Positions 1 to 56,244 of a stretch of DNA of 56,244 nt are shown here, piece after piece; position 1 is the first letter of the stretch, and every line of letters starts with the position of its first letter. The position numbers and the translations under genes are program-made. The stretch is taken from the NCBI GenBank assembly GCA_025453555.1, contig JALOQC010000009.1, forward strand, positions 1-56,244, written 5' to 3'. This DNA comes from Myxococcota bacterium (GTDB lineage Bacteria; Myxococcota_A; Polyangia; Polyangiales; Houyiibacteriaceae). The notes beneath the pieces are model-generated. The model searched no databases. It was given only the letters and a program-made list of their open reading frames with translations, and was not told the DNA's origin.

Positions 1-36
1 CATCGAACTGCGGGGGTGACGCATGTTCTCCGACAG

Positions 37-52
37 AGCATCGAGCATGCCA
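37..52 (-). promoter_or_regulatory. Putative sigma-54 (-24/-12) promoter for a gene running off the left edge
   Basis: Minus strand reads TGGCATG-CTCG-ATGCT, matching TGGCACG-N4-TTGC(A/T) with correct GG/GC spacing. It is followed by GGAGAAC-ATG (start at 24, MRHPRSSM...). Confidence 0.45.
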
Positions 53-125
53 CGAGAAGTGCGCCAACCCGTGCCCTGGAGACGGCCGCGTTGCTCTCGC
101 GGCGCGTGAGCGGCATCGTCGCGCG

Positions 126-1076
126 ATGACGCCTGCCGAGAAGGCCGCACGCATCGGGGAGCAGCTCGACGCGCTCTATCCGAAGCCGCCGATTCCGCTC
201 GATCACACCGATCCTTTCACGCTGCTGATCGCGGTGATGCTCTCCGCACAGACCACCGACAAGAAGGTGAACCAAGTCACTCCCGCGCTCTTCTCGGAGG
301 GACCGACGCCGGCCGCGATGGCGGCGCTCTCGGTCGAACGCATCCTCACGCTCATCAAGGAGGTCGGGCTCGCGCCGACCAAAGCGAAGAACGTGAAGCG
401 AACGGCGGAGCTGCTGGTGGAGCGGCACGCCGGGGAGGTGCCGCAAACGCTCGACGAGCTGGAGGCGCTGCCGGGGGTCGGGCACAAGACCGCGCAGGTC
501 GTGATGGCGCAGGCGTTCGAGATCCCGGCGTTTCCGGTCGATACGCACATCCATCGGCTCGCGGAGCGCTGGGGGCTCTCGAGCGGGAAGAACGTCGAGA
601 CGACCGAGAAGGATCTGAAGGCGGTCTTTCCGGAAGACACGTGGATCCGGAGGCACCTTCAGATCATCTACTTCGGGCGCGAGCACTGTCCGGCGCAGCG
701 GCACGATCCGCAGGTGTGCCCGATCTGCTCGTGGGCGGCGCCGCCGAAGGACGATTCGGAGTCGGAGACGACGGCGTCGAAGGATGTGAAGACGTCGAAG
801 AACGCGAAGGACGCGAAGGACGCGAAGACGTCGAAGAACGCGAAGGCGTCGAAGGATACGAAGGCCTCGAAGGGCACGAAGACGTCGAAGGACGCGAGCG
901 CGACGAAGGCGTCGAAGGACCCGAAGGCGTCGAAGGACGCGAGCGCGACGAAGGCGTCGAAGGACGCGAAGGCGTCGAAGGACGCGAAGGCGTCGAAGGA
1001 CGCGAAGGCGTCGAAGGACGCGAGCACGACGAAGGCGTCGAAGGCCGCGAAGGCCGAGAAGGGGAGGGCGTCGTGA
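126..1076 (+). CDS. nth: Endonuclease III (HhH-GPD DNA glycosylase) with a Lys/Ala-rich low-complexity C-terminal tail
   Basis: LIAVMLSAQTTD, HhH motif LPGVGHKTA, FPVDTHIHR, C-terminal Cys cluster; the last ~110 aa are ASKDAK-like repeats. Confidence 0.93.
   Translation: MTPAEKAARIGEQLDALYPKPPIPLDHTDPFTLLIAVMLSAQTTDKKVNQVTPALFSEGPTPAAMAALSVERILTLIKEVGLAPTKAKNVKRTAELLVERHAGEVPQTLDELEALPGVGHKTAQVVMAQAFEIPAFPVDTHIHRLAERWGLSSGKNVETTEKDLKAVFPEDTWIRRHLQIIYFGREHCPAQRHDPQVCPICSWAAPPKDDSESETTASKDVKTSKNAKDAKDAKTSKNAKASKDTKASKGTKTSKDASATKASKDPKASKDASATKASKDAKASKDAKASKDAKASKDASTTKASKAAKAEKGRAS
770..1060 (+). repeat. Degenerate 9/18-bp tandem repeats (GAAGGCGTCGAAGGACGC) encoding the KASKDA tail of Nth
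   Basis: Tandem units directly visible in the sequence. Confidence 0.85.
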
Positions 1077-1684
1077 GCAAGACCATCGAGTGTTTCTTCG
1101 ATTATTCGTCGCCTTTCGCGTACCTCGCGACCACGCAGATCGAGCGCGTGGCGGCGGAGGAAGGCGCGAGCCTCACCTGGCGACCGTTCCTGCTCGGCGC
1201 GCTCTTCCGCACCATCGGCACGCCCGACGTCCCGATCGCGACCTTCTCGGAGCCGAAGCGACGCGCGCTGCTCGTCGACTTGCAGCGCTGGGCGCGCGTG
1301 CACGGCGTGGGCTTTCGTTTCCCGACGCGTTTCCCGATTCGGAGCCTCGACGCGCTGCGGCTCACGTACGCGGTGCCGGAGGCTTTTCGTGCGCCGCTGA
1401 TCCATCGCGCGATGCGCGCGGCGTGGGTGGACGACGCGGGGCTCGAGCGCGACGTGCTCGAGGAGTGTCTGGTCGACGTCGGGCTCGACGCGTCGTGGAT
1501 GGCGAAGCTCGACGAGCCCGAGATCAAGGCCGCGCTGCGTGCGACGACCGAAGAAGCCGAACGACGCGGTGCGCCGGGCGCGCCGACCTTCTTCGTGAAC
1601 GACGGCACGAAGGAGCGGATGGTGTGGGGACAGGATCGGCTGGAGTTCGTGCGGCTCGCGCTGCGTGGAGAGCTCGAGCCCTGA
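1073..1684 (+). CDS. 2-hydroxychromene-2-carboxylate isomerase / DsbA-like (GST kappa) family protein
   Basis: GTG start overlaps the nth stop (GTGA). Motifs FFDYSSPFAYL, WRPFLLG, GAPTFFV and WGQDRL. Confidence 0.88.
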   Translation: MSKTIECFFDYSSPFAYLATTQIERVAAEEGASLTWRPFLLGALFRTIGTPDVPIATFSEPKRRALLVDLQRWARVHGVGFRFPTRFPIRSLDALRLTYAVPEAFRAPLIHRAMRAAWVDDAGLERDVLEECLVDVGLDASWMAKLDEPEIKAALRATTEEAERRGAPGAPTFFVNDGTKERMVWGQDRLEFVRLALRGELEP

Positions 1685-1890
1685 GCGACCGCGTCACGCA
1701 GCGCCGCGCGGGACGACTACTCCTGCGACCGCCGCGCTCGCGCGTGTCGCAGCCGACGCGAACTTCGACGCGCCAGCGATGCAGCACGCGCGCCCGCGAC
1801 CGACTTGGACCGCGCCACGTGGCGCGAGGCGAGATCGAGCCCCACGCTCCACGGAAGCGACGGCTCCCGGCGGTCGTTCAGGGTGTGCGC

Positions 1891-3288
1891 ATGGCGATCG
1901 ACTTCAAGCTCTTCGGCATCCCGATCCGGATCCACTGGTTGTTCTTCCTCACCGGCTTGCTGGTCTGGCAAGGCTTCCGAGGACCCGACGTCGGCGCGGC
2001 GAGTCTGCCGATCGCGCTCCTCGTCGTGCTCCAGGCGGTGCTGATGCACGAGCTCGGGCACGCGCTGGTCGGGCGCGCGTTCGGACTGCAGCCGCAGATC
2101 GATCTGATGCTGCTGATGGGACAGACCTCGTGGCGCTCGGGGCGCGAGCTCTCGCCCGGCCGGTCGATGCTCGTGAGCTTCGCGGGGCCGCTCGTCGGCA
2201 TCGTGCTCGGCGGCATCGCGCTGGCGTTGGCGCTCACGCTCGGCGACCCGCAGGCGTTCGCGAAGTCGCTCGAGGCCGGCGAGACGCCGACGCTGCGGCA
2301 GTGGGCCCTGACGACCTTCGTGTACGTGAACCTCGTCTGGTCCTTCTACAACCTCGTGCCGGTGCTGCCGCTCGACGGAGGCAACATCCTCGCGTCGTTC
2401 TTCCAGCTCTTCTCGCGCGAGCACGGGCAGCGTTGGGCCCGCTACGTCTCGCTCGTCTTCCTCGCGGGGCTGCTCGCGCTCGCGGTCGCGATCCAAGCGA
2501 TCTTCCTCGCTGCGTTCATCGTGATGTTCGCGTTCATGAACGTGCAGGCGCTCCGCGCGGAGCGTGCGCTTCGTCAATCGGGCGTGCCGGTGGTGCGCAC
2601 GGCGGAGGACCTCCTGAAGCTCGCGTACGCGGCGCTCGAGAAGGGCGACCACGCGACGGTCTCCAAGGCCGCGCTGGTGCTCTCGCAGCACGCGGGCGAC
2701 ACCGCGGCGCGCGACGAGGCGCTCCACCTGCTCGCGTGGGGGCGTCTGCTCGCGGGGCAGCCGGGCCAAGCGCGCGAAGCGCTCGATCGACTGAGCGGTG
2801 AGCGCGATCCGGACCCCGCGCTCGAGGGCTCGGTGCAGCTCGCGCTCGGGCGCACGGTGGAGGCGGTCGAGCTCTTCGAGCGCGCTCTGACGGCGGGGCC
2901 GAGCGAGATGGTGGTGAAGAAGTGGGTCGAGGCGGTGGAGCGCTCGGGCAGCTTCCGACGCGCGGCCACGCTCGTGAACGAGCGACGAGATCTGGTGGGG
3001 CCGAAGGCGCTCTCGCGCTTGCAGGCGTCGGCGCTGCAGGCGGGGGAGCACGAGGCGGCGTTCTTGCTCGGCGCGCTCGCGTTCCCGATCGCGCACGAGC
3101 CGCTCACCGCGTTCAACGCCGCGTGCGCGCTGGTGCGGCTCGGCAAGCTCGACGAAGCCGCGCGCTGGCTCGAGAAGGCGCACGAGGTCGGCTTCCGCGA
3201 CCTCGGTCTGCTCGATCGCGAAGAGGATCTCGACGCGTTGCGCGCGACGAGCGCGTGGCCGGAGCTGAGAGCCCGCTTCGAGAGCTGA
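1891..3288 (+). CDS. Site-2 protease (M50 family) with a C-terminal TPR-like domain
   Basis: HELGH zinc motif, AGP, NLVPVLPLDGG and several TM segments; helical C-terminus ending FNAACALVRLG...GFRD. Start moved to the ATG at 1891. Confidence 0.88.
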   Translation: MAIDFKLFGIPIRIHWLFFLTGLLVWQGFRGPDVGAASLPIALLVVLQAVLMHELGHALVGRAFGLQPQIDLMLLMGQTSWRSGRELSPGRSMLVSFAGPLVGIVLGGIALALALTLGDPQAFAKSLEAGETPTLRQWALTTFVYVNLVWSFYNLVPVLPLDGGNILASFFQLFSREHGQRWARYVSLVFLAGLLALAVAIQAIFLAAFIVMFAFMNVQALRAERALRQSGVPVVRTAEDLLKLAYAALEKGDHATVSKAALVLSQHAGDTAARDEALHLLAWGRLLAGQPGQAREALDRLSGERDPDPALEGSVQLALGRTVEAVELFERALTAGPSEMVVKKWVEAVERSGSFRRAATLVNERRDLVGPKALSRLQASALQAGEHEAAFLLGALAFPIAHEPLTAFNAACALVRLGKLDEAARWLEKAHEVGFRDLGLLDREEDLDALRATSAWPELRARFES

Positions 3289-3391
3289 GACTCCGCTTCG
3301 ACAGCGGAGCGCGCGGACGAGCATCGTCGTCGATGACGCGGGCGAACTCTCGCGCAGGGAACGCGCGGACCTCTGCGCCCGGAGCGGAAGC

Positions 3392-4387
3392 TCAGCGCGG
3401 AGGCCGGCGGACGATCATCGTCTGCGTGCCGAACGCGACGAGCGCACCGTCCGGATCGCGCAGCTCGATGTCGCAGCTCGCGAAGCCGCGATCGGCGAAG
3501 CGGCAGGTGGAGACGCAGAGCAGGCGGTCGTGCGTGGTGGGCGCGAGGAAGTGCACCGTGAGATCGAGGCTCGGCATGAAGATCGGTGGGTGGTCGGAGC
3601 CGAGGGCCATCACGAGCGCGGCGGGCATGGTGTCGACGAGCGGGGGCAACGCGAGCGGGTCGAAGAGGTCGATCGCGTCCTCGGGTTCGCGCGCTGCGTC
3701 GCACCGCGAGTCGTCGTAGGGATCGCGCGCGGCGTCGCGCTGCGGATCGTGCCGCGGTTCGTGATGCGGTTCGTGCTGCGGTTCGTGATGCGGTTCGTGA
3801 TGCGGAGCGTGATGCGGATCGCGCTGCGGATCGCGCGTGCGCTGCGGGACGAGGTAGCGGAACCAGCGCGCGTAGCGGGGCTCGCCCGGGGGGAAGGTCG
3901 CGCTCGTGAAGACGGGCGCACCGATCGCGATGCGACCCTCGACTTGGCGAAAGAACGAGAGCTTCGCCTCGGAGCCCGGCGGGAAGAGCGGCGGTGCGTC
4001 GTCCCACGTGCGCGCGTCGGCCGGTAGCGCACGGCGATGGACCTCCGGGCCCTCGCGATCCTTCACGAAGGTGGCGGTGACCTCGAGGCCGACGTCGTTC
4101 GAGCTCACGTGACGGAGCGTGGCGCGGAGCTGCGTGGCGACGTTGCCCTCACGCAGACGCACCACCTCGATCGTCAGCTCGCCCGCGGGCACCGCGCTCA
4201 CGAAGGTGGTCGTGGCGGCCATCGGCCGAAACGTCGGCGCCTCCGCCTGCATCGCGCGGAGCGCGATCGTCATCAGAACGCCGCCGGAGGGCGCGAAGAA
4301 GTCCCAATGAGACGGCAGGTGCGCGCGGTAGCGACCGTCTCCGAGCGGTCGGACGGCGGTGTCGCGCGCGAGATCGGCGGGCTCCAT
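3392..4387 (-). CDS. Acyl-CoA thioesterase family (double hotdog) protein with a His-rich insertion
   Basis: W..F.APSGGVL, V..LREG, PSLDLTVHF, DPDGALVAFGTQ; paralogous to 43789..44619. Start taken at MEPADL. Confidence 0.82.
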   Translation of the reverse strand: MEPADLARDTAVRPLGDGRYRAHLPSHWDFFAPSGGVLMTIALRAMQAEAPTFRPMAATTTFVSAVPAGELTIEVVRLREGNVATQLRATLRHVSSNDVGLEVTATFVKDREGPEVHRRALPADARTWDDAPPLFPPGSEAKLSFFRQVEGRIAIGAPVFTSATFPPGEPRYARWFRYLVPQRTRDPQRDPHHAPHHEPHHEPQHEPHHEPRHDPQRDAARDPYDDSRCDAAREPEDAIDLFDPLALPPLVDTMPAALVMALGSDHPPIFMPSLDLTVHFLAPTTHDRLLCVSTCRFADRGFASCDIELRDPDGALVAFGTQTMIVRRPPR

Positions 4388-4571
4388 GCGCGGAGGATGC
4401 ACGTTTCGCGTGGAGGATCGACGTCGGTGCGAGCGTGCCGAGCGGGGCCCTTCGACGATCCGTGGCTCGATCTCACCGCGGATCCTCCGTGGGCTGGTCG
4501 TCCGCCGCGGTCGAGCTCCCGCCAGGGGTCGGATCTGTGAGCGAAATCGCTCGTGATTCGTGGGAGCTTGC

Positions 4572-4591
4572 ATTCATGCGCAAGCGCGAAT
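4572..4591. promoter_or_regulatory. Candidate 20-bp SahR-type operator (imperfect palindrome)
   Basis: ATTCATGCGCAAGCGCGAAT is 12/20 self-complementary with ATTC...GAAT ends and lies just upstream of the ArsR-methyltransferase start. Confidence 0.4.
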
Positions 4592-4603
4592 ATAGAAGAC
4601 CTC

Positions 4604-5578
4604 GTGGACGTCACGCCCTTCGCGACCACCGAGCGCCGCTGGGAGCTCTACCGCCTGCTCGGTGAGCCGGTGCGGCTCCGCTTGCTGGCGCTCGCGGCGG
4701 AGGAGGAGCTGGCGATCGGGGAGTTGGCCGACCTGCTCGGGGAGTCGCAGCCGAACGTGTCGCGCCACCTCAAGGTGCTGCGTGGCGCGCAGCTCCTCTC
4801 CGAACGCAAGGAAGGCACGCGCGTGTTCGTCCGCCTCGACGAGCGGCTCGCGCGCGACCCCGTGATCGCGGACGCGCTCGGGGCGGGGCGCTCGCTCTGC
4901 GAAGAGGACGGAAGCCTGGAGCGCGTGGCGGAGGTGCTCGCGGCGCGTGAGGCACCGGCGCGTGCGTTCTTCGAGGCGCCGGGGGACGAGCCCGAGGCTT
5001 GGCCGAGCGAGCTCGGCGCGTACCTGGCGGCGCTCGCGCCCTTGGTGGAACGACGCGGCTTCGCGGTCGACGTGGGCACGGGCGACGGCGCGTTCCTCGA
5101 GGTGCTCGCGCCGATCTTCGATCGCGTGCTCGCGGTCGATCGTTCGGAGGCGCAGCTCGCGCGCGCACGCACGCGCCTGTCGCGGCGCGGCTACACGAAC
5201 GTGGATCTCGCGCTCGCGGAGCTCGGGGACGCGCACCTTCGTGAGCAGGTCGACGCGCGAGGTGGGGCCGACGCGGTCTTCGCGAGCCGCGTGCTGCACC
5301 ACGCCTCGCGTCCGGGCGCGGCGTTGTCCGATCTCGCGCAGCTCGTCGCGCCAGGTGGGGTCGTGATCGTGGTCGACTACGTCGCGCACGAGGACGAACG
5401 GATGCGCGAGCGGCAGGCCGACGCGTGGCTCGGGTTCGCGCCCAAGGAGCTCGCGGGGTATGCCCGTCGCGCGGGGCTGGAGGGGGCGCGCGTCACGAAG
5501 GTCCCGGCTTCGCGCTGCGGCGACGGACCGGACGGACACTTGGACTGGCAGGTGCTCGCAGCGCGTCGCGCGGCGTGA
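4604..5578 (+). CDS. sahR: ArsR-family HTH plus SAM-methyltransferase-domain regulator (SahR-like)
   Basis: N-terminal ArsR wHTH (RLRLLALA...[13 protein letters not shown]), C-terminal VDVGTGDG and VLHHA; immediately upstream of ahcY. GTG start is approximate. Confidence 0.82.
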
Positions 5579-5697
5579 GCCGAATCGACCACACACGACG
5601 ACACCCTCACGAACGAGCCGACGTACGAGCCGACGTGAGTGGGACGAAGAACGAGACGACGCGCGCCGAGGCGCGCACCGAAAGCAGAGAGAACGAC

Positions 5698-7068
5698 ATG
5701 ACGACCGCAACGACCGAGACCACCAAGACGCCCAAGAGCACGCGCCTCAAGTACAAGGTCGCGAACCTCGACCTCGCCGAGTGGGGTCGCAAGGAGATCC
5801 AGATCGCCGAGAAGGAGATGCCCGGGCTCATGGCGCTCCGCGCCGAGTTCAAGGGCCAGCAGCCGCTCAAGGGCGCGCGCATCGCGGGCTGCCTCCACAT
5901 GACGATCCAGACCGCGGTGCTCATCGAGACGCTGCGCGAGCTCGGCGCCGAGGTCACCTGGACGAGCTGCAACATCTTCTCGACCCAGGACCACGCGGCG
6001 GCTGCGATCGCCAAGGCGGGCATCCCCGTCTTCGCGTGGAAGGGCGAGACCGAGGAAGAGTACGACTGGTGCATCTACCAGCAGCTCGACGCCTTCGAGG
6101 GCGGCAAGGCGCCGAACATGATCCTCGACGACGGCGGCGATCTCACGATCATCGCGCACGAGAAGTACCCGCATCTCTTCCAGGGTGAGGACCGGATCTT
6201 CGGCATCTCCGAGGAGACGACCACCGGCGTTCACCGCCTCTACGAGATGGCCAAGCGCGGCGCGCTCAAGTGCCCGGCCATCAACGTCAACGACTCCGTC
6301 ACGAAGTCGAAGTTCGACAACCTCTACGGCTGCCGCGAGTCGCTCGTCGACGGCATCAAGCGCGCGACCGACGTGATGATCGCGGGCAAGATCGCGGTCG
6401 TCGCGGGCTACGGCGACGTGGGCAAGGGCTGCGCGCAGGCGCTCGCGCGTCAGGGCGCGCGCGTCATGGTCACCGAGGTCGATCCGATCTGCGCGCTCCA
6501 GGCGCTGATGGAGGGCTTCCCCGTCGTGACGATGGAGGACGCGGCGCCGATCGGCGACATCTTCGTGACCGCCACCGGCTGCTGCGACGTCATCACCGGC
6601 GATCACATGAAGCTGATGAAGGACGAGGCGATCCTCTGCAACATCGGCCACTTCGACAGTGAGATCGGGATGGCCTGGCTCATGGATCCGAAGAACGGCG
6701 TGAAGGAAGAGAACATCAAGGCCGAAGGCCCGGTGGATCACTTCATCTTCCCGGATGGCAAGCGCCTCATCGTGCTCGCGCGCGGTCGCCTCGTGAACCT
6801 CGCGTGTGGCACCGGTCACCCGAGCTTCGTGATGAGCAACAGCTTCACGAACCAGGTGCTCGCGCAGATCGAGCTCTGGAAGCACCGCCACGACGGCAAG
6901 TACGAGGTCGGCCAGGTCTACGTGCTCCCGAAGGAGCTCGACGAGAAGGTCGCCGCGCTCCACCTCGGCAAGCTGGGCGCGAAGCTCACGAAGCTGAACG
7001 CGAAGCAGTCGGAGTACCTCGGCGTGCCGACCTCGGGTCCGTTCAAGCCCGAGCACTACCGCTACTGA
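5698..7068 (+). CDS. ahcY: Adenosylhomocysteinase (SAH hydrolase)
   Basis: [75 protein letters not shown]. Confidence 0.98.
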
Positions 7069-7261
7069 GCTGCGACCCCGTCGGTCCTCGCTCGAAGTGA
7101 CCGACGGATCTCGACGCGCGGAGCACGCTCTCCCGCTCGCGCCGGTCTCGCATCGGTGGAGCGGAGCGCGTGACTCCGCGTGCCTCGTTTGGGGCGCTCG
7201 CGAGTGGTTCGGGCGGGGGTGCGTCGAGGGGCGCGCGTGATGAGCACGCGTCCGCTGCCGC

Positions 7262-8260
7262 ATGCCGGCGCTCGATCCACGTCGCGAGCCTCGCGCCGGA
7301 GCCACGCATGCGGTACCACGGGCTCGCGTGTGGAAGGTCGTGCGACGAGCGTGGTGGTCGTTTCGCATCCACGAGGGCTCGTTGCTCTCGGGGGCGGTCG
7401 CCTTCTACGCGCTGCTCGCCTTCGCGCCCCTCGGCGTGCTCGCGGTGGTCGCGGTCGGGTGGCTGCTCGGAGCGGAGCGTGCGCGCGACGCGCTGACGCG
7501 CCAAATCGAGACCTTCCTAGACCCCGAGCCCGCGCGCTTCCTGACGGAGGCGATCGAGCGCGGCGCGACCCTCGGTGAGCAAGGTCGTTTCGCGACGCTC
7601 ATCTCGGTGATCTTCCTCGTGGTCGCGTCGACGCGGCTCTTCTGGATGCTGCGCGGCGCGATCAACCACGCGTGGGGCATTCGTTCGAACTTGCCGCCCG
7701 GCTTCTTCGGGCAGCGTCGGCAGGTGCTTCGCCGGAGGCTCGTCGCGTTCGGGATGCTCTTCGTGCTCGGCGGCGCGTTCGTGTTGCTCGCGCTCGTGAA
7801 GGCGGCCGTGAACGTCGCGAACGTGCACTTCGCGCGGGTGCCGCTGCTCTGGCGAGGGCTCGACCTCGGGTTCTCGGTGGCGCTCTTCACCGTGCTCGTC
7901 GCGCTGATCTTTCGTTGGCTCCCCGACGCGCGCATCGCGTGGCGCGACGCGATGGTGGGTGGCGTGGTCACGGCGGTGCTCAACACGCTCGGCTCGGTGC
8001 TGATCGGTCACTACCTCGCGCGCGTCTCGCCGACCTCGATGTACGGCGCGGCGGGCTCGCTCGTGGTGCTGCTGCTCTGGGTCTACTACTCGACCCAGAT
8101 CTTCCTGTTCGGGGCGGAGCTCACGGCGGAGTGGGCGCGCCAGCGAGGCAGCGGCGTCGAACCCATGCCCTACGCGACGCTGGTGACGCCCGCGGAGCGA
8201 CCGTCGCTGGTGCTGGACGAGTTCGAGGTGTCGCCGACGCCGCCCGATCAGACGGCATAG
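7262..8260 (+). CDS. YihY / virulence factor BrkB family membrane protein
   Basis: AVAFYALLAFAP, LPD...WR...G, YGAAGSLVVLLLWVYYS..I.LFGAE; about 6 TM segments. Start uncertain. Confidence 0.9.
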   Translation: MPALDPRREPRAGATHAVPRARVWKVVRRAWWSFRIHEGSLLSGAVAFYALLAFAPLGVLAVVAVGWLLGAERARDALTRQIETFLDPEPARFLTEAIERGATLGEQGRFATLISVIFLVVASTRLFWMLRGAINHAWGIRSNLPPGFFGQRRQVLRRRLVAFGMLFVLGGAFVLLALVKAAVNVANVHFARVPLLWRGLDLGFSVALFTVLVALIFRWLPDARIAWRDAMVGGVVTAVLNTLGSVLIGHYLARVSPTSMYGAAGSLVVLLLWVYYSTQIFLFGAELTAEWARQRGSGVEPMPYATLVTPAERPSLVLDEFEVSPTPPDQTA

Positions 8261-8331
8261 AAGTCTCGACGTGAGGGTGTCGAAGGGCGGAGCGCTTGCT
8301 CCGAGCGGCGCCTGCACCCCATCCTCCGCGC

Positions 8332-9756
8332 GTGCCCGAGGCGTTCGATGCCGTCTTCGTCGGCTCGAGCTTCGCGTCGAGCTTCTTCCTCGCGCGATGG
8401 CTGGAGCTCGCGCCGTCCTCCGCGCGCGCGCTGGTGATCGAAGCGGGGCCGCGTCGGCCGCACGCGTGGCGGCTCGCGCATCGCAAGGAGGTCCTGGGCT
8501 GGCGCGAAGATCACGGTCTGTACGTGAACGAGACGCCCGACAAGCCGTGGATCACGCACGTGGAGCTCGGCGGAAACTCGAATTGTTGGTGGGCCTGCAC
8601 GCCGCGGCTCGCGCCGGAGGATTTCGCGTTGCGCACGCGCTACGGGCAGGGGACGGACTGGCCGCTCACGTACGACGAGCTCGAGCCCTTCTACGTGCGC
8701 GCGGAGACGATGATGGGCGTGTCGGGGGCCGACGATCACCCGGTGTGTCCGCGCAGCGCGCCCTTTCCTCTGCCGCCCCATCGCCTCTCCGCGCCGGACG
8801 AGGCGCTCGCGCGTGCGTTCCCGGGGCTCTTCACGCCGCAGCCCTGTGCGCGGCCGAGCGTCGCGACCTCGAAGCGTCCGCGCTGCTGCGCGAGCGGGGT
8901 GTGCGAGCTCTGTCCGATCGACTCGAAGTTCACGGTGCAGAACGAGCTCGCGCACTTGTTCGAGGACCCGCGCGTGACCCTCTGGACCGAGGCGCGTTGC
9001 GAGGGGATCGACGTGCAGAACGACGTCGCACGTGGCGTTCGGGTGCGACGCGGGGGGCGCGAGGAGACGGTGCGCGCAGAGCTCGTCGCGCTCGGGGCGA
9101 ACGCGATCTTCAACCCGTGGATCCTGCTGCGTTCGGGGCTCGAGCATCCAGAGCTCGGGGTCGGTCTGCACGAGCAGGTCGGCGTCGACGTGATCGTGGA
9201 TCTGAACGGCATGGACGCGTTCGGAGGGAGCACGTCGATCACGGGGCACCTGTACTCGCTCTACCTCGGAGAGCGACGTCGCGATCGGGCCGGCGCCCTG
9301 ATCGAGGTGTGGAACGTGCCGATGCTGCGGCTCGAGGCGGGCAAGTACCGCCAGCGCGTGAAGCTCAAGGCGGTGATCGAGGACACGCGAGGCGGCAGCC
9401 GCGTCGACGTGGATCCGAACGATCCTTCGCGGCCGCGGGTGCGACACGCGGGGCCGAGCGAGTGGACGCGGCGCGCGATCGCGCGGCTGGAGGACGACTT
9501 GCAGCCGGTGCTCGACGCGCTGCCGGTGGAGCGCGTGCGGATCGGCGAGCCGCTGCCGACGGAGGCGCACGCGATCGGGAGCACGCCGATGGGGAACGAT
9601 CCCGCGAGCAGCGTGATCGACCGGAACCTCGTGCATCACCGCGTGCGCAACCTCGTCGTGCTCGGGAGCGGCGCGTTCCCGTGCGCGACCCCCGCGAATC
9701 CGACCCTGACGCTCGCCGCGCTCTCCCTGCGCGCGGCGGAGGCGATGCTCGCGTGA
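8332..9756 (+). CDS. GMC-family FAD oxidoreductase (gluconate/sugar dehydrogenase large-subunit-like)
   Basis: N-terminal Rossmann-like VFVGSSFAS...VIEAG, LGGNSNCW, DWPLTYDELEPFY..AE, Cys cluster CCASGVCELCP, H..GST.MG, ANPTLTLAALSLRAA. Confidence 0.88.
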   Translation: MPEAFDAVFVGSSFASSFFLARWLELAPSSARALVIEAGPRRPHAWRLAHRKEVLGWREDHGLYVNETPDKPWITHVELGGNSNCWWACTPRLAPEDFALRTRYGQGTDWPLTYDELEPFYVRAETMMGVSGADDHPVCPRSAPFPLPPHRLSAPDEALARAFPGLFTPQPCARPSVATSKRPRCCASGVCELCPIDSKFTVQNELAHLFEDPRVTLWTEARCEGIDVQNDVARGVRVRRGGREETVRAELVALGANAIFNPWILLRSGLEHPELGVGLHEQVGVDVIVDLNGMDAFGGSTSITGHLYSLYLGERRRDRAGALIEVWNVPMLRLEAGKYRQRVKLKAVIEDTRGGSRVDVDPNDPSRPRVRHAGPSEWTRRAIARLEDDLQPVLDALPVERVRIGEPLPTEAHAIGSTPMGNDPASSVIDRNLVHHRVRNLVVLGSGAFPCATPANPTLTLAALSLRAAEAMLA

Positions 9757-10367
9757 GCGGACGACGAGAGTGGCTGCGCGGCGCGCTGCGCGTGGGTGGC
9801 CTCGGTCTCGCGCTCGCGCTCGGGGGCGGCCATTGGCTCGGGCGCGATCGCATCGCGCGCTGGAGAGCGGAGCGCGCGCTGCGCGAGCGCGTGGCGCCGG
9901 TGGAGATCCCGAACGCGGTGATGGATGCCTTCCTCGCGGACGTCGTGCGACACGATCCCGCGCTCGCGGCGCGACTGCACGACGACGTCGCGCTCGACTT
10001 GCTCGCGGGGCGGCTCCTGCTCTCGACCGATTTCTTCGCGCGCGGCGCGGGGGCTTCGGGCGAGCTCGCGTACCTGCGCTACGCGAACGTCTACGTGAGC
10101 GCGTGCTCGAATCCGTTCGCGCGTTTCGTCGACGCGCCTCTCCCACACGGCGGTGAACCTGCGCGCGCCGAGGCGCTCTACCATGCACACTGCGCGGCCT
10201 GTCACGACATGGGCGTAGGACCCGACCTCGCGGGCGTGGACGCGAGGCTCGGCGACGGCCTCGACACGATCGTGCGCGAGGGGCGCGGCGCGATGCCCTC
10301 CGCGCGCTCGCTCGGGCTCGACGACGACGCGATCGCGCGGCTGGTCGCGTGGCTGCGTGGACGCTGA
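9753..10367 (+). CDS. Tat-signal protein with a C-terminal monoheme cytochrome c domain
   Basis: GTG overlaps the GMC stop; SGRREWL twin-arginine-like signal; CAACH heme motif and GRGAMP axial Met region. Confidence 0.78.
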   Translation: MSGRREWLRGALRVGGLGLALALGGGHWLGRDRIARWRAERALRERVAPVEIPNAVMDAFLADVVRHDPALAARLHDDVALDLLAGRLLLSTDFFARGAGASGELAYLRYANVYVSACSNPFARFVDAPLPHGGEPARAEALYHAHCAACHDMGVGPDLAGVDARLGDGLDTIVREGRGAMPSARSLGLDDDAIARLVAWLRGR

Positions 10368-10493
10368 GGTTCTGCTCGACGGCGCGATCACAAGGCGCGT
10401 CACATCGCGGCACGAACTGAGCGTTCTGCTCGACGACGACGCGAGCGCGCGACGGGTCAGACGGATCGTGTCGGGTCGTGGGCGTCGGCCGAA

Positions 10494-12392
10494 TCAGCGC
10501 GCGCGCGGGCCGAACACCGGGCTCGACCACGCCATCTCGCCGTCGCGTTGCGTCACGCGCGCGTAGACGAAGTCGGCGTCGAGCGCGTGATCGAAGCGCA
10601 CCTCGTCGCCCTCGCCCTCGACCCGCACGATCGCGCCGCGCTCCGTCACCAGCTCCACCCGCGCGATCGCAGTGCTTCCGATCGCGTGCACCTCCACGTG
10701 CATCGCGCGGGTGTCGAGCTCGCTGCCCATCGGCGCGCCGTTCACGTGCACGTCGAGCAGGATCTTCGCGCCGCTCGTCGCGTAGCAGCGCCGCGCGCGC
10801 AGCGCTTCGAGGACGGCCGCACGATCGAGCGTCACCGCCTGCACCGCGGTGAGGCCGGTGCGGAAGGGATCGCGCTTGCGCGCTTCGCCGTGATGCCAGA
10901 GCAAACCGTGCGCGTCGCTGCCGCCGACGAAGCCGAAGCGATGACCCTTGCGGAGCATCGCGTCCGCGAGCTGATCGCGGTGCTCGCCGCGCATGCCGAG
11001 CGGGCTGTCCGCGGTCTCGTAGCAGCCGTGGCAGCTCACGATCTCCCAGAAAGGCTGGGCGATCTCGTCGTGTCCCGCTTCGTCGCAGCCGGTCCAGCCG
11101 ATGTGGTGCGGCGCGCAGATCGCGCCGAGCTCGCGCACGATCGAGGTGAGCTCGCGCCCCTCCGGCACGTCGTCGCGGCTCACGAGCGGCATGCTCCGCC
11201 GAGGCAGGTACACACACTTGTGGCCTGGGCCCGGATGCATCTTCGCGGTCCACTCGTAGGCGTAGAGGGCGACGAAGCGGCCCGGCACGTGGTGTCGATC
11301 GACCACCTGCTGGAGGTACTCCCATTCGCCCGGGCCGGTGCGTTTGCCGAGGAAGGCTTCGTGGTCGGTGAGCGCGACGAAGTCGTCGCCGTAGCGATGC
11401 CGCGCGCGCCAGTGCGCTTCGTCCGCGCTGCCGACGCCGTCGCTGTGCGCGCTGTGTTGTTGGAGATCGCCGAAGTAGGTGAAGAGGCCGCGCGCGCGCG
11501 CGGGATCGCGTCGATCGCGCGGCGGTGAGGAGAGCCGCTGGCGTCGCGTGAGATCGACCTGCGCGAGCTCGAGCTCCGGCGCGCCACCGATCGGCGCGTC
11601 GAGCAGGTCGACCTCGAGGCCACGTCGATCGCGGCGCGCGACCACCACGCGTGCGCCCATTCGAAGTGCGGCGACCCGGCGACCGCGGCTGCCCCACTCG
11701 CCGTCCGAGAGCGCGACACGTTCGGAGAATCCGTTCGCGTTCAGGTCTTGGCGCCAGAAGTTGTGGCTGCCGCGCCCGAAGAGCGCGAGCGCGCCGTCGC
11801 CGCCGAGCACGAGAGAGGGGAACTCGAAGCTCTGCTCCACCCCTTCGCGATCGCGGTCGCGACCGATCATCGGCGCGCGTGGTTCGAGCACGTCGCCGCG
11901 CGTGTTCACGAAACGGAGCGCGATCCACTTCGCGACGTCCGGTCGCGCGTCGTCCTCGCGCACGTCGTGGTGCCACGCGACCCACGCGCCTTCGTCCGTG
12001 GTCGCGATCGCGGGCGCGGCCGCGCAGCCCCACGCACGCCACACCAGGACGTCGAGCTCGCCTCGGATCAGCCGCACCTCGGTGACGCCTTCGACGTTCG
12101 TGATGCGCACGCAGGCGTCGTCCTCGTGGGCTTCGAGCTCCGCATCCGCGTCCGCGATCGCGCCGCGCCACACGGGGATCGCGGCGTGTGGATCGCCGCC
12201 CGGGAGCTCGTGCAGCGCGCCCGCGTCGTCGACGGTCCACGCGAGCACGCGTTCGACGCCCGCGATCGACGGGACGGAACCCGGCGCCACCGCGCGCTCC
12301 CAGGCGACCGCCTCGAGCCGCGCGCCCTTCGCGACGCGCACGAGCCGCGGCGCGCGCAGGTAGCGTTCGGGGGTCTGGGCGATCGTGGGCAT
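10494..12392 (-). CDS. PHP-like metallohydrolase (CehA/McbA / DUF3604-like)
   Basis: YFGDLQQHSAHSDG, DFVALTDH, YEWT, PHH, FGFVGGSDAH, EALRARRCYATSG. Start is 12392 or 12407. Confidence 0.8.
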   Translation of the reverse strand: MPTIAQTPERYLRAPRLVRVAKGARLEAVAWERAVAPGSVPSIAGVERVLAWTVDDAGALHELPGGDPHAAIPVWRGAIADADAELEAHEDDACVRITNVEGVTEVRLIRGELDVLVWRAWGCAAAPAIATTDEGAWVAWHHDVREDDARPDVAKWIALRFVNTRGDVLEPRAPMIGRDRDREGVEQSFEFPSLVLGGDGALALFGRGSHNFWRQDLNANGFSERVALSDGEWGSRGRRVAALRMGARVVVARRDRRGLEVDLLDAPIGGAPELELAQVDLTRRQRLSSPPRDRRDPARARGLFTYFGDLQQHSAHSDGVGSADEAHWRARHRYGDDFVALTDHEAFLGKRTGPGEWEYLQQVVDRHHVPGRFVALYAYEWTAKMHPGPGHKCVYLPRRSMPLVSRDDVPEGRELTSIVRELGAICAPHHIGWTGCDEAGHDEIAQPFWEIVSCHGCYETADSPLGMRGEHRDQLADAMLRKGHRFGFVGGSDAHGLLWHHGEARKRDPFRTGLTAVQAVTLDRAAVLEALRARRCYATSGAKILLDVHVNGAPMGSELDTRAMHVEVHAIGSTAIARVELVTERGAIVRVEGEGDEVRFDHALDADFVYARVTQRDGEMAWSSPVFGPRAR

Positions 12393-12613
12393 GCCATCGT
12401 TTGGCATCCCGGATCGCGCGCGTCCACTTCGTGGAGTCCCCGCCGACGACCGTCATGCCGAGGAAAGACGCACGCGATGTGATGCGCGGGATCCCGTGCT
12501 TCGGATCGCGCGCCCTCGAACCCAAAGATCGCGGGGGATTCGCGAGGGGGAGAGGGTTGCGCGACGCGCGCACGTGAGCTCTCGGTAGCCGACCGGCCGG
12601 GCGTCTCGGAGCA

Positions 12614-14293
12614 TCAGGGCAAGGTGATCCGGCGCGGCGTGTTGCTCGGCTCGCCCGAGTCTCCGAGCCGTCGGTTCGCGTTGCTGCCCCAACACCACAC
12701 CGACCCGTCGGCGCGCGTCGCGCACGTGTGGCGCTCGCCCGCCGAGAGGCTGCACACGTCGTCGAAGCCCGCGATCGGTCGATCGTCGGGGCCACGGACG
12801 TCCGCGCCTGCGGTGCCGTTTCCGAGCTGTCCGTCGTCGTTGCGACCCCAACAGGTCACGCGGCGGTCCGCGCCGTAGATCACGCAGGTGTGGTCTGCAC
12901 CCGGGGCGACTGCGTGTACGTCGTCGATCGCGAGCGAGCGCGACACGGGCACGATGTTCCCGGCGGCCGTGGACGATTGGCCGTGATCGTTGGCGCCCCA
13001 ACAGGCGACGCGACCCGCTTGGACACCGCACACGTGCGGTCGAATCTGCGTGCCGCTGAAGGTCCGCGTGCCCTTCGAGGCGAGGGCCGTGAAACCCATC
13101 ACGTCTGCGCCGCCGACCTCCACGGGAAGGGGCGTCTCCACCACGTCGCCCGCGCCCGAGTCGACCGAGAGCTGGTTCATGACGTTGTAGCCCCAGCACC
13201 TCACCGCGCCGTCGCCGACGAGCGCGCAGCTCGACCCGAGGCCCGCCGCGACCGCGGTGGCGGTGGTGATCTCGAACGCCTCGGTGGAACCGTCGAGCTG
13301 ATCGCACCCACCCGCCGCGCCCGTGCACTCCGGCGGTGGAACTCCGTCCGGGTCCGCGCCGAGCTCCGCGCTCGCGTTCTGCCCCCAACAACGCACTCCG
13401 CCGCCTTCGAGCGCGACGCAGGCGTGCCAGTAGCCGACCGCGAGATCCACGGCGGACGAGACGCCGACGACGGGCCGATCCAATTGGTGGTTCGAGTTGT
13501 TTCTCGTGCCGTCGCCGTTGCGGTCTTGGTCGCCGCCGTCGTTGCCCCAGCAGTAGACCTGACCATCGACGGTGTCGTCGAGCAGCGCACAACTGAAGTC
13601 GGCGCCGGCTCCGAGCGCGCGCGCGGGCGAGGGCAGGATCACGGCGGTCGGTCCGACGTCGGCGCTCGGGGACGCCCCGGCCTCGCCGCTCGTGTTCACT
13701 CCCCAACACACCACGCCCCCCTCGTGGTCGAGCGCACAGGTGTGGTCGTACCCGACCGCGACCGCGACGTAGCCCGCCGCGGTGCCGCAGGCTGGCGGAG
13801 GACCGCCGTCGCGATCGCCTCCATCGCCGCCATCGCGTGCTCCGCCGTCGCCCGCGTCGTCCGGGCCTCCGTCGCCCGCGTCGATCGGCGTGCCGCCGTC
13901 GAGACCACCGTCCGCTTCGCGGCCGCAGACCTCCTCGCACGCTCGGTCCGTCAACGAGATGCGTAGGGTCGCGCTGCGTCCGACGTCCGTCGTCGCGCAA
14001 CCGACGTAGCAACGACCTTCGCCGCACGTCGCACCCGACCACGCGCCGACCCACACCGCGACGTCGCCACGTGGGAGCTCGATCGGGGTCGCATCCCCTT
14101 CACGGAACACGTCGCCCATCGCCGTGGGGCGCTCGCCCGCGCAGGTGCCGTCCGAGGTGACGACGACCTCGAGATCGAGCGGCGACGGTGCGTCCGAAGG
14201 AAGCACGATCTCGAGCGGCACGCGCACGGTGTCCGAAGCACACGCGCCGACCGTCAGGCCGATCGCGAGAGGGAGCGCGAGTCCGAGCCGCAT
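12614..14293 (-). CDS. RCC1/BLIP-II repeat beta-propeller lipoprotein
   Basis: Repeated AVG..HTCAL...G.V.CWG.N..GQLG units (about 7); signal peptide with TVGAC lipobox; DGG/DAG linker. Confidence 0.88.
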   Translation of the reverse strand: MRLGLALPLAIGLTVGACASDTVRVPLEIVLPSDAPSPLDLEVVVTSDGTCAGERPTAMGDVFREGDATPIELPRGDVAVWVGAWSGATCGEGRCYVGCATTDVGRSATLRISLTDRACEEVCGREADGGLDGGTPIDAGDGGPDDAGDGGARDGGDGGDRDGGPPPACGTAAGYVAVAVGYDHTCALDHEGGVVCWGVNTSGEAGASPSADVGPTAVILPSPARALGAGADFSCALLDDTVDGQVYCWGNDGGDQDRNGDGTRNNSNHQLDRPVVGVSSAVDLAVGYWHACVALEGGGVRCWGQNASAELGADPDGVPPPECTGAAGGCDQLDGSTEAFEITTATAVAAGLGSSCALVGDGAVRCWGYNVMNQLSVDSGAGDVVETPLPVEVGGADVMGFTALASKGTRTFSGTQIRPHVCGVQAGRVACWGANDHGQSSTAAGNIVPVSRSLAIDDVHAVAPGADHTCVIYGADRRVTCWGRNDDGQLGNGTAGADVRGPDDRPIAGFDDVCSLSAGERHTCATRADGSVWCWGSNANRRLGDSGEPSNTPRRITLP

Positions 14294-14421
14294 CGCGGCG
14301 AGGATAGCAGCGCCACGGCGAACGTCGTGGTTTCGCGCACCTCTCGCACGCGCGCGAGGCTGGCTCGCGACGCCGACTTCAGCACTGCTCGCGCCCGTCG
14401 AAACTGGGCTACGCTCGCGCC

Positions 14422-15240
14422 GTGCGCGTGTTCGTCTTCGTCCTCCTGTCGACCTCGCTCCTCGCGTCGACCAGCGCGGCGCAGAGCGTCGAAGCGGCGG
14501 AGGCTCGATATCGCCGTGGTGATCTCCCGGGCGCGCTCGAAGCCTTCGAGGCGACGCTCCGTGGCGGAGGGCTCGAGGGCTCCACGCTGGCGCGCGTACA
14601 CTGGCACCTCGGGGTGCTCCACGCGATCGTGGGCGACGACGCGGCTGCGCGGACGGACTTCGGGAACGCGCTCGCGATCGATCCGTCGCTGCCGGTCCCG
14701 GACGAGCTGCCACCCGAGAAGCAAGCTCTCTTCGAGGCGGTCCGTCGCGACACGCAGCGCGCGGAGCTGCACGTCGAGCCGCTCGAGGTCGATCCCGGAG
14801 GCGAGACGATCCTGCGCGTCGTCGCGCCGCCGCTCGCGACGCGCACACGCCTCGAGGTGACGCCGCCGGACGGAGATCCGTGGTCCGTCGAGACGACCTC
14901 GACCTCCGCGCGCATCGACGCGGTCGCGTGGCGTGGGGCGCCGCGGCTCGTGGTGCGCGCGATCGCGTTCGACGCCCACGGCAACGTCGTCGCGCGCACG
15001 TCGGTGTCGCTCGTGGCGCCGCGTGGTTCGAGCGAGCCCGCCGAAGGGCCCGAGCAGTACGCGCTCCCCTACGAGACGCCTCCCGAACGTTCCGTCGCCA
15101 AGAGCCCGTGGCTTTGGCTCGGCATCGGCGCGGTCGTGATCGGCGGTGCGGTCGCGGCGGTGCTGCTCACGACACGCGACACACGCTACGTCGCCGAGCC
15201 TTCGGTGGTCCGTTCGGGCCTCGTCCTCACGTGGCCATGA
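14422..15240 (+). CDS. Secreted TPR-like protein with a C-terminal TM anchor
   Basis: Signal peptide, TPR-like helices (A..RYRRGDL..AL..F; LGVLHAI.GD...AR..F..ALAIDP), SPWLWLGIGAVV TM segment; ATGA overlap with the kinase. Confidence 0.65.
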   Translation: MRVFVFVLLSTSLLASTSAAQSVEAAEARYRRGDLPGALEAFEATLRGGGLEGSTLARVHWHLGVLHAIVGDDAAARTDFGNALAIDPSLPVPDELPPEKQALFEAVRRDTQRAELHVEPLEVDPGGETILRVVAPPLATRTRLEVTPPDGDPWSVETTSTSARIDAVAWRGAPRLVVRAIAFDAHGNVVARTSVSLVAPRGSSEPAEGPEQYALPYETPPERSVAKSPWLWLGIGAVVIGGAVAAVLLTTRDTRYVAEPSVVRSGLVLTWP

Positions 15241-17060
15241 GCACGCGCCTCGGACCGTACGAGCTGCTCCAGGAGGTCGGCTACGGCGGCATGGGCTCGG
15301 TGTACCTCGGTCGTCGCGTCGGCCTCGGAGGCTTCCACAAATGGGTCGCCATCAAGACGATCCACCCACACCTCGCGAAGGAGGCGGCCTTCGTCACGAT
15401 GTTCCTCGACGAGGCGCGCACCGCGGCGTCGATGCAGCACCCGAACGTCACCACGGTGTTCGACGTCGGCGAAGCGGACGGCACGTACTACCTCGCGATG
15501 GAGTACCTGCACGGCGAGCACCTCGGCGTGTTCCAGGGCACGGGACCAATCGATCCGTTCCTCGCCGCGCACGCGATCGCGCGCGCGGCGGAGGGCCTCC
15601 ATCACGCGCACGAGATCACGGACGAGCAGGGGATCCCACGTGGCCTCGTGCATCGCGACGTCAGCCCGCACAACGTCTTCCTCACGTACGACGGTCACGT
15701 GAAGGTCACCGACTTCGGCATCGCGCGCGCCGAGGGGCGGCTCGCGAAGACGACCGAGACGGGGCGCATTCGAGGCAAGTGCGCGTACATGGCGCCGGAG
15801 CAGGTGCAGGCGCTGCCGCTCGATCGACGCGCGGATCTCTTCGCGCTCGGCGTGGTGCTCTGGGAGCTCGTGACGGGCGAGCGCCTCTACGTCGCGCCGA
15901 CCGACGCGCAGGTGCTGCTCGCGATTCTCCGCGAGGAGCCGCGACCGCCTTCCATCCTCGTCCCGGATTGTCCGCCCGCGCTCGAAGCGATCGTGATGAA
16001 GTGCCTCGCGCGCGATCCCGACGACCGCTTCGCGACGGGGGCGGAGCTCGCGCGCGCGCTCGACGCGTTCGTCGCCACGGCGTCGCGGCCGATCGGTGCG
16101 GCGGCGCTCGCGGGGTTGATGCAGGAGCGCTTCGAGTCGACGCGGGTCGAGAAAGACCGGCTGCTTCGCGGCGCGGCGGTCCCGAGGGGCGCGAGCTCGG
16201 ACGTGGTGTTGGCGGAGACCGTCGCGGCAGACGCGCTCTTGGCGTCGGACGAGGGTCGGGTCGAAGCCCGTGGGACGGCGGATGGGGCATCGACGTCGTC
16301 GACCGCGAGAGGGTCGGCCACGAGACCTTCGCTGCGTGCGATCGCAGCGGGCCTCGTCGTCCTCGCCGTGGTCGGGGTCGCGATCGGCTTCGCGATGGGT
16401 CGACCGGAGCCCACGCTGGCGCGTTTGGAGAGTGAGCCTGGTCTCGGGCCAGGTGCAGGAGCGAGCGGCGCCGGACCGAGCGGTGAAGCGCGTCTCGGCG
16501 AAGCCATCGAGCCGAGCGCGCCGAGCGACGCCGTGCGCGACATGGCGAGCGACTCCGCGAGCGACGTCGTGTCGGGCAATGCGGAAGCGAGCGCGAGGCC
16601 CGCGTCGAACACGGCGAGCGCGCCGAGTCCGAGCGCGCCGAGTCCGAGCGCGCCGAGTCCGAGCGCGCCGAGTCCGAGCGCACCGAGTCCGAGCGCACCG
16701 AGCGCGCGATCGAGCGCGATGCGCAGCGACCGAGCTCGCGGGACGTCGAGGGGGCCTTCCACGCCGTCGAGCGAGCCCGCAGTCGTCGAAGCTTCTCGGT
16801 CGGCCGGGTCAGCGGCCGACGAAGCTTCGCAGGCGGCTCCCTCGTCCGCGCGCGCGACGCTCAGTTTGTTGACGGAGCCGTGGGCCACGGTGCGCATCGG
16901 CGGACGCGACTACGGACGCACGCCGCTCTTCGCGCGCGACGTGCCTGCGGGTCGCTTGGTCATCGAGCTCCGTGCGCGCGGCGAGGGCGACGTCGTTTCC
17001 CGCACCGTGAACGCCTCCGCCGGCGAGGCGGTGAGCCTGCGCGTGACGCTGCCCGATTGA
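15237..17060 (+). CDS. Membrane Ser/Thr protein kinase with a C-terminal PEGA-like domain
   Basis: GYGGMGSVY, VAIK, HRDVSPHN, DFG, YMAPEQ, DLFALG; TM segment, APSPS linker and TEPWATVRIGG..GRTPL. Confidence 0.95.
   Translation: MSTRLGPYELLQEVGYGGMGSVYLGRRVGLGGFHKWVAIKTIHPHLAKEAAFVTMFLDEARTAASMQHPNVTTVFDVGEADGTYYLAMEYLHGEHLGVFQGTGPIDPFLAAHAIARAAEGLHHAHEITDEQGIPRGLVHRDVSPHNVFLTYDGHVKVTDFGIARAEGRLAKTTETGRIRGKCAYMAPEQVQALPLDRRADLFALGVVLWELVTGERLYVAPTDAQVLLAILREEPRPPSILVPDCPPALEAIVMKCLARDPDDRFATGAELARALDAFVATASRPIGAAALAGLMQERFESTRVEKDRLLRGAAVPRGASSDVVLAETVAADALLASDEGRVEARGTADGASTSSTARGSATRPSLRAIAAGLVVLAVVGVAIGFAMGRPEPTLARLESEPGLGPGAGASGAGPSGEARLGEAIEPSAPSDAVRDMASDSASDVVSGNAEASARPASNTASAPSPSAPSPSAPSPSAPSPSAPSPSAPSARSSAMRSDRARGTSRGPSTPSSEPAVVEASRSAGSAADEASQAAPSSARATLSLLTEPWATVRIGGRDYGRTPLFARDVPAGRLVIELRARGEGDVVSRTVNASAGEAVSLRVTLPD
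16616..16705 (+). repeat. 15-bp tandem repeat (GAGCGCGCCGAGTCC, about 6 copies) encoding SAPSP in the kinase linker
   Basis: Directly visible. Confidence 0.85.
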
Positions 17061-17105
17061 GGGTGCACCGAGACCACGACGAGCAGTCTGGCACCGGTCA
17101 CGACC

Positions 17106-17888
17106 TCACGACGGTCGAGCGTTCGACTTCGGCAACCCCGACAACGTGCCGAGGGCGCCGACTGGCACACCCGGTATCGACGCGGACGCGATCTCCCACG
17201 TGAAGCGTCGGTCGGGATCGGCCTCTGCGATCAGCTCGTGCAGATCTTCGGGACCGTACAGCCGCAGCATCGACGCCACGCCGTCGTAGAAGAGCAGCGC
17301 CGGGATGGCCGGCACCGCCCACGTGAGCGCGAGCCGCTCCCACCGGAACGGGCGCACGAACGGTGCGGCGACGAAGCTGCTCGCGGCCGCGAGGCTGACC
17401 ACGCCCATCCCGATCCCGCGGTGATCGCTGGCCTCGACCACCACGATCGACTGCGCCTTCGCCACGGCGTCGCGCAGCACCCCGAACGCCGCTTCGCGCG
17501 GCAGGTGGTGGAAGCCGTTGAAGAGCGTGCGCACGCCGGCGATCGACACGTCAGTCGCGTCCGTCGGCTCACGGCGACCGCGCACGCGTCCGGCGGTGCG
17601 CGCCTCGATCGCGTCGAAGGCGGCGTGATTCGGATAGAGATCGGTGAGCACGACCTCGACCTCGGGCAGGCGCGCGCAGAGGCCCGCCCACGGGCCACCG
17701 CCGCCGCTGCAGAGATCGACCACGCGCCGAACCGAGCTCGCGGCGAGCGCGCGTTCGAGCAAGGGCACGACGGGCTCGAAGCCACGCGTGACCTCCGCGA
17801 GGAAGCGCAAGTGGTCGGTGACTGCGTCGCGAAGCACGCGCGGGCACCAAGGCTGATCTTCGATCTCCGGCACGTTCAGGCGTCGCAT
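17106..17888 (-). CDS. Class I SAM-dependent methyltransferase-like protein
   Basis: VVDLCSGGGGP, LTDLYPN, FNGFHH; start at MRRLNVPEIED. Confidence 0.75.
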   Translation of the reverse strand: MRRLNVPEIEDQPWCPRVLRDAVTDHLRFLAEVTRGFEPVVPLLERALAASSVRRVVDLCSGGGGPWAGLCARLPEVEVVLTDLYPNHAAFDAIEARTAGRVRGRREPTDATDVSIAGVRTLFNGFHHLPREAAFGVLRDAVAKAQSIVVVEASDHRGIGMGVVSLAAASSFVAAPFVRPFRWERLALTWAVPAIPALLFYDGVASMLRLYGPEDLHELIAEADPDRRFTWEIASASIPGVPVGALGTLSGLPKSNARPS

Positions 17889-18032
17889 GACGCCGAGGGT
17901 ACGCGCGTCGAGGCGGAGCACGCGAGGCGCGCCGCGTGCCGAGGATGCCGACGTCGGGGAATGCGAGGCGCCTCGGCGTTCGTCGTGACCGCGCGCTCGC
18001 CCGATCCCGCGCGCGACGCTATAGCCCGCCCG

Positions 18033-19373
18033 ATGCCGCAGTCCTTCGAAGCCGAGCTCTCCGGTTGGGGCAAGTACCCCGTCGCCCGTTGCCGCGTGCA
18101 GGTCCCCGAGACGGTCGAGCAGCTCCGTGCGTCGCTCGTCCCCGGCACGATCGCGCGCGGCCTCGGTCGCAGCTACGGCGACCCCGCCCTCAACGAAGGC
18201 GGCACCGTCGTCGACTGCACGGGCCTCGATCGTTACCTCGCGTTCGACGAGGCGACGGGCACGCTCACGTGCGAGGCCGGCACGAGCCTGAAGCAGATCA
18301 TCGAAGACTTCGCGCCGCGCGGGTTCTTCCCCGCCATCACGCCCGGCACGAAGTTCGTGACCGTCGGCGGATGCATCGCGAACGACGTGCACGGCAAGGC
18401 CCACCACGTGGACGGCTGCTTCTCGAGCTGCGTCGATTCGATGACGGTGCTGCTCGCATCGGGCGAAGTGGTCCGCGCGTCGCGCGACGAGAACGCGGAT
18501 CTCTTCTGGGGCACCTTCGGCGGCATGGGGCTCCTCGGCATCGTGCTCAGCGCGACGATGCGCCTACGACGGGTCGAGACCACGTTCTTCCACCAGCGCG
18601 CCGTTCGCGCGCGCGACCTCGACGAGCTGCTCGCGGCCATCCACGAGAACGACGCGCGCTACCCGTACAGCGTCGCGTGGCTCGACAGCTTGGCGACCGG
18701 CGCGCGGCTCGGGCGCGGCGTGCTGACGGTGGGTGAGCACTGCACGCGCGCAGATCTGCCGGCCAAGTTGGATCCGCTCCGCATCACCCCGCCGTCGCCG
18801 GTGGTGGTGCCCTTCGACCTTCCGAGCTCCGCGCTCAACGGTTTCACGATCCGCATCCTCAACGGCGTGCTCGATCAGGTGCAGTCGCATGGCGCGGCGA
18901 TCGCCCACTACGAGAAGTTCTTCTACCCGCTCGACTTCGTCGGGGAGTGGAACCGCGGCTACGGCAAGCGCGGCTTCACCCAGTACCAGTTCGTGATCCC
19001 GCTCGCCGACGGTCCACGTCGCATCCGCGAGATCCTCGAAGCGATCGCGACGAGCGGGCAGGCACCGTTCCTCAACGTGCTCAAGAAGTTCGGTCGCGAG
19101 CAGGGTCTGCTCTCGTTTCCCTTCGAGGGATACACCTTCGCGATCGACTTCCCGGTGCGCGACGGGCTCGTCGAGCTGCTTCGACGCCTCGATCGCATGG
19201 TCCTCGACGCGGGCGGGCGCATCTACCTCGGCAAGGACGCCTTCGTGGACGCGCCGACCTTCCGCGCGATGTACCCGAAGGTCGACGAGTGGCTCGCGAT
19301 CAAGCGGAAGTACGACCCGACCGACGTCTTCACGTCGAACCTCGGACGCCGCGTCGGGCTGACCGCGTCTTGA
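18033..19373 (+). CDS. FAD-binding oxidoreductase, DprE1-like (VAO/PCMH family)
   Basis: ARGLGRSYGD, PGTKFVTVGG.IANDVHGK.HH, GGMGLLG, YG.RGF.QYQ, GGRIYLGKD. Confidence 0.9.
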   Translation: MPQSFEAELSGWGKYPVARCRVQVPETVEQLRASLVPGTIARGLGRSYGDPALNEGGTVVDCTGLDRYLAFDEATGTLTCEAGTSLKQIIEDFAPRGFFPAITPGTKFVTVGGCIANDVHGKAHHVDGCFSSCVDSMTVLLASGEVVRASRDENADLFWGTFGGMGLLGIVLSATMRLRRVETTFFHQRAVRARDLDELLAAIHENDARYPYSVAWLDSLATGARLGRGVLTVGEHCTRADLPAKLDPLRITPPSPVVVPFDLPSSALNGFTIRILNGVLDQVQSHGAAIAHYEKFFYPLDFVGEWNRGYGKRGFTQYQFVIPLADGPRRIREILEAIATSGQAPFLNVLKKFGREQGLLSFPFEGYTFAIDFPVRDGLVELLRRLDRMVLDAGGRIYLGKDAFVDAPTFRAMYPKVDEWLAIKRKYDPTDVFTSNLGRRVGLTAS

Positions 19374-19501
19374 GCCGTCGCGTCGAGCCGACCGCGTCTC
19401 GAGCCTTCGCGCTCACGCCGTCGCAGACGCCGTCGCAGGGCGTCGCTCGACGCCGACCCGAACGTGCCGCCCGCTGCGGTCCGGCGTGGTGCGCCGAGCC
19501 C

Positions 19502-21232
19502 TCAGCGGTTCCACGGATCGCGGATGGTGCCGTTCGTGGTGTCCGTGCTCGGCTCGGGCTCGGCGCTCATCGTGCTGGCCGTGGTGGTCGTCGTCACGCT
19601 CGTCGACGTCGACCCGCTGCGACGCGACCGCTCCAGCCGGACCACCACGTCGGCTTGCGCACCCCCGACCAACGTGACCGTGCGTGCGACGTAGCCTTCT
19701 GCGGAGACCTCGAGATTCCACTCTTCGCCCTCCGGGATCCGGAGCGAGAGCGGAGTGTCGCCGAGGTCGGCACCTTCGCGCGTCACGCGCGCCACGGCGG
19801 GCTCGCTGACGACCCGCGTGAGGTGGACGATCCGCTCGGCGGGCGCCGGCTCGGAGGGTGTGGGCTCGACGGCGTTCGTCGGATTCGTCGGAGCGGTCTG
19901 CGTCTCCGGGAGCGGCGTCGCCATCGGCGGCGCTCGACCCACGTCGATCACGGGCATCGAGGGCGGACCTGCGACTGGCGCTCGTTCCTCGCCGGGCACG
20001 AAGAGCGCTGCGAGCACCGCGCCGGTCACGAAGAGGAGCACGAGCCCGATGCGGAGCGCCCACGTGAGCGCGCTCGAGCCCGGCGCCGACGCGGCGGGTG
20101 GCGCGTCGAAGGGCGCTGCGCCGGCGGCGACCGACGGCGTCGCGAACGAGGGCGCGGGCTGATCGAGCTGAGCCGCGGTCTGCGGGACGAGCTGCGAGGG
20201 CGACGCCGCGACCTGAGAGGGCGAGACGGCCACCTGAGAGGGCGAGACTGCTTGCGACGCCACGCTCCACGCCACCGACGGTTCCTGACGCGCGACCATC
20301 GACGGCTCGCGCATCAAGGTCGGCTTGCCGTCGAGCTCGGCGTCGGTGTCCTCGGGAGCGAGCGCGGCGTGCTTGAGCGCCTCCACGATCTGCCCGAGCC
20401 ACGCGAACCGGTCGTCGGGCTTCTTCTGCAGACACTTCTGCACGATGTCCTCGAGCCGCTGGCTCGCGCGACATTCCGGGAAGAGCTCGCGCAGCTTCGG
20501 GGGCGCCTGGTAGACGTGCGCCCGCATCGCCTCGAACTGAGAGCCGTCGGGGAAGGGTGGCTTCCCCGTCAGCATGAAGCACAACATCGCGCCGAACGCG
20601 TAGATGTCTGCGCGATGATCGACGTCGCTTCCGCGCACCTGCTCCGGCGCCATGTACCGCGGAGAGCCGAGCATGATCCCGCTTTGAGTGAGGCGATTCT
20701 TCTTGTCGTCCTCTTGGCGGCTCACCATCTTCACGAGCCCGAAGTCGAGGACCTTCACGAAGAGCGGGTCGCCGCTCCGGTGCGTGATCATCACGTTGCT
20801 GGGCTTCAGATCGCGGTGCACCAGGCCTTGCGCGTGCGCGTCCTGGAGCGAGCTCGCCACCTGCAGCGCGACGTGGATCGCGTCCTCCGTGAGCGTCTTT
20901 CCCTCCAGGTACTCCATCGCGAAGTACAGGAGGTCGCCGTCCCGGCCGTAGTCGTGGACCACGATCGTGTGCGGGTGATGGAGGTTCGCGACGGCGGCCG
21001 CCTCCAGCAGGAAGCGCTTCGAGAAGCTCTCGTCCAGATCCGGATTCGGCGGTTGTTTCAGGACCTTGACCGCGACGGGACGTCCGAGCGGCACCTGCTC
21101 GGCGCGGTACACGACGCCCATGCCGCCCGCCGCGAGCCGCCGCTCGATCTTGAAACGGCCTCCCACGAGCGTGCCGAGGAGCGTGTCCGCTTCTGCGCTG
21201 CGCGGCATCTGAGGGGAGGACGAGCCGGACAT
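19502..21232 (-). CDS. Membrane Ser/Thr protein kinase with a C-terminal PEGA-like domain
   Basis: AAGGMGVVY, VAVK, HRDLKPSN, DFG, GSPRYMAPEQ; TM segment and SEPAVA.V....LGDTPL. Confidence 0.94.
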   Translation of the reverse strand: MSGSSSPQMPRSAEADTLLGTLVGGRFKIERRLAAGGMGVVYRAEQVPLGRPVAVKVLKQPPNPDLDESFSKRFLLEAAAVANLHHPHTIVVHDYGRDGDLLYFAMEYLEGKTLTEDAIHVALQVASSLQDAHAQGLVHRDLKPSNVMITHRSGDPLFVKVLDFGLVKMVSRQEDDKKNRLTQSGIMLGSPRYMAPEQVRGSDVDHRADIYAFGAMLCFMLTGKPPFPDGSQFEAMRAHVYQAPPKLRELFPECRASQRLEDIVQKCLQKKPDDRFAWLGQIVEALKHAALAPEDTDAELDGKPTLMREPSMVARQEPSVAWSVASQAVSPSQVAVSPSQVAASPSQLVPQTAAQLDQPAPSFATPSVAAGAAPFDAPPAASAPGSSALTWALRIGLVLLFVTGAVLAALFVPGEERAPVAGPPSMPVIDVGRAPPMATPLPETQTAPTNPTNAVEPTPSEPAPAERIVHLTRVVSEPAVARVTREGADLGDTPLSLRIPEGEEWNLEVSAEGYVARTVTLVGGAQADVVVRLERSRRSGSTSTSVTTTTTASTMSAEPEPSTDTTNGTIRDPWNR

Positions 21233-21341
21233 CTCGGGAGGCACGATATCACGAACGCCGCGCGCGGCACTGCGGACGAGGGGCTCCGAGCGACGAGCGG
21301 CGGGACGCGATGCAGCCCGCATGCGACGCGGCGCCGGTCCG

Positions 21342-21914
21342 TCAACGGGCGGCGAGCGCCTGCTCTCGGTAGTGCGCCGCGCACACCGGAACGTACTTCT
21401 CGTCCGCCCCGAGCACGACCTGGGGCCCCTCGAAGACCCCGTGCCCGTCGACCATCCGGAGGTTGAAGATGGCCTTCTTTCCGCAGAAGTAGCAGGTCAC
21501 CTTCACCTCTTCGATCGCGTCCGCGAGCTCGAGGAGGCGCTTGCTACCCACGAACAGACGCGCCAGGAAGTCGGTTCGAAGCCCGTAACAAATCACCGGC
21601 ACGCCGTGTACGATCGTCAGCTCGCGGAGGTCTTCGATGTTCTTCTCCGAAAGGAACTGCGCTTCGTCGACGAGCACACAATCCAGGTTCGAGAGCTCCT
21701 CCATCGGGAGATCGTCTTCCGGTCCGACCAGGAAGTCGGCCTCCGCCTCCAGGCCCGAGCGGCTCCGGATGGCAGCCTCGCCGAAGCGAACGTCGAGCCG
21801 CGGCTTCATCAGAGCGCAGCGCTTGCCTTGCTTGCGGTAGTTGTGCGCGACCGCGAGCAGGTTGAGCGTCTTGGCACTGTCCATGGTGCCGTAGCGGAAG
21901 TAGAGCTTGGCCAC
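21342..21914 (-). CDS. tdk: Thymidine kinase
   Basis: LYFRYGTMDSAKT, VLVDEAQF, CYGLRTDF, Zn-binding CYFC and final YVPVC..HY. Confidence 0.96.
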   Translation of the reverse strand: MAKLYFRYGTMDSAKTLNLLAVAHNYRKQGKRCALMKPRLDVRFGEAAIRSRSGLEAEADFLVGPEDDLPMEELSNLDCVLVDEAQFLSEKNIEDLRELTIVHGVPVICYGLRTDFLARLFVGSKRLLELADAIEEVKVTCYFCGKKAIFNLRMVDGHGVFEGPQVVLGADEKYVPVCAAHYREQALAAR

Positions 21915-22136
21915 GGCGCCCGTGTAGCAGGTCTCCCCGCCGTAGGAGAAGCGCCCCGACCTCGCGCGTTCGACGCTCGCCTGGAGGGCGACGAACGAGG
22001 CGTCCCGCTGAACGCGGTCGCTCTCTGCTCAGCCTCTCCGAGATGCTCGCGAAGCGCGCGTAGGGCACGCGCGAGACGCCCCGAGCGTTGCGCTCGCAGC
22101 GAGGATCTCCTCGGCGAAGCTCGCGGGAGAGCGCGC

Positions 22137-23387
22137 TCAGCGCGGAGGGAAGGGGCTCGTGAAGCTTCCGTGGGTGAGCGTCTGGCGCTTGAGCTGCTCG
22201 AGCTCCTGGGGGGTCTCGAAGGCCTCGTCGAGGCGGAGGCCGAGGGTCTGCGCGAGACGCCAGAGGAACTTCACGCCGACCACGGGGTTGCGCTGCACCA
22301 CCGAATAGAACGCTTCGCGCGAGAGGTGGAGCAAGCGGCACTCGCCCGCCGCGCGCACCGTGGCGCTACGCGGTCGTTGATTCAGGAGCGCCATCTCGCC
22401 GAAGTGCGAACCGGAGGGCAGCCGAGCCACTACCTTGCCGTTGCGGCTCACCTCGACCTCGCCGTCGACGATCACGAAGAGCCCCTCCGTGCCGTCGCCC
22501 TGCGCGAGGATCACGTCGCCCGCGGGCACGAAGAGCGACTCGATGGCGGAGCAGACCTGCGTGAGCTCCGCGAGGTCGAGCTCCGAGAAGAGGTGCACGT
22601 GGCGCAGCGCGGTGTGGTCCGCGTTGACCTGCGTGGCGCGCACGAGCTCCTCTTCCACCGCCGGGACCGAAGCCTCGGCCGCGAGCACGAGCGCGGTGAT
22701 GTTGTCGGACCCGCCGCGCTCGTTGGCGATGGTCACCAGACGCTCGGCGACCTTCGGTCCCTGCCCGAGCAGCGCGACGAGCTCGGCGTCGTCCTCGAAG
22801 TACTGGTGGAGCCCGTCGCTGCAGAGCAGCAGCACGTCCCCCAACAGGACGTCGAACACCAACAGATCCACCATCACGCGCTCCTGCGGTCCGACCGCGC
22901 GCGTCACGATGTTCCCGTGGTCGCTCTCCTTCGCTTGCTGCGGCGTGAGCACGCCCTGCCGCACCGCCTCGGCGAGGAAGGTGTGATCGTTGGAGAGCTG
23001 GTGGAGCTCCCCTCGTCGCGCGACGTAGAGCCGGCTGTCGCCGACGTGCGCGAGGATGCCCTTGCCACCACCGATCAGCAGCGCCGTGCACGTCGTGCCC
23101 ATCCCGCGGCGGCTCCGGTCGCTCTTGCCGAGCTCGTGCACGCGCTGGTTCGCCCGCTCGACCGCGGTACGCAACGCGGGCCCCGCCACGGCTGGGTCGG
23201 AGCTCACGCCCACGATGGCCTCGCGGATCGTCTCTGCCGCGGTCCGGCTCGCGACCTCACCCGCCGCGTGCCCACCCATCCCGTCGCAGACGACGTAGAG
23301 CCCGAGGGCGTCGTCGACGAGAAAGAAGTCTTCGTTGTGACTCCGCGTCCGGCCGACGTCGGTTCGCCCCTCCACCTGCCACCGCAT
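22137..23387 (-). CDS. PP2C-family Ser/Thr phosphatase fused to a cyclic-nucleotide-binding domain
   Basis: TDVGRTRSHNED, VCDGMGGH, GMGTT, HVGDSR, LLCSDGL, GGSDNIT; C-terminal FGEMALL..PRSATVRA. Confidence 0.93.
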   Translation of the reverse strand: MRWQVEGRTDVGRTRSHNEDFFLVDDALGLYVVCDGMGGHAAGEVASRTAAETIREAIVGVSSDPAVAGPALRTAVERANQRVHELGKSDRSRRGMGTTCTALLIGGGKGILAHVGDSRLYVARRGELHQLSNDHTFLAEAVRQGVLTPQQAKESDHGNIVTRAVGPQERVMVDLLVFDVLLGDVLLLCSDGLHQYFEDDAELVALLGQGPKVAERLVTIANERGGSDNITALVLAAEASVPAVEEELVRATQVNADHTALRHVHLFSELDLAELTQVCSAIESLFVPAGDVILAQGDGTEGLFVIVDGEVEVSRNGKVVARLPSGSHFGEMALLNQRPRSATVRAAGECRLLHLSREAFYSVVQRNPVVGVKFLWRLAQTLGLRLDEAFETPQELEQLKRQTLTHGSFTSPFPPR

Positions 23388-23571
23388 GCGGAAGCCTGCC
23401 ACCGCATGCGGAAGCCAGGCTACCAGCGCGACGGGCGATCGAGCAATCGCGACCCACCAGCGCACGCGGGAGATCGACTGGCCCTCATCCGCGGCTGCGG
23501 AGCTCGAGGTGTCGATCGACCACGAGCCGAGTCGGGGCTCAGTCTACTGTTCGAGTGATCGCGATCTTCCC

Positions 23572-24669
23572 TCAATCGGGGAAGGTGCCGTTTCGGATCC
23601 ACTCTTCGATCACTTCGAGCCCCTCGGTGTGCACGACCTCGGTGGCGATCTGCGGCATTTGTCCTGCGCCTCGGATCCCCATGCGCAAGTACACCGCACT
23701 ACCCTCCGGGTTGCCGGGGGCGACACGTTGAAGAGCCGTCTCGGGGGACATCGGATCGCGCCAACCGGCCATGGCGCGAACAGCGGTGCGAAAGACCGCG
23801 CTCTCCGTCACGTCGCCGAGCTCCGCTTCGACCCACAACCCGAGCCCACCGCCAGGCGCGGGAACCGCGCCGTTTGCAGGTCCGTGGCAATGCCCGCAGT
23901 TAGCGTGCAAGTAGCCGAGCGCCGCGACGGTGGCTTCATCGCCTGGAATTGCGCCTTCGTCGTTCGTGACCGTTTCCGACACGAGCTCGAGCTCCGCCAG
24001 CGTCGCCAGGTTGGTCTCCGTGTCCTCGTGGGCGAGCTGGATGGTTCCGAAACCCAAGACGCCGTCGGGCGAGCCTCCGCCCGCAGGACCGTGGCACTGG
24101 ACGCACATCGCCTGCGAAGGGATGTCGTGCCCCGTGTCGAGCACGTTCGACTCGCCGTCGACCACCTCCGTCACCGATGTCCCGTCCTCGCTCCACCGGT
24201 ACGTGCGGAATTGCCAATTGAACGCGCCCGTGCCGCTCTCGGTCTTCTCCATCACGCGCGTCTCGAGCCGACGTCCATCCAGGGAGAACGTCTTCCAGAT
24301 CTTCGTCCCCACCGGGAAGACCCACGCGTCGCGGTTCCGGGTGTCGATGACGGAGCCTTCGGGGAAGCGGATGAAACGTTCCTTGTCGGTCGCGTCGCTC
24401 CAGAGCCAGAAGCGTGGGGAGTACGCGAGGATGTCCGGGCCGACGTTCTCGCAGGTCGAGTCGACGTAGAGGCCGAGGGCTTCCGCGCACGCGGGGCCGG
24501 GCGGGCCGGAGTCGATGCCCGCATCCGCTTCGCCGGCGTCGGTGCCGGAGTCGTCGATGCCGGAGTCCGTGCCTTCGCCCGCGTCGGTTCCGCCGTCGGG
24601 GAACGTCGCGTCGTCGTCGCCGCAGCCGATCAGAACGAGCATCAGGAGCAGGGTTCCGGTGCGATTCAT
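23572..24669 (-). CDS. Diheme c-type cytochrome lipoprotein (SO2930-like domain)
   Basis: Lipobox LIGC; CVQCH and GYLHANCGHCH; LWSD..K.R.I..P.G, FPVGT..KTF, ETR and QMP motifs. Confidence 0.8.
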   Translation of the reverse strand: MNRTGTLLLMLVLIGCGDDDATFPDGGTDAGEGTDSGIDDSGTDAGEADAGIDSGPPGPACAEALGLYVDSTCENVGPDILAYSPRFWLWSDATDKERFIRFPEGSVIDTRNRDAWVFPVGTKIWKTFSLDGRRLETRVMEKTESGTGAFNWQFRTYRWSEDGTSVTEVVDGESNVLDTGHDIPSQAMCVQCHGPAGGGSPDGVLGFGTIQLAHEDTETNLATLAELELVSETVTNDEGAIPGDEATVAALGYLHANCGHCHGPANGAVPAPGGGLGLWVEAELGDVTESAVFRTAVRAMAGWRDPMSPETALQRVAPGNPEGSAVYLRMGIRGAGQMPQIATEVVHTEGLEVIEEWIRNGTFPD

Positions 24670-25073
24670 CGTTGGAGCCTCGCGAATGGGATCGAAGGGC
24701 AGACGGTCGAGGTGTGGAGGAGCAGGAGAAGCAGGGTCGCGAACGTTCGTTCGTGAGAGGTCGAGGACCGGGTCACCAGCGTGCCCGCGTGGACTCGAGG
24801 GGAATCCGGGCTCCGCGAACCATTTGCGGACCCTTGCGGACCCTTGCGGGCCTGGCGATTCGCGTTTTCGGAATCCGCCGCGGAACTAGTGACCGGCGCG
24901 CCTCCCGAGCGGTATGCTACGCCACGTCGTCGCGCCCGGACAGGCTCGACGTGCACGCGGATGCGTCGAACGAGCGCGCCGCGGGACGATGGCACGGCGA
25001 GCTGGCCAGCGTGATGGGGCAAAGGGGCGCCTCCACTCGACGGGGTGGGAGGCGAGGATGGGAAGGTAAACGC

Positions 25074-25982
25074 ATGAGCCGTTGGCTTTGGTTGGGGCTG
25101 TTCGCCCTCACCGTCGAGAGCGTCGTGAGCGGAGCAGGTGTCGCGAAGGCGCAGACCGATCCGCCGCCCGTTCAGGTCACCGAGAGCACGCAGACCACGC
25201 GGACGGACGAGAGCCTCGACCAGGCCGCGCGGCTCACCTTCCAAGCGGCGCGCGAGGCGTTCAGCAACGGCGACTACGAGACCGCGCTCGATCGCTTCAC
25301 GCAGGCGTACAGCCTGAGCCCGCGTCCGGTGTTGCTCTACAACATCGGCGTCACGCTCGATCGTCTGCGCCGCGACGAAGAGGCGGTCGCGCGCTTCACC
25401 GAGTACCTCGAGCGCGTGCCGGACGCGCCCGATCGGGCCGAGGTCGAGGCGCGAATTCGCGTGCTCCAACGCGCGATCGACGAGCGTCGTGCCCAAGAGG
25501 CGGCGCGCGAGGAGCAGGAGCGCATCGCGCGGGAGGAGGCCGAGCGGCTCGAGCGCGAACGTCAGCAGCGCGAGCGTCAGGGCGGCGGCACGACCCCGGT
25601 CGAAGAGGAGAGCTCGGGCTTGCATCCGGCGATCGCGCTCTCGGTCGGTGGGATCGCGCTCGCGACCGGCGGCCTGATCGTGTGGAGCGGGCTCGACGCG
25701 AGCAGCCGCAACGACGAGTACGAGGAGTACACCGAGCCCGGCAACGGAGGGATTCGCTCCGAGGGCAAGCGCCTCTACGACCGCGTTCGTGCGGCGGAGA
25801 CTCGAACCAACGCGCTCATCGGCGTCGCGAGCGGTCTCGCCGCGACGGCGGTGGTGCTCGCGATCTTCTCCGACTGGAGCTTCGGAGGCGGCGAGGACGC
25901 CGACCCGAGCGAGCCCAGCACCACCGTCGAAGGCGGCCCGACGTCGGGCGGCTTCCAGCTCGGGCTCACGCACCGCTTCTGA
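25074..25982 (+). CDS. Secreted TPR-repeat protein with a coiled coil and hydrophobic C-terminal region
   Basis: Signal peptide, GDYETAL..F..AY.L...P.LLYNIG TPR, E/R-rich coil and C-terminal LGLTHRF. Confidence 0.8.
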   Translation: MSRWLWLGLFALTVESVVSGAGVAKAQTDPPPVQVTESTQTTRTDESLDQAARLTFQAAREAFSNGDYETALDRFTQAYSLSPRPVLLYNIGVTLDRLRRDEEAVARFTEYLERVPDAPDRAEVEARIRVLQRAIDERRAQEAAREEQERIAREEAERLERERQQRERQGGGTTPVEEESSGLHPAIALSVGGIALATGGLIVWSGLDASSRNDEYEEYTEPGNGGIRSEGKRLYDRVRAAETRTNALIGVASGLAATAVVLAIFSDWSFGGGEDADPSEPSTTVEGGPTSGGFQLGLTHRF

Positions 25983-25997
25983 TCGCATTTGCCGAGG

Positions 25998-27107
25998 ATG
26001 AACCCCATGCTTCGACTCTCGACGCTTCGACTCTCGACCGCGACCTCGATCGCGCTCTTGCTCGCGGTGGCAGGCTGCTCGCTGGCCGACGCTTCGCGGT
26101 ACCAAGCGTTGCCGGAAGGACCGGTGGACGGAGGGACGGCGGACGCCGACGGCGCGACGCCGGATCCGGACTCGGGCATGGACGCCGGGCCGCCGGACCA
26201 GCTCGCGGTGGACGCCTGCGGCGACGACGACGTCTACGTGATCACCGACTCCGAGGAAGGCATCCTCGTCGACACGCGGCCCTTCGCGAGCGACGTCAAC
26301 AGCCTCCCCGGAAGCTGCGGTGTGAGCGCGCCCGGACCGGACGCTTTCTTCGCGGTCGACGTCCAGGCCGGCGAGTATTGGCACTTTCACCTCGCGGTCT
26401 CTCCGACGGATCCGGACCGTGTGAACCGCGACCCGATCCTCTACCTCCTCAACGCGTCGTGCGCGGAGACGCAGTGCTCCCGCGAGCTCTTCGCGAACTA
26501 CTGCGACAGCGCCGGCGACGAGCACTTCGGCTTCCAGTTCAACGAGTCGGGGCGCTGGTACATCGGCATCGACGATGGCAACCCGAGCGGCGGCCTCTAC
26601 ACGCTCGGCGCGTACCGTCCGACGTGCAACGGCACCGCGCCGGCCGAGCACGGCGAGTCGTGCGACGGCGAGGAAGGCTGCACGGAGGACTGCCGGCGCG
26701 TGATCGACGAGGATTCGGTCACCGAGTCGGGCTTCAGCTTCAACGTTCAGGAGGCGAACCTGATCCGGTTGTCGGCCGGGAACGAGCTGACGTTCGAGGG
26801 CGACGTCGGCGGGTTCGAAGGCTGCGCGTACCCGGACGTGTTCGCGATCGACATCCCGATGGGCGCCACGCTCACGGTGGAGGAGCTCGGCCCGGACGGG
26901 ATGACCTGCACGGGAGCGGGCGCGTCGTCGATCCAGATCGCCATCCAGAGCCGCACCGGCATGGTCCGCGCGCGCAGCAACGCGATGAACGGCTGCGCGG
27001 TGGTGAGCTCGACCTTCGCAGCCGAGGGACGCTTCTTCTTGGTGGTCACCGACGCGCGTGCGGACACTCGCACGCCGTACGCGTACCGGCTTCACGTCAG
27101 CTACTGA
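25998..27107 (+). CDS. Cys-containing lipoprotein with two PPC-like beta-sandwich domains
   Basis: Lipobox VAGC, DAG linker, SCG..APGPD.F, DP.LYLL, GRWYIGID, D.FAIDIP...LTV; GESCD spacer. Confidence 0.6.
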   Translation: MNPMLRLSTLRLSTATSIALLLAVAGCSLADASRYQALPEGPVDGGTADADGATPDPDSGMDAGPPDQLAVDACGDDDVYVITDSEEGILVDTRPFASDVNSLPGSCGVSAPGPDAFFAVDVQAGEYWHFHLAVSPTDPDRVNRDPILYLLNASCAETQCSRELFANYCDSAGDEHFGFQFNESGRWYIGIDDGNPSGGLYTLGAYRPTCNGTAPAEHGESCDGEEGCTEDCRRVIDEDSVTESGFSFNVQEANLIRLSAGNELTFEGDVGGFEGCAYPDVFAIDIPMGATLTVEELGPDGMTCTGAGASSIQIAIQSRTGMVRARSNAMNGCAVVSSTFAAEGRFFLVVTDARADTRTPYAYRLHVSY

Positions 27108-27146
27108 CGTTCTTCGATTCTTCGGCACTTCTCGGGGGGAACCACG

Positions 27147-29552
27147 ATGCGCTCGGCTCTCGTCTGCGTCGCACGCTTCGCACGCTCGGCACCCATCGCG
27201 GCGGCGCTCGTCGCTTCCTTGGCGATGCCCAGCTCGGCGTTCGCGTTCGAGTACTACGCTGCGCGCGTGCCTCGCACGGCATCCGCGTCCGACTCGGTCG
27301 GCACGCCGCGGCCGTGCATCACGTGTCACAACAACGCCGACGGCGGACAAGGGTGCGAGACGATGGGCGGCACGCGCCCGTGTCTCAATCCCTTCGGCGT
27401 CGCGTTCCGCACCAATGGGTTCCGATGGACGCGGGAGCTCGCGGAGCTCGACTCGGACGGCGACGGCTTCACGAACGGGCAAGAGCTCCAGGATCCGAGC
27501 GGGAGCTGGCGACCGGGGCAGGCCAGCCCCGGGAACTCGGCCTACGTCACGCGTCCGGGCTTCCCGAGCAGCAGCCCCGGCAGCACCGACATGGACGGCG
27601 ACGACCACTGCTGGTTCGGACGTGACAGCAACGGCGACGGCGACTGCACGGACGCCGGAGAGAACGACGGGGCGCGCGATTGCAACGACTCCGACCCGAC
27701 GGTGAACAGCAGCGCGGCGGAGATCTGCAGCAACGCGATCGACAACGACTGCAACGGCCTACCGACGCTCAGCGATCCCGCGTGCATGGACGTGGTCGAC
27801 CGGGACGGCGACGGTTTCTGCCGGATGGGGCGCGACCTCAACGGCGATCGCGACTGCATCGACGGCGCGGGTGAGCTCACGGCGGACGTCGACTGCAACG
27901 ACGACAACGTGACGGTGTTCCCCGGCGCGCGCGAGAACTGCGCGGACGGGCTCGACAACGACTGCAACGGCGTGGCGGACGCGGCGGACTCGATGTGCCG
28001 CGGTGACGTCGACAACGACGGCGACGGCTACTGTCCGATCGGTCGCGACCTCAACGGCGATCGGAGCTGTCTCGATCCGGGCGAGGCGGACGGAGGCTTC
28101 GACTGCGACGACACCCGCGTCGACGTGAACCCCGGACAAACGGAGATGTGCACGGACGGGGTCGACAACGACTGCAACGGTCTCGCCGACTTTCGCGACC
28201 CCGTCTGCGCGGGATTCTTCGACGCGGACGGTGACGGTCATTGCCCGCTCGGCGAGGACCTCAACCGCGACGGAGACTGCATCGACGCAGACGAAGCGGC
28301 CGGAGAGCCCGACTGCGACGATACGGACCCGTTGGTGAGCCCGAGCGCGACCGAGGTGTGCACCAACGGCGGCGACGACGACTGCGACGGGCTCGTGAGC
28401 CTCGCGGACCCCGATTGCGCGGGCTACCTCGACACGGACGGCGATCGGTACTGCTTCGTCGGCTTCGACATGAACCGCGACGGAGACTGCGCGGACCCCG
28501 AAGAAGAGGGCGGTGCGTCCGACTGCGACGACACGCGCGCAGAGGTGAACCCGACCGTCGAAGAGGCGTGTACGGCGGCGGAGCTCGCCACGTGTGGTTC
28601 GTTCTGCACGAACGGGCTCGACGACGACTGCGACGGGAGCCTCGACGGTTTCGACCCCGGTTGTGCGATGGACTTCCGCGACTTCGATGGCGACGGCTGG
28701 TGCGGGGTCGGTCCCGATCTGAACACGGACGGAGACTGCTCCGACGAGGGCGAGCAGGTCGGACCCGCGGACGCGCGCCCGAACGACCCGACGGTGTACC
28801 CGGGTGCACCCGAGAACTGCGTCGACATGCGCGACAACGACCAGGACGGCATGGTCGACGAGGCGGAGTACTGCACGCGTGACGTGGATGCGGACGCGGA
28901 CGGGTTCTGCCCGATCGGGCGTGACGTGAACGGCGACGGCGACTGTCTCGACGACGAGCTCGGCGAGAACTTCTACGCGAGCGACTGCGACGAGAGCGAC
29001 CCTGCGCGCAACCCCGGCGCCGAAGAGGCGTGCTTCGATCGTCGCGACAACGACTGCGACGGCTTCGTGGATCTCGACGACTCGTCGTGTTTCTACCTGC
29101 TCGATCGGGACGGCGACGGCTTCTGCGGGCGCGGCATCGACGACAACATGGACGGCGACTGCCTCGACGACGAGGAAGACCGCTTCGGCGAGGACTGCGA
29201 CGACACGAACGCGGCGGTCAACGTGCGGGCGACGGAGATCTGCGACAACGGGATCGACGACGACTGCGACGGCGAGATCGACACCTTCGACTCGCAGTGC
29301 CCGTGTCCGGAGAATCACTGCGACGACGACGACCCGTGCACGGAAGACTCGTGCGGGCCGGGTTGGGAGTGCTCGTACAGCCCTGCGGCGGCGTGCATGG
29401 ATGGTGGCGTCGGAGTCGACGCCGGGATGGAAGGCGGCGGAGGCGGCGGCTGTGGCTGCGCCGCGCCGGGAGCCGGGCGCGCGCCGTGGGGCGCGGTGCT
29501 CGTGATGGTCGGTGTGGGGATAGGAGCGCTCGGACGTCGTCGTCGTCGCTGA
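27147..29552 (+). CDS. Surface protein: CxxCH/temptin-like N-domain, 8 Asp/Cys-rich putative metal-binding (MopE-type) repeats, MYXO-CTERM anchor
   Basis: Signal peptide AFA|F, CITCH, NPFG..F...W...L...DSDGDG.TNGQEL.DP; repeats DxDGDG.C...DC.D.....PG..E.C..G.DNDC.G; ends GCGC-TM-RRRRR. Confidence 0.85.
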   Translation: MRSALVCVARFARSAPIAAALVASLAMPSSAFAFEYYAARVPRTASASDSVGTPRPCITCHNNADGGQGCETMGGTRPCLNPFGVAFRTNGFRWTRELAELDSDGDGFTNGQELQDPSGSWRPGQASPGNSAYVTRPGFPSSSPGSTDMDGDDHCWFGRDSNGDGDCTDAGENDGARDCNDSDPTVNSSAAEICSNAIDNDCNGLPTLSDPACMDVVDRDGDGFCRMGRDLNGDRDCIDGAGELTADVDCNDDNVTVFPGARENCADGLDNDCNGVADAADSMCRGDVDNDGDGYCPIGRDLNGDRSCLDPGEADGGFDCDDTRVDVNPGQTEMCTDGVDNDCNGLADFRDPVCAGFFDADGDGHCPLGEDLNRDGDCIDADEAAGEPDCDDTDPLVSPSATEVCTNGGDDDCDGLVSLADPDCAGYLDTDGDRYCFVGFDMNRDGDCADPEEEGGASDCDDTRAEVNPTVEEACTAAELATCGSFCTNGLDDDCDGSLDGFDPGCAMDFRDFDGDGWCGVGPDLNTDGDCSDEGEQVGPADARPNDPTVYPGAPENCVDMRDNDQDGMVDEAEYCTRDVDADADGFCPIGRDVNGDGDCLDDELGENFYASDCDESDPARNPGAEEACFDRRDNDCDGFVDLDDSSCFYLLDRDGDGFCGRGIDDNMDGDCLDDEEDRFGEDCDDTNAAVNVRATEICDNGIDDDCDGEIDTFDSQCPCPENHCDDDDPCTEDSCGPGWECSYSPAAACMDGGVGVDAGMEGGGGGGCGCAAPGAGRAPWGAVLVMVGVGIGALGRRRRR

Positions 29553-29648
29553 ATGATTCGGCGCGGGAAGGCACGAGCTCGGGAAGAGGCATGCCTCGAC
29601 GAAGATCGTCGTCGGGGCGAAGCCGAGAACGATTCGGTGGGGGTGGGC

Positions 29649-32600
29649 ATGCGCGGGCGGCAGCGGTCGTGGCGGGTGTCGTGTGGGTCGAGGGCGCTCT
29701 CGTTCCTCGCCGTGATGGGCCTCGTGTGGTCCAGCGCGATGGGGGTGGCGCACGCGTTCCCGGCGTACCGAGACTCCGTTCCACATGGGTACACGTTCGG
29801 AACGGGGGACTACGGAGCGGGCTGTCTGCTCTGTCACACCAACTCGAACGGTGGCTACGGTTGTGCGGCGGGAACCGCGCCGTGCTTGAACGTCTTCGGG
29901 ATCGCCTTCCAGTCCAACGACTGGACGTGGAACTCGACGCTGCGAAACGGAGATCCGGACGGAGACCAACGGACGAACGGGCAAGAGCTTCGATACTTCG
30001 GGACCTCTTGGACCGTGGGGAACTCGGTCGGAGCGGGTCCGACGCAGCCGTGGACGAGCGGAAGCCGTCACTCGAACGAGTGCTCTCTTCAGTCGACGTA
30101 CAGCGGGAACGTTCATCCGAACAATTACACGAATTGTTCCTCTGCGGCGGGTGCGGTCTGTACGGACAACTCCACGCTGACGTCGACGCCCGGCTCGACG
30201 CGCTACTGGGGCTTCACGTGCAGCTGCGCGGACGGCTACACGGGCAACGGCCGTGTCGACGTCGCGTTCGATGGCGTCACGGATAGTGGTGCAAGTTCGT
30301 GCGCCGACATCAACGAGTGCACGCTCTACGACCGTTGTTACCAGAGCACCGGGCAGAACACGTGCATCAACTCGAGCGGGAGCTACTCGTGCTCCTGCAA
30401 CTCGACTTGGTACACGTACACGGGGATCCCGTACCCACAGTGTCTCGACCGAAACGAGTGCACCGCGGTGCCGGGTCGTTGTGGTCCGGCGCCCAACTCG
30501 TGCACCAACCAGGTCGGCGGGTTCGATTGCAATTGTGGCTCCGGGTACGTCCTGCAGTCCAACGAGACCACCAGCGAGACGTGCGCGGACGTCAACGAGT
30601 GTCTGTCGTCGCCATGCGGCGTGGGGTCGTGCTCGAACACCTCGGGGAGCTACACGTGCTCGTGCCCGAGCGGGTACTCGGCCCCGGGCAGCGGCGGCAC
30701 CTGCACGGACGTGAACGAGTGCGTGTCGTCGCCGTGCGGTGTGGGCTCGTGCTCGAACACGGCGGGGAGCTACACGTGCTCGTGCCCGAGCGGGTACTCG
30801 GCCCCGGGCAGTGGCGGGACGTGCACGGACGTGAACGAGTGCGTGTCGTCGCCGTGCGGCGTGGGCTCGTGCTCGAACTCGGCGGGGAGCTACACGTGCA
30901 CGTGCCCGAGCGGGTACTCGGCCCCGGGCAGCGGCGGCACCTGCACGGACGTGAACGAGTGCCTGTCGTCGCCGTGCGGCGTGGGCTCGTGCTCGAACTC
31001 GGCAGGGACCTACGCGTGCACGTGCCCGAGCGGCTACACGGCGCCTGCGAACGGCGGCACGTGCACGGACGTGAACGAGTGCCTGTCGTCGCCGTGCGGC
31101 GTGGGCTCCTGCTCGAACTCGGCCGGCACCTACGCGTGCACCTGCCCGAGCGGCTACACGGCGCCCGCGAACGGCGGCTCCTGCACCGACGTGAACGAGT
31201 GCGCGGACAACCCGATGATCTGCGGGGTCGGCTCGTGCTCGAACACCGCGGGCTCGTACACCTGCTCGTGCCCGGCGGGCTACTCCGCGCCGGGCAGCGG
31301 CGGGACGTGCAGCGACGTCAACGAGTGCGCGACCGCGTCGCGTTGTGGGCGTGATCTCAGCATGTCGAACACCTGCACGAACACCACCGGTGGGTACACG
31401 TGCGGCTGCGCGACCGGCTTCGTGCCGAGCGGCTCGGGTCTCTCCGCGACGTGCATCGACGTGAACGAGTGCTCCACGCCCACGACGTGTGGCGCGAACG
31501 CAGGCGCCGGCTCCTGCACGAACACCGTCGGCGGCTACACCTGTTCGTGCGCGGCGGGGTACATGACGCAGGGCAGCGGGCAGACGCTGACGTGCGTGGA
31601 CACGAACGAGTGCGCGACGGCCTCGCGCTGCGGGCGTGATCTCAGCATGACGAACGTCTGCACGAACGCGTCGGGCGGGTACTCGTGCACGTGCGCGAGC
31701 GGCTTCCAGGCGTCGGGCAGCGGGTTCTCCGCGACGTGCGTGGACACGAACGAGTGCGGCACCGCGACCACGTGCAACGCGAACCTCGGCTACGGCACCT
31801 GCTCGAACACGGTGGGCGGCTACAACTGCTCGTGCGCGATGGGCTACGGCTTCGACGGCACGACGTGTGTGGTCGAGAACGAGTGCACGACCGGCATGAA
31901 CAACTGCAGCGTCAACGCGACCTGCACCGACACCCCGAGCTCGTTCACCTGCACGTGCAACCCGGGCTACACGGGCAACGGCGTGATGTGCTCGGACGTC
32001 AACGAGTGCGCGGCGGCGACGGCGTGCGGACGGAACCTCAGCGTCTCGAACACCTGCACGAACAGCACGGGCGGCTACACGTGCATGTGTGGCTCCGGCT
32101 ACCAGGCCTCGGGCAGCGGGCTCTCCGCGACCTGCGTCGACGTGAACGAGTGCACGAGCACGCCCGGGATCTGTGGAGCGGGCACGTGCTCCAACACGAG
32201 CGGCGCGTACACGTGCGCGTGCAGCGCGGGCTACACGTTCAACGGCACGACCTGCGTGAACGTGAACGAGTGCGCGACGGCCACGACGTGTGGTCGGAAC
32301 CTCAGCGCGCTCAACACCTGCACGGACACCGTCGGCGGCTTCGTGTGTGGCTGCGGCGCGGGCTTCCAGTCGCAAGGCTCGGGGCTCTCCGCGACGTGCG
32401 TGGACGTGAACGAGTGCTCGAGCGGATCGCCCTGCGCGCCCGGCACCTGCAACAACACGGTCGGCAGCTACACGTGCACGTGCCCGAGCGGCTTCACCAC
32501 GATGGGCGGAGCGTGCGTGGACGTGAACGAGTGCGCGACCGCGTCGACGTGTGGCTCGGCGCGGACGGGCTGCACGAACACCGCGGGCTCGTACCAATGC

Positions 32601-34784
32601 GCGTGCGCGGCGGGCTACACCGCGCCCGCGAGCGGCGGCACGTGCGGCGACGTGAACGAGTGCGCGACCGCGTCGACGTGTGGCTCGGCGCGGACCGGGT
32701 GCACGAACACCGCGGGCTCGTACCACTGCGCGTGCGCGGCGGGTTACACCGCGCCCGCGAGCGGCGGCACGTGCGGCGACGTGGACGAGTGCGCGACCGC
32801 GTCGACGTGCGGCTCGGCGCGGACGGGCTGCACGAACACCGCAGGCTCGTACCAGTGTGCGTGCGCGTCCGGGTACACGGCGCCCGCGAGCGGCGGCACG
32901 TGCGCGGACGTGAACGAGTGCTCGACCGCGTCGACGTGCGGAGCGGCGCGCGCGACGTGCACGAACACCGCGGGCTCGTACGTGTGCACGTGCGATCCCG
33001 GGCATCGCGCGCCGGCGAGCGGCGGCACGTGCGCGGACGTGAACGAGTGCGCGGAGTCGCCGACGATCTGCAGCAACGGCACCTGCGCGAACACGACGGG
33101 CTCGTATGCCTGCACGTGCCCGAGCGGTTACCGGGCGCCCGCGAGCGGCGGCACGTGCAGCGACGTCGACGAGTGCGCCGAGACGGCGGGGCTCTGCGGC
33201 GCGGGCTCCTCCGGCTGCACGAACACCGCCGGAACCTACACGTGCGCGTGCGCGAGCGGGTATCGCGCACCGGCGTTCGGCGGCGCGTGCGTGGACGTGA
33301 ACGAGTGCGCCGAGAACCCGATGGTCTGTGGAAACGGCACCTGCGCGAACACCGTGGGTGCATACCGATGCACCTGCCCGGCGGGTTTCCGTGCTCCTGC
33401 GTCGGGCGGGACCTGCATGAACGTCGACGAGTGCGTGGAGACGCCGACGATCTGCGGTGCGGGCGCCGAGGGGTGCGAGGATCGGCTCGGGACCTACGCG
33501 TGCACGTGCCGACCCGGGTACCAGAGCCCCGCCACCGGGGGAACCTGCACGGACGTGGACGAATGCGCGCTCGGAACCCCGTGTGATCCGGGGACCTGCT
33601 CGAACACGGTCGGCTCGTACACCTGCACGTGTCCGCGAGGCTACGTGGCCGAAGAGGGGGGATGCGTCGACGTCAACGAGTGCATCCCGATGCCGTGTGG
33701 TGAAGGCACGTGCGTGGAGGCGGATCCGGGCGACTACGACTGCATCTGCAACGCGGGCTACGAGAAGGACGAGCCGCTCAACGGGACGTGCATCGACATC
33801 GACGAGTGCTCGCGACCGGAGCTCGACGAGTGCGCGGGGGACGCCACGTGCGCGAACACGGTCGGTGGGTTCACCTGCACCTGCAACCCCGGCTACGCGG
33901 GCGACGGGCGCACGTGCACGGACGTCGACGAGTGCGCGGACGTGACGCTCAACGAGTGCTCTCCGAACGCGGCGTGCACGAACGAGCCTGGCTCGTACGC
34001 GTGCGAGTGCATGACGGGATTCGAAGGCTCAGGCGTCGACTGTCGCGACGTCGACGAGTGCGCGACCGCCAACCCGTGCGATCGCCGCGCGGAGCGATGC
34101 ATCAACCTCGTCGGCATGCCGGCGGTCTGCGAGTGCGCGCCCGGCTTCAGTGCGGACGCGGAGGGTGAGTGCCAGAGCAGCTGTGGCAACGGCGATCGCG
34201 TGCGCGGCGAGGAGTGCGACGACGGAAACCTCGACGAGGGTGATGGCTGCTCGGCGGTCTGCGAGGTCGAGGAGGGCTGGTCGTGCTGGGAGCCCGACGG
34301 ACCGGTGTCGGTGTGTCTCGAGACGTGTGGTGACGGAGTCATCCACCCGAACGAGGAGTGCGACGCGGGCGAAGCGAACTCGGACGAGCTCGCAAACGCG
34401 TGCCGCACGCGCTGCGTCGAAGCTTCGTGCGGCGATGGGGTGATCGACGAAGGCGAGGCGTGCGACGACGGCGACGAGAACTCGGATCGTTCCGCGGGCG
34501 CGTGCCGCACGACGTGTGTGGCGGCGTACTGCGGCGACGGAGTGATCGACGACGGCGAGAGCTGCGATCCCGCGACGGGCGAAGGCACCGCAGCGGATGC
34601 GTGCACGACGGGCTGCACACCGCCCGACGCGGGTGTGAGCCCCGACGCCGGCATCACGCCGGAGCCGGACGGCGACGGTTGTGGCTGCTCGGCGCCCGGT
34701 GCAGGGGGTGACTCGACGGGCGCGCTCGCGCTGCTCGGGCTCGCGATCACGACGGTCTTCGTGCGACGCTCGCGCCGCCGATGA
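29649..34784 (+). CDS. Giant fibrillin-like surface protein: CxxCH/temptin-like N-domain, about 31 calcium-binding EGF modules, 4 Myxococcus cysteine-rich repeats, MYXO-CTERM anchor
   Basis: Signal peptide AHA|F, CLLCH, DVNEC...C.NT.GSY.C.C..GY repeats, CGDG.....E.CDDG repeats and GCGC-TM-RRSRRR. Alternative start 29553 abuts the upstream stop. Confidence 0.9.
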   Translation: MRGRQRSWRVSCGSRALSFLAVMGLVWSSAMGVAHAFPAYRDSVPHGYTFGTGDYGAGCLLCHTNSNGGYGCAAGTAPCLNVFGIAFQSNDWTWNSTLRNGDPDGDQRTNGQELRYFGTSWTVGNSVGAGPTQPWTSGSRHSNECSLQSTYSGNVHPNNYTNCSSAAGAVCTDNSTLTSTPGSTRYWGFTCSCADGYTGNGRVDVAFDGVTDSGASSCADINECTLYDRCYQSTGQNTCINSSGSYSCSCNSTWYTYTGIPYPQCLDRNECTAVPGRCGPAPNSCTNQVGGFDCNCGSGYVLQSNETTSETCADVNECLSSPCGVGSCSNTSGSYTCSCPSGYSAPGSGGTCTDVNECVSSPCGVGSCSNTAGSYTCSCPSGYSAPGSGGTCTDVNECVSSPCGVGSCSNSAGSYTCTCPSGYSAPGSGGTCTDVNECLSSPCGVGSCSNSAGTYACTCPSGYTAPANGGTCTDVNECLSSPCGVGSCSNSAGTYACTCPSGYTAPANGGSCTDVNECADNPMICGVGSCSNTAGSYTCSCPAGYSAPGSGGTCSDVNECATASRCGRDLSMSNTCTNTTGGYTCGCATGFVPSGSGLSATCIDVNECSTPTTCGANAGAGSCTNTVGGYTCSCAAGYMTQGSGQTLTCVDTNECATASRCGRDLSMTNVCTNASGGYSCTCASGFQASGSGFSATCVDTNECGTATTCNANLGYGTCSNTVGGYNCSCAMGYGFDGTTCVVENECTTGMNNCSVNATCTDTPSSFTCTCNPGYTGNGVMCSDVNECAAATACGRNLSVSNTCTNSTGGYTCMCGSGYQASGSGLSATCVDVNECTSTPGICGAGTCSNTSGAYTCACSAGYTFNGTTCVNVNECATATTCGRNLSALNTCTDTVGGFVCGCGAGFQSQGSGLSATCVDVNECSSGSPCAPGTCNNTVGSYTCTCPSGFTTMGGACVDVNECATASTCGSARTGCTNTAGSYQCACAAGYTAPASGGTCGDVNECATASTCGSARTGCTNTAGSYHCACAAGYTAPASGGTCGDVDECATASTCGSARTGCTNTAGSYQCACASGYTAPASGGTCADVNECSTASTCGAARATCTNTAGSYVCTCDPGHRAPASGGTCADVNECAESPTICSNGTCANTTGSYACTCPSGYRAPASGGTCSDVDECAETAGLCGAGSSGCTNTAGTYTCACASGYRAPAFGGACVDVNECAENPMVCGNGTCANTVGAYRCTCPAGFRAPASGGTCMNVDECVETPTICGAGAEGCEDRLGTYACTCRPGYQSPATGGTCTDVDECALGTPCDPGTCSNTVGSYTCTCPRGYVAEEGGCVDVNECIPMPCGEGTCVEADPGDYDCICNAGYEKDEPLNGTCIDIDECSRPELDECAGDATCANTVGGFTCTCNPGYAGDGRTCTDVDECADVTLNECSPNAACTNEPGSYACECMTGFEGSGVDCRDVDECATANPCDRRAERCINLVGMPAVCECAPGFSADAEGECQSSCGNGDRVRGEECDDGNLDEGDGCSAVCEVEEGWSCWEPDGPVSVCLETCGDGVIHPNEECDAGEANSDELANACRTRCVEASCGDGVIDEGEACDDGDENSDRSAGACRTTCVAAYCGDGVIDDGESCDPATGEGTAADACTTGCTPPDAGVSPDAGITPEPDGDGCGCSAPGAGGDSTGALALLGLAITTVFVRRSRRR
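30580..31200 (+). repeat. Five near-identical 120-bp cbEGF-coding tandem repeats
   Basis: DVNEC(L/V)SSPCGVGSCSN..G.Y.C.CPSGY.AP..GG.CT units at an exact 120-bp period. Confidence 0.9.
32515..33050 (+). repeat. About four near-identical 126-bp cbEGF-coding tandem repeats
   Basis: DV(N/D)ECATASTCGSARTGCTNTAGSY.CAC..GYTAPASGGTC units. Confidence 0.88.
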
Positions 34785-35140
34785 CCTACCGAACGCACGT
34801 CACGACGCTGGACGACCTCGAGCCGGGCGAGCAGCTCGCGCTCGGGGGCCTCCTCCGAATCCTGATTCGTCTCGACGGGGTCTTCTCCGAGGAAGAAGAG
34901 AAGATCCTCGAGCTGGTGGCGGAGCAGATCGGCGGACGGGAAGCGCTCTGGCGTGTGATCTCGCGCTCCGCGCAGGAGCACCGCAGCGACGACGACGTGC
35001 GAACGGCCGCGAAGGCGGTCGTGCGGACCGAAGCGCGCGTGATGATGCGCGAGGTGCTCGAGGCGGTCGGCCGCGCAGACACGATCGTGCCGGAGGAGCA
35101 GCGGCTCTTCGATTGGCTCGACGAGATCTGGGCGGGCTGA
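34781..35140 (+). CDS. Small helical protein, TerB-like
   Basis: ATGA overlap with the EGF gene; RLDG.FSEEE and RAD.I.PEE...L..L paired motifs resemble the TerB fold; typical codon usage. Confidence 0.6.
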   Translation: MTYRTHVTTLDDLEPGEQLALGGLLRILIRLDGVFSEEEEKILELVAEQIGGREALWRVISRSAQEHRSDDDVRTAAKAVVRTEARVMMREVLEAVGRADTIVPEEQRLFDWLDEIWAG

Positions 35141-35254
35141 GCTCGCGCGTTCCGTCCAGGCGGCGTTCGTCGCCGCGTCGGCACCTCTCGGCCGCGAGAC
35201 CCGTCGCGCTCGTCGCGAGACCCGTTTTGCGGCGACCACGCTACTCTTCGGTTC

Positions 35255-36412
35255 ATGGTGGTGGGTCGATGGGCGGTGTGTCGATGCGTGGGGATCGCGC
35301 TCGGCTCGATGATGCTCGTGGCGTGCACGGGCACGCTGAGCTCGCGCGTCGACGACGAGCGTGACGCGGGCGGGCGAGTCGATGCGGGCACGCCGATCGC
35401 GCTCGACGGCGGTGGCGGGATCGACGCAGCCCCGGGCGGCGATGCGGGCACGACGAGCGACGCGGGCATCGATGCGGGGCCGAGCGATCCGTGCGCGAGC
35501 GTGAGCTGCGGTGCGAACGCGGCCTGCGATCCGCGCACGCGGGTGTGCGTCTGTCGACCCGGCTTCGTGGACGACGGCGCGGAATGCGTGGCTCCTCCGC
35601 CCGGCGATCCGGCGACGCGCTCCGAGACCGAGGTCTGCGAGGCGTGGCGCGGAGGGCACGTCGAGAACGCGAGCCCGGCGTGGAGCGGCTCGGGGTGCGG
35701 GCCGGGCTCGATGGCGCCGGAGGCGATCGACGACACCCTCCGCCGCATCAACCTCTTCCGTTGGCTCGCGGGGCTGCCGCCCGTTCTGGATCAACCGTCG
35801 GAGCAAGCGTCGCAAATCGAATGCGCGGTGATGATGAGCGCCAACGGCAGCCTCTCGCACGATCCGCCGTCGGGTTGGGAGTGCTACACGAGCGCGGGCG
35901 CAGCGGCGGCAGGTCGGTCGAACATCGCGCTCGGCTACGGCTCGCCAGGCTCCGCGATCGACGGGTACATGCTCGATCGCAACGTGCCGAGCCTCGGACA
36001 CCGGCGGTGGATCTTGAACCCACCGCTCGGGCGCGTCGGCATCGGCTTCGCGTCGCCTTCACGGCCGGGTCAGTGTCTGAGCGTCTTCGATCGCAGCGGC
36101 CCCGGTTCGGAGCGCACGTGGACCGCGTATCCGAACCCCGGCCCTGCGCCGATCTTCCTCGCGGAAGGCGAGTGGTCGTTCCAGACCCACGGCATCTCGC
36201 TCTCCGGCGAAGCGTCGGCGATCGTCGTACGCGTGTCCGACGGCTCGACGCTGCCGGTGACGACGCGCCAGACGGGGGGGGGCGGCCCGCCCAACTCGCT
36301 CGTGATCGTCCCCGAGGGTTGGCGCCCCACCGCGGGCGAGACGTACCGCGTGACGATCACCGGGCTCTCGACGGGCGAGCTGACCTACGAGACGACGCCG
36401 GTCGACTGCTGA
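35255..36412 (+). CDS. CAP (SCP/PR-1) domain lipoprotein with an EGF-like module
   Basis: LVAC lipobox, DAG linker, C.SVSCGANA.C....C.CRPGF, INLFRWLAGLPP, LSHDPP, SNIA, LGHRRWILNP...VGIGF. Confidence 0.85.
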   Translation: MVVGRWAVCRCVGIALGSMMLVACTGTLSSRVDDERDAGGRVDAGTPIALDGGGGIDAAPGGDAGTTSDAGIDAGPSDPCASVSCGANAACDPRTRVCVCRPGFVDDGAECVAPPPGDPATRSETEVCEAWRGGHVENASPAWSGSGCGPGSMAPEAIDDTLRRINLFRWLAGLPPVLDQPSEQASQIECAVMMSANGSLSHDPPSGWECYTSAGAAAAGRSNIALGYGSPGSAIDGYMLDRNVPSLGHRRWILNPPLGRVGIGFASPSRPGQCLSVFDRSGPGSERTWTAYPNPGPAPIFLAEGEWSFQTHGISLSGEASAIVVRVSDGSTLPVTTRQTGGGGPPNSLVIVPEGWRPTAGETYRVTITGLSTGELTYETTPVDC

Positions 36413-36686
36413 GCGCCTCGACCGTCGAGCGCGACGACGACTGCTCGCATCGCCTAGAGCGCATCTCATGACCTCCCGCGGCCGCTTCGCGGCATCCGCA
36501 CGCCGCTCGCCGCCATCCACGCTCGAAAATGCACCACATTTCCTCGGTTCGCGGACGCGGCGATCGACGCACGGGCTGCCACGAATCGACTCACGGCAGG
36601 TAATGAGATGCGCTCTAGTCTGCGGAGCCCGTCGAGCGCGAGCACGACGTTTCGTCGGCGTCCGCGCTCGTGATATCTGCGCGTTC

Positions 36687-37508
36687 GTGGACGTCGCGGA
36701 TTGGGATCGGTACTGGCGCTTCGAAGAGTTTCGTCGGAGCTGCGATCCGCTCGACTTCCGCCGTTGGAAGCGCGACAGCCAACGCGAGCTGCGCGCGCTT
36801 CATCCGGGGGAGGGGGTGCGCCTCCTCGACGCGACCGCGGGCATGGGGGACCACACCGTGAACCTCGCGGAGGAAGGCTTCGTCGTCGAGGCGTGCGACG
36901 CGAGCGAGGTGGCGCGCGAGCTGACGACGCGCGCGGTGCGGGAGGCGAAGCTCGACGTGCCGGTCTTCGACGCGCGGTGGGAGACGCTCGGGCAGAGCCA
37001 TCGGTCGTGCTACGATCTGATCTTCAACGACGCGCTCCATTGGACGTGGGATCGCGACGTGCTCGCGGCGCAGCTCCGCGGCTTCCTCGACGCGCTGCGG
37101 CCGGGTGGCGCGCTCGTCTTCTTCTTCGCCGACGCCCGCGAGCCCGACGAAGGCGCGGGGCTGCGGATCCTCGAATGGGATTGGTCGCAGACGACGGATT
37201 CGTCGGGTCAGCCGCCGACGTTCGAGCGCGTGGCTTGGACACACGAACGAGACGGACGACACGTCGAGCTGACGATCCGCTCGGAACGTGGCGAAGCGTT
37301 CCTCGACGAGCATCACCGCTTCGTCGATCGACGTGGCGACGAAGAGACGATCTCCGAGCTCGTGATGCGCCGCGTGTATCGCTGGGATTGGTTCGCGCTC
37401 TCGCGTTTGATGTACGACGTCGGCTTCGTCGACGTGCGCAGCGACGTGCTCCACAACCGCGCGAAGGGCTACACGTTCGCGATGAACCGAGCGTTTCGTC
37501 CGCGCTGA
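36687..37508 (+). CDS. Class I SAM-dependent methyltransferase
   Basis: LLDATAGMGDH, ACDAS, YDLIF, LRPGG. Start uncertain (GTG 36687 chosen). Confidence 0.82.
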   Translation: MDVADWDRYWRFEEFRRSCDPLDFRRWKRDSQRELRALHPGEGVRLLDATAGMGDHTVNLAEEGFVVEACDASEVARELTTRAVREAKLDVPVFDARWETLGQSHRSCYDLIFNDALHWTWDRDVLAAQLRGFLDALRPGGALVFFFADAREPDEGAGLRILEWDWSQTTDSSGQPPTFERVAWTHERDGRHVELTIRSERGEAFLDEHHRFVDRRGDEETISELVMRRVYRWDWFALSRLMYDVGFVDVRSDVLHNRAKGYTFAMNRAFRPR

Positions 37509-37579
37509 GCGCGAAGGTCTCTCGAGGGTTCGAGCCTCGGCGCCGATCGTGATGCCGTGCGCGCGCCGAGCTCCGACGG

Positions 37580-37617
37580 AAAAAAAGGAAGAGCCCACCG
37601 GGGGAGGTGGGCTCTTC
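37580..37617 (-). terminator. Rho-independent terminator downstream of the Kazal-domain gene
   Basis: Perfect 12-bp stem GAAGAGCCCACC/GGTGGGCTCTTC followed on the minus strand by a T7 tract. Confidence 0.85.
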
Positions 37618-37718
37618 GAGTCGCTACGGCGCGGAGGAAGGATGGTGGGGGAGGCGCGTGCAGCGACGTCGTCGTCGAAGCGCGGTCGCGGTGTTCGTTC
37701 GACCGCGCTCGTCCGCGC

Positions 37719-39068
37719 TCACATCCGTCCGTCGGGGCCTGGGTTGCAGACGCAGATCCCGCAGCCGGTCTCGTCGGTCTGGAAGCCGTGCTCGCAGTAG
37801 AGGTCGCAGTACACGGGCGGGCACTCGACCACGTCGGGCACGCACTGGCCGTAGCAGACCGCGGGGCACGCCATGTCCCCCGAGCACGGCGAGAGGCACT
37901 CGCTGTGGTCGCAGAGGAAGCCCGGACCGCAGTCCTCGCTCGCGAAGCAGAGGACGGGCTCGACCGAGCACTCGCCTTCGCTCACGACCTCGTCGCCGTA
38001 GCACTCGGCTTCGCAGGCGTTCGACCAGGTGCGGCCGCTCGCGCCACACACCGGAGCCCAGATGTCCGGGCACACGCAGCTCGGCTCGATCGGCGCGCAG
38101 TACTCGCGGCAGGGCGCTCCGCAGTCGCTGCCGTCCTCGCACCACACCGGCGCGCACTCGGTGCGGCACTCGTAGCCTTCGCCGCAGTCCGCGACGCCGT
38201 CGCCGTCCATGTCGCAGCCCTCGGGCTCGTGGCGCGGCACGCAGACACCCGGCGCGGGCGGCGGCGGCGCGGCGCACTCGCCGTCGTGGTGGACGGGGAC
38301 GCCCCAGCACTCGGCCTCACAGGCGTTCGAGTAGGTCACTCCGTCCGCACCGCAGACCGGCGCGTACTCGCGGGTGCAGGCGCACTCGGGGCGCATGTCG
38401 GGCTCGCCGTCGCCGTCGTAGTCCTCGCCCGGATGAGCCGGCGTCGACCCGTCGTCACCGCGGTAGCCCATGCCCGGATCGCCGGGGACCGAGCCGTCGT
38501 CACCGCAGGGCGGCGGCTCCGTCGGGAGCGAGCAGACCTCGTGCGGCGCGCAGTCGAAGTCCGAGAAGCAGCCGACCGGCGGCGGCTCGACCGGCACGCA
38601 GGTGCCGTGCTCGGGGCGATAGACCATGCCGTCGTCGAAGGGCAGCGGCTCCGGGCCGCCGTCGAACACGCAGATCTCGCCGCGGGCGCAGTCGCCGTCG
38701 TCGTCGCAGCCGATCGGGCCTTCGTCGGTGCAGCGGCCGTAGCAGACCGCGATGCAGGCCTCGGCGCCGTCGGGGCAGCCGCTCAGGCACTCGGAGTGGT
38801 CGCAGGCCTGCCCCATCGCGCAGTCGTCGTTGCTGAGGCAGAGGCCGCCGTCGGAGTTGCACTCGCCTTCGTAGGCGACCTCGACGCCTGCCGCGTTCGC
38901 GTGGCACGCGCTCGAATAGGTGACTCCGTCGACGCCACAGACGGGCGCCCAGATCTCGGGGCAGACGTCCGGAGGCGGCTCGGGCTCGCACCCGCGGTTG
39001 CCCGCGAGCATCGGCACCAAGCCGAGACAACAGAGCAGCCAAGTCCTCGTACGGTGAGCAGCAAGCAT
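37719..39068 (-). CDS. Secreted Cys-rich protein with three Kazal-type domains and a C-terminal antistasin-like domain
   Basis: CP.IWAPVCG.DG.TYS.AC units x3; CPPVYCDLYCEHGFQTDETGCGICVC; N-terminal signal/lipobox-like NRGC. Confidence 0.85.
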   Translation of the reverse strand: MLAAHRTRTWLLCCLGLVPMLAGNRGCEPEPPPDVCPEIWAPVCGVDGVTYSSACHANAAGVEVAYEGECNSDGGLCLSNDDCAMGQACDHSECLSGCPDGAEACIAVCYGRCTDEGPIGCDDDGDCARGEICVFDGGPEPLPFDDGMVYRPEHGTCVPVEPPPVGCFSDFDCAPHEVCSLPTEPPPCGDDGSVPGDPGMGYRGDDGSTPAHPGEDYDGDGEPDMRPECACTREYAPVCGADGVTYSNACEAECWGVPVHHDGECAAPPPPAPGVCVPRHEPEGCDMDGDGVADCGEGYECRTECAPVWCEDGSDCGAPCREYCAPIEPSCVCPDIWAPVCGASGRTWSNACEAECYGDEVVSEGECSVEPVLCFASEDCGPGFLCDHSECLSPCSGDMACPAVCYGQCVPDVVECPPVYCDLYCEHGFQTDETGCGICVCNPGPDGRM

Positions 39069-39447
39069 CGTCGGTCCCTTTCCATCGAAGCGCGGCGTGC
39101 CGAAGCGTGCCGTCGCGCGACCTCTCGTCTCCATCGGCCGCGCGAGGCGCGCACCGATCCCTCCACGCCCCCGCAGGGGAGGCGCCGTGGGCTCTGGTTC
39201 GGCGGCATCGGCCGCGTTCCGTTCGCTCCACGTGGGTGTCGTGGAGGCTCCGAGCAGGTCCCGTCAGGAAAAATGATCGACGTGTGTCACTTCTCGCGTT
39301 TGGCCGGAATGTGCCACGGTGTGCGAACGTCGTACGCGTTTGCCGGACGACCGAAGACCGCGCCGTCGCTACCAGAAGACGCGAGCGAGCGAGCGAGCGA
39401 GCGCGCATGGGTTGGTTGGCACGGCATCGGGGCGCGCCGCTCTGACT

Positions 39448-39560
39448 ACGAGGGTGTCGGGCCGTGCGCGAGCACGGAGCCGACCCAGGCTCGTGGGAGG
39501 GGGCCCCGGGGCGTCATGCCCAGTGGGGGAGGGTCTGGCGACAGACCCTCGGAGAAGCTG
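39448..39560 (+). repeat. Intergenic multi-hairpin repeat, copy 1
   Basis: Nearly identical to 42536-42652; contains CCGTGC-GCGA-GCACGG and GAGGGTCTG-GCGA-CAGACCCTC hairpins. Confidence 0.85.
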
Positions 39561-39669
39561 ACGGCAGGACTCCGCTTCGGTCACGCCCGTGGAGGCGACA
39601 GACCGAACAAACCGCCGTCATGCGCCGACGCACGAGAAGGAGTCGACGGCCCCCTAGCTCACGCGGCGG

Positions 39670-41280
39670 TCACGGGCTCCAGAAGAACGCGCGCGCGTCT
39701 TCCGTGAAGCGCACGAACATCCCGCTGCTCGCGAACCGAACGTCGAGAGGTTGGCTCGATCCGAACGCGAGGTACGCGCCGGTCGCCGAGATCGACGGCA
39801 CGGTCACGCTGCCCGTCGCTTGCGCGGAGCCGGCGATCCTCGCCCCGGTCTGCGTGCTCATGAGCACCACGTCGTTCTGCGGCACGCCGAGGTTCGACGC
39901 ACGGGTGGTGAACGCGACCAAGGATCCGTCGTGGGAGATCGCGATGCGCTCGCCTTGGCCGAGCGGGCTGTCGCCGTCGCCGCCTTCGCTGAGGCAGGTG
40001 ACGCTGCCGTCGTCGAGCGAGACCAAGAACACGTCTTGGTGCTCGGCGTCGTCGCCCGGCACCACGTCCTGCGCCGTCGTCGCGTACACGACGAAGCGCC
40101 CGTCGCCGCTGATCGTCGGCGCGACGATGCGGCTCGCGCTCTCGGTGCCTTGATCGCGCTCACCGCCGGACGACGTCACGCTCACGCGCTGCACGGAACC
40201 GTCGCGGTGGTCGTACACGAAGATGTCCCAAAGTCCGTTGGTGTCGCCCGCGACGAGCGTGGCGCCGAACGACCAGAACGCGAGGCGCGCGCCATCGGCC
40301 GAGAGAGATGGCCGGTCGCCCCCCGCGCCGAGCCCCACGTCGTCGCCGACCGCGGCCACGCTCACGAGCGTTCGCTCGCCCGTCGCGAGGTCGATCCGCA
40401 CGACGTTCGGTGAGCTGCGCCCGACGTCGGTCGACGTCAGGTTCGTCGCGTGCGAGGTGAAGGCGACGACGCTTCCGTCGCCGTCGATCGTGGGCGCGTA
40501 GCTCTCGCCGTCGCCGTCCACGCCGCCCACCGCCTCGCTCACGCGCCGCACTTCGCCCGTGTCCGCCGACCACACGAACACGTCGCGCACGCCGTTGGCG
40601 TCCGGCGCGAGGTCGCTGGCGTACGACTCGAACGCGACCGTGCGTCCGTCCTGCGAGATCGCCGGCTCGTAGCTGTCGCCTCCTCCTTCGTTCCCCGTCG
40701 GGGTCACGCTCACGAGGCGCGTCTCTCCCGTCCAACGGTCGCGCCAGAAGATCTGGCGGTGCGCGTCGGTCGCCCCCGCGAGCCCAGGCGCATACGAGAC
40801 GAACGCCACGTACCGCCCTTCGCCGGCGGGTTCCGATCCGTCGGTGCCGCCATCGAGGATCCCTTCGCCGCCGATCACGACCCCCTCGGTCTCGAACACC
40901 GTCGCGAGCGTGCCCGCCTCGTCGCGCGAGACGTGATCGAAGCGGTGCTCGCACCCGACGCGTACCGCAGTCGTGGCCGGCACGGTGCCGCTCGCGCCGG
41001 CGTAGACCTCGCAACGCCGACCGGCGGGCGCGTCGGCGACCGTGATCGCGAACGAGTCGCCTTCCATCGAGTCGAAGGCCACCTCGACCGACGCGTACTC
41101 GAGCGTGCCGTCGATCGTCGCGCTCGTGGTCGACGTTCCGTCGTCGAGCACGACCACGTCACCGACGGGTCCGCGGAGGACCCCGACGAGGACGCCCGTC
41201 GGAGGACCGTCGCCCTCCGTGCACGCGATCCCCGCCACCACGAATCCGACGAAACCGACGCAACCGACGATCGTCCTCAT
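39670..41280 (-). CDS. TolB-like (PD40/WD40) beta-propeller lipoprotein
   Basis: AGIAC lipobox; repeated P.IS.DG..VAF.S.A..L...D.NG..D(V/I)F units. Confidence 0.85.
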   Translation of the reverse strand: MRTIVGCVGFVGFVVAGIACTEGDGPPTGVLVGVLRGPVGDVVVLDDGTSTTSATIDGTLEYASVEVAFDSMEGDSFAITVADAPAGRRCEVYAGASGTVPATTAVRVGCEHRFDHVSRDEAGTLATVFETEGVVIGGEGILDGGTDGSEPAGEGRYVAFVSYAPGLAGATDAHRQIFWRDRWTGETRLVSVTPTGNEGGGDSYEPAISQDGRTVAFESYASDLAPDANGVRDVFVWSADTGEVRRVSEAVGGVDGDGESYAPTIDGDGSVVAFTSHATNLTSTDVGRSSPNVVRIDLATGERTLVSVAAVGDDVGLGAGGDRPSLSADGARLAFWSFGATLVAGDTNGLWDIFVYDHRDGSVQRVSVTSSGGERDQGTESASRIVAPTISGDGRFVVYATTAQDVVPGDDAEHQDVFLVSLDDGSVTCLSEGGDGDSPLGQGERIAISHDGSLVAFTTRASNLGVPQNDVVLMSTQTGARIAGSAQATGSVTVPSISATGAYLAFGSSQPLDVRFASSGMFVRFTEDARAFFWSP

Positions 41281-41391
41281 GTGCCTCGCGCGGTCGGACG
41301 AAGGATCCGACGTCTCGGCGTTGTACGTCGTCGTTCGGCCTCGTCCTCACGTGTGGCGCGTTCCGACAACGCGATGGCGCGCGATCGACGT

Positions 41392-42222
41392 TCAGCTTCG
41401 CATCGCGCTCCGTCGCTCGCGGCGAAAGGCGCCCGGCGTCACGCGATGCACGCGGCGAAAGAGCGCGACCAGGCGCGACGAGGACGCGAGCCCGATCGAG
41501 GCCGCGATCGCGTCGAGATCGAGCTCGGTGCCTTCGAGCAGACGCTCGGCGTGTCGCACGACGTGGCGCGCACGCTCCGCCCGCAACGAGGTGCCGGCCA
41601 TCGCGAGGTGACGTTGGAGCGACCGCACGCTGAGGCCCAAGCGTCGCGCGAGCTCCGCCGTGCCGAGGCGCGGCTCGGCTTCCAGCACGGCGTGCAGGCG
41701 ACGCACGACGTCCGCCTCTCCGAGGAGCGCGATCCGCAGCGCTTCGTAGGACGCGAGCACCTCGGAGCGCTCGAGCCACTCGAACGCTTCGCCCACGACG
41801 TCGAACGCACGCAGCCGATAACCCTGCCCCACGAGCTGAAGCATCCCGAGGATCGACGCGCCGGCGAGCCCGAAGCGATGCACGATCGCCTGCGGGCCCG
41901 TGCGTGCCGTCCACTCCGCGCGTCGCTCCACGAAGGTGCGCGAGAGCCGCTCGAACGCGAGCAGGTCGACGCTCTGCACCGCGCGCACGTCCGCGACGGT
42001 CGGGTCCGCGCCGAACGGGGTGCGCAGGTGCTCGTCCCAGATCGCGCAGAGCTCGGCTACGTCGTCCTCGTCCGGGCGGCCCCACAAGATCGTCCCGTGC
42101 GCCCGCCGGTGCGACTGCCAGAGGCAGAAGCTGCGGCGCACGATCACGGCATCGCCCGGTGCGGCGACCAGCGTCGTGACGTCGGGCACCGCGGTGAAGC
42201 CAGCGAGGGCCATCGGGGTCAT
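41392..42222 (-). CDS. AraC-family transcriptional regulator
   Basis: C-terminal LARRLGLSVRSLQRHL...IAASIGL.S.S.....FRR..RVTPGAFR. Confidence 0.88.
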   Translation of the reverse strand: MTPMALAGFTAVPDVTTLVAAPGDAVIVRRSFCLWQSHRRAHGTILWGRPDEDDVAELCAIWDEHLRTPFGADPTVADVRAVQSVDLLAFERLSRTFVERRAEWTARTGPQAIVHRFGLAGASILGMLQLVGQGYRLRAFDVVGEAFEWLERSEVLASYEALRIALLGEADVVRRLHAVLEAEPRLGTAELARRLGLSVRSLQRHLAMAGTSLRAERARHVVRHAERLLEGTELDLDAIAASIGLASSSRLVALFRRVHRVTPGAFRRERRSAMRS

Positions 42223-42487
42223 CCTACCCCCGAGGACGGACACCACGCACACCCCGCGGTGACGGGGGCTCGTGGGAGATCTCGCCCCGTCGAACGCACC
42301 GCACGGCAGAACGAGCCCACCGACCCGGTGACGGCGGCGGGTCGGCGGCGGGGGCGCCCGCGAACGGGGCCTCCGAGGGGTCGTCGACCGCAGACGCTGA
42401 CTTGAAACTCGAACCGCCGGCGTGGAAATCACAACGGAGCTCGGCGAACGGTTTCGTCCCTACGGCTCGCCCGGCAGGGCGGTCACG

Positions 42488-42652
42488 AGCTGAAGAGAAT
42501 TACGCAAGCCGCCCTACCGGACGGCGAGCGGTTCAACGAGAGTGTCGGGCCGTGCGCGAGCACGGAGCCGACCCAGGCTCGCGGGTTGGGGGCCCCATCG
42601 GGGCTTCACGCCCCGTGGGGGAGGGTCTGGCGACAGACCCTCGGAGAAGCTG
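42488..42652 (+). repeat. Intergenic multi-hairpin repeat, copy 2 (longest)
   Basis: Shares its 3' ~115 bp with copy 1 and the 5' CGCAAGCCGCCCT..GGACGGCG with copy 3. Confidence 0.85.
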
Positions 42653-42667
42653 CTACGAAAGCTCCCG

Positions 42668-43648
42668 ATGCTCGGCCACGGTCACGGTCACGGACACGGC
42701 CACGGTCACGGCCGCGCGGCCCCTCGCGAGAGCGCGCGTACGACCGACGACCACGGGCACGCACACGCGCGCACGACGAGCGACGCCGCCACGCGCGCGC
42801 TCGGCATCGGCGTGCTGCTGCACGCGGTCTTCATGGTCGTCGAGGCCGTCGCGGGCTGGTGGAGCGGCTCGCTCGCGTTGCTCTCTGACGCCGGGCACAT
42901 GCTCTCCGACGTCGGCGCGCTCCTGCTCGCCTGGTTCGCGCAGCGGCTCCGCGAGCGCACCCCCGACGCCTCGTACACCTTCGGGCTGCGTCGCCTGCCC
43001 GTGCTCGGCGGCCTCGTCAACGGCATCAGCCTGCTCGCGATCGTCGTGCTGGTCGTCGTCGAAGCGGTGGAGCGTTTCGGCGACACCCCGACCATCGACG
43101 GCATGTCGGTGCTCGTGGTGGGCGTGCTCGGCCTGCTCGTGAACCTCGTCGGCGCGTGGATGCTCCACCGCAGCGGCGATCGGAGCGTCAACGTGCGCGG
43201 CGCGCTGCTGCACGTGCTCGCGGACGCGCTCGGCAGCGTCGCGGCGGTGCTCAGCGCGGTCGTGATCCTGACGATCGGTTGGACGCCCATCGACGCCATC
43301 GCGAGCGTGGTCATCGCCGCGCTCATCTTGCTCGCCAGCCTGCCGCTGCTCCGCGACGCGTTGCACATCCTCTTGCAGCGCGCGCCGGTCGGGCTCGACG
43401 TCGCCGCCTTGCGAGCCTCCGTCGACGCACGGCCTTCGGTGGTGCGCGTGCGCGATCTACACGTCTGGCAGCTCGACTCCGGGCAGACGGTCGCGAGCCT
43501 CGTGGTGATCAGCTCGGCCGGCTCGCTCGAAGAAGCGAGCGGCGTGGCGGATGCCATCCGCAAACACCTGCACGACGAGTACGACATCGATCACGCCACG
43601 ATCGAGCTGCGCCCCGAGAAGGCGCCCGATCCACACCATCACTTCTGA
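42668..43648 (+). CDS. Cation diffusion facilitator (CzcD/ZitB-like Zn/Co/Cd exporter)
   Basis: (GH)n N-terminus, SLALLSDAGHMLSD, YTFG, NVRGALLHVLADALGS, DLHVW, HATIE. Confidence 0.93.
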   Translation: MLGHGHGHGHGHGHGRAAPRESARTTDDHGHAHARTTSDAATRALGIGVLLHAVFMVVEAVAGWWSGSLALLSDAGHMLSDVGALLLAWFAQRLRERTPDASYTFGLRRLPVLGGLVNGISLLAIVVLVVVEAVERFGDTPTIDGMSVLVVGVLGLLVNLVGAWMLHRSGDRSVNVRGALLHVLADALGSVAAVLSAVVILTIGWTPIDAIASVVIAALILLASLPLLRDALHILLQRAPVGLDVAALRASVDARPSVVRVRDLHVWQLDSGQTVASLVVISSAGSLEEASGVADAIRKHLHDEYDIDHATIELRPEKAPDPHHHF

Positions 43649-43788
43649 TCGCGCGTGCATCACGCGCCGACGCCGCGCCGCTCGCGATGCCGCTCCGCGC
43701 GATCCCGTCGACGAAGATCACACGACGCATCGCCAGCCGGTGCATCGTGGCCCCGCTTCGCGCGTGACCCCATCGAAAGCTGCGACCG

Positions 43789-44619
43789 ATGTCCACCACC
43801 GCCCTCGACGCCGCGCTCACACTTCTCCCGCTCGAGAGCGAGCCCGATCGCGACGGTCGCGCGACCGCGCGCTTCTCGTGCGTCTTCGATCCGATCTGGT
43901 ACCAAGGCCGCGGTGTGTATGGAGGCGTCGTCACCGCGCAGCTCGCGCGCGCGTTCCAGACGTTGGCGCCCGCCCGCGACGCACGCGTGATCACGGTGCA
44001 CTTCTGTGCGCCGGCGACCGGCGAAGGCACGATCGAAGCGACCCTCGAGCGCGAGGGCGCGAACGTCTCGCACCTCACCGCGCGCCTCACGCACGTCCGC
44101 CGCGGCAAGGTCGTCACGCTCGCCAACGCGAGCGCGGTGTTCGGGCGCCCGCTCGCGGAGCACGACTTCGGCGATCACGTCGCGCCGCGGGTGGCACCCC
44201 CGCACGAAGTGCCGGTCTTCGCGCAGAAGCCCGGCTGGCCGGTCTTCGCGCGTCACTTCGAGTTCCGTCCCTGCCTCGGCTACGAGGCGTTTCGCGGCGC
44301 GCCCGAAGGTCACCTCGGCGGATGGTTCCGCGCGATCGAGCCGCAATCGCCCGATCTCGCGTACGTCTGCGCGCTCTTCGACGCGTGGCCTCCGTCCGCG
44401 CTTCCGCTCTTGCTTCCGCCGCCGCGTCCGGCGGCGAGCGTCGACCTCACGTTCCACTTCTTCCGCCGCTTCCCGCTCGACGTGCCGCCCGACGCGCCGT
44501 GGCTCTACGAGGCGCGCACTCCGGTGGTGCGTGGCGGCTGGGGCGAAGAGCACGCGACGCTCTGGGACGCCGAGGGCCGCCTCGTGGCGCGTGCAAGGCA
44601 GAACGTCGCGCTGTTTTGA
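43789..44619 (+). CDS. Acyl-CoA thioesterase family (double hotdog) protein
   Basis: WYQGRGVYGG, DAWPP, SVDLTFHF, LWDAEGRLVARARQ. Confidence 0.85.
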   Translation: MSTTALDAALTLLPLESEPDRDGRATARFSCVFDPIWYQGRGVYGGVVTAQLARAFQTLAPARDARVITVHFCAPATGEGTIEATLEREGANVSHLTARLTHVRRGKVVTLANASAVFGRPLAEHDFGDHVAPRVAPPHEVPVFAQKPGWPVFARHFEFRPCLGYEAFRGAPEGHLGGWFRAIEPQSPDLAYVCALFDAWPPSALPLLLPPPRPAASVDLTFHFFRRFPLDVPPDAPWLYEARTPVVRGGWGEEHATLWDAEGRLVARARQNVALF

Positions 44620-44743
44620 GGCTGAGGCCGTCGGTCGCTCGCGCTCGCGTCGTCCTCGTGGCGCAACGTTTGCGCCCACGAAACGTGAGCATGGCTCTCA
44701 CTCCGTCTTGCGAGCCGTCTTCAGCCTGACGCACTCTGTTTAC

Positions 44744-47368
44744 ATGTTTGTCACTCGCCCGCGTTCGGGCTCTTGGCTTCTCGTTCTCCTCCTCGTCGGC
44801 CTGACCGCCTGCAAAGGCAAGAAGTCCGATCCTCTCGTCCCCGACGCGGGCGGAGAGGACGCCGAGACGGTCGACGCGGGCGAGACCTGCACGCCGCTCG
44901 GCGCCTTCGAGACGGGCGACGCCGACGGAGCCCCCAACCCGCTCGACGTCCCCGCTGGACAAGCGCGCGCGGGACGGCTCACCGCCGACGAGCTCCCCGA
45001 AGATCGCTTCGCGCTCGCGCGCTGGAACCCCGGCGACTTCGTCCTTGCGAACGAACGCGTCGCGCTCGTCGTCACGTCGGCCGACGTGCCCGGTGAGGCC
45101 TACGACCCGCACGGCGGTCGTCTGGTCGGCGTCGGCTTGATGCAGGACGGCGCGATCGAGGCCCCGGCCGACTTCGGCATCGTGGTGCTCGGTTTCCAGC
45201 GCTTCTTGGTCGCGACCGACTCCGTCACCGTGATGAACGACGGCACCGACGGCGAAGCGGCGGAGATCCGCGTCGCAGGTCGCCTCGCGCGGCTCGAAGC
45301 GTTCGGCAACGTGCTCGACGGCTTGGTCCCGCAAGACTTCGCGGACCTGCCCGCCGCCATCACGTACACCCTCGCGCCCGGCGACGCGTTCGCGACGCTC
45401 ACGCTCTCGGTGCGCGCGGGCACCCGAAACCTCCGCGCGCCGCTCGGGGTGATTCAGGCGTTCTTCCAGTCGAGCCGCATGGCCGCCTGGCGTCCGGGCA
45501 TCGGCATCGTCTCCGAGTCGAGCGCGGCGGTCCCCTTCGTGGCCTTCGACGGAAGCGGCGCGCCCGACGGAGTCGAGACGAGCTACGCGTGGATGGCCGA
45601 AGAAGGCGGCACGCTCTCGCCGCTCATCCAGACCGGCGGCGCCGACGTGTTCTCGTCGGGCGGCATCGAGTCGCCCGCGTGCAGCGAAGCGACGATCTCG
45701 CTCGGTCGCGTGCTGATCGCGGAAAATCTTCCGGCGGTGCAAGCCGAGATCGCGGAGCTCGAAGGCGAGACCACGCGCCTCGTGAGCGGCACCGTCACGG
45801 TCGACGGAGCGCCCGCCGTGGGCGCGCGTGTGCACGTGACCGACGGCGACGAGCACCTCACGCGCTTCGTGGTCGAGGCCGACGGCTCGTTCTCGCACCC
45901 CGTCGCCGACACGGCGGACTCGCTCTGGGTCTGGCGCGAAGGTTTCCCGCTCGCGGGTCCGTTCGCGATCGTCGAAGGTGCGAACGCGATCGAGCTCCCG
46001 ACCGCGGCGCGCGTCGACGTGCGGGTCTTCGATCTCGGCACCACCACCGCGATCCCCGCGCGCGTCGAGATCTTCCCGCGCGGCGCGACCCCGGTGCCGG
46101 TGGGCGCGATGGGCTTCGGCGAGGACGGCTTCGGCAGCTCGCGCGTTCACGTCGCGTTCGCGACCTCGGGCACCGCGAGCTTCGCGATCGCGCCCGGCAC
46201 CTATCGCCTGCGTGTGTCGCGCGGTCCGGCGTGGGAGCGCTTCGAGACGGATCTCGATCTCGAGAGCGGCGAGGACGTCGACGTCGACGCGGAGCTCGAA
46301 CGCGTGGTCGTGCAGCCCGGCGTGCTCTGCGCGGACTACCACGTGCACACCCACCGCTCGGTCGACTCCGGCGACGACGCGACGATGAAGGTCCGCGGAT
46401 TGGTCGCGGACGGCCTCGACGTCGTGATCCGCACCGAGCACGAGTTCGTGAGCGACTTCCAGCCCGTCATCGACGCGGCGGGTCTCGCGGCCTACGCGCG
46501 CGGCTTCTCCGGCATGGAGCTCACGACCTTCGCGTACGGGCACTTCAACACCTTCCCCGTCGAGGTCGATCCGACGCGTCCGAGTGACGGCGCGATCCCC
46601 TGGTACGGCGTGAGCCCGCCCGATCTCTTCGACGCCGTCCGCGCGCGCCCCGAGCGCCCGACGCTGATCATCAACCACCCGCGCACGGGCGGAACGTTGC
46701 AGGGCTACTTCGAAGCGGTCGGCTTCGACTCCGTGACCGGCTCCGTGCGCGACATGGACGGCTGGGACACGGAGTTCGAGGTCGTCGAGGTCTTCAACGA
46801 CAGCAACTTCGAGAGCAACCGCGAAGGCACGGTGCGCGACTGGTTCGGGCTGCTCAACGCGGGGCGCCGCGTGGTCGCGGTCGGCTCGTCCGACAGCCAC
46901 GGGATCCACTCGAAGCCGGTGGGCTATCCGCGCACCTGCCAGATCGTCGGCCTCGACGATCCCGCGGAGCTCGACGAGCGCACCCTGCAGGCCGCGACCG
47001 AAGAAGGCCGCGGCTTCGTGAGCGGCGGCATCTACCTCGACGTCACGGGCGCGGACGGCGCGACCTTCGGCGACGAGATCGAAGGCGCGGGCGAGCGCGC
47101 GTCCTTCGAGGTGGTCGTCCGTGCGGCGAGCCACGTCGAGGTGAACCGCCTCGAGGTGATCGTCGACGGCGTGACGAGCGAGACGCTGCCCATCGAGGCG
47201 AGCGACGCCGATCCGGGCAACGCCGCGATCCGCGCGCGCGTCGACGTGGAGGTCGACGTCGCGCCGGGCGGGAGCTGGGTGGTCTTCCACGCAGCGGGCG
47301 ACGCGCCCTTCGACGCCCAGGGCTCGCGGCCCTTCGCGGTGAGCAACCCGATCTGGCTCCGCCGCTGA
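44744..47368 (+). CDS. CehA/McbA-family PHP metallohydrolase lipoprotein with carboxypeptidase-regulatory-like domains
   Basis: LTAC lipobox; GDFVLAN; PGTY...VSRGP; ADYHVHT..S.DS, TEH, G.ELT...GHFN, INHPR, GSSDSH, SNPIW. Confidence 0.85.
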   Translation: MFVTRPRSGSWLLVLLLVGLTACKGKKSDPLVPDAGGEDAETVDAGETCTPLGAFETGDADGAPNPLDVPAGQARAGRLTADELPEDRFALARWNPGDFVLANERVALVVTSADVPGEAYDPHGGRLVGVGLMQDGAIEAPADFGIVVLGFQRFLVATDSVTVMNDGTDGEAAEIRVAGRLARLEAFGNVLDGLVPQDFADLPAAITYTLAPGDAFATLTLSVRAGTRNLRAPLGVIQAFFQSSRMAAWRPGIGIVSESSAAVPFVAFDGSGAPDGVETSYAWMAEEGGTLSPLIQTGGADVFSSGGIESPACSEATISLGRVLIAENLPAVQAEIAELEGETTRLVSGTVTVDGAPAVGARVHVTDGDEHLTRFVVEADGSFSHPVADTADSLWVWREGFPLAGPFAIVEGANAIELPTAARVDVRVFDLGTTTAIPARVEIFPRGATPVPVGAMGFGEDGFGSSRVHVAFATSGTASFAIAPGTYRLRVSRGPAWERFETDLDLESGEDVDVDAELERVVVQPGVLCADYHVHTHRSVDSGDDATMKVRGLVADGLDVVIRTEHEFVSDFQPVIDAAGLAAYARGFSGMELTTFAYGHFNTFPVEVDPTRPSDGAIPWYGVSPPDLFDAVRARPERPTLIINHPRTGGTLQGYFEAVGFDSVTGSVRDMDGWDTEFEVVEVFNDSNFESNREGTVRDWFGLLNAGRRVVAVGSSDSHGIHSKPVGYPRTCQIVGLDDPAELDERTLQAATEEGRGFVSGGIYLDVTGADGATFGDEIEGAGERASFEVVVRAASHVEVNRLEVIVDGVTSETLPIEASDADPGNAAIRARVDVEVDVAPGGSWVVFHAAGDAPFDAQGSRPFAVSNPIWLRR

Positions 47369-47460
47369 GCTCTCCGAGCTCGAACGCCTCGCGATGGGCG
47401 CTTCCGCGTCGAGGCGCTTCGGTTCGGGCTCTCGCCCCGGCGTGGTAAGAACGCCGGACC

Positions 47461-49527
47461 ATGGTCCAAGCCCTCCGGGTCGAGAGCAGCGCGCGGCGCT
47501 TCGCCGACGTGGCGCTCGCGGCGCTCGTGCTGCTCGTCGTCGGGATGATGATCGTCCCGCTGCCGACGGTCGTGCTCGACGTGCTGCTCGCGAGCAACAT
47601 CTCGCTCGCGGTGCTCCTGCTCCTCGTCGCGATGTACCTGCGCGACGGCCTGCAGCTCTCGTCCTTCCCGACACTGCTCCTCGTCACCACGCTCTACCGC
47701 CTCGCGCTCAACGTCAGCTCCACGCGGCTCATCCTGCTGCAGGCCGACGCGGGCGAGGTGATCGAGGCCTTCGGCAACTTCGTGGTCCAAGGCAACTACG
47801 TGGTCGGCGCGGTGGTCTTCTTGATCCTGACGCTGATCCAATTTCTCGTGATCGCGAAGGGCAGCGAGCGCGTCGCGGAGGTCGGCGCGCGTTTCACGCT
47901 CGACGCGATGCCGGGCAAGCAGATGAGCATCGACGCCGAGCTGCGCAGCGGCGCGCTCAGCCAAGAGGACGCGCGGCGCAAGCGCAACCACTTGCAGCGC
48001 GAGAGCCAGTTCTACGGCGCGATGGACGGCGCGATGAAGTTCGTGAAAGGCGACGCCATCGCGGGCATCGTCATCACGGTCGTCAACGTGCTCGGGGGCT
48101 TGGCGATCGGCGTCGGCATGCGCGACATGAGCGCGGGCGAGGCGCTCTCGGTCTACGGCCTGCTCACGATCGGCGACGGCCTCGTCTCGCAGATCCCCGC
48201 GCTGCTCATCAGCATCTCCGCCGGCCTCGTGGTCACGCGCGTCGCGAGCGAAGGCGAAGACTCCAGCCTCGGCGGCGACGTCGCCTCCCAGGTCTTCGGG
48301 CAGCCCAAGGCGCTCCAGGTCGCGAGCGCGTTCTTGCTCGTGCTCGCGGTGGTACCCGGCCTCCCCGCGCTGCCCTTCCTCGTGCTCGCCGCGCTCTTCT
48401 TCGGACTCGCGCGTCGCCTCGCCGCGCGCCCCGCGCCGACCGAAGCGACCGCGGTGGTCGCCAAACAAGAAGCCGCGCGCGAGACCAAGGCGCGCAAGCA
48501 GATGGTGCCGCTCGTGGTGCCGGTCGCGGTCGAGGTCGGCGAGGGCCTCGCCAGCGCGATCGCGGATCCCACCGGCGCGGGGCCCTTCCTCGAAGACGAG
48601 GTGCCGCTGCTGCGCGATCGGCTCTTCCTCGACCTCGGCCTCCAGCTCCCGGGCGTGCGCGCGCGTTCGGTCGGTGTGCTCGAGCCCGACGCGTACGTGA
48701 TTGCGATTCAAGAGGTGCCCGTCGCGCGCGGGACGCTCTCCCCCGATCGACTGATCTGTCTCGAGGCCCCTTCGGTGGTCGCGAGCTACGGCGTGAGCGC
48801 GGAGGAGTGGAGCGATCCGGTGTCGCGTCGTCCGGCGTCGCTGGTCGAGCCGAGCGCGCGCGAGGTGCTCGAAGCAGACGGCCTCGAGGTGGTCACCCCG
48901 GCCGCCCAGCTCGCGCGTCACCTCGGGGCGGCGGTGCGGCGTCGCGCGACGCCCTTCGTGGGCCTCCAAGAGACGCAGTCGATGCTCGATCAGCTCGAGC
49001 GCGCGTATCCGGCGCTCGTGCGCAACGTGGTGCCCAAGCCGGTCTCGCTCGCGCTCCTCGCCGACATCCTGCGCCGTCTGGTCGAAGAAGGCGTGAGCAT
49101 CCGGCCGCTGCGCGAGATCCTCGAGTCGCTCGCGATCCACGCGCCGAACGAGCGCGATCCGGTGACGCTCACGGAGCTGGTGCGCGCCGCGCTGAAGAAC
49201 GCGATCACCCACCACCACGCGCCCGACGGAGTGCTCGCCGTCTATCTGCTCGACCCGATGATCGAGGACGCGGTGCGCGACGCGATCCAGCGCACGAGCG
49301 CGGGCAGCTACCTCGCGCTCGCGCCCCAGATGGCGCGCGAGATCGTGGCCGCGATCTCCGCCGAGTGTGGCCGCGATCACGGCGGCGCGGTGCTCCTCAC
49401 GCAAGCCGACATCCGCCGCTTCGTGCGCCGCCTGGTGGAGGTCGAGCTCCCGGATCTCACGGTGCTCAGCTACCAGGAGCTCTCGCCGGAGGCGCAGGTG
49501 CAGCCCCTCGGCCGCGTGGGGATTTGA
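47461..49527 (+). CDS. sctV: Type III secretion export-gate protein (SctV/FlhA, FHIPEP family)
   Basis: FPTLLL.TTL.RLALNVSSTRLIL, RVAEVGARFTLDAMPGKQMSIDA, FYGAMDGAMKFVKGDAIAG, IGDGLVSQIP, VLSYQEL. Confidence 0.93.
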   Translation: MVQALRVESSARRFADVALAALVLLVVGMMIVPLPTVVLDVLLASNISLAVLLLLVAMYLRDGLQLSSFPTLLLVTTLYRLALNVSSTRLILLQADAGEVIEAFGNFVVQGNYVVGAVVFLILTLIQFLVIAKGSERVAEVGARFTLDAMPGKQMSIDAELRSGALSQEDARRKRNHLQRESQFYGAMDGAMKFVKGDAIAGIVITVVNVLGGLAIGVGMRDMSAGEALSVYGLLTIGDGLVSQIPALLISISAGLVVTRVASEGEDSSLGGDVASQVFGQPKALQVASAFLLVLAVVPGLPALPFLVLAALFFGLARRLAARPAPTEATAVVAKQEAARETKARKQMVPLVVPVAVEVGEGLASAIADPTGAGPFLEDEVPLLRDRLFLDLGLQLPGVRARSVGVLEPDAYVIAIQEVPVARGTLSPDRLICLEAPSVVASYGVSAEEWSDPVSRRPASLVEPSAREVLEADGLEVVTPAAQLARHLGAAVRRRATPFVGLQETQSMLDQLERAYPALVRNVVPKPVSLALLADILRRLVEEGVSIRPLREILESLAIHAPNERDPVTLTELVRAALKNAITHHHAPDGVLAVYLLDPMIEDAVRDAIQRTSAGSYLALAPQMAREIVAAISAECGRDHGGAVLLTQADIRRFVRRLVEVELPDLTVLSYQELSPEAQVQPLGRVGI

Positions 49528-49530
49528 CAA

Positions 49531-49672
49531 GAAGCTGATGGCCGATGACCGCAAGCCGCCCTGTGGGACGGCGCGCAGCGAGCGGAGCGAGCGAAGGCTC
49601 GTGGGTGGCGGCCCCATCGGGGCTTCATGCCCCGTGGGGGAGGGGCTGGCGACAGACCCTCAAGGAAGCTGA
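49531..49672 (+). repeat. Intergenic multi-hairpin repeat, copy 3
   Basis: Same CCCCATCGGGGC-TTCAT-GCCCCGTGGGG and GCGA-loop CAGACCCTC hairpins; bounded by GAAGCTGA at both ends. Confidence 0.8.
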
Positions 49673-50028
49673 GCAGCAGCTCGCACCGCTCCGCGCTGCT
49701 CTCACCGTCGTCGTAGCAGGCCGAGGTCGAGCCATCCCCCGAATGGGGCGTGAGCGAAACACTTCGACGCTTCGTAATGCTTCGTGCAGACCGCGTGTCA
49801 TCCGCTGCGCGGGTCGCGGTCCTACCTCGTTTGGAGTACGCGCCCCGCGCCGAACCGATCTACGAAATGGGCGTCGGTGGGGTCTAGCGCGCGCCTCGCG
49901 CCCACGTCCGCGCGTGCACGAGACCCCGCCGACTTTTCTATTCGTCGTTGCTCGAGCCGACGGGTGCGGTCGCTTTTTCACCAGACGAGCCGCGCCGCGA
50001 CTGCGGACGACTCTGCTAGGTTCGGCCC

Positions 50029-51747
50029 ATGTCGCCTGCACGCCTCTTCGGACTCGCTCCCTTAGCCCTTCTCGTCGCCGGTTGTGACGGTTCCGACGTC
50101 CGGTGCCCTGGCGCTACCGTCGAAGATCCAGACCTCGGAGCCTGCGTCTGCCCGCCGGGCTCGACGACCATCGAGGGCGGGTACGACTGCGCGTTCGACG
50201 ACGCCGCGGTCGACGCCGACGCGGGTGCCGACGGAGGAACGGACGGTGGCGTCGACGCCACGACGCCGATGGACGCCGGACCGGCCCCGGACGTCCCGCG
50301 TGCCTGGTACCCGTGGAACGGTTACCGCACCGGCAGCGTGCACGGCGCCGCGAACGGCACCCTACGCCCAACCTTCGAGTGGGACGCGGCCGACGGCGCC
50401 ACCGACTACCAGATCCAACTCGACGACTCGTGCACCAGCCCAGGATTCGCGGACTGCGCATTCGACTCCCCCGAGCTCGACGAGCGCACGACCACGACGG
50501 TCTTCCGCCCGGACGCGGACCTCCCGGTGTCGATGTCCGCACCCGTCGGCCGCCGCTACTACTGGCGTGTTCGTGGGTGTCGAGGCGACGTCTGTGGGGA
50601 TTGGTCGCGGGTGATGTACTTGAACGTGGGCCGTACGGAGTGCGATTTGAACGGCGACGGGTACCCCGACTTCGTACCGATCGATGACGAGGATTCAGTC
50701 GACGTGCACTGGGGACAGCCTTCTGGCGGCTACTCGACTACCCGTGTGTGGACCTCCAGGTCCCTCGGACTCACCGGCGAGGTAGGAGGCCCTGGATCTG
50801 GTTCGTTCCCGCTGAGCGCTTCCTGTGCTGGCGACATCGACGGGGACGGACGAGCCGATTTGGTGATCGGAGCTTCCGAGTTCGTCCGCGTCGGCTCATC
50901 TGGGGGCTACGGAAACTCCACCCTGGTGATCGTCCCTGGGGCGATGGAGCTTGGCGCGGGCTCGTATACCATCGCAGACCCGACCGCGACGCCCTTCAAT
51001 CGCTTTGGCTTCGGAGACGGGCCGCTCGATTCCGGAGGAGACATCGACGGTGATGGACTGGATGACATCGTCGTCTCTGCATCACGGCAAGACAACGGAG
51101 ACCTCTTTCGACCCGGTCGCGTCTTCGTCTTCCGTGGAGCTACGCGGGTCAGCGGGATTCCTCATGCGGTGCTGCGTTCACCGAGTGGAGCCACGACTGG
51201 TTTCCTTGGTTTCGCCGTCGTCTCTCGAACCGACGTCGATGGTGACGGAACCAGCGACGTAGCCGCGCTCGCGACGACCGCGGGCGTCCTCGTCTTTGGC
51301 GGGCCCGACCTCGAACTCTTCCGTTTCGACGAGAACTCATCGGTAGAGCGGATGGCCATCGCCGACCTCGATGGCGACCGACGCATGGATGTCGTGAGCG
51401 CATCATTCACGCGGGCGCGATTGGCGCTCGCGCGCGCCCCCGAGCCGATCGAGATCGTCATCGATGGAGCGGTCCGCCCTTGGAGCACCGACATCGATCG
51501 CGACGGGCTCCATGACGTGTTCGTTGGAAACCGACCGCTTCGCGGCTCGAGCTCCGGCATCTTTTCGTTGGGTCCTCGCCCCGGCGACTGCGACGTCATC
51601 GGGTTATTCGATCGAAGCATTGCGATCGATGCATGCTTTGTCGAAGCTGGGATGCCGCAAGCCACGTCCAGTTGGCGCTGGACCGATGGTGGATGGTCCG
51701 GCCCGTCGGCGACAGTGCGGGCGAACCATGGACTCGTGGCGATGTAG
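50029..51747 (+). CDS. FG-GAP (integrin-alpha-like) repeat lipoprotein with an Ig/FN3-like domain
   Basis: LVAGC lipobox, DAG linker, PTFEW....GA..Y.IQ / YYWRVR domain, several D(L/I)(N/D)GDG..D repeats. Confidence 0.82.
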   Translation: MSPARLFGLAPLALLVAGCDGSDVRCPGATVEDPDLGACVCPPGSTTIEGGYDCAFDDAAVDADAGADGGTDGGVDATTPMDAGPAPDVPRAWYPWNGYRTGSVHGAANGTLRPTFEWDAADGATDYQIQLDDSCTSPGFADCAFDSPELDERTTTTVFRPDADLPVSMSAPVGRRYYWRVRGCRGDVCGDWSRVMYLNVGRTECDLNGDGYPDFVPIDDEDSVDVHWGQPSGGYSTTRVWTSRSLGLTGEVGGPGSGSFPLSASCAGDIDGDGRADLVIGASEFVRVGSSGGYGNSTLVIVPGAMELGAGSYTIADPTATPFNRFGFGDGPLDSGGDIDGDGLDDIVVSASRQDNGDLFRPGRVFVFRGATRVSGIPHAVLRSPSGATTGFLGFAVVSRTDVDGDGTSDVAALATTAGVLVFGGPDLELFRFDENSSVERMAIADLDGDRRMDVVSASFTRARLALARAPEPIEIVIDGAVRPWSTDIDRDGLHDVFVGNRPLRGSSSGIFSLGPRPGDCDVIGLFDRSIAIDACFVEAGMPQATSSWRWTDGGWSGPSATVRANHGLVAM

Positions 51748-52037
51748 CCCTGGGCGAGAGTTCGCCGATCCTTGATGCTTGTTCAGCCAGAACCGAAACT
51801 GCACCGTTGGCAGGGGCTGAATGATCTCGATTTCAGCGACCGGGTAACACTTTGCTCGACGTTGCTCACCGGTGATAAACGAGAGTCGCGAGTGTCTTCG
51901 GCAAAAATTCTGAGCCCAACGTCATTGTCTGGCAGACCAAGGGCGAGCAAAGGCGAAAGCCAAGCGTCTTCGCAACAATGCGGGAGGCTTGGCTCTGGCG
52001 GGGAAACCGTTGGCTTGTGCCGGGAATCCTGCGGAGG

Positions 52038-52757
52038 TCAGTCGCAGTTCACGAACCGCGCAGTCGAGTCGTAGCTCGACGCGCTCGTTCCGGAGGTCGA
52101 CGGGAGGCGGACGATGGCCCCGTTGGTGGGTGACGGAGTGCAATCACCGCTCCAGCGACCGACCGACGGCATGCTTGCGAGGCCTCGCCGACCGCCGCCG
52201 TCGCCCCAACAGACGTAGTCCACCATGAAGTCGCCATTTCCAAAGGACGGTCGCATCCCGCCGGGACGGAAGTAGAACGCGAGCTCGCCATCCGTGAGGT
52301 TTTGGAGCCAGCCGGAGTCTGGAAGCTCGATGGTCGCACGCGAGCGGGCTGCAACGCGCGTGAGTCCCAGGCCGTTCATGTTGGGGTCGTACGTCGGGAA
52401 ATCGCAGAAATACGCGCCCGCCTCGACGACGTACTCCTCGTCATTCGGGTTGAAGACTTCGACCGTCGAGGTTGCGAAGTCGATCTGCGAGATGATCAAC
52501 GTCTCATCCCCCGTCGGCATCAGGTCCGGGCAGCTTCCGCCTCCGCCGCCGTCCACGCTTCCCGCGTCTTCTTCGGGGCCCGCGTCCTCGTCCGGGCCCG
52601 CGTCGTCGTCGTCGGGGCCGGCGTCCGTGCCGCCTCCCGCGTCGCGCGAGCCCGCGTCGCGCATGCCGGCGTCGGTGCCGGGGCCGACGGGGCCGTCGTC
52701 GTCGCCGCAGCCGAAGGCGAGGCCGGTGAGAAGCGTGAGGCCGAGGATGAATCGCAT
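52038..52757 (-). CDS. Hypothetical lipoprotein
   Basis: LAFGC lipobox, CGDDD, DAG-rich linker and a compact C-terminal domain (LIISQI...VEVFNP...DYVCWG). Confidence 0.7.
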   Translation of the reverse strand: MRFILGLTLLTGLAFGCGDDDGPVGPGTDAGMRDAGSRDAGGGTDAGPDDDDAGPDEDAGPEEDAGSVDGGGGGSCPDLMPTGDETLIISQIDFATSTVEVFNPNDEEYVVEAGAYFCDFPTYDPNMNGLGLTRVAARSRATIELPDSGWLQNLTDGELAFYFRPGGMRPSFGNGDFMVDYVCWGDGGGRRGLASMPSVGRWSGDCTPSPTNGAIVRLPSTSGTSASSYDSTARFVNCD

Positions 52758-52943
52758 GGGGAAGCTCCGTGAAAACGAGGTCGCGCGGATGTCCGCGACG
52801 GGCATGTGTCCCGAACGCATGAGATCGGGTCCCAGGGTGCCTCACGCCCGTGTGGGAGTGACAGTTAATCGCGGTTAACCGCGATCGCGCTCGTCGAACG
52901 CGGTGTTCGGACTCGGTCCGGGTCTGGTCGCAGTCGTAGTCCC

Positions 52944-53081
<138 letters not shown>

Positions 53082-53123
53082 ACGCCGAACTCGCCTCCGC
53101 TCCGACGCCGGAACGGAGCACCC

Positions 53124-53154
53124 AAAACGAAAACGGCCCCCTCTCGGAGGCCGT
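53124..53154 (-). terminator. Rho-independent terminator
   Basis: Minus strand ACGGCCTCC-GAGA-GGGGGCCGT-TTTCGTTTT, just after the stop of 53182..53598. Confidence 0.75.
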
Positions 53155-53181
53155 CTCGGCTTTACGTGATGGATTGCCCGC

Positions 53182-53598
53182 TCAGTCCGCTGGCGTCACG
53201 TCCTGGCGGACCACGATGATCTCGCTCGGCGAGGCCACCGTCGCGTCGACCTCGGCGGTCACGATCACCTGGAACTCCTGGTGCGGCGTGGTCGCGCGCA
53301 TGCGGCCCGTGCGGTCGTCGCCGTCGAACTCCAGGCGGCCCGCCATCGTCGGCGCGGCGCCCTGCGGCTTGATCCACACGATGTAGACCGTCGCGCCCTG
53401 CGAGATGCGGTCGGGCGGCGGCAGGTGCTCGAGCGTCACCGACACCATGCGGTTCCCCTCGATCTCCTCGACGATCACGGTGCCGTCGGCGCCCGCGGCG
53501 CGCTCGGTGCCGGTGACCACGTATTCCTGCGGTCCGCCACAGCCGAGGGCGAGCAGCACGGCGCTGAAGCTCACGATGCGGATGATGTTTCGAAGCAT
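53182..53598 (-). CDS. Small lipoprotein, possibly with an RskA C-terminal-like fold
   Basis: GGAGGAG-like RBS (CGAGGAGAACGAC-ATG), LALGC lipobox, LPPP...VYIVWI...P..AGRL...V.VTAE. Confidence 0.7.
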   Translation of the reverse strand: MLRNIIRIVSFSAVLLALGCGGPQEYVVTGTERAAGADGTVIVEEIEGNRMVSVTLEHLPPPDRISQGATVYIVWIKPQGAAPTMAGRLEFDGDDRTGRMRATTPHQEFQVIVTAEVDATVASPSEIIVVRQDVTPAD

Positions 53599-53904
53599 GT
53601 CGTTCTCCTCGCCGCGCCGGACCGCGGCTCGTCCGCGTCGGTCCGCGAACGGTGTGCTCTTCGATAGCCGATCCGCGGCGCCACGGGAAGAGCCGCGTTT
53701 CGTGAGTCGCGGGAACGTCGCCGTAAGCAGCGTGGGGTCGGCGGCCATCCGCGTGAACGGGTGCCCGTCGATTCGGTGTCACCGCGTGACGGTGCGACTC
53801 GCGACGCCACGCCGTGCGACCTGCGGCTCACCGCTCACCGCACCGCTCACCGCTCACCGCCCACTGATCACGAGAACAGTCGAAGTGTGCGACCCGTTCA
53901 TCAT

Positions 53905-53940
53905 AAAGAGAAACGCCGCCCCGGGTGAGGGCGGCGTTTC
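53905..53940 (-). terminator. Rho-independent terminator downstream of the fasciclin gene
   Basis: 12-bp stem GAAACGCCGCCC/GGGCGGCGTTTC followed by TCTTT on the minus strand. Confidence 0.75.
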
Positions 53941-54001
53941 GAGGGATCGGAAGGGTTCCGACATCGGAGGTCCGGGGGGATGGCCCTCCGAATCACTTGG
54001 C

Positions 54002-55447
54002 TCAGGTGGGCGGGAGGAGGACCGCGTCGATGACGTGGACCACGCCGTTGCCGGTGACGATGTCGACCGCCGTGATGCCCGCGCCCTCGACGGTCGGCGG
54101 GGTCGCGTCGGCGTCGATCGTGACGTCGGCGCCGTTGAGGGTCTCGACGTCGCCGTTCTCCAGGTCGGCCGAGATCACCGCGCTGCCGATGACGTGGTAG
54201 AGGAGCACGTCGCGGACCGCTTCCGCCGACGCGCCCTCGAGCGCATCCGCGGCCGCCGTGAAGGCGTCGTTGGTGGGCGCGAAGACCGTGAGGTTCGTGC
54301 CGGGCGCGCGGTTGTTCAGGGCCGCGAGGACGGAGACGGGGGGCGAGCCCGGGATGTCCGCCGCCGCGCCGACGGTCTCGACGAGCGTGCTGAGGCTCGG
54401 CGTGATCGAGGCGACCTGCGCGATGGTGGGCGGAAGGAGGACGCGGTCGATGACGTGCACGACGCCGTTGGTGGTGCGGACGTCGGCGATGACGACGTTC
54501 GCGCCGAACGCGCCTTCACCGGCGCTGCCGCCGTTGATGGCGACGCCGCTCGTGGTGTCGAAGAAGAGGTTCATGCCGAGGCGCTCGGCGCCCGTGCGGC
54601 TCGCGAGGTACGGCGCGGGGGCCGCGGCGCGCGCGGTCGCCGGGATGGCGCTCGAGAGGACCTCCATGTTCAGGAGCACGTGGTAGAAGAGGACGCCCTG
54701 GAGCGTCGCGTCGGGGAGGTCGGCCGGGCCATCGACTCCGAGCGCGCCGTAGAGGCCGGTGAACGCGTCGTTGACGGGCGCGAAGACGGTGAACGTCAGG
54801 CCGGAGGTGGGATCCGAGAGGATCTCCGGAACGGTCGCGCCGCCGAGCGCTTCGACGGGGCCCGCTTCGGTGGCGGCCGCGAGGAGCGACGTGAGGCCCG
54901 CGTGACCGGCCGCATCGACGATCGACGGCGGCAGGAGCACCGCGTCGATGACGTGGATGATGCCGTTGTCCGCGACGATGTCCGCCGTCGTCACCATCAC
55001 GCCGCTGTTGAGCGTGACCGAGGTGCCGGAGCGCGTGACGAAGAGCGTGAGCTCGTTGAGCGAGAGCGGGCGGTTGAGGCCTTCCGCGAGGTCCGTGGAG
55101 CGAACCGCGCCGGAGACGACGTGGTACTGGAGGACCTGCGAGAGCGCGTCACCCTCGGGGATCGCTTCGAGCGCTTCGAACGCCGCGTTGGTGGGCGCGA
55201 AGACGGTGAAGGGGCCTTCGCCCGCGAGGTCGTCGTCGAGGCCGGCCGCCTGGAGCGCGCCGACGAGGGTCGAGAAGTCCGGGTTGCCCGCGGCGATGTC
55301 GACGATGGTGTTGCCGGCAACCGCGCCGTCGGTGCCGCCGCCGTCGCTCCCGCCGTCGGGGGTCGGGGTGGGGCCGTCGTCGTCGCCGCAGCCCGTGAGG
55401 CCGAGGGCGAGGGCGCCGAAGAGTGACAAAAAGCGAATCGTTTTCAT
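54002..55447 (-). CDS. Fasciclin (FAS1) domain lipoprotein with three FAS1 repeats
   Basis: LTGC lipobox; three TVFAP.N.AF / L.YHV / NG(V/I).HVID.VLLPP sets. Confidence 0.93.
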   Translation of the reverse strand: MKTIRFLSLFGALALGLTGCGDDDGPTPTPDGGSDGGGTDGAVAGNTIVDIAAGNPDFSTLVGALQAAGLDDDLAGEGPFTVFAPTNAAFEALEAIPEGDALSQVLQYHVVSGAVRSTDLAEGLNRPLSLNELTLFVTRSGTSVTLNSGVMVTTADIVADNGIIHVIDAVLLPPSIVDAAGHAGLTSLLAAATEAGPVEALGGATVPEILSDPTSGLTFTVFAPVNDAFTGLYGALGVDGPADLPDATLQGVLFYHVLLNMEVLSSAIPATARAAAPAPYLASRTGAERLGMNLFFDTTSGVAINGGSAGEGAFGANVVIADVRTTNGVVHVIDRVLLPPTIAQVASITPSLSTLVETVGAAADIPGSPPVSVLAALNNRAPGTNLTVFAPTNDAFTAAADALEGASAEAVRDVLLYHVIGSAVISADLENGDVETLNGADVTIDADATPPTVEGAGITAVDIVTGNGVVHVIDAVLLPPT

Positions 55448-55649
55448 GCGTGTCCCCTGCTGGTGATCCTGCTGGTGTGGTCGCGAGGCGTCTCGTCAGC
55501 CCGACGCATCTGGTGTGTCGAGGCGAGACGAAACCTGGACATGCTTGTTAGACACTGAGCCGCCGTCGTCAACGTCGACTTAGACAAAAACGTAGACAGG
55601 TGTCTACGAACGCGAACTTGCAGGAAAAATCCACCTGAGGGTCTCAGGC

Positions 55650-56030
55650 CGCTGTCTAGGTTTTGCCGCAGGTGGCAAAAAGGGTGGATCCTTCGACGGC
55701 GGATGGCTCCGGCAAAAAGGGTGGATCCTTCGACGGCGGATGGATCCTTCGACGGCGGATGGCTCCGGTTGGCTCGGGCGGCGGGCGACGGCATGGATCC
55801 CTCGACGGCGGGCGGAAAAATCGAACCGCGGGCTTCGGGTGCGCTGTCTAGGTTTTGCGTGAGATGGCAAAAAGGGTGGATCCTTCAGGTCGAGGGTTTC
55901 GATGGTTCCGTCGAAGGAAGAGCCGTCGAGGGATCGGCGAGCACCCTTCGAGGCGTCCAAGCGGATCCGTCGAGGGAGCCAGTCGGGCGATCCGCCGAGG
56001 GATTCGGAGCCGTCGAGAAGGGGTCCTTCG
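55650..56030. repeat. Nested direct and inverted repeat cluster
   Basis: GCTGTCTAGGTTTTGC..GGCAAAAAGGGTGGATCCTTC x2, a third GGCAAAAAGGGTGGATCCTTC, TGGATCC(T/C)TCGACGGCGG x4, and inverted CCGTCGA(A/G)GGA copies after 55905. Confidence 0.8.
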
Positions 56031-56100
56031 AGGCGTCGACGGCCGTCCTCTGGATGTCGGACGTCATGGCGTTCCTCGCCTGCGCTTCCATGCTCCCGCC

Positions 56101-56244
56101 ATGAGCGACGACCGCGCGCGTTGGAACGGTGCCCGCTTCGATCCGGCGGGCAGCTACGAGAGCTGGTTCCTGCGAGCGAACGCGCCGACGTCGGGCGACG
56201 CGTTCTGGATTCGCTACACGCTCTTCGCCGAGGCGCGCGCTCCG
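56101..56244 (+). CDS. Partial CDS (runs off the right edge), possibly tocopherol-cyclase/AttH-like
   Basis: MSDDRARWNGARFDPAGSYESWFLRANAPTSGDAFWIRYTLF...; the YE.W(F/Y)...AFWIRYT pattern is recalled from that fold, but only 48 codons are visible. Confidence 0.5.
   Translation, partial: MSDDRARWNGARFDPAGSYESWFLRANAPTSGDAFWIRYTLFAEARAP

Follow-up and report, generated by a model that had tools for sequence, protein, structure and literature searches.

A CxxCH-bearing Temptin_C head on two stalk proteins of a Myxococcota bacterium: a candidate haem c domain, predicted to be displayed above the cell surface

The window analysed here, a stretch of 56,244 nucleotides from a Myxococcota bacterium, holds four genes that account for a conserved cluster: a TPR protein, a lipoprotein, a head protein on a short stalk and a head protein on a long one, all on the + strand. 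The first (24414 to 25982) is recognised by sub-threshold Pfam TPR matches, and tblastn places its homologues upstream of the MopE-type head gene in six of seven loci from other genomes, the seventh locus ending before that point. The second (25989 to 27107) encodes a predicted lipoprotein of 372 aa, its LAVAGC lipobox picked out by eye, which is conserved directly upstream of the MopE-type head gene: homologues with 33-48% identity adjoin that gene in all seven MopE-type loci of other genomes. It has no Pfam match at E<=1 and no second copy in its own genome, and in the Atlas it gives leads only, to DUF4215/PPC-type myxobacterial proteins.

The other two genes, P0001 (27147 to 29552, 801 aa) and P0002 (29553 to 34784, an ORF of 1743 aa), are the subject of this paper, and gene pairs of their type are conserved and sometimes fused. 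A sequence-only reading of this DNA had described them as tandem surface proteins, and both ORFs are where it placed them, each with a signal peptide, a Temptin_C head, a repeat stalk and a MYXO-CTERM end. Their GC3 values (0.87 for P0001, 0.90 for P0002) are those expected of real genes in DNA of 69-71% GC; an antisense ORF at 27759-33005 was rejected as a gene because its GC3 fell below the cut of 0.82. The signal peptide of P0001 covers residues 1-33 (27147 to 27245), with cleavage placed by eye after AFA. The ORF of P0002 begins directly 3' of the P0001 stop and in the same frame, and its true start is probably the ATG at 29649, from which a normal signal peptide, again judged by eye, would end at AHA, just before FPAY.

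The stalk of P0001 (27588 to 29321) is built of eight Asp/Cys repeats of ~70 aa each, of the type called Cu-binding_MopE or acidic double-disulfide repeat: PF11617 (Cu-binding_MopE) matches eight stretches with 168.3 bits, NF033662 matches weakly, and a pattern count returns eight D-x-D-x-D-x-x-C repeat starts, the number first proposed. The copper-binding role of this repeat is a database name only. The stalk of P0002 (30078 to 34172) is made of ~30 EGF modules, 29 of them with the Ca2+-binding D-x-N/D-E-C signature; EGF_CA matches 29 stretches with 683 bits, and the C-x-C-x-x-G-aromatic pattern occurs 30 times. Behind the array stand four Myxococcus-type Cys-rich repeats (DUF4215, 34182 to 34622; PF13948, 28.1 bits), two of which Pfam scores and all four of which appear by pattern as CG[DN]G...E-x-CD units. 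The original count of four such repeats was right, and its "about 31" cbEGF modules was slightly high against the 29 with the Ca2+ consensus. The cbEGF arrays of fibrillin are rod modules stiffened by Ca2+ and disulfides, and the 29 EGF_CA matches of P0002 and eight PF11617 repeats of P0001 recall arrays of that type and MopE-type repeats; unlike the fibrillin-type arrays, the stalks here are bacterial, lipid-anchored and capped by a head.

At their C-termini both proteins score above the 20-bit cut-off of the NCBIfam MYXO-CTERM model TIGR03901, as had been suggested by inspection: P0001 with 22.9 bits (GCGC, a TM helix and RRRRR; 29442 to 29552 with the stop codon) and P0002 with 25.6 bits (GCGC, a TM segment and RRSRRR; 34674 to 34784 with the stop codon). 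Clients of this kind, in the account of export given in sections of PMC11980579, fold first, in the periplasm, and the T2SS then takes them to the surface. Such a route is compatible with cargo that bears a cofactor, and we infer that P0001 and P0002 are displayed on the cell surface.

It is the heads, however different the stalks, that the two proteins share. They occupy residues 34-140 of P0001 (27246 to 27566) and positions 29757 to 30062 in P0002; the first ~100 mature residues are paralogous, with 34 identities in 70 positions (49%, E 1e-20). The likeness to temptin, the water-borne pheromone of Aplysia, had been part of the sequence-only reading, and it proves to be a curated Pfam match in both heads: Temptin_C (PF24784) scores 63.9 bits in P0001 and 40.6 bits in P0002, above its gathering threshold of 27 bits. 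Shared with temptin are N-x-F-G, a W, D-S-D-G-D-G-x-T-N-G-x-E-L and a His at the same alignment position. The differences are threefold. Bacterial heads read C-x-x-C-H where eukaryotes read x-I/V/L-G-H; the heads of P0001 and P0002 lack the disulfide Cys pair (L-C...D-P-x-C-x-W) that flanks the Ca2+ loop of temptin and have an inserted G-C...P-C pair instead; and they cap anchored stalk proteins at the N-terminus, whereas temptin is a small free protein. Where temptin has its pair, P0001 reads LAELDSDGDG...QDPSGSW and P0002 LRNGDPDGD...YFGTSW, with no Cys in either, and the pair is present in other bacterial members (L006, L010, L018 and others). In UniRef the domain goes by the name "Temptin Cys/Cys disulfide domain."

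The putative haem c attachment sites are CITCH in P0001 (C57, C60 and H61; 27315 to 27329) and CLLCH in P0002 (C91, C94 and H95 in ORF numbering; 29823 to 29837), exactly where they had been reported. P0001 contains 61 Cys and 4 His, P0002 212 Cys and 8 His, and in each the sole C-x-x-C spacing is the CxxCH of the head. The C, C and H columns are invariant in our alignments A2, A4 and A5, and those of CITCH in A1 as well. Both heads carry the CxxCH by which c-type cytochromes are recognised, and Pfam finds no cytochrome family in either head, even at E<=10. CxxCH also occurs in Zn sites.

Further along the head lies an EF-hand/TSP3-like Ca2+ loop, DSDGDGFTNGQEL in P0001 (27450 to 27488), where TSP3_bac matches residues 102-115, with a predicted counterpart, DPDGDQRTNGQEL, in P0002 (29952 to 29990). 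Its D, D, D, N, G, E and L are invariant across the aligned heads; searched against PDB sequences, the head profile finds calmodulin EF-loops at E ~5e-5; and in a tandem-array relative (P0039) EF-hand_1 is above its own threshold. The loop follows D-x-D-x-D-G-x-x-x-x-x-E, with a helix directly after it in the model, and by these sequence marks would bind Ca2+. That AF2 model of the P0001 head (pLDDT 89.3, pTM 0.82) is small, mostly loops and short helices, and structure comparison found no solved structure that resembles it and no match to known cytochrome folds. Against PDB sequences the whole-head profile returned just the EF-hand loops and weak cytochrome motif matches. With a profile of the N-terminal half, c-type cytochromes account for 56 of the 60 best PDB sequences and line up with the profile at their haem sites, one of them (cytochrome c-554) over 35 columns that include the FG motif; these matches are largely driven by the motif and hence are not independent evidence. 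LIM and C2H2 Zn proteins and CCP/MauG proteins are among the weak matches of this second profile.

How widely is the motif kept? A profile search at E<=1e-3 gathers 4343 cluster representatives over several bacterial phyla. CxxCH is present in all five head copies of the organism's own genome, in 37 of 38 copies from 34 Myxococcota loci, in 21/21 short homologues from other phyla (many with T9SS tails) and in 136 of 146 newly retrieved top profile matches, the ten exceptions being six eukaryotic-type temptins (five named as eukaryotic, one unnamed) and four giant repeat proteins, partial matches. Conservation of the motif among homologues, a point on which the sequence-only reading had said it could fall, is thus well documented. 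In the eukaryotic temptins, from molluscs and oomycetes, the His aligned with that of CxxCH is kept, as are the protein's own disulfide Cys, and both CxxC Cys are replaced; that temptin has this His without the CxxC had also been claimed, and it can be seen in the alignment. Because eukaryotic temptins lost both Cys, the CxxC pair is not a structural disulfide of the fold. The loss fits the eukaryotic secretory pathway, which is not known to contain any system for cytochrome c maturation.

The head nearly always follows directly on a signal peptide, the first Cys lying at a median position of 39 (IQR 37-42) in 84 short members, and it caps many types of stalk, with surface-sorting tags that are specific to the lineage. 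Stalk swapping, which the sequence-only reading had wished to see surveyed, is in other words real and widespread. Fusion partners are mostly adhesin-like Ig, cadherin, PKD or EGF stalks and not redox enzymes; outside Myxococcota the same head sits on enzymes and on T9SS proteins of minimal size (~220 aa); and metagenomic proteins carry 4, 5 or 7 heads in tandem, with one CxxCH per repeat. The first assertion, that no description of the pairing was known, is not quite right: the MopE+Temptin_C architecture is already in the databases, in clusters that have been named automatically "MopE-related protein" and "Temptin C-terminal domain-containing protein." A literature search did not, however, turn up any paper on temptin homologues in bacteria or on the CxxCH that they carry.

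Among the enzymes that bear the head, PQQ dehydrogenases deserve a paragraph of their own. AA8 domains, found on fungal PQQ pyranose dehydrogenase and cellobiose dehydrogenase, are DOMON-type beta-sandwiches that bind haem b without a covalent bond. An N-terminal Temptin_C head is present in eight clusters among the best 120 relatives found for one PQQ sugar dehydrogenase (GSDH), and these eight are exactly the clusters that contain CxxCH. The Temptin_C head thus resembles AA8 in being an N-terminal extracellular module on a PQQ beta-propeller dehydrogenase (the eight clusters) or on non-catalytic tethers; it differs in being a small loop/short-helix domain with a motif for covalent haem, and the two have no sequence relationship. 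In the fungal PQQ pyranose dehydrogenase, as presented in portions of PMC4332668, a haem b cytochrome domain takes the same N-terminal position as the head, and AA8-AA12 and AA8-CBM electron-transfer proteins are analogous fungal cases in what those portions and parts of PMC13575373 report. A similar exchange appears in excerpts of PMC2762978, in which lophotrochozoan DBH-like copper monooxygenases have a temptin domain where the family otherwise has a DOMON domain. That the head is fused time and again to PQQ dehydrogenases, at the place of a cytochrome domain, speaks for electron transfer. For the source organism we had considered an LPMO-donor reading and dropped it: no AA10 LPMO (PF03067) was found in its genome, which is 89% complete, and one obvious electron sink is therefore missing.

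Would haem be attached to these heads? The organism's own genome has the parts of System I (one CcmE match and three matches of the CcmF/CcmC family), and ResB was not found in this 89%-complete assembly; signal peptides, by eye, and Ccm genes supply the export and the maturation system that belong to c-type cytochromes. Across 401 Myxococcota genomes the co-occurrence of head and cytochrome c assembly genes is uninformative: 396 have such genes irrespective of the head, as do all 56 with an above-threshold head, and one sub-threshold genome without them (G264) has a partial loop match only. From the motif and its setting, covalent attachment of haem would be the expected outcome. It is also possible, but in our estimation unlikely, that there is no haem at all, that Cys-x-x-Cys-His binds a metal ion (Zn, Cu or Fe) or is a redox-active dithiol, and that the head is a Ca2+-dependent module for adhesion or ligand binding, like the "glue" role proposed for animal temptin. 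Eukaryotic temptins function without both Cys and with the His kept, the partners of the head are mostly adhesin-like stalks, the annotation of MopE-type repeats is that of a putative metal-binding motif, the weak PDB matches include LIM and C2H2 proteins, which bind Zn, and the fold of the head is not cytochrome-like. Recombinant Aplysia temptin, which has two disulfides, has been analysed, and haem is not mentioned in the parts of that report that we draw on. On the other side, an exported CxxCH is expected to be modified with haem where System I is present, and thousands of members would need to escape this; moreover, tandem arrays with one CxxCH per repeat and fusions to PQQ dehydrogenases are typical of cytochromes.

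If haem is attached, what holds its far side? The head alignments show no conserved Met, second His, Lys or Tyr that would serve as a distal ligand. Such an absence suggests a five-coordinate or labile site, and with it a head that is a ligand-binding or catalytic haem, for gas or sulfide binding or for peroxidase-like chemistry or the handling of ROS, and whose distance from the cell lets it act on prey, matrix or oxidants. Haem peroxidases and di-haem CCP/MauG proteins have a Ca2+ site beside the haem, CCP/MauG proteins are among our weak motif matches, and a lone haem at the tip of a stalk that, we reason, does not conduct would be poorly placed for respiration. The distal residues of catalysis (His, Arg or Glu) are not conserved either, however, and the recurrent PQQ dehydrogenase fusion in the cytochrome slot points to electron transfer, so that we hold this reading to be improbable as well.

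The layout of P0001 and P0002 brings to mind a different function. TraA, the outer-membrane-exchange receptor of Myxococcus xanthus, has as its head a polymorphic PA14-like recognition domain. P0001 and P0002 share with it an N-terminal head, a Cys-rich stalk that includes DUF4215, MYXO-CTERM, and, by prediction, anchoring via myxosortase and the T2SS, as TraA is described in sections of PMC11980579. One could imagine, then, that the two proteins are receptors for cell-cell or cell-prey recognition whose heads bind homotypically or heterotypically, with CxxCH incidental, and the conserved, sometimes fused gene pair would suit such receptors. But their heads are conserved Temptin_C domains with CxxCH, not polymorphic ones (the nearest clusters have 95% and 85% identity, and the domain can be recognised from one phylum to another); the same head is found on ~220-aa T9SS proteins and on enzymes outside Myxococcota; and Pfam finds no PA14-like domain in either protein. 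We regard a TraA-like role as very improbable.

We are left with the explanation that we prefer, to which we give an even chance: P0001 and P0002 are lipid-anchored stalk proteins of the cell surface, and the distal head of each is an unrecognised mono-haem c-type domain, a bacterial Temptin_C with CxxCH and an EF-hand-like Ca2+ loop that serves as a tethered redox module. Both proteins would be exported by Sec; periplasmic System I (Ccm) would attach haem to C57 and C60 (C91 and C94 in P0002), with H61 (H95) as proximal ligand; the MopE-type or cbEGF stalk would be stiffened by disulfides and Ca2+; the MYXO-CTERM Cys would be lipidated, myxosortase would cut, and the T2SS would carry the folded protein to the surface. 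The head would then be the part farthest from the membrane, at two different heights in the two proteins. With no Met or His conserved on the distal side and a stalk that should not conduct, the head most likely works as a redox module on a tether, its haem open or weakly ligated, and not as a wire to the cell. Read from these features, its redox role would lie in the extracellular matrix, with partners that diffuse there (secreted oxidoreductases or small molecules, for example) and that it would bind or exchange electrons with. That electrons should run along the stalk we reject on physical grounds, reasoning that the stalk consists of disulfide/Ca2+ modules with one haem. The sequence-only reading had gone further, to an "extracellular electron-transfer tip," and wiring of that kind is doubtful, given a single haem on ~560 or 1500 residues and no visible path of conduction; its temptin homology, CxxCH conservation and stalk swapping are the parts that survive.

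A comparison can be made with established surface cytochromes. Those of the MtrC/OmcA type are surface lipoproteins, exported by the T2SS, with ten closely packed haems. With these System I c-type cytochromes P0001 and P0002 share the Sec signal, CxxCH, Ccm genes, a lipid anchor and a predicted T2SS route; they differ in having one putative haem per 800-1700 residues instead of ten. Unlike c-type cytochromes, the heads have no conserved distal ligand, and the head model matches no known cytochrome fold.

What would this mean for the family? Tentatively, and with rather less than even confidence, we suggest that the temptin superfamily was ancestrally a haem-binding electron-transfer domain, and that its bacterial form, in which a CxxCH site and an EF-hand Ca2+ loop come together in a fold that has no solved relative, makes up a structural class of c-type cytochrome that is new and that serves many phyla as a standard redox cap at the N-terminus. 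Animal and oomycete temptins would be derived, their thioether Cys lost as the secretory pathway cannot make haem c and their His kept, and they may still bind haem b or a metal. If this is true, extracellular stalks, PQQ dehydrogenases and surface proteins of the T9SS or MYXO-CTERM kind all carry such caps; the bacterial form is the ancestor both of the Aplysia pheromone and of the N-domain that DBH-like copper monooxygenases have; and the short-stalk/long-stalk pair described here sets two redox centres at two heights above the cell. Should the head bind haem, extracellular cytochromes of a new fold would be found in several thousand database proteins whose labels at present say no more than "Temptin C-terminal domain-containing," "MopE-related" or "T9SS sorting domain-containing." The inventory of extracellular redox proteins would change for Myxococcota, Bacteroidota/Ignavibacteria-like lineages, Gemmatimonadota, Acidobacteriota and others, a built-in electron acceptor would be indicated for one subgroup of the PQQ sugar dehydrogenases of bacteria, and there would be a testable biochemical hypothesis for the His that animal temptins and the N-domain of DBH-like monooxygenases conserve.

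The tandem pair of surface proteins described by the sequence-only reading was borne out: two adjacent plus-strand ORFs, their paralogous heads, the CxxCH sites, the stalks and both MYXO-CTERM sequences were all found. In P0001 (801 aa; 27147-29552, +), the signal peptide is followed by a ~107-aa head, eight ~70-aa Asp/Cys repeats and MYXO-CTERM, and P0002 (1743-aa ORF; 29553-34784, +) carries a signal peptide, a head, ~30 EGF modules, four Cys-rich repeats of the Myxococcus type (DUF4215) and MYXO-CTERM, the C-terminal signals scoring 22.9 and 25.6 bits, respectively (cut-off 20). The heads are N-terminal Temptin_C domains (PF24784) that share 49% identity across 70 residues (E 1e-20), and both pass the Pfam cut-off of 27, at 63.9 bits in P0001 and 40.6 bits in P0002. 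Pfam assigns the repeats of P0001 to Cu-binding_MopE (8 stretches, 168 bits), and the NCBIfam acidic double-disulfide repeat matches them weakly. The EGF array proposed for P0002 stands, at a slightly lower count than estimated: 29 EGF_CA stretches by Pfam, 29 occurrences of D-x-N/D-E-C and 30 of C-x-C-x-x-G-aromatic. GC3 is high in both ORFs, at the level of real genes (0.87 and 0.90), in a window of 68-73% GC content except for a single 2-kb bin at 65%; a 1748-aa antisense ORF failed the GC3 filter. The P0002 ORF opens in frame right after the P0001 stop (stop and first ATG adjoin at 29550-29555), and its true start is likely the ATG at 29649.

Does CxxCH belong to these two proteins or to their family? 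Within each protein, the head motif (CITCH at 27315-27329, + strand, in P0001; CLLCH at 29823-29837, + strand, in P0002) is the sole C-x-x-C spacing, despite 61 and 212 Cys, respectively. The same genome (8.3 Mb in 699 contigs, 89% complete) holds five Temptin_C copies, all five with CxxCH, on stalks that by eye are MopE-type in three and EGF/DUF4215 in two. Temptin_C matches occur in 58 of 401 sampled Myxococcota genomes (56 above threshold), and at the 34 Myxococcota loci inspected, every primary match has the motif, as do 37 of 38 head copies once second copies are included; the lone exception is a 132-aa ORF with its N-terminus cut. Short homologues (70-223 aa) from other phyla, many of them named T9SS sorting-domain proteins (Kapabacteria, Melioribacteraceae, Bacteroidota), have it in 21/21 cases. 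A 30-sequence head profile matched 4343 cluster representatives at E<=1e-3, of which 2443 also reach E<=1e-10; among its best 150 matches, a list that favours CxxCH since the query itself bears the motif, 136 of 146 newly retrieved proteins have CxxCH N-terminal to the Ca2+ loop (a pattern search caught 128, inspection by eye 5 more, and 3 are tandem arrays). The remaining 10 comprise six temptin-type proteins without the Cys pair and four giant repeat proteins with partial matches only, and the other four of the 150 are three sequences already aligned, with CxxCH, and P0022, which was left out of the count. Across 116 aligned sequences, P-N-G, C-x-x-C-H, F-G, W and D-x-D-x-D-G-x-x-N-G-x-E-L-x-D-P...W are invariant or nearly so.

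Could the CxxC pair simply be a structural disulfide? Five of the six members lacking it are named, and all five are eukaryotic (one bivalve, one snail and three oomycetes). In eukaryotic temptins, a His aligns with that of CxxCH, but both Cys are substituted (x-I/V/L-G-H), whereas the Cys pair flanking the Ca2+ loop is retained; because these homologues lose both Cys and keep the His and the other disulfides, we argue that the CxxC pair is not one. The eukaryotic secretory pathway is not known to make haem c, which agrees with the loss of the Cys there.

We consider it rather probable, judging from sequence, that haem is attached to the head. One pointer is that CxxCH is invariant in bacterial heads; another is that the head proteins, as predicted Sec clients, are encoded in a genome bearing System I cytochrome c maturation (Ccm) genes: one for CcmE and three of the CcmF/CcmC family, with no ResB hit in this 89% complete genome. 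Co-occurrence itself does not discriminate, since assembly genes are present in 396/401 Myxococcota genomes. System I requires little beyond CXXCH (PMC3601427), and MYXO-CTERM clients can fold in the periplasm before T2SS export (PMC11980579). The head is also found on enzymes. Among the best 120 relatives of one PQQ sugar dehydrogenase, eight clusters (P0293, P0302, P0313, P0315, P0316, P0320, P0330 and P0350) have an N-terminal Temptin_C/CxxCH head fused to the dehydrogenase (GSDH family), and these are all the CxxCH-bearing clusters in that set. The bacterial head thereby occupies the slot that is held in fungal PQQ pyranose dehydrogenase by an N-terminal haem b cytochrome domain (PMC4332668); fungi also have tethered stand-alone cytochrome domains (PMC13575373). 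Tandem heads occur in metagenomic, membrane-anchored proteins of 4 to 7 repeats (P0039, 643 aa, 7; P0041, 466 aa, 5; P0047, 388 aa, 4), each repeat with one CxxCH and one EF-hand loop, EF-hand_1 exceeding the Pfam threshold in P0039. Haem-binding cytochrome domains are among the members of DOMON. A temptin domain replaces the usual DOMON domain in lophotrochozoan DBH-like copper monooxygenases (PMC2762978).

Against haem, the heads are without a conserved distal ligand (no conserved Met, second His, Lys or Tyr across the 116 sequences), CxxCH may instead belong to a Zn site, and the majority of partners are adhesin-like stalks. No cytochrome family in Pfam matches the two heads. A further pointer towards haem, mostly motif-driven, comes from a profile of the N-terminal half: c-type cytochromes account for 56 of its 60 top-scoring PDB sequences, and one match, cytochrome c-554, extends over 35 columns.

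The head sits directly after the signal peptide (first Cys at median residue 39, IQR 37-42, in 84 short members), and what follows it varies. Twenty long Myxococcota ORFs scanned with Pfam gave seven MopE-type stalks, six EGF/DUF4215, five without a Pfam family, one FG-GAP with Lcl_C and one collagen with DUF7151. The collagen triple-helix stalk is that of locus L052 (G151:C132), and L046 (G253:C50) is the locus that combines FG-GAP repeats and the Lcl C-terminal domain. In 51 long members from wider searches, the head is joined mostly to Ig-like, cadherin-like, PKD, CHRD and EGF modules and T9SS tails, with one PQQ sugar dehydrogenase and one purple acid phosphatase. Stalk swapping, for which a survey had been suggested, is thus real and general. 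The sorting tag tracks lineage (MYXO-CTERM in Myxococcota, a T9SS tail in Bacteroidota-like phyla), which argues that the head works extracellularly.

The gene pair recurs. Locus L035, from the same family, has the identical order of short stalk then long stalk, and in metagenomic P0045 (1420 aa) the pair is a single ORF, with an internal MYXO-CTERM and then a second signal peptide; from their Pfam lists, we infer that the P0187, P0189, P0205, P0055 and P0234 clusters are also fused pairs. An internal MYXO-CTERM is mentioned for an M. xanthus protein (PMC11980579). Close homologues come from Sandaracinus, Sandaracinaceae, Polyangiales and unclassified Myxococcota MAGs, under the NCBI names "MopE-related protein" and "putative metal-binding motif-containing protein." Upstream of the MopE-type head gene lie a TPR protein (24414-25982; homologue in 6/7 other-genome loci, the seventh ending short of the position) and a predicted 372-aa lipoprotein without a known family (25989-27107; 7/7). 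The two are conserved in several of the order's families and may serve as partners or help in assembly. Farther upstream, the opposite strand (19502-23543, -) encodes a PEGA-domain Ser/Thr kinase and a fusion of a PP2C phosphatase with a cNMP-binding domain; the PP2C gene is syntenic in two related genomes (60-61% identity). Eukaryote-like secreted domains adjoin the pair: a CAP/SCP-family protein (35255-36412, +) and one with Kazal and antistasin protease-inhibitor domains (37719-39263, -). A ~170-bp repeat at about 36454-36620, with inverted ends and imperfect internal inverted symmetry, has 73 blastn matches genome-wide, many at 88-95% identity, with copies also adjoining the paralogues of the head genes on contigs C109 and C386. 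The repeat resembles a MITE- or REP-type element, and the start annotated for the methyltransferase ORF 36468-37508 is doubtful, as the repeat overlaps it.

The claim that this pairing had not been described holds only in part. Automatic database catalogues already list both the domain and the MopE+Temptin_C architecture, so P0001 and P0002 are ordinary members of existing clusters; the literature searched, which covered few subscription journals, has no treatment of bacterial temptin homologues or their CxxCH, the temptin papers listed being nearly all on animals, with one on an oomycete and one unrelated, and, again with few subscription journals covered, nothing combining CXXCH with MYXO-CTERM. 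The sequence family is known; its interpretation as a cytochrome is the new element.

How might such a head work? A C-terminal lipid anchor and an N-terminal head would place the head at the distal end of each stalk, at two heights (eight 70-aa repeats versus ~30 EGF and four Cys-rich repeats). Its D-x-D-x-D-G...E loop matches EF-hand loops and probably holds structural Ca2+. Between the mature N-terminus and CxxCH there are always 15-25 residues, so the alpha-amino group of that terminus, the sixth ligand in cytochrome f, is conceivable as sixth haem ligand; this is speculation, and the internal repeats of tandem arrays argue against it as a general rule. The genome has three GSDH-family genes, and no AA10 LPMO was detected in it (89% complete). 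We infer that such a stalk offers no way of wiring its one haem to the cell; our preferred reading is therefore a tethered redox module, which would meet diffusible partners or small molecules, with the PQQ-dehydrogenase fusions as the best hint of electron exchange.
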